The notes under the pieces: generated by a model
What the model saw: only the letters and a program-made list of their open reading frames with translations
The model's database searches: none
Told to the model about the DNA's origin: nothing
Translations under genes and position numbers: made by a program
Part shown: positions 1 to 40,000 of the stretch, in pieces
Layout: each line of letters begins with the position of its first letter
Numbering within the stretch: position 1 is the first letter of the stretch
DNA from: Opitutales bacterium
Lineage (GTDB): Bacteria > Verrucomicrobiota > Verrucomicrobiia > Opitutales > UBA953
Direction of reading: 5' to 3'
DNA length: 40,000 bases
Assembly (NCBI GenBank): GCA_017531845.1
Contig: JAFXKI010000003.1
Location: 160,354-200,353 of the forward strand

Positions 1-1561
<1,561 letters not shown>

Positions 1562-1747
1562 TTTGAAAAAGCTGATGTTTCCATTTATCGCCGAAAACCC
1601 CGCGAAACGCAACACCGGGAAGCCGACGGGAACGCAAAGCCGCAGAAGCTTTTGTTTTAACCACGGAATACGCGGAAATACACGGATTTGTTTTCGACTC
1701 AACGAACAGAGATTTTTTAACGAAAAAAAAATCTCCGTTTCTAATTT

Positions 1748-4030
1748 TTAATCATTTTCCGTATCTTTTATCGAGGAAGCCGTCAGTTTTTCCAATACAC
1801 GCTGAGCATCTTTGTGTCCCTGCTCCGCCGCCAAGCGGAAAAGCTCTACCGCTTTCGCCTTATCCTCGGGAACGCCGTTCCCGTGGAAATAAAGACGCCC
1901 CAAGTCATATTGTCCGGACGGATGCCCGAGTGCCGCCGATTTTTCGAACCATTTTGCGGCTTCTTCCGGTTTGCCTTCGTCTTCCCAAAACGTTCCATAC
2001 ATCGAGCGATACACGCCGGCGCGTTCCGCAGGAAGTTTTTCGGAATCATTATCGTCCGGCTCCGTTTCGGCAAGTTGACGCAACCAATAAATGCCTTTTT
2101 CTTTATCAACCTCAATTCCGTATCGCCCGAAATAGTAAATATCGAACAGTGCTCCCTGCGCCATCCACCAACCGCCCTTGGCGGAACGTTCAATCCATTC
2201 CAGCCCGTCTTCCGTGCGGACGGGACCGACGTCGCCGCTAAGGCAAATAAGCCCGGCTTGCAATTGCCCGCGCAAATGCCCGCCTTCGGCAGATTTCTCA
2301 TACCATTTTGCCGAGCACTCCGGATCCGGAGCCACGCCGATTCCGTCCGCGTAACACCGCCCGATACGAAACTGCGCTTCGGCGTTCCCGCGATAAGCCG
2401 CCTCTTCATACATCTCTGCCGCGCGTGCTAAGTCTTTTTCAACCCCTTTTCCGGCTTCGTAGGCACATCCGAGACTGAAAAATGCATCCGGAAAACCGCT
2501 TTCTGCCGCAAGGCTAAACCAGCGCACGGCTTCTCCGGCGGTAGCGGGCGAATCGCCTTCGTTGTAATAATGCACGCCCAATCGCCACTGTGCAAACGGC
2601 TCGCCCTGCTCCGCCGATTTTTTCAAATACTCGACACCGAGCGATTCGTTTTCCTCTTTCAAGTAGTATAGACCCAAGATGCTTTGTGCGGTGCCGTTGC
2701 CCTGAACAGAGGCTTTTTTTGCCCAAACGAATGCTTCTTCACCGTTCCCGCGATTCCAATAAATACTCGCAAGTTCGGCTTGAGCTTCCGCGTCGCCGAC
2801 ATCGGCGGCACGGCGATACCACGCAATCGCTTTTTCCTCGTCGACGGGAACGCCCCTGCCGAGACGGTAAATTTCGCCCAAGGCTTTCTGTGCGGCCGTT
2901 TCACCGGATTCTGCGGCGCGTTCCAAATTTTTAAACGCCGCTTCCATGTCGTTTAGTAACGGTGTCCAAAACTCCTCGCGCGCATTTTCGTAGCCGTGAA
3001 CATGGGCACGAATCATCCACCGCAAGCCTTCCGTCATGTCTGCGGGAACGCCGTCTCCGTCACGATAAGCAACGGCGAGTGCCATTTGCGCTCCCGCGTG
3101 GTTTTGCTCGGCGGCTTTTTTAAACCATTCCAAGGCTTTCGCCTTATCTGCGGGAACACCGGTGCCGTCTCGATAGCATTGAGCCAAACTGTGTTGCGCA
3201 CGCGGGTCTCCCTGTTCCGCCGCTTTGGTCCACCATTCCGTCGCTTTTTCGTAGCTTTGTTCAACAAGCTTGCCGATGAAATAATAATGCGCCAAATAGC
3301 CCTGTGCGTCCGCGAGTCCGCTTTCGGCGGCTTTCTTCAACCACTCCGAAGCTTCGAGCGAATCCCCGGGAACGGCAAGTCCGGAGGCATACACCATCGC
3401 AAGGCAAAACTGCGCTTCGGCGTTCCCGCTCTCCGCAGCGGCACGATACCACGTCGCAGCGAGTTCGTAATTTTGTTCGACAAATTCGCCGTCGCAATAC
3501 GCGTTCCCGAGCCAAATCTGAGCCGACTCATAACCGGCAATCGCCGATTCGGAAATCAAATCTAAAGCCCGAGGAACATCTGCTTCCAGACAATCCTCAA
3601 TACCCGTAACAAGATAGCAACCGAACCAAAACTGAGCAACCGGATGACCGTTTCCCGCTGCTTTTTCCCACCACTTCAACGCATCTTCAATGCGGTGTTC
3701 TCGCATATACCGTGCGGCGAGAATATTTTGCGCGTCTGCATGTTCGCTTTCCGCCGCACGAATGAGCCATTTTAAGGATTTTTCCTCGTCTCCTGTTCCC
3801 GAAAGAGCGTAATGGAGATAAAGTCGGAATTGCGCCTCCGCGTCCCCGGCTTCTGCGGCTTTCAACACGACATCAAAATCAATACCGGACTCATTTTCCG
3901 AAAAAACCGTTTCCGATGCGGGAACGCTTTCCGCCGTCCCCGAGTTTTCCTGCGCTCGGGACACGGGAACGCAAACCGCAAGCGCCAAGGCGCCGCACCA
4001 AAACATTTGTGAAATCTTAGAGAGAATCAT
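1748..4030 (-). CDS. Secreted Sel1-like repeat (SLR/TPR-like) protein, 760 aa
   Basis: N-terminal signal peptide (MILSKISQMFWCGALALAVCVPVSRAQE). It is followed by many about 36-aa units of the Sel1 type, e.g. GDAEAQFRLYLHYALSG, GNAEAQFCLAMVYASGLAVPGD, GDPRAQHSLAQCYRDGTGVPADKAKALEWFKKAAEQ. Confidence 0.9.
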   Translation of the reverse strand: MILSKISQMFWCGALALAVCVPVSRAQENSGTAESVPASETVFSENESGIDFDVVLKAAEAGDAEAQFRLYLHYALSGTGDEEKSLKWLIRAAESEHADAQNILAARYMREHRIEDALKWWEKAAGNGHPVAQFWFGCYLVTGIEDCLEADVPRALDLISESAIAGYESAQIWLGNAYCDGEFVEQNYELAATWYRAAAESGNAEAQFCLAMVYASGLAVPGDSLEASEWLKKAAESGLADAQGYLAHYYFIGKLVEQSYEKATEWWTKAAEQGDPRAQHSLAQCYRDGTGVPADKAKALEWFKKAAEQNHAGAQMALAVAYRDGDGVPADMTEGLRWMIRAHVHGYENAREEFWTPLLNDMEAAFKNLERAAESGETAAQKALGEIYRLGRGVPVDEEKAIAWYRRAADVGDAEAQAELASIYWNRGNGEEAFVWAKKASVQGNGTAQSILGLYYLKEENESLGVEYLKKSAEQGEPFAQWRLGVHYYNEGDSPATAGEAVRWFSLAAESGFPDAFFSLGCAYEAGKGVEKDLARAAEMYEEAAYRGNAEAQFRIGRCYADGIGVAPDPECSAKWYEKSAEGGHLRGQLQAGLICLSGDVGPVRTEDGLEWIERSAKGGWWMAQGALFDIYYFGRYGIEVDKEKGIYWLRQLAETEPDDNDSEKLPAERAGVYRSMYGTFWEDEGKPEEAAKWFEKSAALGHPSGQYDLGRLYFHGNGVPEDKAKAVELFRLAAEQGHKDAQRVLEKLTASSIKDTEND

Positions 4031-4363
4031 ATCTGAAAAAAAATTGCTTTTAGTAAAACGGAAGAAGCGGGAAGCATATTCCCGCCCCCGCCTCCCCGCA
4101 AAGAGAAGTTATTTACAATAACAAATCGGCTCAAAAACCCGGCAAAACACGCCATTATGAGCCGAAAACGAGAAAACGTATAAAACAAGCCGCGTTCGCA
4201 ATCAGCTACTAACGGCATTTTTTATGTGCTGTCTTCATCTCCTCCTCGGCGACGGGATCGCCGCAAGTCGGAATTTTGAAGAATTTATACTGCATGGCTT
4301 AAAAAATCGCCGGAACTTCGGAATAGCTTCGCTTCGTTGCGGGAGATTTTTAAGCTTCGGAAC

Positions 4364-4397
4364 TGCAAACAGCCGGGACGGCTGTGCTCCTTTTTTT
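4364..4397 (+). terminator. Intrinsic-terminator-like hairpin plus T7 run inside the 500-nt sel1/fic intergenic region (possible leader attenuator or sRNA 3' end)
   Basis: Stem CAGCCG/CGGCTG (4370-4384), extendable with a bulge, followed by TGCTCC and TTTTTTT (4391-4397). An upstream long-range pairing GCTTAAAAAATC (4291-4302) with GATTTTTAAGC (4344-4354) suggests a structured RNA of about 110 nt. The fic start lies 135 nt downstream. Confidence 0.45.
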
Positions 4398-4532
4398 ATT
4401 CCTTTGCGATAAAAATTGGTGAAATTTGCGGGGCAAAGCATGTATTATATCCGCAGATTTGCGGAGAAAAAGATTGATTTGCTCCGCATCTTTTGAAAAA
4501 ATCCGAGCAATAAGAAACGGGGAGAAAACACT

Positions 4533-5627
4533 ATGACTTACATTTATCAACAGGAAGGCTGGCCAAACTTTACTTGGGACAAAGCACATTTGCAGCCGTT
4601 GTTGGCAAAAGCGGAATTTACTCGCGGCGTTTTGCTCGGGCGCATGCAGGCGATCGGTTTTAATTTAAAAGGCGAAGCAACACTCAACGTACTCTCGCAG
4701 GAAATCATAAAATCCTCGGAAATCGAAGGTGAAATCCTCAACCGAGAGCAGGTGCGCTCTTCCGTCGCCCGGCGGCTGAATATCGAATTTAAGGAACAAA
4801 CGAACTCGAGCCGCTACGTTGACGGCGTGACAGAAATGATGCTCGACGCGACGCGCAATTACGAAAATCCGCTGACGCGGGAACGCCTTTTTGCGTGGCA
4901 CGCCGCCCTGTTTCCGACCGGATACAGCGGCATTCACAAAATCGATGTCGGCGCATTCCGCAGCGACAAAGACGGGAGCATGCAAGTGGTGTCTTCCCGC
5001 CGCAATCGCGAAACCGTCCACTTCGAAGCGCCGGAAGCCGCGAAACTCGAAAAGCACGTTTCCTTTTTTCTGAAATGGGCGAACAGCGCACCGCGCGACA
5101 TCGTTTCCGCGGCAATCGCACATTTGTGGTTCGTTACGCTTCATCCTTTTGACGACGGGAACGGACGCATCACGCGCGCAATCACGGAATGGATGCTTGC
5201 GCGAACGGACGATTCGGAATTTCGTTTTTACGGTTTGTCTTCCCGCATTCTTTCCGCCCGCAAGGAATACTACGCCGTTCTTGAGAAAACCCAGTGCGGC
5301 GGCTTAGATATCACGGCTTGGATTGAGTGGTTTACGGGAACGTTGCAAAAATCTCTTGAGGACGCGCTGAGGCAAACGGAATTTGTATTCCGGAAATCAA
5401 AATTCTGGCAGGAACACGAGCATATCGAATTTTCCGCACATCAGCAAAAAGTGCTGAACCGACTTTTCGACGGTTTTGAAGGCAAGCTGACTTCCGCCAA
5501 GTGGGCAAAAATCTGTAAGTGCTCACAGGATACAGCGAGCCGTGCAATTGCCGATTTAATCACCAAAGGTATTCTCCGCAAAGAAGGCTCGGGAAGAGCC
5601 ACGCACTATCTCCTAACAACTGAATAA
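4533..5627 (+). CDS. Fic family protein (AMPylase-type), with an N-terminal inhibitory helix and a C-terminal winged-helix region
   Basis: Fic active-site motif HPFDDGNGRITRA (HxFx[D/E]GNGRxxR). Inhibitory motif SSEIEG fits [S/T]xxxE[G/N]. The N-terminus MTYIYQQEGWPNFTWD is typical of the Fic N-terminal domain. Confidence 0.9.
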   Translation: MTYIYQQEGWPNFTWDKAHLQPLLAKAEFTRGVLLGRMQAIGFNLKGEATLNVLSQEIIKSSEIEGEILNREQVRSSVARRLNIEFKEQTNSSRYVDGVTEMMLDATRNYENPLTRERLFAWHAALFPTGYSGIHKIDVGAFRSDKDGSMQVVSSRRNRETVHFEAPEAAKLEKHVSFFLKWANSAPRDIVSAAIAHLWFVTLHPFDDGNGRITRAITEWMLARTDDSEFRFYGLSSRILSARKEYYAVLEKTQCGGLDITAWIEWFTGTLQKSLEDALRQTEFVFRKSKFWQEHEHIEFSAHQQKVLNRLFDGFEGKLTSAKWAKICKCSQDTASRAIADLITKGILRKEGSGRATHYLLTTE

Positions 5628-5757
5628 TATTTTACGGCAGACCCAAAGTCCCGACGGGAACGCGGGGGAGCAAATAACGTTCCCGAAAAAAGTTTTTGAA
5701 GGAGAAAAAAATCTGATAGGGTGTTCGTACTTTCACGAAAACCTTCAACTTTTACCA

Positions 5758-6213
5758 ATGATGAAAAAAGCTCTGTTTGCCCTCCTCGCTCTCGCACTAA
5801 GTTCCGTTTTGGCATTTGCCGACGGCGTTGTCGGATTTTGGACCACGATTGACGACGAAACCAAGGAAGCCAAAAGCGTCGTTCAAATTTACGAATACGA
5901 AGGAAAAATTTACGGTCGCGTCGTCGATGTTTTGAAAAACAAAAACGCGACGGCAAAAATTCCCGGCTCTCCGAAAATTCTCGGCTTGGACATTATTTGG
6001 GATTTGGAAAAAGACGGGAACGAATACAACGACGGGAAAATTTTGGATCCGCAAAAAGGCAAAGTTTACGGGTGCGCGATTTGGCGTGACGGAGAAAACC
6101 TTATCGTTCGCGGAAAAATCGCTTTCTTCGGGCGCAACCAAACCTGGCTTCCCAACAAAACCTTTAAGGGCGACGGGAAACCGCTCACACCGAAGAAGCC
6201 GAAAGTCGACTAA
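5758..6213 (+). CDS. Secreted DUF2147-like protein
   Basis: Signal peptide MMKKALFALLALALSSVLAFA, then GFWTTIDDETKEAKSVVQIYEYEGKIYGRVV...DGKILDPQKGKVYGCAIW..LIVRG. This is the pattern I associate with DUF2147 (family assignment from memory). Confidence 0.65.
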   Translation: MMKKALFALLALALSSVLAFADGVVGFWTTIDDETKEAKSVVQIYEYEGKIYGRVVDVLKNKNATAKIPGSPKILGLDIIWDLEKDGNEYNDGKILDPQKGKVYGCAIWRDGENLIVRGKIAFFGRNQTWLPNKTFKGDGKPLTPKKPKVD

Positions 6214-6228
6214 CTCTTTTCAAAAAAA

Positions 6229-6260
6229 AGCCGGAGAATAACGCCTCCGGCTTTTTTTTC
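6229..6260. terminator. Bidirectional intrinsic terminator between convergent genes
   Basis: A8 run, stem AGCCGGAG/CTCCGGCT (6229-6236 with 6245-6252), then a T8 run. It lies between the stops at 6213 (+) and 6275 (-). Confidence 0.8.
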
Positions 6261-6274
6261 TCAACGCGAGTAAT

Positions 6275-7375
6275 TTAGATTTTTTCCAGAATTGCCGCCG
6301 CCATGGCTTTGGTGCCGACGGCGTTCCCGCCGAAAGCAATGTCCGCCGTGCGCGTTCCCGCGTCGATTGTCGAACGCACCGCCGCTTCGATTTCTGCGGC
6401 AACGTCGTGCAAGCCGAAGCTGTGGCGCAACATGAGCGCGGCGGAAAGAATCTGCGCGCAGGGATTCGCCTTGTCCTGCCCGGCGATATCGGGCGCGCTC
6501 CCGCCGGACGGCTCGTAAAGCCCGAACGGGAAGCCGTAGCGGTTTTTCTGTGCGCCGAGGGATGCGGAAGAAAGCATACCGAGCGAACCGCAGACGACCG
6601 CCATTTCGTCGGACAAAATATCGCCGAACATATTTTCCGTCAGCAAAACATCGAACTGCCCGGGGTTGGCGACGAGTTGCATCGCGGCGTTATCGACGAG
6701 CAGGTGCGTCAGCGTAACGTCGGGCGCGAGCGCAGCGACGCGTTCCGTGACGATTTTGTTCCACAAAACGGAAGTTTCGAGCACGTTGGATTTATCGACG
6801 AGGCAAATCGTTTTGCGTTCCCGCCCGCGCGACGTGGCGATGGCGACATCGGTGATGCGTTCGATTTCGCTCGTGCGGTAACGCATGGTGTCGACAGCTT
6901 CGAGCTCGCCGTTCGGGAGCGTCGTCGTTTGCTTGGGTTGCCCGAAATAAATTCCGCCGGTGAGCTCGCGAATGCAGACCATGTCGATGCCGTTCGGAAT
7001 GCGCGCGGGAGCGATCGGTGAAGATTGCATGAGCGCGGGAAGCAGCAAGCCGGGGCGCACGTTTGCGAAAAGCTCGAAATTTTTGCGAAGCGGCAAAAGC
7101 GCGCCGCGTTCGGGCTGTTCGTTGCGGGGAACGTCTTTCCATTTCGGTCCGCCGACGGAGCCGAACAAAATTGCGTCCGCCGCGCGGCACGCCGCGAGCG
7201 TTTCGTCGGGAAGCGCTTTCCCGCAAGCGTCAATGCCGGCACCGCCGACGGGATGAACGGAATATTCGAGCGTATGTCCGTGTTTTTTGAGTGCCTTTTC
7301 GAGAATCGGCAACGTGGCTTCCATGACTTCCGGTCCGATGTAGTCGCCCGGCAAAACGGCAATTTTCAAATTCAT
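6275..7375 (-). CDS. leuB: 3-isopropylmalate dehydrogenase
   Basis: MNLKIAVLPGDYIGPEVM...AILFGSVGGPKW...LRKNFELFANVRP...IRELTGGIYFG...NMFGDILSD...GSAPDIAG, collinear with LeuB. Confidence 0.93.
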   Translation of the reverse strand: MNLKIAVLPGDYIGPEVMEATLPILEKALKKHGHTLEYSVHPVGGAGIDACGKALPDETLAACRAADAILFGSVGGPKWKDVPRNEQPERGALLPLRKNFELFANVRPGLLLPALMQSSPIAPARIPNGIDMVCIRELTGGIYFGQPKQTTTLPNGELEAVDTMRYRTSEIERITDVAIATSRGRERKTICLVDKSNVLETSVLWNKIVTERVAALAPDVTLTHLLVDNAAMQLVANPGQFDVLLTENMFGDILSDEMAVVCGSLGMLSSASLGAQKNRYGFPFGLYEPSGGSAPDIAGQDKANPCAQILSAALMLRHSFGLHDVAAEIEAAVRSTIDAGTRTADIAFGGNAVGTKAMAAAILEKI

Positions 7376-7645
7376 AGTGGCGGAAAAATCTACGCGCGTT
7401 CCCGCGTTCCCGCAAATTGAAATTTAGCGAACGCTGCACGTTCGCTAAATGTTTAAAAGCTGAGAAGTTTAGTCGGCTTCGCCGAAAATTTTACTTTTAT
7501 AAAAATAAAAAGATTCTTTTTCTTGTTTCGCTTGCGAAACAGCTAAACTTCCAAGCTCTTAAGCTTCTCGGCTCTTCCACTCTTGCTTAAGCACGCGGCA
7601 AATTTCAATTTTCCCTTTTACGAAAAAATACTTCAACATAAGCGT

Positions 7646-9850
7646 ATGAAAAAAATTCTCGCTCCCGCCCTGCTCGCACTATCGTTGTTTGCCGTTCCCG
7701 CAGTGCAATTGCCCGGCGGCTTGGTGCCGCTTCCCGTTTCCGTTGAAAAACCGACGGACGCTTTGCTTGTTTTGAAAAAAAACGACGAGACACCCGCCAC
7801 CGCTCATTACTCCGTAAAAAACGCGCCCGAGCTGCTCGCCTACTTTTACCAAGCGACAAAAGAACGCTACGGCGAAGAATTTTCCTGCCCGATTATTTTG
7901 GCACCGCTTGAAAATCCGAAAATCGTCAACGGGAACGCGGAAGGATACGTTCTCGAAATCGACCGAGAAAAAATCAAAATTTCCGCACAGAGCTACGCCG
8001 GACACTTTTACGGCATTCAAACGCTTCTGCAAATTCTTCCGCCGCAAGTCGACGGGAACGCGACGGAAATCAAGCTCCCCGCGCAAAAAATCGTCGATTA
8101 TCCCCGCTTCTCCTGGCGCGGATTCATGCTTGATTCCGTTCGCCACTATCAATCACCGGAATGGATTAAAAAATTTATCGATTTACTCGCTTCTCAAAAA
8201 ATCAACACCCTGCATTGGCATTTGACCGACGACCAAGGCTGGCGTATCGAAATCAAAAAATACCCCGAACTCACCCGCCGCGCCGCATGGCGCAAGCATA
8301 TCGGCTTCGGGCTGAACCCGAACCAATCTTCACACTACGACAATGCCGGCAATTACGGCGGATTTTATTCGCAGGACGAAATTCGCGAAATCGTCCGCTA
8401 CGCCGCGAGCCGCAATATCACAGTCGTTCCCGAGATAGAGCTTCCCGGACATGCCGTTGCCGCACTCTCCGTGTATCCGGAATTCGGATGCACGGGAGGG
8501 CCCTACGAAATTCGCCTCATCGGCGGTGTTTCCGAAGATGTCTACTGCGCCGGAAACGAGAAAGTTTATAAATTCTGGGAAGATATTTTTTCGGAAGTAG
8601 CCGAACTTTTTCCGGGAACGTTTATCCACGTCGGCGGTGACGAATGCCCGAAAATCCGCTGGAAAAGTTGCCCGAAATGCCAAGCCAAAATTCGCGAAGA
8701 AAATCTGAAAAACGAGCACGAACTTCAAAGCTACGTGATTCGCCGCGTGCAAAAAATCCTCGCCCGCCATGATAAACGCCTCATCGGATGGGACGAAATT
8801 CTCGAAGGCGGACTCGCGCCCGGTGCCGCCGTCATGAGCTGGCGCGGCGCAGACGGCGGGATCGCCGCCGCCCGGATGCGCCACGATGTCGTAATGTCGC
8901 CGAACTCGCATTGCTACTACGATTATTCCCAATCCCATTCCGGTGAGCCACGCTCTTTCGGCGGCTTTATTCCGCTTGAACGTGCCTATGAATTTAACCC
9001 GACTCAGGGCGTTCCCGCAGAGTTTCACGAGCACATTCTCGGCGGGCAAGCCAACCTTTGGACAGAATACATTCCGAACGAAAACCACGCGGAATACATG
9101 ATCGCACCGCGAATTTCCGCACTCGCCGAAGCCGTTTGGACTCCGCAAAAGCAACGCGACTGGGAAGATTTTCAGGAAAGAATGGTCGAACAATACAAAC
9201 GCTTCGAGCATGCCGGAATCCGGTACCGCCGCCCGGAAGGCATCCAAATCTTCCTTGAAAACAACGCAATTCGCTTTCTCCCCGATTTGAAAAATGCCGG
9301 CGTCGCCTACACTTTCGACGGAAGCGAACCTACCCTGCAATCTCCGGTTGCCGGAAACGAAAGCGTTCCCGTCCCGCCGGGCAACAACCTTCTCTGCCTG
9401 CGCGCCCGCACAATTTTTCCGGACGGCTCCCTCGGGCGCATCAACGAACGCCTGCTGAATTTGCCGAAAGCCACCATCACTTCAACCCTGCCGACCAACG
9501 GGCGCAACGTTCCCGCACGCGTTTTCGACGGTGCCCGCGAAACCGTTTTCTGGACAACCCGCGGTCCCGAGCGCGGAGACTGCCTCACAATATCTTTTGA
9601 CGAAATCCAGTCCGCAACGACCGTGCGTTGCATCACCGGAAAAAACGAAACCGGAGGCGGAGGAGACAGGCTTCACCACGGCGTTTTGGAAATTTCGCCC
9701 GACGGCGAACTTTGGCACGCCGTTGCCCGCTTCAAGGACGGTTTCGCCGAAGCAACGCTTCCGGCGGGAACGCAAATTAAAGCAATGCGAATGCGCACAA
9801 CGCTTCCGCAGGACGAATGGCTTCTTGTTCGCGAATTTGAATTACGCTAA
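7646..9850 (+). CDS. GH20 beta-N-acetylhexosaminidase with a C-terminal discoidin (F5/8 type C)-like domain
   Basis: GH20 signatures FSWRGFMLDSVRH, INTLHWHLTDDQGWRIEIKKYPELT, PEIELPGHA, HVGGDE. The track start 7583 is a TTG. The ATG at 7646 gives a signal peptide (MKKILAPALLALSLFAVPA), so it is preferred. Confidence 0.9.
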   Translation: MKKILAPALLALSLFAVPAVQLPGGLVPLPVSVEKPTDALLVLKKNDETPATAHYSVKNAPELLAYFYQATKERYGEEFSCPIILAPLENPKIVNGNAEGYVLEIDREKIKISAQSYAGHFYGIQTLLQILPPQVDGNATEIKLPAQKIVDYPRFSWRGFMLDSVRHYQSPEWIKKFIDLLASQKINTLHWHLTDDQGWRIEIKKYPELTRRAAWRKHIGFGLNPNQSSHYDNAGNYGGFYSQDEIREIVRYAASRNITVVPEIELPGHAVAALSVYPEFGCTGGPYEIRLIGGVSEDVYCAGNEKVYKFWEDIFSEVAELFPGTFIHVGGDECPKIRWKSCPKCQAKIREENLKNEHELQSYVIRRVQKILARHDKRLIGWDEILEGGLAPGAAVMSWRGADGGIAAARMRHDVVMSPNSHCYYDYSQSHSGEPRSFGGFIPLERAYEFNPTQGVPAEFHEHILGGQANLWTEYIPNENHAEYMIAPRISALAEAVWTPQKQRDWEDFQERMVEQYKRFEHAGIRYRRPEGIQIFLENNAIRFLPDLKNAGVAYTFDGSEPTLQSPVAGNESVPVPPGNNLLCLRARTIFPDGSLGRINERLLNLPKATITSTLPTNGRNVPARVFDGARETVFWTTRGPERGDCLTISFDEIQSATTVRCITGKNETGGGGDRLHHGVLEISPDGELWHAVARFKDGFAEATLPAGTQIKAMRMRTTLPQDEWLLVREFELR

Positions 9851-9851
9851 A

Positions 9852-9890
9852 ACAGAAACGCCCCGATCTTCTTCGGGGCGTTTCTGTTTT
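9852..9890 (+). terminator. Intrinsic terminator after the GH20 gene
   Basis: Stem ACAGAAACGCCCCGA/TCGGGGCGTTTCTGT followed by TTTT. Confidence 0.8.
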
Positions 9891-9930
9891 CCCTTCGCTA
9901 CCTTAAGCGGGAACGCAAAACCGGGAATGA

Positions 9931-10332
9931 TTATTGCTTGAATTTTGCTACGACTTCTGCAGGCGCAACATCGCTCTGAAGCTTCACGATTTTCGTGTTT
10001 CCTTCCCCGAAAACGACCACGCGCGGAGTCCATTTCAAAGCTTCGGCTTCTTCCATGTGCGCGAACGACATGATGACGATGAGGTCTCCGACTTTACCGA
10101 GATGGGCCACCGCTCCGTTCAGGCAAAACTCGCGGGAACCGGCGGGCGCGGGAATGGCATAAGTTTCAAAGCGATGCCCGTTGGAAATGTTTCCGACGAG
10201 AATTTTCTCATTCGGCAACATTCCGATCATTTGCATGATCTCACTATCGATGGCGAGGCTGCCCTCGTAGTGAAGCTGCGCGTCGGTTACTTCGGCGCGG
10301 AGAATTTTAGTGCGAAGAATTTCCAGTTGCAT
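9931..10332 (-). CDS. panD: Aspartate 1-decarboxylase proenzyme
   Basis: MQLEILRTKILRAEVTDAQLHYEGSLAID (self-cleavage G-S site) ...NGHRFETYAI...GSREFCLNGAVAH, collinear with E. coli PanD. Confidence 0.93.
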   Translation of the reverse strand: MQLEILRTKILRAEVTDAQLHYEGSLAIDSEIMQMIGMLPNEKILVGNISNGHRFETYAIPAPAGSREFCLNGAVAHLGKVGDLIVIMSFAHMEEAEALKWTPRVVVFGEGNTKIVKLQSDVAPAEVVAKFKQ

Positions 10333-10418
10333 GACCGTAAGAACAAATAAAGCCGCAATAGAATAACTACGGCTTGAAAATCGGCAAGCCTCCGTTTAGT
10401 TTTTTTACAATTTTATCG

Positions 10419-11606
10419 ATGGAATCTCAGCAACAGGACATGCGTTCCCTCGGCGAACGTTTTGAACAATTCGTCACGGACGTCATTTACGACCGCGCTC
10501 CCGACAGCCCGGCGGCGCGCGCGCTGGGCAGATTTTTACGCGCACTTTCCGTCCTGTTCAAGCGCGTCGTTGCCCTGCGTTTTTTCCTTTACCGCAACCG
10601 TATTCTTCGAGACACACCGCTCGGATGCAAAGTCGTCGTTGTCGGCAACCTAACGGTTGGCGGCACCGGGAAAACTCCCGTTGTCGAAAAAATGGCGCGC
10701 GTCATGGCTTCTCACGGCCGCAAGGTTGCGATTCTTTCCCGCGGCTACAAATCCAAAAAAGAACCGCTTTGGCGGCGCATTGCCCGCTGGTTTAACCTCG
10801 TTCAACGCCCGCTCCCGCGCGTGGTTTCCGACGGGAAAAACGTACTCGTCGGCGCAGACGTTGCAGGGGACGAGCCCTACATGTTGGCGCGAAATCTGGT
10901 TTCCTGCGGGGTTTGCGTCGTCGTCGACCGCGACCGCGTTTACGCCGGAGAATACGCCATTCGCCGCTTTGGCGTGGATGTCATCATTCTCGACGACGGT
11001 ATGCAATATCTGCCCTTGAGAGGATCCATCAACCTGCTTCTTGTGGATAAAACAAATCCCTTCGGGAACGGGCTCATGCTCCCGCGCGGCATTTTGCGCG
11101 AGCCGGTAGACCACCTGACACGGGGAAGCTACATTTTTCTGACAAAGTCCGACGGAAAAAATACGCAACCACTCATCGATAAGATTCACAGCTATAACAA
11201 AGACGTGGAAATTATCGAATGCACGCACCAACCTAAAAGGCTTTGCGCCGTTTTCGGAGATTTGCCGGATATTGAGTTGGAAGAAATGAAGGATCGCCGG
11301 GTCGCCACTTTCAGCGGGATCGCCACACCGGATAAATTTGAAGAATTCGTTCGGCGCTACGGAGCAAGAATCGCCTACAACCGCCGTTTTTCGGACCATC
11401 ACCGCTTTACGGAAAAAGATTTGGATGAAGTTTTTTCCGGTGCCGTTCGCGCGAATGTCGAATTTATCGTAACAACGGAAAAAGACATGGTGCGACTTTC
11501 CCGCGATCTCAAACCGCCGCTGCCGATTTACTACCTGCGCCTCGAAATCGAAATTCTCTCGGCGCACGATTCGTTTGAATCCGCCGTTACGCGCATCTGC
11601 TCGTAG
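10419..11606 (+). CDS. lpxK: Tetraacyldisaccharide 4'-kinase
   Basis: LpxK P-loop context [22 protein letters not shown], plus [22 protein letters not shown]. The track start 10374 is a TTG. The first ATG, at 10419, is preferred. Confidence 0.88.
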
Positions 11607-11765
11607 GCTTTTCGGGAACGGGAACGCACACGGAAATTTCCCGTCCGATACTCAATCTTATCCCGCCTCTTCGTTTGTTTTTCTTGAAAAAATACGCGGG
11701 AACGCGCATCATTCGAGCTTTCTCAAGCTTTTTCGCCGTAAAACCCTTTAGATAAGAATATACCC

Positions 11766-20030: not shown

Positions 20031-20624
20031 TTAAAAAAGGATGTTTTTGATTTTCACCCAAAGTTTGGAGAGCCGGCTTTCGGCGACAGTCTTTTGCTCG
20101 GCGAGGAGTTTGCGGACGGCTTCGCGCGTTCCCGCGTCGTTTTGCGCGGCTTTGAGGAGCGCCGTAATATCTTTTTCCGTAAGTTTCTGTCCGGTTGCGA
20201 CCGCCATGCGTGCGGCTTGCAAGACATCCGCAACGCCGGAGACAACGGAGTCGAGCGTGAGTTTCGTCGCGTTCACCTTGCGGGATTTGTAAACGCCCCA
20301 AAGCAGGAGCAATCCGGAGGAAACGGCTCCGATGATGCCGCCCTGGGCTTTGCCGACGGCGAGCGCGCTCTCGACGGTCGCTTCCGTTGCGGCGGAAAGC
20401 TCCGTTTGCGTTTCGACGGCGGAAGCCGGCACTTCGGTTTGCGTTCCCGTAGCGGGATCGGTGGCGAGGTATTTCGTCGAGCCGTCTTCTGCGGGAACGC
20501 CCGTTACGGCGACTTTTTCGCCGGAGGCACTTTGCGTGTAGGCGATTTTTTCGCAGGCGGTGAAGGCAAAGCTCGCGAACAATGCGAGAACAAACAGGAG
20601 GATGTTGGTGATTAGGTTTTTCAT
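20031..20624 (-). CDS. Hypothetical lipoprotein with an additional internal TM segment (spanin-like topology is speculative)
   Basis: The ATG at 20624 gives MKNLITNILLFVLALFASFAFTAC (lipobox). A Thr/Ala/Glu-rich linker follows, then a TM segment GGIIGAVSSGLLLLWGVY and a helical C-terminal tail. The track start 20732 adds a non-hydrophobic extension and is rejected. Confidence 0.6.
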   Translation of the reverse strand: MKNLITNILLFVLALFASFAFTACEKIAYTQSASGEKVAVTGVPAEDGSTKYLATDPATGTQTEVPASAVETQTELSAATEATVESALAVGKAQGGIIGAVSSGLLLLWGVYKSRKVNATKLTLDSVVSGVADVLQAARMAVATGQKLTEKDITALLKAAQNDAGTREAVRKLLAEQKTVAESRLSKLWVKIKNILF

Positions 20625-20734
20625 AAAGGGAAGAATGGGCGGAATGGGAGCACACACCGCCCGGACACGCATGCCCGAGCGGCGGTTTTCACCCTCAAAC
20701 AAAACGACGATTGCGTCTCTCTCAAAAAGCATGC

Positions 20735-20762
20735 GCCCGGTTTAGCGAATGCTAAACCGGGC
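20735..20762 (-). terminator. Perfect 12-bp hairpin, possible second terminator or 5' UTR element
   Basis: GCCCGGTTTAGC, loop GAAT, GCTAAACCGGGC. On the minus strand a T5 run follows after 6 nt. Confidence 0.4.
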
Positions 20763-20852
20763 GTCTAAAAATGCGGCGGAAACCGCGCTTGCGGCGGGGA
20801 AAATGAGATTAAAGGTTAAAGATTAGAGTTTAGAGGTGAACGCGAGGGGGCA

Positions 20853-20884
20853 CAAAAAAGCCGCCGTCGGATTCCGACGGCGGC
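20853..20884 (-). terminator. Intrinsic terminator closing the low-GC minus-strand cassette
   Basis: Stem GCCGCCGTCGG/CCGACGGCGGC (20860-20870 with 20874-20884), preceded on the plus strand by A6, which gives a T6 run on the minus strand. It lies 8 nt after the stop at 20892. Confidence 0.75.
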
Positions 20885-20891
20885 GGGACGT

Positions 20892-21149
20892 TTATCTGTT
20901 CAATGTGGAGATATTAAACTCCGAAAAGCAAGCGTTTATCGAACTTTCTGCCCTGGTTAAGAAAAAGTTTATTTTCCCTGCGATTTCATCGTCTCCGGGG
21001 CGAAACTTCTCATCAGCTAAACGCCTGTATTCGAGAACTTGCGCCTTTGCTGAGTCAACCCCGTTCAAAGAACTTAGATGTTTTTTTCTAAACGACGGAT
21101 CTCCAAGATCCCAGCACCATTTTCGGATTTTTTCGTATAAATCTTTCAT
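20892..21149 (-). CDS. Hypothetical 85-aa protein (last gene of the low-GC cassette)
   Basis: ORF only; no recognisable motif. Followed directly by a strong terminator. Confidence 0.45.
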   Translation of the reverse strand: MKDLYEKIRKWCWDLGDPSFRKKHLSSLNGVDSAKAQVLEYRRLADEKFRPGDDEIAGKINFFLTRAESSINACFSEFNISTLNR

Positions 21150-21277
21150 AAAAAAAAACTATCTTCGGACCATGAAGCCTCCCCGATTCGTTCCTTCGGA
21201 AAAGCCGGACACCTGCTCCTTGTCGGTAATCCTTCCCCTAAACAGGGCACTACCGCAGATGCTTATATCATGCCAAT

Positions 21278-21727
21278 TTATTCTTCCGTTGCATTTCGAG
21301 TTAAGTTGTAGACGCAATATGTTAAAAAAATAATCAAGGTAAGCGAAATCAACGTTGAGGAAAGCAAGATGTTAACAAGCCACGGGAGCGGATATGCAAC
21401 AATTGCAATTGATGCACAAAACACAACCGCAAGCCACATCAACGTAAGGACATGGGTAAAAACGAGGTCGTCAAAACTCCCTCGCTTTTTGTAGTGCTCA
21501 AAATAGGCTCGCCCTCCGAGTGTGAATAAAAATGTGGCGATTGTCGCCAAGAATCCGGCAACCGTAAACGCAAATCCGGATAAAATGGACGAGAGTTCTC
21601 CGGTGTGCGCACAAAATTTCTCCAACAACGGCGCAGAGAAATTACAGCTTAGAATCCCGAAGCAAATGCCCCCAAGCGCTAATGTTGCCAAAACGTGACA
21701 AACTCGAAATATCAGCGTTTCCGTCAT
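21278..21727 (-). CDS. Hypothetical integral membrane protein, about 4 TM helices
   Basis: Four hydrophobic segments: VCHVLATLALGGICFGILS, LSSILSGFAFTVAGFLATIATFLFTL, VFTHVLTLMWLAVVFCASIAIVAY, LVNILLSSTLISLTLIIFLTYCVY. A GGGAGAAAG Shine-Dalgarno-like element sits 5 nt before the ATG. An in-frame TGA lies 15 nt upstream, so this is a separate gene. Confidence 0.65.
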   Translation of the reverse strand: MTETLIFRVCHVLATLALGGICFGILSCNFSAPLLEKFCAHTGELSSILSGFAFTVAGFLATIATFLFTLGGRAYFEHYKKRGSFDDLVFTHVLTLMWLAVVFCASIAIVAYPLPWLVNILLSSTLISLTLIIFLTYCVYNLTRNATEE

Positions 21728-22598
21728 AAAATGCTTTCTCCCTCATCTCTTCAACGCGATCGTTTAGTTGTGCATTTCCGTTAAAGTGGTCGTAAATTTT
21801 TGAAATAATCTCCGACTCCTTCCCCGTGCCGATATCTTCGGTAAATTTACAGTCCCTATCAATTAAATAATCTGCCAACGCGTCTTCTGCAGAAGTACGA
21901 GCACGAACCATCAATTTGTCTCGTCCGTCCCCTTCGGAAGCCGTTTCCAACTGTTTATATACATCACCGATATCCCGCTTCCTTTTGGCACTCAATGTTA
22001 CACAAATATTGTCTATCTTGTCTTTGTCTTTTTCCCTTCCCAAAAGGTTTATAACCCGATTAAAAAGCGGATTTCCTTGCTTTACACGTACTGAAGTGCT
22101 TGCGATTTGTGCCATTGCCTGCGCCTGGGCACTTGTCGTTAACGACCCGACGGACTGTAAAAAAAGAACCCACTTCTTCACTCGGAGTTTCTTTTGGATA
22201 AGCTCGTTCAAAAATTTCTCAAGCGCAGACATACTTGGTCCGCGAAGAGTCGATGCAATTGCAATTACGTCTTCCGACACTGCAAAGTATGAAGCAAATC
22301 CGGCGGTTTCATTTTCCCTTAACCGCTTTTCGATTTCGACAAAAGAAAGCGTCTTCATGTCTACAGCTTTTATAAGCTCTTGAGAGCGCGTCGCGACAAG
22401 CGTGTAAACATTAGGCTTCCCGGTCTCGGACAAGAAAATTGTTTCCCCGTCTCTCCCTTCAAGCCCTTTGGAAAAATCTTTTTCCGAAATACTGACGAAG
22501 TTTTTCAAGATGGGACGCAAATCGCAACACACACGCGGAGGATTTTCCGAACGGGATTTTCGGTTTTTGAAGTAGTAATGGTAGTAGCTGAGTTTCAT
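21642..22598 (-). CDS. Hypothetical 318-aa protein, no recognisable domain
   Basis: Long low-GC ORF on the same strand as its neighbours. Its 3' end overlaps the next gene by 86 nt in another frame. I recognise no known motif. Confidence 0.6.
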   Translation of the reverse strand: MKLSYYHYYFKNRKSRSENPPRVCCDLRPILKNFVSISEKDFSKGLEGRDGETIFLSETGKPNVYTLVATRSQELIKAVDMKTLSFVEIEKRLRENETAGFASYFAVSEDVIAIASTLRGPSMSALEKFLNELIQKKLRVKKWVLFLQSVGSLTTSAQAQAMAQIASTSVRVKQGNPLFNRVINLLGREKDKDKIDNICVTLSAKRKRDIGDVYKQLETASEGDGRDKLMVRARTSAEDALADYLIDRDCKFTEDIGTGKESEIISKIYDHFNGNAQLNDRVEEMREKAFYDGNADISSLSRFGNISAWGHLLRDSKL

Positions 22599-22720
22599 TG
22601 TTTCTTTAGCGGACGATAAAAGGGATTGTGCCGTTTACGCGGCGGATTGGCGGGAGAAGGAGAGACTTTCGAGTGGGGCGGAAACTGTTGTTACCCTCAA
22701 AATCTTTCATTAAGGAGGAT

Positions 22721-23815
22721 TTACCCTTCAGCTGAGTACATTTTGACAGCATTCCGGAGCTTGTCCGCCAATTTGAAAATATCCGTGAGCTTTGAGATTG
22801 CGCATCGGTCCTCCGTACGTGCCTTGTCAACGAAAATGACCTCATGTCGCTTGGTGTTGAACAGGAGTCGGCAAATCGGTTTCCGGTTGTTGTCGTCGAG
22901 AAGAATTGCGCAGTAGCTTTTTGCGTCGCGCATAACGACTCGTTCCGGATCAATATCTTGGGCAAGGATTGCACAAATATATTGATAGGCAGTAACTTCT
23001 TCTTCTGTCGTCACAACTCCGTCTGATTCGGCACCCAAGGGTTCCGGAGCTTGCTCTTGCGGGGGCAAAGAGGTCGTTGACGTATTTTCCTGTGCAGGAG
23101 CGGTGCCGTCTATGGCATTTTGAAGACGCTCGTTTACGCGCCCGGAAACCCATTCGCGAAATGCCTCTCCGACAATCTGCGTAAATTGGATCAGTCGCTG
23201 TTGGTTGAGTACGCCGGAAAAGACTCTTTTTGCGAAAAGTTTTACGAAATCTTCCGATGGCTCCGAATACTCCGCAGAAAGCAGCACTCTAATCTGCTTT
23301 TTGTACTTTAACTCAGATGCGTTGCTCAAAATGTTTTCCTCGTTATAGAGAGACTTCCCAAATTTCTTCAGCTCGTTGGCAATCTTTGTATCTACACGCT
23401 CCATTGAAAATTCAAAGAACGGTTTTTCGTCCATTTTGTTGGGAATCTCAATATCCGTGTAGAACTGATAATCAATCCCGTTTGTCAAAATCGCAAAACG
23501 TGCAGAGGTCGTCGAAAAATAACGGAAGAGTTGAGAAGCGTGATTTAAGTTTAGCTGCGTGCCGACAGACTTGCACTCAATCAAAATAGCCGGACGATCG
23601 CTACGCATGATTACGTAATCCACCTTCTCGTTTTTCTTGGTGCCTACGTCTGCCGTAAATTCGGGAACCACTTCTGAGGGGTCAAACACATCATACCCGA
23701 GTGCCTGAATAACAGGCATGATCAGTGCGTTTTTTGTCGCCTCTTCGGTCTGAAGCATTTCACGAATCTTGGGGATTCTGTTCGCTATTTGAGAAAGTGA
23801 GTCAATTAGATCCAT
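22721..23815 (-). CDS. HsdR_N-type PD-(D/E)xK nuclease-fold protein (type I restriction enzyme R N-terminal-domain-like), 364 aa
   Basis: The N-terminal block TEEATKNALIMPVIQALGYDV...PEF....KVDYVIM....PAILIECK carries a D...E-x-K core, typical of HSDR_N_2-type proteins. The C-terminal half is a conserved-looking unknown domain. Confidence 0.7.
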   Translation of the reverse strand: MDLIDSLSQIANRIPKIREMLQTEEATKNALIMPVIQALGYDVFDPSEVVPEFTADVGTKKNEKVDYVIMRSDRPAILIECKSVGTQLNLNHASQLFRYFSTTSARFAILTNGIDYQFYTDIEIPNKMDEKPFFEFSMERVDTKIANELKKFGKSLYNEENILSNASELKYKKQIRVLLSAEYSEPSEDFVKLFAKRVFSGVLNQQRLIQFTQIVGEAFREWVSGRVNERLQNAIDGTAPAQENTSTTSLPPQEQAPEPLGAESDGVVTTEEEVTAYQYICAILAQDIDPERVVMRDAKSYCAILLDDNNRKPICRLLFNTKRHEVIFVDKARTEDRCAISKLTDIFKLADKLRNAVKMYSAEG

Positions 23816-23843
23816 ACGCGTTATTTTTTAAGGTTAAATTCTT

Positions 23844-24254
23844 TTAGTCGGAGGTCTTTCGGAAAATGTTCGTTACCGTGGATTTTTTCTGTAAGACAGG
23901 AACAAGGTTCCCGTCTTCCGTGATGCGGGCGTTGCGGAGAGGTGTCATACCCAAATTACCGGATTTTGCATATTTTTTAGCGCTCTTCTCCGCGTTTTTA
24001 GAAATTTTAGAGCGCGCTTTCGCCAGCTGATTAAGTGCTTTTGCTCGACCTTTCTCAGTCGACATGTCAAAGCGAGCCCCGCGCCCTCCTATGTATTTCT
24101 GAGGGTTTAAGTTCGTCCCAAAATCTCGATTCAATTTCTCGATAAAGGCAATGCGAATAAACGCCGACAATTCTTTACGAGACAAGAACTTGTCTGCCTC
24201 ATAAAGAACCTCCTCTTGTAGGGTGCATCCTATCATTTTCGACGTTTTCGCCAT
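23844..24254 (-). CDS. Putative ribbon-helix-helix (CopG-like) DNA-binding protein with a basic C-terminal tail
   Basis: From the ATG at 24254: MAKTSKMIGCTLQEEVLYEADKFLSRKELSAFIRIAFIEKLNRDFG fits a beta-strand, helix, helix RHH layout. Start choice is uncertain; the ORF is open to 24338, with alternative ATGs at 24236 and 24296. Confidence 0.5.
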   Translation of the reverse strand: MAKTSKMIGCTLQEEVLYEADKFLSRKELSAFIRIAFIEKLNRDFGTNLNPQKYIGGRGARFDMSTEKGRAKALNQLAKARSKISKNAEKSAKKYAKSGNLGMTPLRNARITEDGNLVPVLQKKSTVTNIFRKTSD

Positions 24255-24333
24255 TGAAAGTATTCTCACACGGCAAAACGGAGAAGACAAAGACATTTTC
24301 AAAAGTAATTTAATTTTTTTTGAAAAATACATT

Positions 24334-24380
24334 GACAAACTAATTTGTCTATTTTTAATAAACTAACAAATTAATTTGTT
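24334..24380. promoter_or_regulatory. Divergent promoter region with two related palindromic operator-like sites
   Basis: GACAAACTAATTTGTC (24334-24349; imperfect palindrome, one mismatched central pair) and AACAAATTAATTTGTT (24365-24380; perfect 16-bp palindrome) share ACAAAnTAATTTGT. TTGACA at 24332-24337 is a consensus -35 for the plus-strand operon. Confidence 0.6.
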
Positions 24381-24398
24381 AAAAAAAAAGAAACATTT

Positions 24399-24749
24399 AT
24401 GAAACACGAATTAAAGAAACATCACGATGCGACCCACCGAGCCGGAGAATTTTTCCCGCAAGGGAAAGCGAAAGAAAACGAGAAGTCGCGGCCTCCTGCA
24501 GATGATGAGTCCACGCGGCTTTTCCGCGAAGCGCTCAAAACGCTCAAGGTATCGGAGCGGAAAGCGCTTCTTGAAAACGCCGCAGTCATTGACGGCTGCT
24601 TGAAGAACGAAATTGAGCACGACGGCAAAGGCTTCCGCCGGAAACGGGGCTATACACTCTTTGTCGAAATCTACGAACCGGTTCCGAAAGAAGCCTTGAG
24701 GGACTTTTTCGGGAGGCTCATCCCCGCCGTGGGCAACGCCAAACACTAA
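24399..24749 (+). CDS. Hypothetical 116-aa protein directly upstream of cas1
   Basis: The ORF ends 12 nt before the cas1 start, on the same strand. No Cas4-type Cys cluster or other motif recognised. Confidence 0.5.
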   Translation: MKHELKKHHDATHRAGEFFPQGKAKENEKSRPPADDESTRLFREALKTLKVSERKALLENAAVIDGCLKNEIEHDGKGFRRKRGYTLFVEIYEPVPKEALRDFFGRLIPAVGNAKH

Positions 24750-24761
24750 CATCTAAACCGG

Positions 24762-25834
24762 ATGAAAACAGAATTAGAAATCGTGAAAGAGGGGTACCGT
24801 GCGGACGTGGCAGAAACGCTTGCCGCGATCGGAGGGAAACTGACGGGCGGGATGCTTGCGGAGCAGGACGGCGAAAGCGTCGACGTCCGCCTCGACGGAA
24901 AATCGATCGGGCGCGTTCCCCTCATCAACCTCGAAGGTATCGTTACACTCGGTTGGGACATTGCCTGTTCGCCGTCGCTCTTAGGCGCGTGCGCCCAGCG
25001 CGGTATCGTTTGAATCCGCACGGAAAATTTCTCGCCGCCGTTCACGGCTATCCGCACGGGAACGTCTTACTGCGCCGCAAACAACATCGTGTCGCGGACA
25101 ATCCGGCGGCATCGCTCGCCATCGCCCGCCGTTGCATTCAAGCAAAATTCGCCAATTGCCGCACGCTTTTGCGCCGCGCGGCACGCGAAGCTAAAGTGCC
25201 GGAAATCGCGGAAAAGCTCGGGCTCTGCGCCGACATTCATCACAACCGGATTGCGGAAACTTCACGTGCACAAAATGCCGATATGCTTCGCGGGATCGAA
25301 GGCGACACCGCCGCGCATTACTTTCGGTTTTTTAACGATTTAATTATTTCTCCCGACGGAAAGATGCGTTTAAACGGGCGTTCCCGCCGGCCGCCGCGCG
25401 ATCCCGTCAACGCGATTTTGAGTTTTCTTTATACTTTGCTCGCACACGATTGCCGTTCCGCGTGCGTTGCCGCAGGGCTCGATCCGCAAATCGGATTTTA
25501 TCACGCAGATCGCCCGGGACGCCCGGGCTTGGCGTTGGATTTAATGGAGGAATTTCGTCCGGTTTTTGCGGATCGCGTTGCGCTTTCGCTCATCAATCGC
25601 CGCCAGCTAAATTCCAAAGATTTTCAGTTCTTTGAAAACGGCGCGGTTTTGCTTTCCGAAGATGCACGAAAAACGCTTCTTCAAGTTTGGCAAGAACGTA
25701 AACGCGAAGAAATTACACATCCGGTTCTGGAGGAAAAAATGCCGCTCGGCTTAGTTCCGCTGATGCAAGCGCGATTGCTCGCGCGCCATCTGCGCGGCGA
25801 TTTTGACTGCTATCTCCCGTTTCTTTGGAAGTAA
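24762..25834 (+). pseudogene. cas1: Type I-C-like Cas1, interrupted by a single-nucleotide frameshift near 25008-25011
   Basis: Frame A (24762-25013) ends ...GRVPLINLEGIVTLGWDIACSPSLLGACAQRGIV then TGA. Frame B continues LNPHGKFLAAVHGYPHGNVLLRRKQHRVADNP...GRSRRPPRDPVNAILSFLYTLL...FYHADRPGRPGLALDLMEEFRP...LPFLWK, collinear with I-C Cas1 (e.g. B. halodurans). One extra T in the run at 25009-25011 would restore the frame. This could be real decay or a homopolymer sequencing error. Confidence 0.85.
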
Positions 25835-25839
25835 AAGCC

Positions 25840-26130
25840 ATGTTTGTTTTGGTTGCTTACGATGTTTCGACCTCGACGCCGGCGGGAACGCGGCGACTTT
25901 CCCGTATTGCGAAAATTTGTAAAAACTTCGGGCAGCGCGTCCAAAATTCAGTCTTCGAATGCCGTGTCGATCCCGCGCAATGGGTTTCCCTGAAGGCACA
26001 GCTTCTGCGCGAATATTCGGCCAAAGAAGATTCGTTGCGCTTTTATTTTTTAAGAAACAACTGGGATCGCCGCGTCGAACACCACGGGAACAATCCCGGC
26101 TTCAACCCCACCCAAGACATTATTTTGTAA
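25840..26130 (+). CDS. cas2: CRISPR-associated endoribonuclease Cas2
   Basis: MFVLVAYDVSTSTPAGTRRLSRIAKICKNFGQRVQNSVFEC...LRFYFL is a typical Cas2. The ATG lies 5 nt after the cas1 stop. Confidence 0.85.
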   Translation: MFVLVAYDVSTSTPAGTRRLSRIAKICKNFGQRVQNSVFECRVDPAQWVSLKAQLLREYSAKEDSLRFYFLRNNWDRRVEHHGNNPGFNPTQDIIL

Positions 26131-26260
26131 GGGACTGCAGGCTTCCGCTGATTTTTCAGCAAAATAAAAAACAATCCGCTTTCGTTTAAAGACAACGAGC
26201 ACGCCTAAGACTGAAATAAGGATTTATTCAAAACCGGAAATTCGTTTTATTGGAAAAATC

Positions 26261-26581
26261 ATGTTGGGATGGATTTACCTCTTGGTCGCCGCAGTGTTTG
26301 AAGTCGGTTGGCCGTTCGGTCTGAAAATGGCGGCAGGCTCGCCGCACAAATTCGCGTGGATCGCCTTCGCCGTCGTAGCCATGACGCTCAGCGGCGTTTT
26401 TCTTTATTTCGCACAAAAAACAATTCCCGTCGGAACCGCCTACGCCGTGTGGACTGGAATCGGTGCCGTTTGCACCTTCGCGATCGGCGTAATCGCGTTT
26501 CACGACGCGCTCAACCTCCTGCGCCTGCTCGGTGCGTTCTTCATCGTCGCCGGCGTCATCCTCCTCAAAATCGCCCACTAA
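26261..26581 (+). CDS. sugE: SMR-family small multidrug resistance / guanidinium exporter (SugE/Gdx)
   Basis: 106 aa, 4 TM segments. Contains ...EVGWPFGLK...PVGTAYAVWTGIGAV..., near-identical to blocks of E. coli SugE. Confidence 0.88.
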   Translation: MLGWIYLLVAAVFEVGWPFGLKMAAGSPHKFAWIAFAVVAMTLSGVFLYFAQKTIPVGTAYAVWTGIGAVCTFAIGVIAFHDALNLLRLLGAFFIVAGVILLKIAH

Positions 26582-26584
26582 TCG

Positions 26585-26872
26585 CGTTCTCGCTCCGTCT
26601 GCTTTTTACAATATTCCACGGCTTCATTCTACGAAACATTTTCCACGGGAAGATCTTCGCCCTTGAATTCCGACGGATTATTTTTTCATTACCGCTTCAT
26701 ACTGCTTCTGCGTAACTTCGTATTTCCCGAACGCATAGTTGCGCCCCGGGATTTTCACCGTCACGGGAACGTCGGACGCTGTAGCGGAGCGTTTTCAAGC
26801 GATGAATACTCCAAGTGTCGCAATTACGGCAAGAGGTGCGATTACGGCAAAAAGAATGAATTTTGTTTTCAT
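26585..26872 (-). pseudogene. Degraded 5' fragment of an FGE/SUMF1-family (formylglycine-generating-enzyme-like) gene
   Basis: The minus strand reads MKTKFILFAVIAPLAVIATLGVFIA, then TGA, then KRSATASDVPVTVKIPGRNYAFGKYEVTQKQYEAVMKK, then TAA. In another frame it continues PSEFKGEDLPVENVS, then TAG, then NEAVEYCKKQTERE. These are the conserved N-terminal blocks of SUMF1-domain proteins, with two in-frame stops, one frameshift and one further stop in the shifted frame. The remaining roughly 150 aa are missing. Confidence 0.6.
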
Positions 26873-26944
26873 AGCGACCCTTTAACTTTTCGATTAAAGA
26901 TAGACTTCTCCTGGGAGCCCCCGCTCGTGGAATTTACGCTTTTG

Positions 26945-27562
26945 TCATTTCGCCAAAACAAATTGCTCGTAATGGAATCTAGCAACCTCACTTACCAACG
27001 AATTCACAAGCTTCCCATCGACATAGTTGTGAGTAATTATCGGACTGATGCAAAACGGCAAAAGCGGAAGCCAATAAACCGTGCGCACGCTTTCGGCTTT
27101 CCCGAAACTCGCTAGGGTTTTGTTTCTTAAGACGATATTGGCACTTGCGTCCAATGTTTCATCCACTCCGGCGGGAATCAGAAACAAAGTACCTCCACAT
27201 ACGACCCCCGCTCCGGCTGAAGTCGCCTGATCCGTTCCCGATCGCCAAACCCGAAATTCGATATGATACGAATCATCCGATGCGGTGCGCTCATATTGGA
27301 CAGAAGAAAATAGACCCGTTTCCTCCAACGCTTTTCTTAGTGCATCTCTAAAACCTGTATCATTATCTCCGTTCAACGGTCGCTCCACAAAGTCCGCTTG
27401 GATATAATCAACGGAAAAAGTGATTGGATATTTTTGCGTTTCGTTCAGGTTTTTCCGCTGAAAAACCGTGCTGTCGCAATATCCGCGAGAATACGACAAG
27501 CATCCGGAAAGCAAAGCTCCAATGCCGAATAAAAACACGAATGTGAAAATGTTCTTTTTCAT
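26945..27562 (-). CDS. Hypothetical lipoprotein, 205 aa
   Basis: MKKNIFTFVFLFGIGALLSGC lipobox. ATGA overlap with the upstream gene suggests an operon. Confidence 0.6.
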   Translation of the reverse strand: MKKNIFTFVFLFGIGALLSGCLSYSRGYCDSTVFQRKNLNETQKYPITFSVDYIQADFVERPLNGDNDTGFRDALRKALEETGLFSSVQYERTASDDSYHIEFRVWRSGTDQATSAGAGVVCGGTLFLIPAGVDETLDASANIVLRNKTLASFGKAESVRTVYWLPLLPFCISPIITHNYVDGKLVNSLVSEVARFHYEQFVLAK

Positions 27563-28332
27563 TCGGATTCCTTTCTTTCAGAAACGCTAACGATGTTTTC
27601 ACGTCCTGTCGCAAACGGCTTTATATCCCCCTTTGTCCTGATCGGAACTCCGTTTATCCTATCAACAAGCATACCCCGCCGTAGCCCGGCACCTTCTGCG
27701 AGAGTCCCTTTTACGACGGCGACGATTCTTACTTCAATTTCGTCCGAATCACTATCCCCCGGCAAAAACTGCGGATACGCCACAATCACACCGTAAAAAT
27801 CCTTGCTCATTTTCCTCTTCCTGAAAAAGAAGCCGTATTGATTGTAGTAATCCACTTCTTCCACGTACGGGATCGCCTGAAGCGTTGTATTTCGGGTGTA
27901 TCCGCTATAATTTCCGCTAACATAACCTCCGGTCGCTGAATATCCGCTTACCGTCCCGCTTGTGTACGAATAAGAAGTCGACGGAGCGTATGTAACGCCC
28001 CGAACGGTTTTACTTCTATGGAACTTCTCCCTAAAAACGACAAGCGTCGCACCGATATCTTCTGCCAAATCAATTGCGCAAACCCAAGGACAATGTACTG
28101 CTGAAAACGCACTTTCCCCAACTAATTCATACCCGTCCTCAATCAGAGCAACAAACTCGTCTTCCAAATCTTCTTCTTCGCAAGACGAGAAGCGAAGACG
28201 AACCTCCTCTTTCTTTACCCGCTCCGTTCCCGCAGGAATATTCGCAACATAATATTCCTCATAGTGGTTACTGACACATCCGCAAATGGCAAAAACACTA
28301 GCGGTTAATAAAAATAGGAAATAGCAATTCAT
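27559..28332 (-). CDS. Hypothetical lipoprotein with a C-terminal PDZ-like segment, 257 aa
   Basis: MNCYFLFLLTASVFAICGC lipobox. The C-terminal IVAVVKGTLAEGAGLRRGMLVDRINGVPI resembles a PDZ carboxylate-binding region. Confidence 0.55.
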   Translation of the reverse strand: MNCYFLFLLTASVFAICGCVSNHYEEYYVANIPAGTERVKKEEVRLRFSSCEEEDLEDEFVALIEDGYELVGESAFSAVHCPWVCAIDLAEDIGATLVVFREKFHRSKTVRGVTYAPSTSYSYTSGTVSGYSATGGYVSGNYSGYTRNTTLQAIPYVEEVDYYNQYGFFFRKRKMSKDFYGVIVAYPQFLPGDSDSDEIEVRIVAVVKGTLAEGAGLRRGMLVDRINGVPIRTKGDIKPFATGRENIVSVSERKESE

Positions 28333-28748
28333 CTTTTGGGAAGCCAGTTTAGAGTGAGTCCAATATAAACCCCATCCACGGGACCTGTCTATTTATTTCC
28401 CGTTTTGAGAAGAAAAATCGCCTTTCGCACATAAAAAATACGGGCACGCCCAAAGAGGTTGCCCGTATGTCCAAAGCCGGAGGCAATGGAGGGATGTGGA
28501 CGGGAGCGTCTTTTATCCCCGAAACAATGTCAAACAAATTGAAACATTCTGCAATTTTCAGCCACGGATTACACCGATTCCCACGGATAAATTAAACTCG
28601 CCCAACCAAAACCACTCTGCGTTCTCCGCGCACTCTGCGAGAGATTCATTCCCTGTTCCCGCCGCAGAAGGTCGCTGGATCCCGCAAAGGTAGCCCACCA
28701 CCACCTCTTGCTACGGGAATCGCCGCTCCCAAATAATCATCAATGCTT

Positions 28749-29800
28749 TCAGGGAGCTAATTCCGTGTCAGCTCCGCTCAAGCTCAAAAGATCGATGCGC
28801 TCCCGCGAAACAAGAATATTGTTTTCGACAAAAAGCCGAACAAGTTGTTTGCCGTTTATGAGAGAAATCGGACTACTTCTTTTCGGGTCTTCAGCTTCCG
28901 AACGCGCCCCCTCGAAAAATCACTTGTCGTGATAATCAACCCTCGCTCATCTGTAGCGAGGCTTCCGCGAACGCCTTGGACGACCGGAGCCTGAACGTTT
29001 TTCTTCCAGCGCTTAACCTGCACCGCCATTTTTATACTGACTCCGTCCGTTATCACCCACGTCCCGCGCACATCAATTCCGCCGTCGCCACTGCTACGAG
29101 TAACTTCCATTTCTTCAAATCCCATCGCGACAAGAAGTTCTCCTATTAACTCCTCAAAACGCACAGGAGACATGCTCATCAGAACTTTATGTAATTTCTC
29201 AAGTATAGACGCATTGTGCTTTTCGACTTGAGCTCGAAGCCCCCTGTCATTCTCAACCCCTCGATTCAAATCTACAAGCCCTCTGCCGAGCTGAACAAAT
29301 CGGGAGAAGTTCCCTTGACGTTGTTTCCGACGAATCTCCGTAAGAATCTGTGCATACATCGTTGCTTCCGGAGTTTGCCCGCTTGATTTAAGCCAACCTT
29401 GCCGCAATGCTGCATTCGTAATATCCCGGTAATGCATCGGTTTTCCGCCGCCAAATGTTTCAAGTACCTTTTGCGCACAATCCGTAAAAGAGTATGTTTT
29501 CTCCTTGTTACGTTTAATCCGCCCGGGATTATTCATGATCGGATGCGAGTTTGATGCCGACGGACCACATGCAAACCTCTTGGGATTCGCTCCGACCGCC
29601 ACAACTCCCGACTGAGGATTTTTCGACAAAACGTAAAGCCTTGCGCCGAGTGTCGCGACAGGTGTTTTACCGAAGGATTTTAGCTTCTTATCTAGTCCAA
29701 GACGGCATCCTTCCGCCCAAATTTGAGACACGGACATCGGCTCTTGAGCATCCGAAAGAACCATTTTCGCAAAATCGACAAAGGATATTTTTGAGGTCAT
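28749..29800 (-). pseudogene. mrr: Mrr-like restriction endonuclease (two N-terminal HARE/Mrr_N winged-helix domains plus an Mrr_cat domain) with a frameshift near the 3' end
   Basis: Catalytic region ELIGELLVAMGFEEMEVTRSSGDGGIDVRG...MAVQVKRW...GLIITTSDFS. After SDFS the annotated frame gives RGRVRKLKTRKEVVRFLS then a stop at 28856. The adjacent frame reads EGARSEAEDPKRSSPISLINGKQLVRLFVENNILV..., the canonical Mrr C-terminus, and runs to 28749. The shift falls in the C5/A5 runs at 28907-28919. The start is taken at the ATG at 29800. Confidence 0.78.
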
Positions 29801-29801
29801 A

Positions 29802-29836
29802 GGCGGGAACGTTGGAAAAACGCTAACGTTCCCGCC
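29802..29836 (-). promoter_or_regulatory. 12-bp inverted repeat immediately 5' of the mrr start codon
   Basis: GGCGGGAACGTT (29802-29813) pairs with AACGTTCCCGCC (29825-29836), with an 11-nt loop. On the mRNA the hairpin would end 1 nt before the ATG. It is built from the CGGGAACG word. Confidence 0.5.
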
Positions 29837-29953
29837 CAACAAAATCAATCTTTGCCTCAAAAAAACGCCCTTTAAAAATCCTTAATACTTCGAAAAAATC
29901 CCCCGGACAACTCACGCCTTTCCCGGAATACTCTGTCGGTAAAATTTCCTCCG

Positions 29954-30430
29954 ATGAGTCCACGAAAAAATCCTTACAAAAAACAAGCCTGCGTTCCCGC
30001 CGCCGTCAAAGATCGCTGGATTCCCGCAAATTCCGCAAAGGCAAAATCCTTTCTCCCTAAACTGAATCTGCACTCCCTCAACGTTCCCGCAGTGCAAAAA
30101 GCCGTCCTTTCCCACTGGGCACAAACCCTGGGAACGCCTTTCGCAAAGCCGTTTGAGTCAGCCGCGCTCGAAATTCTCGAAAGGGGAAAAGCGACCGACG
30201 AATCCGTATCCGAAGCTCCGCCACAAATCCTTTTTCCGGAACTCTTCGATGTCCCGTTTCCGCCGCCGAAAAAACCGAAATTCACCTTCATTGACCTTTT
30301 CGCCGGAATCGGCGGTTTCCGCATCGCCATGCAAAACCTCGGCGGCAAATGCGTTTTCTCCTCCGAGTGGGATTCCCAAGCCTCAAAAACATACGAAAGC
30401 AACTACGGCGAAATCCCCTTCAGTGATAAT
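29954..30430 (+). pseudogene. 5' fragment of a DNA (cytosine-5) methyltransferase gene (motifs I-II only)
   Basis: Motif I FTFIDLFAGIGGFRIA and the following CVFSSEWDSQASKTYESNYGEIPF are typical Dcm-type blocks. Similarity ends at about 30425, where GC content drops. No PCQ (motif IV), ENV or later motifs appear anywhere downstream. Confidence 0.75.
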
Positions 30431-30500
30431 CTTCGTAAGCCGTTGTTATTTACGCATAGTTCGTGTCCACACCCCAAAACAGTTGACGTATCAAAAACAA

Positions 30501-31145
30501 ATGTTCATCTCTAATGTCGCGCTTATGAAAAATACCAATCCACAAATACGACAGAAAATGAAGAATTTCTCCCAAACAATGTATGTTGCAATGTTTGCTC
30601 TAAGCATAATGAGAAAGAATCTTCCGAAAGAACAAATTAAACAGAAAGAACTATCTACCTCTATCCTCTCACTGCTGGAAAACTCCTCATCTATAATTCC
30701 CGAAGCATTAATGCCGCCCAAAAAAATGGGGCCAGAATCGATAACGCTTAACAGCGAAAACCCCATAGAAGTTTATAACCTCGCAGTGCAGAAGATTTTA
30801 GAGCTACTCGTCGTTGGACAAACAACATTACTCGAAGAGTGCCTTAATATAAGGTTTCCAGACATTAAAGAGGAAAAGTTGTTCAATAAAATGAAAATGT
30901 TGTCGTTCCCCCAAAATACAAAAGAATCTTGGTCTATAGAGGTGGTTTCTGCCCTACGCATTATGCGAAACAGCATTATTCACAACGACGGCATATGGGA
31001 CAAAGAGCCATTCCCTCAGGATAAAAAAACGCTGAAAGGCACCCCAATCAAATTAACATTTGATGACATATTCCGCTTTCGAAGAGCCGTGCGAACATAT
31101 GTAAACACAGTAATTCTAAAATCGAATTCTTCTACATCCCAATAA
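30501..31145 (+). CDS. Hypothetical protein with a HEPN-type Rx4H motif (putative RNase/abortive-infection-like)
   Basis: The low-GC ORF contains SALRIMRNSIIHNDG (R-N-S-I-I-H fits Rx4-6H) in a predicted all-helical context. Start at the ATG at 30501 or 30525. The track's upstream extension to 30153 is an alternative frame of the dcm fragment. Confidence 0.5.
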   Translation: MFISNVALMKNTNPQIRQKMKNFSQTMYVAMFALSIMRKNLPKEQIKQKELSTSILSLLENSSSIIPEALMPPKKMGPESITLNSENPIEVYNLAVQKILELLVVGQTTLLEECLNIRFPDIKEEKLFNKMKMLSFPQNTKESWSIEVVSALRIMRNSIIHNDGIWDKEPFPQDKKTLKGTPIKLTFDDIFRFRRAVRTYVNTVILKSNSSTSQ

Positions 31146-31458
31146 ACAACCACCTTCTGACATTCGCCCTAAAAAAATAAAGGTGCATCATAACTCATTA
31201 AATTCATCCTAATCTAAAGATTTAACCATCAAGCCATTTACAAACAAAAATTGACGTATTTGATTCACGTACTTTAATTTCAAATAGCATTCATTTCCTC
31301 TTTTTTGAAAATTGCCTCAAAACATAGTTCCACTGACACTCGATTTCCTTCCCTCTCTACAAAGTTCGCCGAATAAATCATTTACTAACGAAACGCCCCA
31401 CACTCCTGTATTGTGAGAATAATAACAGCCACCAATAAACATCGAAATCAATGCTATT

Positions 31459-32292
31459 ATGAATTGGATAATTAAAATTATTTTTTTCTTTAGTCCGAAG
31501 ATCCTTTCCGCAACCATGGTATTATTGCTTATTGTTTCTTGGATATTCCCCCGCGCATGCTCTGACCAAACCTATGCCACTTATTGTTCGATGTCAGATC
31601 CAGACAGGAGATTCGCTATGGCAATCCTTGAAAACTGTCAGGACAATTTAACTCTATTCATATCCATTGCCACGCTAATCTTTACCGGAATTGCCATCTT
31701 TGTTGCGTGCAGAATTAACGAATCGGTGCAAGCGGCAGAATGCACTAAGATTTATTTCTCCAAGAAGATGTTGAAATCGATACGAGTTCTTTTTGGATTA
31801 CGAGATAAACTTGATAAGCGAATAGGATTTGAAAATCCCAACACTAAACTGACAACCAGAAAACCTGAAAACAATTCAAAAAAACTCTTCGTTTTACACG
31901 GTGATGTGAAATCTTACCCGTGGACCGAAGAGGAGGACTGTGCACGTCGGATTGTGAAATCTTACTTCCAGCTCATCTACGAGCTTCGGCACAAAAGAAT
32001 CATCCCTATTAGCAAATACATGCTTGGGCGCTTATGCGATGTTGATGCTCTCCCCCTTTATTTTGAAGTCATAGAGCCCATGGAAAAAATTCTCAACAAT
32101 GGCTATAACACCGAACCCTTCTACTGCTTGATGAAAGATGTAAAGAACATTTACAACAAGAAAAGACAGCAAACCGCAAAAGTAGAACGTAAAAACCAAA
32201 AATTCCTCACCCAAGCCTCTGCGGATTTCATTGATTGGAAATCAAGTCAATCCATGGGCACTACTCCGAATACCCGGGGAACCGAGTCTTGA
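31459..32292 (+). CDS. Hypothetical membrane protein (2 N-terminal TM segments plus a soluble domain), 277 aa
   Basis: Hydrophobic segments MVLLLIVSWIF and LTLFISIATLIFTGIAIFVAC. No recognised domain. The start is uncertain (an alternative ATG lies at 31516). Confidence 0.5.
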   Translation: MNWIIKIIFFFSPKILSATMVLLLIVSWIFPRACSDQTYATYCSMSDPDRRFAMAILENCQDNLTLFISIATLIFTGIAIFVACRINESVQAAECTKIYFSKKMLKSIRVLFGLRDKLDKRIGFENPNTKLTTRKPENNSKKLFVLHGDVKSYPWTEEEDCARRIVKSYFQLIYELRHKRIIPISKYMLGRLCDVDALPLYFEVIEPMEKILNNGYNTEPFYCLMKDVKNIYNKKRQQTAKVERKNQKFLTQASADFIDWKSSQSMGTTPNTRGTES

Positions 32293-33673
32293 TGTATTCT
32301 TCTGCCTTTTTGTAGGGAACGTGCTTTGTTGCTCCGCCGAGTCGGAGGTAAAATTCCTTAAATTCATCCGGACTTAAAGTCTTTTTCCATGTTTTAGTTT
32401 CGGGCTCCTTACAAATGAAAATCGGGGTACTCGACTCTTGAATCGAAATCACAAAATAGTCTTTTTTCCCTGATTTTTCAGGAGTCAGTCTAAAAAGCAC
32501 ACCCGCGACAGCACGATTTTTAAACATACACTCAATCCGTTCCCGTAGGCGTATTGCGTATTTGTCCCAACGTTCCATCCCCTTTAACTTGTCCAAGCCC
32601 TCCGCTGCAAAGTCCCGCCCTAGACCGACAATTTTTCCCGAGTTATTTATTCCGACAAAAATTTTCCCGCCTGCATTATTTGCCATTCCCGCAATGGATT
32701 TTGCTAAAATCCATGCCTGAGAAATTGGATTCAATTCTTTAAGACGTTCAATATTGGTCCTATCTGCCTCTGTCTGTTCTTCTCCTTTACTTTCCAAAAA
32801 TTCTATAATTTTGGTATTCTTTGCTGCAGAAACGCCGGAGGCTTTAAACTCCACCGCATCCCCCTCCATCCCAAATTCGCTTGTTTTGTTATTATCATTC
32901 TCGTTTGATTTTTCCGCAGTCTGTTTATGCGCATTGTGCTCCTGCTTGACCTTTCCGCCTAAAATCTGGCATACCTGCTGAGAATTATTTTTTTCAGCAA
33001 GTTGTTTGGCTGTAAATCCGTCTTTTGTTTTTGCGTTTCTGTTCGCACCCAAATCCAACAACAACCGAACAATTCCTGCATGATTAAACCATGCTGCAAC
33101 ATGCAACGGAGTCCATCCCTTTTCCGTGCGCGCACCCAAAAGCCACTCGTCATCATCAAGTTCCTCTTCAACCGCATCTACGTCGCCCAACTTCACAGCC
33201 TTGTGCACTCCAGAAAACTTTGTCTCCACCTGCACGTCATTTTGCCCTCGCCGACTTTCTTTTCCCTTTTTCGCTCTCACAGAAAATCGTCCTCCGCCAC
33301 TCTTTAAAATCTCCAATACATCTCCATTTTTCCCAAGCACCGCCAAATCCGCCGGAGTATTCCCGTATTTGTCTTTCGCATTTACACACGCACCATAATC
33401 AAGCAACATCCGGACAACTCCTTTGGAATTTCCAATCACGGCAACATGCAACGCCGTCAAACCTAGTACACGTTCGCGTTGGAACGCCAAAGACTCGTCA
33501 TCATCAAGCTCTTCCTCGACAAATATAGAATCCCCGCAAATCGCACCGCAAAAGAATAAATTCCACGTCTTGCTTGTTTTTTCTAATTTCTCTCGCCACA
33601 CGTTCAGTCCGTGATTATTCTCCAAGATATTCAAAAATTTCTGTATTTTTTCACACTGCGACTTTCTGTTCAT
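32261..33673 (-). CDS. Ankyrin-repeat protein fused to a C-terminal AlbA_2 (Schlafen-like, divergent-AAA/DNA-binding) domain, 470 aa
   Basis: Two ankyrin blocks (GLTALHVAVIGNSKGVVRMLLDYGACVNAKDKYGNTPADLA; GWTPLHVAAWFNHAGIVRLLLDLGANRNAKTKDGFTAKQLA). The C-terminal ILAKSIAGMANNAGGKIFVGINNSGKIVGL ... YFVISIQESSTPIF ... FYLRLGGATKHV matches the AlbA_2 pattern (AfaNtxGGxlxiGvxdxGxivG). Confidence 0.72.
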   Translation of the reverse strand: MNRKSQCEKIQKFLNILENNHGLNVWREKLEKTSKTWNLFFCGAICGDSIFVEEELDDDESLAFQRERVLGLTALHVAVIGNSKGVVRMLLDYGACVNAKDKYGNTPADLAVLGKNGDVLEILKSGGGRFSVRAKKGKESRRGQNDVQVETKFSGVHKAVKLGDVDAVEEELDDDEWLLGARTEKGWTPLHVAAWFNHAGIVRLLLDLGANRNAKTKDGFTAKQLAEKNNSQQVCQILGGKVKQEHNAHKQTAEKSNENDNNKTSEFGMEGDAVEFKASGVSAAKNTKIIEFLESKGEEQTEADRTNIERLKELNPISQAWILAKSIAGMANNAGGKIFVGINNSGKIVGLGRDFAAEGLDKLKGMERWDKYAIRLRERIECMFKNRAVAGVLFRLTPEKSGKKDYFVISIQESSTPIFICKEPETKTWKKTLSPDEFKEFYLRLGGATKHVPYKKAEEYIKTRFPGYSE

Positions 33674-33759
33674 GCTTCATCAGTCTAGAAAAGAATACTC
33701 TGTCATGCCAAAACTTTTCTACTTGCAAAATTAATTCTAAAGGAAAGATAATCCCGAGC

Positions 33760-34020
33760 ATGCCTCGATACGAATACAAAATTTTAAGGATAGATGCTAA
33801 ATCCAGGCATCCATCCTGTAATTCAACGGTTCAATCATCCACAATTGATATATCTCTAACGGAGGCGCTTCTCTCCAAAGAGGGACGTGACGGCTGGAAG
33901 CTTAAGGGGTGCTACCCAGAACCTGCCGGTGGGGCGTGTGGCGGCCTTCTTCTATCCGTCTGCTTTGTTTTCGAACGTCGCATTATTGAAAGAAAATCCT
34001 ACTATGGCGACGACGATTAA
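33760..34020 (+). CDS. Small hypothetical protein, DUF4177-like
   Basis: MPRYEYKILRID...EGRDGWKLKGCYPE...FVFERR resembles the (M)YEYKvv...GWELv...fKR layout of DUF4177 (from memory). The track's upstream extension from 33574 looks non-coding. Confidence 0.4.
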   Translation: MPRYEYKILRIDAKSRHPSCNSTVQSSTIDISLTEALLSKEGRDGWKLKGCYPEPAGGACGGLLLSVCFVFERRIIERKSYYGDDD

Positions 34021-34040
34021 CCCCATTTTCATAAAACAAA

Positions 34041-34076
34041 AACAATAGAGCCGCTTCTAAAAGCGGCTCTATTGTT
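34041..34076. terminator. Bidirectional terminator between convergent genes
   Basis: Perfect 16-bp stem AACAATAGAGCCGCTT/AAGCGGCTCTATTGTT with loop CTAA, flanked by A-rich and T-rich runs. It abuts the purA-like stop at 34078. Confidence 0.8.
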
Positions 34077-34077
34077 T

Positions 34078-35613
34078 TTACCCCAGCTTGATCAGTTCTT
34101 CCGTGGCGGGGATGTCTTTGATGATTTGGGAGGGGAGCGGGCCGACGCCGATGTAGCGGAGGTTCGGGAGCGCGGGAGCGTCGGCAAGTTCGACGATGGT
34201 CTTCATCACGAACGCGATGTAGCGTTTGGCGTTCTCGGGAAGGTCGTTAAACGAGCGCACGCCGGAAATGTCTTCCGTCCAGCCCGGGAGCGTTTCGTAG
34301 ACGGGGACGAGCGTCTGGCGCAGCGCGTCGTTGCGCGGCACGTGTTTGTAAATTTTTCCGTCCGGTCCCTTGTAGGCTACGCATACGAGCAAGTCGCCGC
34401 CCTGCCATTCGTCGGCGGGCGAAAGCGCATCGAGCTTGTTGATGACCAAATCCTGATAACCGCCGTAGCGGAGCGCGTCGGCTTTTTCCACGCAGTCGCA
34501 CCAGCCGACCATGCGCTGACGCCCGGAAACGACACCGAATTCGAGTTTTTTCAGGCGTTTGCAAAGCGGATGCTCGTCGTCCATTTGCGTAAGGAAAACG
34601 TGCGTGCCGACCTTGGTATCGTAAGCCTTGCAGCAGCCCATCGTGTGCACGGGCTGCGCGGGAATGCCGGCGGATTGGAAAAATTCCGGAGTAAAGGTGT
34701 GCGAAGCGGTAACGTTCGGCGGGAAGCCGTGGCGTTTGTCGAGCCAATAAGCCTGCCCGAATTCGCCGATGATGTATTCACCGCGCTTCATCGTATCGAG
34801 CACGAGATCGCGCACATCGCAAATCGCGGGAACAAGCTCCTGCCCTGCGTTCCAGTAAACTTCGATCACTTTTTCGCGGTTAAACTTAAACGGCGTTCCC
34901 GCGTCGAATTGCGTGAAGTCGAAATCGGCTTCGGTGAAAATGCCGTCTTTAATGGCGGGCGCGTTCCCGCGCACTTCGGCGGCGGTGAGTTTTTTGAAAA
35001 ATTCGCTCCAAAGCTCCGGCGCCACGCGGCAAACGTGCTCAATCGTGCGCTCGGCGCGGTCCATGCGCGCGTTCATTTTTTCTTCGAAAACTTCCTTCGG
35101 TCCGAGGAAATCCGCGTAGGTAATTTGCCATTGTCCTACTTCGTCGCAATATGCGGGCGTGATTCCGCGCCCCGTGGAGCCGCGCGGCAGGTGCTTCAAG
35201 ACGTTCACGCGGTAATCCTCAAACGCGAGGTCGAGCATGCGGTGCGAAACGTCGCTGAGCATCGTGCGCTCGTCGATGCGCAGGCGCGAATAAATCGGGA
35301 TGTCCATCTTTTCGAGCGGGCGCGCTTCCCAGTGGAATTTGCGCGGATCGGCAACGACACCGGCACCGATGGCAAGCACGGCAACATCCTTTTCGATCAC
35401 GCCCGCAGGAAGCAGGTTGAGCTTGAGCCCGCCGACGGTGTGCCCGGAATTGGCGCCGCCGTTCACTTTCATAACGACGGAAACGATCCCGCGCTTGCCG
35501 GTTTCGGCTTGAAGCTCGCGAATGACTTCGGGAATGAGGCGTCCCTTGCCTTCGTCTCCGGTGCTGATTCCGGTGTCTGCAATGAGTTGGCTGCAAAAAG
35601 AAATGAGTGCCAT
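34078..35613 (-). CDS. purA: Adenylosuccinate synthetase family protein, unusually long (511 aa)
   Basis: PurA blocks GDEGKG (P-loop), [20 protein letters not shown]. The 536-aa plus-strand ORF 34072-35682 is its antisense shadow. Confidence 0.8.
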
Positions 35614-35829
35614 GGCTTATATAGAAAGTTCGAAATGTGTTGTAAAAAAACTAACGCAAAAGCGTGTTCGGTTAAAGATTAAAGACGCCCCTTCCGCCGA
35701 TAAAAAGGGATTTACATCGCTTTTTGTCGGCTTCTTAAAAAGCTCATGCTCAACCGCCGACATCCAAAGCAGCGGGAGCACGCGGAATCGCCACCGCCCG
35801 TAAAAAATCGAGCGAGGACTGCGTTCCCG

Positions 35830-37260
35830 CTACATCAGCGGGCGAAACAAATCGGCAAAGCGTTTGATGATACCGCCGAATGCGCCGTTGGAGAAAAATA
35901 CAACGAGCGCGGGAGCATCCGGCGTTGCGGCATCGGCGAGCGATTCCAGCAACGCGAGCAATTGCTCCGTCGTCTCCGGAGCGTGCGCTTCAACCCCGCG
36001 GGAACGCAATGCTTCCGCGACTTCCGCCGTATTCATTTTTTCCGCGCCTCCCGAAGCATGATGCACGGGCGCAATGAGCGCGGCGTCCGCGTTCCCGAGC
36101 GCGTCCGTAAACGCATCCTGCAAAAGCTTGCGCACGGCGGTGTTGCTGCGCGGCTCGAAGGCGGCGATGAGCTTGCGGTTCGGGTAGCGTTCCCGCAGCG
36201 CTTGGAGTGTGAGCTTGAGCGCTGTCGGGTGATGGCCGAAATCCTCGATCGCAACGAGCGACGGCGTATCGACGAGGATTTCCCGGCGACGCTTTACGCC
36301 TTGGAATTTTGACAAATTTTCGAGCGGGAACGCCCACTCCGGTTTGTCCGTTGCCGTGTAAAGCGCGCACGCCGTCGCCGCCATCGCCGCGTTGCGCGCG
36401 TTGAAAATGCCGGATTGCGCCCAAGCGACGTGCCCCCACGCGTTCCCGCGCCAAGTCAAATCAAACTCGGAACCTTCGGGAGTTTCACGGAAATTCAAAA
36501 TGCGAATGTCGCAGTTTTCGCCGGTGCCGACGCGTAGCACCGGAGCCCAGGAAACGTTTTCCAAGAGCGGTGCGATATTTTCGTCGTCGCCGTTTGCCAC
36601 GATGTAGCCGTTGCGCGGCACGAGGCGAATAACGTGCGCAAACGTGCGCTGAACATCTTGCAGGTCGCGGAAAATATCCGCGTGGTCAAATTCCAAATTA
36701 TTCAGCAAAAGGATTTCCGGCAGGTATTGGATAAATTTGCTGCGCTTGTCAAAAAATGCCGTGTCGTATTCGTCGCCTTCGATAACAAATGCGCCGCCGT
36801 CCGTTCCCGGCGCAGAGCCGCCCGGCAAATCACGCGGCACGCCGCCGATGAGCCAGCCGGGATTTTCTCCGTGTTCCCGCAAAAGAAACGCCGCAATCGA
36901 AGACGTCGTCGTCTTGCCGTGCGTTCCCGCGACGACGAGGTTGTGCCGGTTTTTCAAAAGCCGCGTGCGCAGCAATTCCGGAAGCGAAACGTAGTCGAGC
37001 GCGCGCGACTCCAGGAGCCATTCCATTTCGGGATGTCCGCGCGAGACGACGTTCCCGACGACGACCAAATCCGGATTGATAAACGCGAGCCGTTCAGCGC
37101 TGTAACCGTCGTAAATTTTCACGCCGGAATTTAAAAGCATGTCCGACATCGGCGGGTAAATGCCCTTGTCCGATCCGGAAACTTCGTGCCCGAGCGCGCG
37201 CATCAGCAAGGCGGCATTCCCCATCGCCGTGCCGCAAATTCCCATGAAATAAATGTGCAT
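35830..37260 (-). CDS. mpl: UDP-N-acetylmuramate:L-alanyl-gamma-D-glutamyl-meso-diaminopimelate ligase (murein peptide ligase)
   Basis: MHIYFMGICGTAMGNAALLMRALGHEVSGSDKGIYPPMSDML parallels E. coli Mpl MRIHILGICGTFMGGLAMLARQLGHEVTGSDANVYPPMSTLL. The Mur ligase block VAGTHGKTTT is present. Confidence 0.9.
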   Translation of the reverse strand: MHIYFMGICGTAMGNAALLMRALGHEVSGSDKGIYPPMSDMLLNSGVKIYDGYSAERLAFINPDLVVVGNVVSRGHPEMEWLLESRALDYVSLPELLRTRLLKNRHNLVVAGTHGKTTTSSIAAFLLREHGENPGWLIGGVPRDLPGGSAPGTDGGAFVIEGDEYDTAFFDKRSKFIQYLPEILLLNNLEFDHADIFRDLQDVQRTFAHVIRLVPRNGYIVANGDDENIAPLLENVSWAPVLRVGTGENCDIRILNFRETPEGSEFDLTWRGNAWGHVAWAQSGIFNARNAAMAATACALYTATDKPEWAFPLENLSKFQGVKRRREILVDTPSLVAIEDFGHHPTALKLTLQALRERYPNRKLIAAFEPRSNTAVRKLLQDAFTDALGNADAALIAPVHHASGGAEKMNTAEVAEALRSRGVEAHAPETTEQLLALLESLADAATPDAPALVVFFSNGAFGGIIKRFADLFRPLM

Positions 37261-37396
37261 GAGCAGAGAGATTAAAGTTTAATAGTGAAAGATTAAAAGC
37301 GGAGACAGCGCATTTTTTACAAGCCGAAAAGCGGAGGTCGGGAAACGTGAATCGGTGAAATTACGCGCGAAACTCGTTTCCCGAAGACTCTGCGTC

Positions 37397-39223
37397 CTAT
37401 TCGACAATGCGGACGCCGCCTTTGTCGGCAGAGGCGACCATTTTCGCGTAAGCGCGCAAGGCTTTAGAAATCTTGCGGTTGCGCGTTTTCGGTGTCCACG
37501 CTGCGTTCCCGCGGGATTCTTCTTCCCTGCGGCGGGCGGCGAGCTCTTCGTCGGAAACGCAAACGCGAATCGTGCGCGCGGGAATGTCGATTTCAATCAA
37601 ATCGTTGTCGCGAATCAGTGCGACGTTCCCGCCCGCCGCCGCTTCCGGCGAAATGTGTCCGATGGAAAGCCCCGACGTGCCGCCGGAGAAACGTCCGTCC
37701 GTAATCAGCGCGCAGAGTTCGCCGAGGTGTTTCGATTTGATGTAAGACGTCGGGTAAAGCATTTCCTGCATTCCGGGACCGCCGCGCGGACCTTCGTGCG
37801 TGATGACGACGACATCGCCCGGCCCGACCTTGCCGCCGAGAATGCCTTCGCATGCGTCGTCCTGCGATTCAAACACACGCGCGGTGCCTTTGAATTTGAA
37901 AACCTTTTCGGAAACGCCCGCCGTTTTGACGATGCAACCGTCCTGCGCGATATTGCCGAAGAGCACGGCGAGCCCGCCGTCACGCACGTACGCGTGTTCG
38001 GCATCGCGAATGCAACCGTTTGTGCGGTCTGTATCCAAATTTTCATAACGCGTTTCCTGCGAAGCCATTTCGATGTTGCGCGTTCCCGCGGGCGCGGCGT
38101 GAGCGCGTTCGAGTGCCTCGGCGGAGACGGTCGGCGAATCGATGTCGTTTTGCGCAATCGCTTCGGTAAGCGTCAGCCCGTCGGCGCGGTAAACGTTCCC
38201 GTCGATGAGTCCTTCGGCGGCGAGGCGTCCGATAATCGTCAGGATTCCGCCCGCGCGGTTCACGTCTTCAATGTGATATTTTTTCGTGTTCGGTGCGACT
38301 TTACAAAGCACGGGAACGCGGCGGGAAAGGAAGTCGATGTCCTTCATCGTGAAATCCACGCCGGCTTCCTGCGCGATGGCGAGCAGGTGCAAGACCGTGT
38401 TGGTCGAGCCGCCCATGGCGATATCGAGCGTCATTGCGTTCAGGAACGCGGCGCGCGTGGCGATTTGGCGCGGGAGCACGGTGGCGTCGCCTTTTTCGTA
38501 ATACGCGTAAGCCATTTCGACGATGCGCTTGGCGGCTTTTTCAAAAAGTTTCATGCGCTCTTTGTGCGTTGAAAGCACGGTGCCGTTGCCGGGAAGCGCC
38601 ATGCCGAGCACTTCGTTGAGGCAATTCATAGAATTTGCCGTAAACATGCCGGAACAGGAGCCGCAAGTCGGGCACGCGAGGCGTTCGAGCTCGGCGAGTT
38701 TTTCGTCGGAATATGATTCGTCCGCGCCCTTGACCATGACGTCGATCAGGTCGTATTTTTCGCCTTCGAAATCGCCGGCTTCCATCGGTCCGCCGGAAAC
38801 GAAAATCGCGGGAATGTTCAGGCGCATTGCCGCCATGAGCATGCCGGGCGTAACTTTGTCGCAGTTGGAAATGCAAACGATAGCGTCCACGCGGTGCGCG
38901 TTGCACATGTATTCGACGGAGTCGGCGATGAGATCGCGCGACGGGAGTGAGTAAAGCATGCCGTCGTGCCCCATGGCGATGCCGTCGTCGATGGCGATGG
39001 TGTTAAATTCTGCGGCGAAGCAACCTTGCGCTTCGATGAGCGCTTTCATCTGTTGCCCGATTTTGTGCAAATGCGTGTGTCCGGGAACGAACTGCGTGAA
39101 TGAATTGACGATACCGATAATCGGCTTGCCGAGTTGTTCTTCTTTCATGCCGTTGGCGCGCCAAAGTGCGCGCGCGCCCGCCATGCGGCGACCTTCCGTG
39201 CTGAGTGAACTGCGAAATTTCAT
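37397..39223 (-). CDS. ilvD: Dihydroxy-acid dehydratase
   Basis: From the ATG at 39223: [52 protein letters not shown]...[30 protein letters not shown]...[16 protein letters not shown], near-collinear with E. coli IlvD. The track start 39340 adds an unlikely 39-aa extension. Confidence 0.93.
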
Positions 39224-39243
39224 AGTGGGGCGAAATCCTACGC

Positions 39244-39261
39244 GCGTTCCCGCGGGAACGC
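39244..39261. repeat. Perfect 18-bp palindrome made of two CGGGAACG words, in the ilvD 5' region
   Basis: GCGTTCCCGCGGGAACGC, 21 nt upstream of the ilvD ATG. Confidence 0.85.
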
Positions 39262-39401
39262 AAAGCGTTTGTTTTTGAATTTTGGGGAAGTCGGGGGAAG
39301 GTAACTGGGAGCTGGGAATTAAAAATATATGAAGCGGCAAATAAAAAAATCTGAGTTGACAAGGCAGTGCGAAAAGTTTTTCCTTGGCGAGACATTTTCA
39401 C

Positions 39402-39479
39402 GGTGGATGTAGCTCAGTTGGTTAGAGCATCGGATTGTGGTTCCGAGGGTCGCGAGTTCAAATCTCGTCTTCCACCCCA
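39402..39479 (+). tRNA. tRNA-His (anticodon GTG) with an encoded G-1 and 3' CCA
   Basis: Cloverleaf by hand. G-1 plus acceptor GTGGATG/CTTCCAC (one T-T mismatch). D arm GCTC-AGTTGGTTA-GAGC. Anticodon stem TCGGA/TCCGA with loop TTGTGGT (anticodon GTG). T arm GCGAG-TTCAAAT-CTCGT. Discriminator C followed by CCA. Confidence 0.9.
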
Positions 39480-39483
39480 TTTA

Positions 39484-39514
39484 AAAAGCCCGCTTGAATG
39501 CGGGCTTTTCGTTT
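39484..39514 (+). terminator. Intrinsic terminator after tRNA-His
   Basis: Stem AGCCCGC/GCGGGCT with loop TTGAAT, then TTTTCGTTT. Confidence 0.8.
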
Positions 39515-39532
39515 ACGGATTTTGCGGAATAC

Positions 39533-40000
39533 TCAATCCCGATTTATCCAAAGCGAGCTCGAAAGCGGCGGAAGTGTAAGGATATTGCCGGAAAAACCGA
39601 AACCGTCTTCAGCGGGAACGCCGTCCGCATCGAATGTTTCGGAGGTTGCCACACAGCGGAATCCGGAGAAACGCGCCTCGGGAATTTGCACCTGCGCGGG
39701 AACGGTACGCGGGTTCAGCGTCAGAATATACTGCAAGCGTCCCTGTGCATGATTGTCGTTATAAACGGCGACAACGGCGGTATTTGTCTGGTCCGGATAG
39801 AAACGGAAAAAACCTTTGGAAACATTTGTGCGTTGGCGGAAAAGCCGTCCGTCCGGAGAAAGCCGGAACCGAATCCACGCGGAGACAAAATCCTGCGTTC
39901 CCGCGAATTTTTTCATGCGCGCGTAATCGAGGGCATTTTCCTCTCCGTCAAGATAGGTATTGTTTTTTCCGTGCTTTGTACGCAGAAAATCCTGCCCTTC
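39533..40000 (-). CDS. Hypothetical protein, C-terminal part only (the ORF stays open to the window edge)
   Basis: The track lists 39533-39916 from an internal Met. Upstream codons remain open in frame to position 40000 (...EGQDFLRTKHGKNNTYLDGEENALDYARMKKFAG...), so the gene probably starts outside the window. Confidence 0.55.
   Translation of the reverse strand, partial: EGQDFLRTKHGKNNTYLDGEENALDYARMKKFAGTQDFVSAWIRFRLSPDGRLFRQRTNVSKGFFRFYPDQTNTAVVAVYNDNHAQGRLQYILTLNPRTVPAQVQIPEARFSGFRCVATSETFDADGVPAEDGFGFSGNILTLPPLSSSLWINRD

Follow-up and report, generated by a model that had tools for sequence, protein, structure and literature searches.

The block at 20853-24398 of the window (the whole 40,000-nt stretch of Opitutales DNA analysed here) holds five co-oriented minus-strand genes, read in the order regulator, HsdR-N-type endonuclease, rexA, rexB and p85 and followed by an intrinsic terminator (Table 1). 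An earlier reading made from the letters alone (the sequence-only reading) had described the same layout, and our analysis recovers its five ORFs (products of 85, 149, 318 and 364 aa plus the regulator), its strong terminator, the twin palindromes in a divergent promoter region and the flanking mini-CRISPR and cas1-cas2 genes. The terminator stem and T6 tail occupy 20860-20884, and the terminator is also kept in the related locus L022, the closest divergent allele.

Table 1 Features of the rexAB operon and its surroundings (positions in the window).
Feature	Position	Strand	Basis
Mini-CRISPR, two type I-C repeats and one 33-nt spacer	19815-19912	-	array read
Swappable module: rexA from codon ~25, rexB, accessory slot	20803-22525	-	window vs sister genome L001
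Intrinsic terminator, operon end	20850-20884	-	11-pair stem (10 G-C), loop of 3, T6 tail
p85, orphan 85-aa ORF, last gene before terminator	20892-21149	-	ORF call
rexB homologue, 149 aa, 4 hydrophobic segments, predicted membrane effector	21278-21727	-	PADLOC, PHROG, hhalign
rexA homologue, 318 aa, predicted cytoplasmic DNA-binding sensor	21642-22598	-	Pfam, PADLOC, PHROG, PDB, Foldseek
Standalone HsdR-N-type PD-(D/E)xK endonuclease-family protein, 364 aa	22721-23815	-	Pfam, PHROG
Small regulator, 136 aa from ATG at 24254, first operon gene	23844-24254	-	position, homologue in L022/L023
Two 16-bp palindromes, putative operators	24334-24349 and 24365-24380	.	centres 31 bp apart
p116, divergent gene just upstream of cas1, cro-like position	24399-24749	+	ORF; L001 homologue
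Type I-C cas1 (pseudogene) and cas2	24762-26130	+	PADLOC Cas1c 4e-117, Cas2c 1e-39

The divergent intergenic region that holds both palindromes (AACAAATTAATTTGTT at 24365-24380 and GACAAATTAGTTTGTC at 24334-24349) has a GC content of 13%. The motif ACAAATTARTTTGT matches only these two palindromes in the window, and one of the two shares bases with a sigma-70-like minus-strand site (24351-24324). The composition of the block is foreign: its GC content is 44.1% (41-46% for its genes) versus 51-54% in flanking DNA, a contrast that the sequence-only reading, with 32-38% against 60% or more, had overstated. That reading had also found the block free of an otherwise ubiquitous host word, and indeed the block falls within the longest gap (20492-25057, 4565 nt) between copies of the 8-mer CGGGAACG/CGTTCCCG, which elsewhere recurs about every 400 nt (101 copies in 40 kb versus ~1.2 expected from base composition).

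RexA and RexB homologues with a conserved gene overlap

The 318-aa protein, previously thought to fit no family, is RexA by both sequence and fold. It matches Pfam RexA (PF15969) over residues 1-240 (E=6e-35; 121 bits versus a cutoff of 25), the PADLOC RexA model (1e-39) and the PHROG RexA-like family (1e-21); phmmer against the PDB retrieves lambda RexA (8TWQ, 2.9e-11), to which hhalign aligns the protein with a probability of 98.7%. A Foldseek search with the AF2 model, a check proposed in the sequence-only reading, returned 8twq_A/B as the sole significant matches (E=1.7e-13). The RexA subfamily of the window has 18 members. No relatives were found in IMG/VR and the GenBank phage collection gave two weak matches only (23-25% identical), so close relatives are so far confined to bacterial chromosomal and metagenome contigs.

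The 4-TM protein, likewise placed outside named systems before, is identified by sequence comparison as a RexB homologue, the predicted membrane effector. It matches the PADLOC RexB model (3.7e-10), PHROG RexB-like (0.003) and Pfam RexB (18.5 bits, under the gathering threshold of 27). An hhalign comparison of five of its homologues with lambda RexB yields a probability of 87% (E=4e-6, 131 columns), and its hydropathy peaks lie at positions equivalent to those of lambda RexB.

As noted from the letters, the rexB start is embedded in the 3' end of rexA, 86 nt inside it and in the +1 frame. Homologues of the two proteins co-occur: in 11 of 11 independent loci, from Opitutales, Blastocatellia and metagenome lineages, they are adjacent, with the rexB start 77-104 nt within rexA. 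Because the overlap is conserved, the two genes are probably coupled in translation, which would fix the RexA:RexB ratio, known to matter in lambda.

Since both proteins are homologous to RexA and RexB and lie behind a small regulator as in lambda, the cassette is a member of the long-known RexAB defence system and not a new system. The pair has been known since the 1950s and has models in PADLOC. The sequence-only reading had taken the combination for an uncharacterised one; its two central proteins instead belong to a described system. Its functional intuition, that a defence island here carries anti-phage genes in which a sensor in the cytoplasm is paired with a small membrane effector, was right. 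PADLOC models other than those matched, Kiwa included, gave no hit.

Nuclease, regulator and small accessory genes

Residues 24-123 of the 364-aa protein match Pfam HSDR_N (4e-15) and HSDR_N_2 (5e-13), and phrog_4225 'endonuclease' covers its full length (1.8e-120), in agreement with the HsdR_N-type nuclease fold assigned earlier. The AF2 model has a pLDDT of 85, and its PDB matches are REase-like but weak. The family counts at least 8000 homologues, in which D66, E80 and K82 are invariant; relatives are solitary among housekeeping genes (Akkermansia core genomes), and in the temperate phages IPP25 and Juicebox the phrog_4225 nuclease directly follows the repressor. The protein is without HsdR motor domains, is mostly found away from Rex and has no counterpart in L022. 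The nuclease is an independent single-gene function inserted between regulator and rexA and no Rex component.

The regulator has no match in Pfam, PADLOC, PHROG, NCBIfam or the PDB, with no HTH or LexA-family hit; the RHH fold given in the sequence-only reading is suspected but found no confirmation. Its position is equivalent to that of lambda cI, and a homologue 35-38% identical directly precedes rexA in L022 and L023, behind a different palindrome. Regulator and palindromes probably autoregulate the operon. p85 has no family match in Pfam, PADLOC, PHROG or NCBIfam and no true relatives among 1.84 billion representative proteins. Outside the window's own allele it occurs solely in L022 and L023, beside a rexAB allele of 85% identity, where the encoded protein is 89% identical (codon differences: 6 synonymous, 9 non-synonymous); it is absent from L001, and an 86-aa gene of L004 is not homologous to it. 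We regard p85 as an add-on specific to this lineage, and whether it is coding is uncertain. The divergent p116, also without family match in these four collections, has an 81%-identical counterpart in L001; its N-terminus varies.

Allele exchange in a decaying defence island

The DNA of the sister genome L001 is ~98-100% identical to the window on both sides of a variable stretch, between 24380 and 22526 and at 20791 and below. Within this stretch, identity is 40-65% across rexA and rexB, and the accessory genes are without homology. L001 carries a rexA/rexB allele 54%/42% identical to that of the window, followed by a SocA/Panacea-domain gene and lacking p85, next to a nuclease that is 99% identical. 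The regulator-nuclease-rexA order recurs in L001 and L024-L028; in L022 and L023 the regulator is followed directly by rexA, rexB and p85, without the nuclease.

A Mrr-type REase, a C5-MTase fragment and an Ank-Schlafen protein lie close to the block. The adjoining cas1 is split into 83 and 274 aa by a 10-bp deletion at ~25008, found in at least five independent assemblies; in L001 the gene is intact (360 aa). This pseudogene indicates that the island is decaying. The window has no effector cas genes, the L001 counterpart of the mini-CRISPR is a solo repeat, and an exact match to the mini-CRISPR spacer is absent from IMG/VR.

Relation to known Rex systems and proposed function

As in lambda (cI-rexA-rexB), rexA and then rexB, the latter encoding a protein of ~145 aa with four hydrophobic segments, lie downstream of a regulator; operator-like palindromes, a divergently transcribed gene and a closing terminator complete the likeness. 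The window differs from lambda in that identity is only ~20-25%, RexA has a C-terminal extension (318 versus 279 aa), rexB starts inside rexA rather than after a 15-nt gap, the regulator is small and non-CI, and a nuclease gene intervenes. The operon sits on an Opitutales chromosome, within a defence island in which no prophage is recognisable, and close relatives of this rexAB often lie within type I R-M operons.

RexABpp of Pseudomonas putida prophage P1 (PP_5643/PP_5644; Sci Rep 2026) similarly pairs a RexA-like DNA binder with a 4-TM RexB-like effector. In the part of that report on which we draw (PMC12894663), a CI-like repressor precedes rexAB with two extra genes between them, a separation resembling that in the window, and membrane damage by RexBpp is stimulated by RexApp. 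The same part places the pair within an identifiable 55-kb prophage, mentions no gene overlap and describes RexApp as found by HHpred and structure only, whereas the window's protein matches Pfam RexA directly. Actinobacteriophages (Sbash gp30/31, CarolAnn gp44, Toast gp42; PMC11077077, PMC6426596) express RexA/RexB-like pairs from prophages. The genes have a CI-like immunity repressor, a Cro-like factor and operators as neighbours, and the RexA homologues are non-specific DNA binders (PMC11077077). These systems differ in RexA length (337-372 aa), in their actinobacterial hosts and in lying in complete phages.

We consider it likely that the block is a repressor-led operon defined by an abortive-infection (phage-exclusion) pair of the RexAB type. 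Going by the homologous RexAB of lambda and P. putida, RexA would be a dimeric cytoplasmic protein that binds DNA non-specifically and, once intermediates of phage replication or recombination trigger it, would activate the 4-TM RexB. RexB may then depolarise or permeabilise the membrane, upon which the infected cell would stop growing and leave the phage cycle uncompleted. We infer exclusion, depolarisation and DNA binding from homologues 20-25% identical. Because the architecture is like that of the immunity region in temperate phages (PRM-cI-rexA-rexB-tIMM in lambda), the block would most likely be an immunity or moron module that a prophage left in the chromosomal defence island and that has been domesticated. 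Its surroundings show neither an integrase nor att sites nor phage structural genes, so it is the architecture that points to a prophage origin, the only other link being a p233-like lipoprotein beside rexAB in the Mu-like locus L004.

Alternative interpretations

The sequence-only reading had treated all five genes as one new integrated system, in which the nuclease would act as sensor or effector with the 318-aa protein, the membrane protein and p85. Co-orientation, tight spacing, a common promoter region and terminator, intact catalytic residues and the recurrent regulator-nuclease-rexA order are consistent with this, but the existence of nuclease-free loci, the near-identity of the L001 nuclease beside a replaced rexAB and a lost p85, the disparity between a nuclease family of thousands and a RexA subfamily of 18, the lack of p85 relatives and the sufficiency of RexA and RexB as a named system make it very improbable. 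The idea that this RexAB subfamily is coupled to HsdR-N-type nucleases, as a second-line Abi that fires on restriction inhibition or DNA ends with the 364-aa protein as local partner, is somewhat better placed, though still unlikely. PrrC, an anticodon nuclease unrelated to Rex, is coupled to EcoprrI in this way (hsd locus; reference 25 of PMC12894663), and in 4 of 10 independent lineages (L003, L013, L016, L020) rexA-rexB occupies the corresponding slot of a type I R-M operon, with hsdS on one side and hsdR or an HSDR_N fragment on the other; five of the ten, including the window, have an HSDR_N-domain gene at most four genes from rexAB, and in L005 rexB adjoins a type II R-M system and a PDDEXK_4 nuclease. 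However, the sample is small and set against no background rate, unrelated defence genes generally land in type I R-M operons and defence islands (DarTG, Abi_C, Abi_2 and RhuM occupy the same gaps), and L015, L018 and L022 are without such a neighbour. The window itself lacks hsdM and hsdS, having only a standalone HSDR_N-domain protein without motor domains and mostly found without Rex.

We assign a comparably low probability to the cassette being the remnant of a prophage in decay that plays no current role in host defence, in which RexAB serves the element, for which it may modulate the lysis-lysogeny switch or stabilise antitoxins, or is neutral cargo. The fixed frameshift deletion in cas1, a CRISPR array down to one or two repeats, a frameshifted rexA in L005 and the SocA/Panacea-domain gene behind rexB in L001 would fit such decay or element-centred roles, as would the part that lambda RexA and RexB also play in the lysogenic-lytic transition (PMC11077077; see also bioRxiv 10.1101/2021.04.19.439022). 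Against this, at least 23 contigs, drawn from many samples, carry identical and intact copies of rexA and rexB, codon substitutions between alleles are biased towards synonymous changes (synonymous:non-synonymous 72:50 in rexA and 33:26 in rexB), and the start-codon overlap is kept across phyla. Whole rexAB alleles are exchanged between near-identical genomes, which is the pattern expected of diversifying, phage-driven selection.

Identification of the block's core proteins as RexA and RexB

The block at 20850-24400 comprises five ORFs, all on the minus strand, as the sequence-only reading had described them. Its 318-aa protein, declared unassignable in that reading, matches Pfam PF15969 over residues 1-240 (E=6e-35; 121 bits, cutoff 25), the PADLOC RexA model over 1-278 (1e-39) and the PHROG family "RexA-like exclusion protein" (1e-21). 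A direct phmmer comparison with 8TWQ, the crystal structure of lambda RexA, gives E=2.9e-11, and hhalign pairs the protein with lambda RexA at a probability of 98.7%. In an AF2 model built on 18 homologues (pLDDT 79.7), the sole significant matches in the PDB are 8twq_A/B (E=1.7e-13, probability 1.00, 303 columns). The TM-score of the model against 8twq is only 0.43-0.48, with a high rmsd, plausibly because the domains are oriented differently: RexA is described in an open and a closed state (PMC11077077). Sequence and predicted fold (a split globular domain plus a dimerisation domain, RdgC-like) together identify the protein as RexA. Its exact sequence is already deposited for an Opitutales MAG, annotated as hypothetical, and occurs on at least 23 contigs from many samples.

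The 149-aa protein matches PADLOC RexB (3.7e-10) and PHROG RexB-like (0.003); its Pfam RexB score, 18.5 bits, stays under the gathering cutoff (27). When five homologues are combined into a profile, hhalign matches it to lambda RexB over 131 of 144 residues (probability 87%, E=4e-6), and the four hydrophobic segments lie at positions equivalent to those in lambda RexB. Together these results assign the protein to RexB. The PADLOC scan of all cassette proteins, a check that the sequence-only reading had proposed, returns RexA, RexB and a weak MTase_I match only, placing both proteins in an already described system; it gives no match to Kiwa (KwaA 4-TM plus KwaB DUF4868), which had rightly been judged a poor fit. 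Of the proposed uncharacterised defence system, the defence assignment thus stands and the novelty does not, the core being a RexAB detectable by PADLOC. The locus adds no new system; what it adds is a divergent RexAB in an Opitutales genome, and we found no Rex system described for that phylum, Verrucomicrobiota. To our knowledge, RexAB is the oldest known abortive-infection system.

Features of the block and its surroundings
Feature	Position	Strand	Remark
Type I-C mini-array	19815-19912	-	two repeats, one 33-nt spacer CGGAGGCGCAAGAGTTTGACAGAGCTGTGATGT; left of block
p233	20031-20624	-	lipoprotein ORF beyond the terminator
Intrinsic terminator, 3' of p85	20860-20884	-	11-bp stem, 10 G-C pairs, T6 tail
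p85	20892-21149	-	ORF
rexB	21278-21727	-	ORF; 149 aa, four hydrophobic segments
rexA	21642-22598	-	ORF; 318 aa
Nuclease gene	22721-23815	-	ORF; 364 aa
Regulator gene	longest ORF from 24338; ATG 24254	-	by alignment; ATG 24254 matches the start of the homologue in L022, a contig with the closest divergent allele
Putative operator palindrome, 16 bp	24334-24349		GACAAATTAGTTTGTC; sequence reading
Putative operator palindrome, 16 bp	24365-24380		AACAAATTAATTTGTT; sequence reading
cas1	24762-25834	+	frameshifted; right of block
HARE-HTH + Mrr_cat restriction endonuclease	28856-29860	-	
C5 DNA methylase	29954-30514		truncated
Ankyrin-repeat + Schlafen/AlbA_2 protein	32261-33673	-	

Composition and boundaries of the block

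The block has 44.1% GC, compared with 51.1% for the window and 53-54% for neighbouring genes; its composition is foreign, though less so than first claimed, the GC figures of the sequence-only reading being wrong while the direction of the difference was right. The 8-mer CGGGAACG/CGTTCCCG occurs 101 times in the 40 kb (44 plus, 57 minus) against about 1.2 copies expected from base composition, and resembles a DNA-uptake sequence or a host word selected in some other way. The gap in this word noticed earlier is real: 20492-25057 (4565 nt), the longest interval free of it, spans the block, and absence of the word is a handy marker of foreign DNA. The flanks of the word show a weak G…C bias (GCGGGAACGC).

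The terminator and the palindromes that had been read from the sequence are both there. A strong terminator closes the operon, and twin palindromes are present in the 60-nt divergent intergenic region (13% GC); their motif has no further match in the window. A sigma-70 promoter scan finds sites no more numerous than in shuffled sequence.

A conserved rexA/rexB overlap

The start of the 4-TM ORF had been noted as embedded in the 3' end of the 318-aa gene, and it does lie 86 nt inside. We collected all reachable loci encoding relatives of the window RexA, and at every one of them rexB lies 3' of rexA on the same strand. In 11 of 11 independent loci (the window, L001, L003, L004, L005, L013, L015, L016, L018, L020 and L022), the first ATG of rexB is found 77-104 nt before the rexA stop in the +1 frame, and RexB read from this ATG has 145-150 aa. 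In the window, this ATG straddles two rexA codons, that of Tyr291, which is invariant in the family, and the next one (tATGac). In lambda, by contrast, rexA and rexB are 15 nt apart. The conserved overlap probably couples translation of rexB to that of rexA, fixing their ratio, a feature relevant to the control of RexA:RexB stoichiometry. rexB is left uncalled in many assemblies, among them L001, L021, L022-23 and L024-28; because the overlap makes gene callers skip it, metagenomic surveys of defence systems probably count too few RexAB pairs.

Between the window and the closest divergent allele (contigs L022/L023), synonymous and non-synonymous codon differences number 72 and 50 in rexA, and 33 and 26 in rexB, consistent with purifying selection on both genes.

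Allele exchange and changing partners

The sequence-only reading treated the five genes as one combination, which comparison with related loci does not bear out. In L022/L023, where RexA, RexB and p85 are 85%, 82.5% and 89% identical to those of the window, rexA comes straight after a homologue of the window's regulator (35-38% identical), and the nuclease gene is absent. In L001, a locus of a sister genome, p85 is lost, and a SocA/Panacea-domain gene occupies its place together with two further ORFs. The DNA of the window and L001 is about 98-100% identical from 24380 down to about 22526, a tract covering the regulator, the nuclease, the rexA leader and the first ~24 codons of rexA, and this level of identity resumes below about 20791. 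Between these flanks, rexA and rexB are 40-65% identical in DNA, and their proteins 54% and 42%, respectively. The swapped segment (window 20803-22525, L001 8074-10970) has its left breakpoint within the conserved 5' end of rexA. This swap between near-identical flanks indicates that all of rexA beyond codon ~25 behaves, together with rexB and the slot 3' of it, as an exchangeable module, and the alleles swapped in isogenic flanks could be used as natural chimeras for specificity mapping.

The 364-aa protein carries an HsdR-N-type PD-(D/E)xK domain at residues 24-123 (Pfam HSDR_N 4e-15, HSDR_N_2 5e-13), in agreement with the nuclease fold read from the sequence, and D66, E80 and K82 are invariant across its family. 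In the AF2 model (pLDDT 85), a long helical linker joins the nuclease domain to a C-terminal alpha/beta domain; its PDB matches are only weak and REase-like. Of the parts of a type I HsdR, the two Pfam domains are all that the protein shows. Lacking the ResIII/SWI2_SNF2 motor domains, which the genuine HsdR proteins of L003 and L016, two loci of other RexA relatives, do bear, it is not an HsdR. A reading as a truncated HsdR is rejected, the protein being a full-length member of a family of its own, phrog_4225 "endonuclease" (1.8e-120; family ~357 aa), with at least 8000 proteins at E≤1e-10 and relatives at 50-60% identity in Verrucomicrobiota, Planctomycetota and Chloroflexota. An 89%-identical homologue and an Akkermansia homologue are solitary among housekeeping genes. 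In the temperate phages Streptococcus IPP25 and Corynebacterium Juicebox, family members sit in the lysogeny module directly 3' of the repressor, and in a Porphyromonas phage one lies among morons, adjoining HicAB. The 364-aa nuclease is an independent gene, inserted between regulator and rexA.

p85 has no family match, and exhaustive phmmer of 1.84 billion representative proteins finds no relative, only one spurious repeat-protein match. The two alleles that carry the gene differ by 6 synonymous and 9 non-synonymous codons, leaving its coding status uncertain. The 86-aa ORF found after rexB in L004, a locus of another RexA relative, was considered as a p85 homologue and rejected, the two sharing no homology. 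The conserved rexB-p85 spacer was likewise rejected as an RNA element (fold z-score only -1.0; no Rfam match even at E≤1); its high identity to L022 is attributed to the recombination tract being more closely related there. Neither the nuclease nor p85 forms a single system with RexAB.

Immunity-region-like architecture and possible prophage origin

The regulator, a candidate RHH protein in the sequence-only reading, has no match in Pfam, NCBIfam, PHROG, PADLOC or the PDB by sequence and profile searches. Using hhalign, it aligns in register with a CopG sequence, but at an insignificant level (E=0.03, probability 1.6%), and gives no alignment with FitA-like RHH. Upstream of the L022 regulator lies a different inverted repeat, ACAAGTAATACA-N17-TGTATTACTTGT (L022 770-815, compared with window 24334-24380), in keeping with a co-variation of regulator and operator like that of heteroimmune phages.

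The order of elements, in which a regulator with operator-like palindromes and a divergent gene is followed by an extra gene, rexA, rexB and a terminator, is the layout of lambda PRM-cI-rexA-rexB. Several actinophage rex loci are laid out in this way (PMC11077077), and so is P. putida P1 RexAB, which has two extra genes between repressor and rexAB where the block has one (PMC12894663). The window RexAB is a variant in its long overlap, C-terminal RexA extension, non-CI regulator and modular allele exchange.

By homology, a RexA dimer, a non-specific DNA binder, would be triggered on phage infection and would activate RexB, which in turn would depolarise or permeabilise the membrane and arrest the infected cell. 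Membrane depolarisation by RexA-RexB is the classical lambda model, reportedly that of Parma et al. 1992 and Snyder & McWilliams 1989. Non-specific DNA binding and a DNA-dependent conformational change are described for the RexA dimer (PMC11077077), and membrane damage by RexBpp of P. putida has been demonstrated (PMC12894663).

A prophage origin of the RexAB operon is plausible. No prophage body is visible around the operon, and RexA relatives are found neither in IMG/VR viral contigs, which speaks against such an origin, nor in PLSDB plasmids; GTDB genomes contain one extra locus, JGI metagenomes three short loci, and GenBank phages just two weak matches, both enterobacterial. A prophage origin is favoured by p233, a lipoprotein of ~197 aa with lipobox FTAC and an internal TM segment, because a 43%-identical homologue adjoins rexAB just downstream (2116-2685) in L004, a Mu-like locus with a Mu Gp27-like gene. 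p233 may thus have come from a prophage, as an envelope or superinfection-exclusion protein that accompanies rexAB.

Restriction-modification context of RexAB relatives

Four of the ten independent lineages carry rexA-rexB within a type I R-M operon: hsdM-hsdS-rexA-rexB-darT-darG-hsdR (L003), …hsdS-rexA-rexB-62aa-rhuM-HSDR_N (L013), hsdM-hsdS'-91aa-rexA-rexB-hsdR (L016) and hsdM-hsdS-rexA-rexB-Abi_C-… (L020). DarTG, RhuM, Abi_C or Abi_2-like genes accompany rexAB in L003, L013/14, L016/17 and L020/21. L005 has a frameshifted rexA and then rexB, after which come a PDDEXK_4 nuclease and R-M genes of EcoO109I type; the rexAB neighbourhoods of L015 and L018 contain no R-M-type neighbours. A full-text literature search found no description of an association between RexAB and hsdS/hsdR, and this recurrent embedding is a useful natural feature of RexAB relatives.

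The embedding may merely reflect hsd operons serving as landing pads for defence genes, and a functional link between Rex and restriction has a low probability. The fullest form of such a link would make these loci a distinct, undescribed RexAB clade, with a RexA of 310-324 aa, a rexB ATG 77-104 nt inside rexA in an invariant Tyr codon, a preference for the hsdS-hsdR gap of type I R-M operons or for the vicinity of HsdR-N-type nucleases, exchange of rexA (C-terminal ~290 aa) plus rexB between near-identical genomes, and Rex wired to restriction, sensing restriction failure or restriction-generated DNA ends. We regard this combined proposal as quite unlikely; if true, the swapped segment would hold phage-specificity determinants.

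CRISPR-cas remnants and other island cargo

The mini-CRISPR and cas1-cas2 do flank the block, in opposite orientation and about 5 kb apart, with p116, cas1 and cas2 on the plus strand to its right. Relative to the intact 360-aa cas1 of L001, the window's cas1 lacks 10 bp at about 25008, a deletion that breaks it into 83 + 274 aa. At least five independent assemblies show the same split, so this is a genuine pseudogene, not a product of misassembly. L001 has the intact cas1 but only a solo repeat (11862-11891), whereas the window lineage has the broken cas1 and two repeats. Nothing in IMG/VR matches the spacer exactly, and none of cas3/5/8c/7/4 was found among the window ORFs scanned. The window thus lacks a complete type I-C CRISPR-Cas, the frameshifted cas1, cas2 and the two-repeat array being all that these ORFs and repeats offer.

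p116, the divergent gene, has no detectable family and is separated from cas1 by a 12-nt gap. Its N-terminal ~35 codons (24382-24501) are 65-80% identical to L001, within surroundings of 92-100%. The defence cargo of the right flank (28856-33673) is placed in a second stretch of low GC (41% over 30.5-34 kb), and CGGGAACG/CGTTCCCG is sparse in 30082-34894 (GC 0.41).

Follow-up and report, generated by a model that had tools for sequence, protein, structure and literature searches.

Background

Cas genes that stand without a working set of partners form a recognised class: one survey counted 12% of type I loci as isolated, and such loci have been read as the remnants of degraded systems (Zhang & Ye 2017, PMC5294841). 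Loss of CRISPR-Cas regions to a transposable phage has also been described, in Pseudomonas aeruginosa lysogens, where transposition of the Mu-like phage DMS3 deletes them (PMC11406979). The locus analysed here, from a gut Opitutales bacterium, has likenesses to both. As in the isolated loci, its cas genes lack a working partner set, but here both deletion junctions and the DNA that took the place of the missing genes can be identified at base resolution. As in the PA14 DMS3 lysogens, transposable-phage DNA lies where cas genes were lost; in those lysogens, however, the prophages are whole and the junctions coincide with the phage ends, whereas the window (the whole 40,000-nt stretch of DNA analysed) has a 5-kb immunity-region relic with one of its junctions inside a phage gene.

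The complete systems against which the locus must be read are of type I-C (Dvulg). In relatives, one of them of the same genus (G012) and the others represented by metagenome contigs L129-L135, they run array (on the minus strand), cas3, cas5c, cas8c, cas7c, cas4, cas1, cas2. The window shares with these loci the repeat sequence, a TIGR03640 Cas1, a Cas2 and a divergent upstream array, but it is without the leader, cas3, cas5c, cas8c, cas7c, cas4 and the first ~16 codons of cas1; its cas1 is frameshifted, and it has two repeats only. We consider it very probable that the locus is the remnant of a gutted type I-C CRISPR-Cas system, a case of ordinary immune-system decay and not a new type of module.

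The cas1-cas2 pair and its genome

Type I-C cas1, in two reading frames, and an intact cas2 occupy positions 24762-26130 of the window:

24762-24863, plus strand: 34-codon head of an early gene of phage origin, joined to cas1 without a change of frame (by comparison with prophage L118)
24864-25013, plus strand: N-terminal cas1 fragment, canonical codons ~17-64, ending at a TGA stop; TIGR03640 positions 12-63
25008-25009, plus strand: site of a 10-bp deletion that shifts the cas1 frame (by alignment to relatives)
25010-25834, plus strand: C-terminal cas1 fragment; TIGR03640 positions 68-340, 387 bits; PF01867, 268 bits
25840-26130, plus strand: cas2, intact, 96 aa; PF09827, 88 bits; aligned over residues 1-96 to the Cas2 of relatives
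26261-26581, plus strand: SMR-family efflux gene (PF00893, NF000280), in flanking DNA outside the CRISPR cassette

The profile matches place the predicted catalytic domain of Cas1 within the fragment at 25010-25834, and Cas2 is 87.5% identical to that of G012 over its full length.

The preliminary description had called this an orphan module, with no cas3, cas5, cas8c, cas7 or cas4 upstream and sugE starting 130 nt past cas2. The SMR transporter gene is indeed found there, and the absence extends to the whole genome (1.69 Mb, 95% complete, a draft of 11 contigs), in which no Cas3, Cas5c, Cas8c, Cas7c or Cas4 was found anywhere. Across that genome, profiles TIGR01863, TIGR02589 and TIGR01876 had zero matches and TIGR01587 returned generic helicases only, all below the cut-off; the Cas4 profile TIGR00372 likewise had zero matches, with an equally empty tblastn search, and tblastn of the G012 proteins at E<=1 recovered neither I-C effector genes nor fragments of them. 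Of the parts that define a complete type I-C system, then, a full-length Cas2 is present, while effector genes, Cas4 and an uninterrupted canonical Cas1 are not; what is present, adaptation genes without cognate effectors and accompanied by signs of decay, is what characterises a remnant or orphan cas locus. The same genome carries an intact type II system. A casposon or solo Cas1 was considered and rejected on the type of Cas1 and on the neighbouring genes: the best model is TIGR03640, complete I-C loci encode a Cas1 with 99% identity to this one, and there is no polymerase among the neighbours.

The lesion in cas1 and the chimeric head

That cas1 is frameshifted, as first described, was confirmed, one frame running from 24762 to 25013 and the second ending at 25834. 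The lesion is not, however, the 1-nt slip in a T-run that had been proposed, but a net 10-bp deletion at about 25008 relative to every relative, the loss of CTGTTTCGTT, which two sister lineages retain. The 10 bp are kept in G012, G017, G018, L115-L117 and L129-L135 and are missing from the window and from L105-L114. A draft genome of this completeness and contig number invites the suspicion, also raised at first for cas1, that both the frameshift and the missing effectors come from mis-assembly or a split contig. Yet 10 other assembled contigs, which come from 10 runs or assemblies and from different assemblers, agree exactly with the window across the lesion, 10-bp deletion included, and one of these contigs is 488 kb long; the locus itself lies in the middle of a 490-kb contig; and a 10-bp loss is unlike a homopolymer error. 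We regard an assembly artefact as extremely improbable. The cas1 lesion is real, and the window's copy is a pseudogene remnant that has presumably lost its function.

The N-terminus of Cas1 had also been singled out as odd and as a possible deletion junction, and both suggestions proved sound. The first ~34 residues are non-canonical, the TIGR03640 match beginning at position 12 of the model, and residues 5-35 match residues 1-31 of a 280-aa early gene of L118 (52% over 31 aa). That match stops exactly at the junction 24863/24864, and canonical cas1 homology begins at 24864, so that cas1 has here been joined in frame to the start of an early gene of a phage.

The mini-array and the complete loci of relatives

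Upstream of the cas genes, the rest of the I-C material is confined to a single short array:

19817-19911, minus strand: mini-array of I-C repeats (repeat 19881-19911, 33-nt spacer, repeat 19817-19847)
19912-20030, no strand: AT-rich gap of 119 nt with a small hairpin; no homology to I-C leaders

The complete loci G012 and L129-L134 have exactly this repeat; its two copies in the window are perfect, and the genome has no other I-C repeats. Similarity to the leaders of the complete loci breaks off 3 nt beyond the repeat, and the leader appears not to have been retained. The preliminary description had noted repeats about 5 kb away in the opposite orientation and no array beside cas2. The repeats are indeed the only ones, on the minus strand and ~5 kb upstream, but they are not on the wrong side, wrongly oriented or displaced from an expected adjacent array: the array of the relatives is divergent and upstream, so the window's repeats have the same side and orientation relative to cas1-cas2.

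One strain with flanks identical to those of the window has only one repeat, and the cas1 contig of its sample carries the broken gene; given the identical flanks, a loss is the best reading of the single-spacer difference. The idea that the orphan module acquired a spacer without Cas4, suggested by the extra spacer and a T-ending repeat, was set aside, as loss by recombination between repeats explains the difference. The spacer has no exact match in viral or metagenome collections; two IMG/VR matches of 19-21 nt fall in unrelated proteins and are attributed to chance. None of the spacers of relatives or of the host type II array match the locus or the phages.

Only two stretches of the window are homologous to the complete loci, the repeats plus 3 nt and 24864-26130, the latter ending at the cas2 stop codon. 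Over cas1-cas2, the complete loci L129, L130 and L134 match the window's DNA at 97.5% identity, and Cas1 agrees at 99% with the canonical 344-aa protein of L129-L135. Complete loci with this 97.5% identity lie in a different species, whose flanking genes are just 68-79% identical. The synteny comparison proposed at the outset thus gave a divided answer: complete I-C loci do exist in relatives, but at other chromosomal sites, beside PEPCK (G012, G017) or beside ArsC/HPF (L129-L135), and no "filled" version of the window's exact site was found among the relatives compared. I-C cassettes evidently move between species of this gut Opitutales group.

For the same reason, the earlier view of the module as an old resident, not recently acquired, fails, near-identical complete loci being present in another species. 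That view had leaned on four copies of the word CGGGAACG; we count three exact copies in the cas1-cas2 part, at 25057, 25379 (reverse) and 25883, a density of 2.4 per kb against 3.08 per kb genome-wide. The insert upstream has 0.6 per kb and the phages 0.5-0.6 per kb, where the genome has 3.1, which speaks for a phage origin of the insert. Since the donor-like species with the 97.5% identical loci also carries CGGGAACG, the density of the word cannot date residence, and we discarded it for that purpose.

The phage-derived insert

By sequence comparison, the 4.95 kb between the array and cas1 is the relic of a Mu-like prophage immunity region. The operon on its repressor side carries a nuclease and RexAB; palindromic operators come next, and then ORF-X as the first early gene. 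Further phage-type genes lie on the other side of the array:

18732-19259, minus strand: 175-aa gene, relic of a phage late gene; 42% over 141 aa to a 164-aa gene of phage contig L122
19420-19794, minus strand: 124-aa gene, relic of a phage late region, abutting the array; homologues in L121-L125
20031-20732, minus strand: 233-aa phage-derived gene; 45% identity to a gene of prophage L118
21278-22598, minus strand: abortive-infection pair, RexB-like (21278-21727) and RexA (21642-22598), from Pfam and PADLOC
22721-23815, minus strand: 364-aa endonuclease with an HSDR_N domain; PF04313, PF13588; phrog_4225 endonuclease, 1.8e-120
23844-24338, minus strand: 164-aa gene occupying the repressor position in the prophage relic, divergent from ORF-X; no family match
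24332-24382, no strand: pair of operator-like palindromes (inverted repeat I3, 88% complementary) within the divergent promoter region
24399-24749, plus strand: ORF-X, 116 aa, first early-operon gene of the phage; homologue in L118

ORF-X had been listed as an unknown ORF, and profile searches again gave it no family match; its AlphaFold model (mean pLDDT 46.5) is too poor for a fold search. Its place is given by the Mu-like prophage L118, in which a homologue, P0007 (60%), heads the early operon before a transposase (phrog_310), a MuB-like gene (phrog_296) and Gam (phrog_491). At the repressor position L118 has a 123-aa, weakly RHH-like gene, likewise divergent. Homologues of the 124-aa gene, 73-86% identical, lie between Portal_Mu/F-like genes and a methylase in phage contigs L122-L125, and another is found in a relic in L121. 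A Mu gpG-like identity for the 175-aa protein was dropped for want of Pfam or PHROG support, although it has a homologue in the Mu-like phage L122. The prophage is far from intact: the genome has no transposase, MuB, Gam, terminase or portal of this phage type, with no match to the L118 or L122 counterparts of these genes, so that immunity-region and late-gene relics are all that was found.

RexA is well supported (PF15969, 121 bits; PADLOC 1e-39) and RexB less so (PADLOC 3.7e-10; Pfam 18.5 bits, below the cut-off), and the two homologues are adjacent, as in a RexAB abortive-infection system. In lambda, cI, rexA and rexB form an immunity operon divergent from the early promoter. The window has the same arrangement of RexA and RexB co-oriented with the gene at the repressor position and divergent from an early promoter, but here in a Mu-like verrucomicrobial phage, with a nuclease gene between repressor and rexA and with a repressor-position gene that, unlike cI, belongs to no recognised class.

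How the locus was probably dismantled

The order of events that we infer from the gene content, the two junctions, the lesion and the phage-derived insert is as follows, and we hold the whole of it with considerable confidence. A complete I-C cassette would originally have stood here, from the minus-strand array and its leader through cas3, cas5c, cas8c, cas7c and cas4 to cas1 and cas2. About 7 kb of it, from the first leader bases to cas1 codon ~16, would have been swapped for the 4.95-kb prophage relic, and the 34-codon head of the early gene downstream of ORF-X would thereby have been joined in frame to cas1. Later, in the window's clone, the 10-bp deletion would have inactivated cas1 as well. 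What is left is a pair of repeats around a single spacer, an intact cas2 and a pseudogene of cas1, presumably with neither crRNA nor effectors; if cas1-cas2 are transcribed at all, the phage early promoter would now be the one that drives them. Of the readings first offered, that of a decaying I-C remnant into which other elements had inserted thus fits the phage-relic insert, the missing effectors and the broken cas1.

Two observations on the insert complicate this history. The right-hand phage junction falls within a phage gene, away from the phage end, and at least one secondary deletion is therefore required. Also, phage-type genes border the array on either side and follow the order of the phage map, which counts against the history, since a simple insertion plus deletions predicts otherwise; two relics or a more complex rearrangement are needed. 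From the same perspective it could be argued that a Mu-like phage had captured the mini-array and cas1-cas2, as in the virus-borne mini-CRISPR arrays of inter-viral conflict, and that they arrived within the prophage. An array of just one or two repeats, lacking an I-C leader and directly flanked by phage-type genes collinear with the phage map, would suit such a construct, as would a cas1 fused into a phage early operon. But in L118 the only match to the window's cas1 or cas2 is the fused head of 31 residues, and L122 has neither a cas1/cas2 match nor any repeat-like sequence; the fusion occupies the transposase-gene region, so that no viable phage could have had this layout; array and cas1-cas2 keep the order and orientation of the complete host loci; and the 124-aa relic occurs without CRISPR parts in a related species and is thus probably older. 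A virus-borne mini-CRISPR array is a short array within a viral genome that has a spacer against related viruses and depends on host Cas proteins; here the flanks are phage relics, while no intact virus is present, the host has no I-C effector genes, and the collections searched gave no protospacer. Capture by a phage is, on this evidence, very unlikely.

The preferred reading, dismantling of a type I-C locus in association with a transposable prophage, makes this a natural and base-resolved case that parallels the laboratory evolution of Mu-like lysogens. Interference genes were lost, defence genes carried by the phage (RexAB and the nuclease) stand in their place, and the type II system was kept. 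We regard the initial question as largely closed: the module is not a new adaptation system that stands alone, and it is not a product of faulty assembly.

Cas1-Cas2 in sister lineages

The other reading first offered, a repurposed Cas1-Cas2 pair under RHH/operator control, finds no support in the window, where the operators and promoter are part of the early-promoter region of the relic and cas1 is disrupted; it is at most a weak possibility for a sister lineage, in which the chimeric cas1 is intact. That lineage, L117, has an uninterrupted 360-aa chimeric Cas1 (TIGR03640, 434 bits) and Cas2 in the same effector-less context, and cas2 is intact in all lineages. In the orphan clade, 19 synonymous against 9 non-synonymous changes depart from neutrality (p = 2e-6 to 4e-4). 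The intact chimera and the synonymous bias hint, at the level of sequence, at function after the fusion, and this counts against the preferred reading. It might thus be proposed that the orphan pair is a useful adaptation or moonlighting module, selected for integration or a non-immune role and just lost in the window's copy, a proposal that we think quite unlikely. The L115/L116 cas1 is broken by a 1-nt deletion of its own, so that the gene has been inactivated twice independently, in two of three lineages; the split form is on 13 contigs and the intact form on 3; the I-C leader, Cas4 and every I-C effector gene are gone; the spacer difference of the one-repeat strain reads as a loss; and 99%-identical intact I-C Cas1 alleles in a related species could, through recombination, have imported synonymous-biased differences. 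The more specific version, in which the chimera and Cas2 are kept by purifying selection, driven by the prophage early promoter and intact in L117, with a very recent loss in the window, we also consider unlikely; if true, it would mean that Cas1-Cas2 can have a role without CRISPR interference. The remaining point of wider interest is the possible activity of the intact L117-type chimera with its Cas2; changes in its own lineage number 10 synonymous against 2 non-synonymous.

A probable decayed type I-C locus

The locus is very probably a decayed type I-C CRISPR locus in which a relic of a Mu-like prophage stands in place of the effector genes. The interference genes are missing, as are Cas4, the leader and the start of cas1; where they would lie there is the relic of a Mu-like prophage immunity region, which carries RexAB and a nuclease. 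A genuine 10-bp deletion breaks cas1 further, and cas2 and two repeats survive. With its effector genes replaced by phage DNA, cas1 broken and the leader gone, the locus fits the decaying I-C remnant with inserted elements that the preliminary description had offered as one reading. Deletion of CRISPR-Cas mediated by a Mu-like phage has experimental precedent (PMC11406979), and isolated cas loci are common (PMC5294841). Four plus-strand reading frames lie in 24399-26130, with an efflux gene downstream:

24399-24749, +, ORF-X, 116 aa, no family match in Pfam, NCBIfam, PADLOC or PHROG
24762-25013, +, cas1 N-fragment, 83 aa, with a match to TIGR03640 (type I-C Cas1) confined to model positions 12-63
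to 25834, +, cas1 C-fragment in a second frame, TIGR03640 positions 68-340, 387 bits
25840-26130, +, cas2, 96 aa, full length
from 130 nt downstream of cas2, SMR efflux gene

The genome (G000), in which the window is G000:C11:160354-200353, comprises 1.69 Mb in 11 contigs, is 95% complete and has 52% G+C. A search of all of it found no Cas7c, Cas8c, Cas5c, Cas3 or Cas4 above cut-off, and tblastn with all 7 proteins of a relative's I-C operon (E<=1) hit nothing but the cas1 and cas2 fragments described here. About 159 kb away, the same genome carries a type II CRISPR-Cas locus that is apparently complete:

G000:C11:~342400-348770 (L004, the handle for this stretch, 9409-15770), Cas9 of 1115 aa (TIGR01865), its own Cas1 and Cas2, and 27 repeats of 36 nt

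Comparison with complete I-C loci

In the complete locus of a genome of the same genus (G012), the order is array (minus strand), cas3, cas5c, cas8c, cas7c, cas4, cas1, cas2, with the array upstream of and divergent from cas3; the locus of another relative (G017) and those on metagenome contigs of another species (L129-L135) are arranged in the same way, with an identical repeat. No adjacent array had been recognized at first, but the only I-C repeats of the genome, two copies around one 33-nt spacer (19817-19911, minus strand), occupy the place where complete loci carry theirs. Array and cas1 are separated by about 7 kb of leader and cas3-cas4 in a complete locus, and by 4.95 kb of unrelated sequence in the window. 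In DNA alignments, homology to the complete loci begins on the cas1 side at 24864, at a shared CAG at about codon 17 of canonical cas1, and stops on the cas2 side exactly at the cas2 stop codon, 26130. On the array side it ends 3 nt past the leader-proximal repeat, so the window has not kept the I-C leader. The exact end at the cas2 stop (26130/26131; L022, L129-L135) recurs in three genomic contexts, followed by SMR in the window, PEPCK in G012 and ArsC/HPF in L129-L135; the I-C cassette reads as if it moved as a sharply bounded unit with the array at its other end, only the cas2-side boundary having been compared across contexts.

No protospacer of the spacer was found, only partial matches attributable to chance. 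Sister lineages and one contig (L127) have a single repeat; L127:975-1160 carries it in place of the repeat-spacer-repeat of window 19790-20035, between flanks 99.9-100% identical to the window. Because a cas1-bearing contig from the same sample (L107, not necessarily the same genome) has the broken cas1, the difference is best explained as loss by repeat-repeat recombination. For L127 itself, the single repeat is either such a recent loss or a collapse by the assembler.

Phage origin of the insert

A collection of 5.8 billion proteins holds only four clusters of ORF-X relatives. Three belong to sister lineages, at this very locus. The fourth, 60% identical, opens the early operon of a Mu-like prophage (L118); a small gene with weak RHH likeness runs divergently from it, and downstream come a transposase (phrog_310), a MuB-like transposition protein (phrog_296) and Mu Gam (phrog_491). 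In Cas1, residues 5-35 share 52% identity with residues 1-31 of a 280-aa early gene of L118, an alignment that breaks off precisely at the junction; cas1 therefore opens with a phage gene fused to it in frame. The odd Cas1 N-terminus, rightly suspected of marking a deletion junction, thus derives from an L118-type prophage. The minus strand of the insert carries, in order:

164-aa gene, at the repressor position
HSDR_N endonuclease (phrog_4225, E = 1.8e-120)
RexA (PF15969), then a RexB-like gene
233-aa gene, last of the insert, with a homologue in L118

This layout of repressor-position gene, RexA and RexB recalls cI-rexA-rexB of lambda, and the divergent promoter region contains two palindromes. 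The G000 genome lacks the transposase, MuB, Gam, terminase and portal of such phages, and the insert is therefore a relic. Its RexAB part (20806-22550) is a different allele in sister lineages, with RexA 53% identical between flanks 95-99% identical, and those lineages have additional genes at this place (an SDH-family protease or SocA_Panacea), which points to cassette swapping inside the relic. The 5′ third of ORF-X (24400-24500) is hypervariable, lineages differing at 31 of 100 nt, and the whole gene has a dN/dS of 0.7-1.1; the remainder of the relic differs by <1%.

To the left of the array, the genes of 124 and 175 aa are likewise homologous to late genes of this phage type, whose late region in L122 reads TerL, Portal_Mu, F-like gene, 124-aa gene, methylase, 164-aa gene. 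L118 and L122 are collinear, and the gene order in the window agrees with the phage map, the mini-array lying where the map has about 10 kb of phage genes. In a contig of a related species (L121), the 124-aa relic lies near purA with neither a CRISPR part nor the ORF-X relic; hence, two phage relics of different age flanking the array are favoured. Sister lineages L115/L116 lack a further low-GC block (28480-34000), which encodes an Mrr-type nuclease with HARE-HTH, a truncated DNA methylase and a protein combining ankyrin with SLFN/AlbA_2. The interval from the acyltransferase gene to purA behaves as a defence-island hot spot.

The cas1 lesion

The preliminary description reported a 1-nt slip in cas1 and asked whether it was an assembly error. 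The lesion is in fact 10 bp, absent at ~25008 relative to every relative (CTGTTTCGTT in sister lineages), and it is genuine, given that 10 contigs of other assemblies (ENA assemblies and Logan contigs of several SRA runs, one of 488 kb) are identical through it, with 0-1 substitutions in 1.7 kb. Sister lineages at ~95% DNA identity share the effector-less locus and the fusion junction and keep the 10 bp: L115/L116 have a 1-nt deletion in cas1 near the junction, and L117 has an uninterrupted chimeric Cas1 of 360 aa. Altogether, cas1 is split on 13 contigs and intact, as a chimera, on 3.

At 25010-25013 a TTG overlaps the stop codon of the N-fragment (GTTTGAAT), and gene callers start a 274-aa C-fragment there. 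A two-piece Cas1 made by translational coupling across this overlap is conceivable, though unlikely to fold, because the break falls in the N-terminal part, ~64 codons into the canonical protein.

A genome-wide octamer

CGGGAACG, counted with its reverse complement, outnumbers every other octamer of the genome by a wide margin: it has 5192 copies, ~90x the base-composition expectation, and is as frequent on one strand as on the other. It resembles an uptake signal or some other genome-wide word. It is common to related species and depleted in phage-derived DNA, and it distinguishes the group's cellular DNA from phage DNA.

Copies of CGGGAACG per kb
Whole genome: 3.08
cas1-cas2 part: 2.4 (3 exact copies, at 25057, 25379 and 25883)
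Phage insert: 0.6
Phage contigs L118 and L122: 0.5-0.6
I-C operons of related species: 2.3-3.0

Four copies had been counted in the cas1-cas2 part; three are exact. Long residence in this particular genome, which had been proposed, cannot be read from this density, since the I-C operons of related species carry the word too.

Selection and exchange between species

Changes in cas1 were assigned by site over codons 36-360, with complete loci as outgroup, giving 19 synonymous and 9 non-synonymous changes in the orphan clade.

Changes in cas1 by branch (synonymous, non-synonymous)
L117 (intact cas1): 10, 2
Window plus L117 stem: 4, 1
Window: 5, 3
L115: 0, 3

The synonymous excess (p 2e-6 to 4e-4, varying with the mutation model) could point to a period in which the chimeric Cas1 worked; recombination with intact alleles could account for it equally well. 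Such alleles exist: complete I-C loci encode a canonical 344-aa Cas1 99% identical to that of the orphan. The genes flanking those loci have 68-79% DNA identity to G000, against 97.5% for cas1-cas2, and the cassette has therefore recently moved between species. A 3.2-kb pntAB transhydrogenase segment, 97% identical between L129:12166-15374 and G000:C11:478105-481296 amid neighbouring genes at 65-79%, is another recent inter-species exchange.
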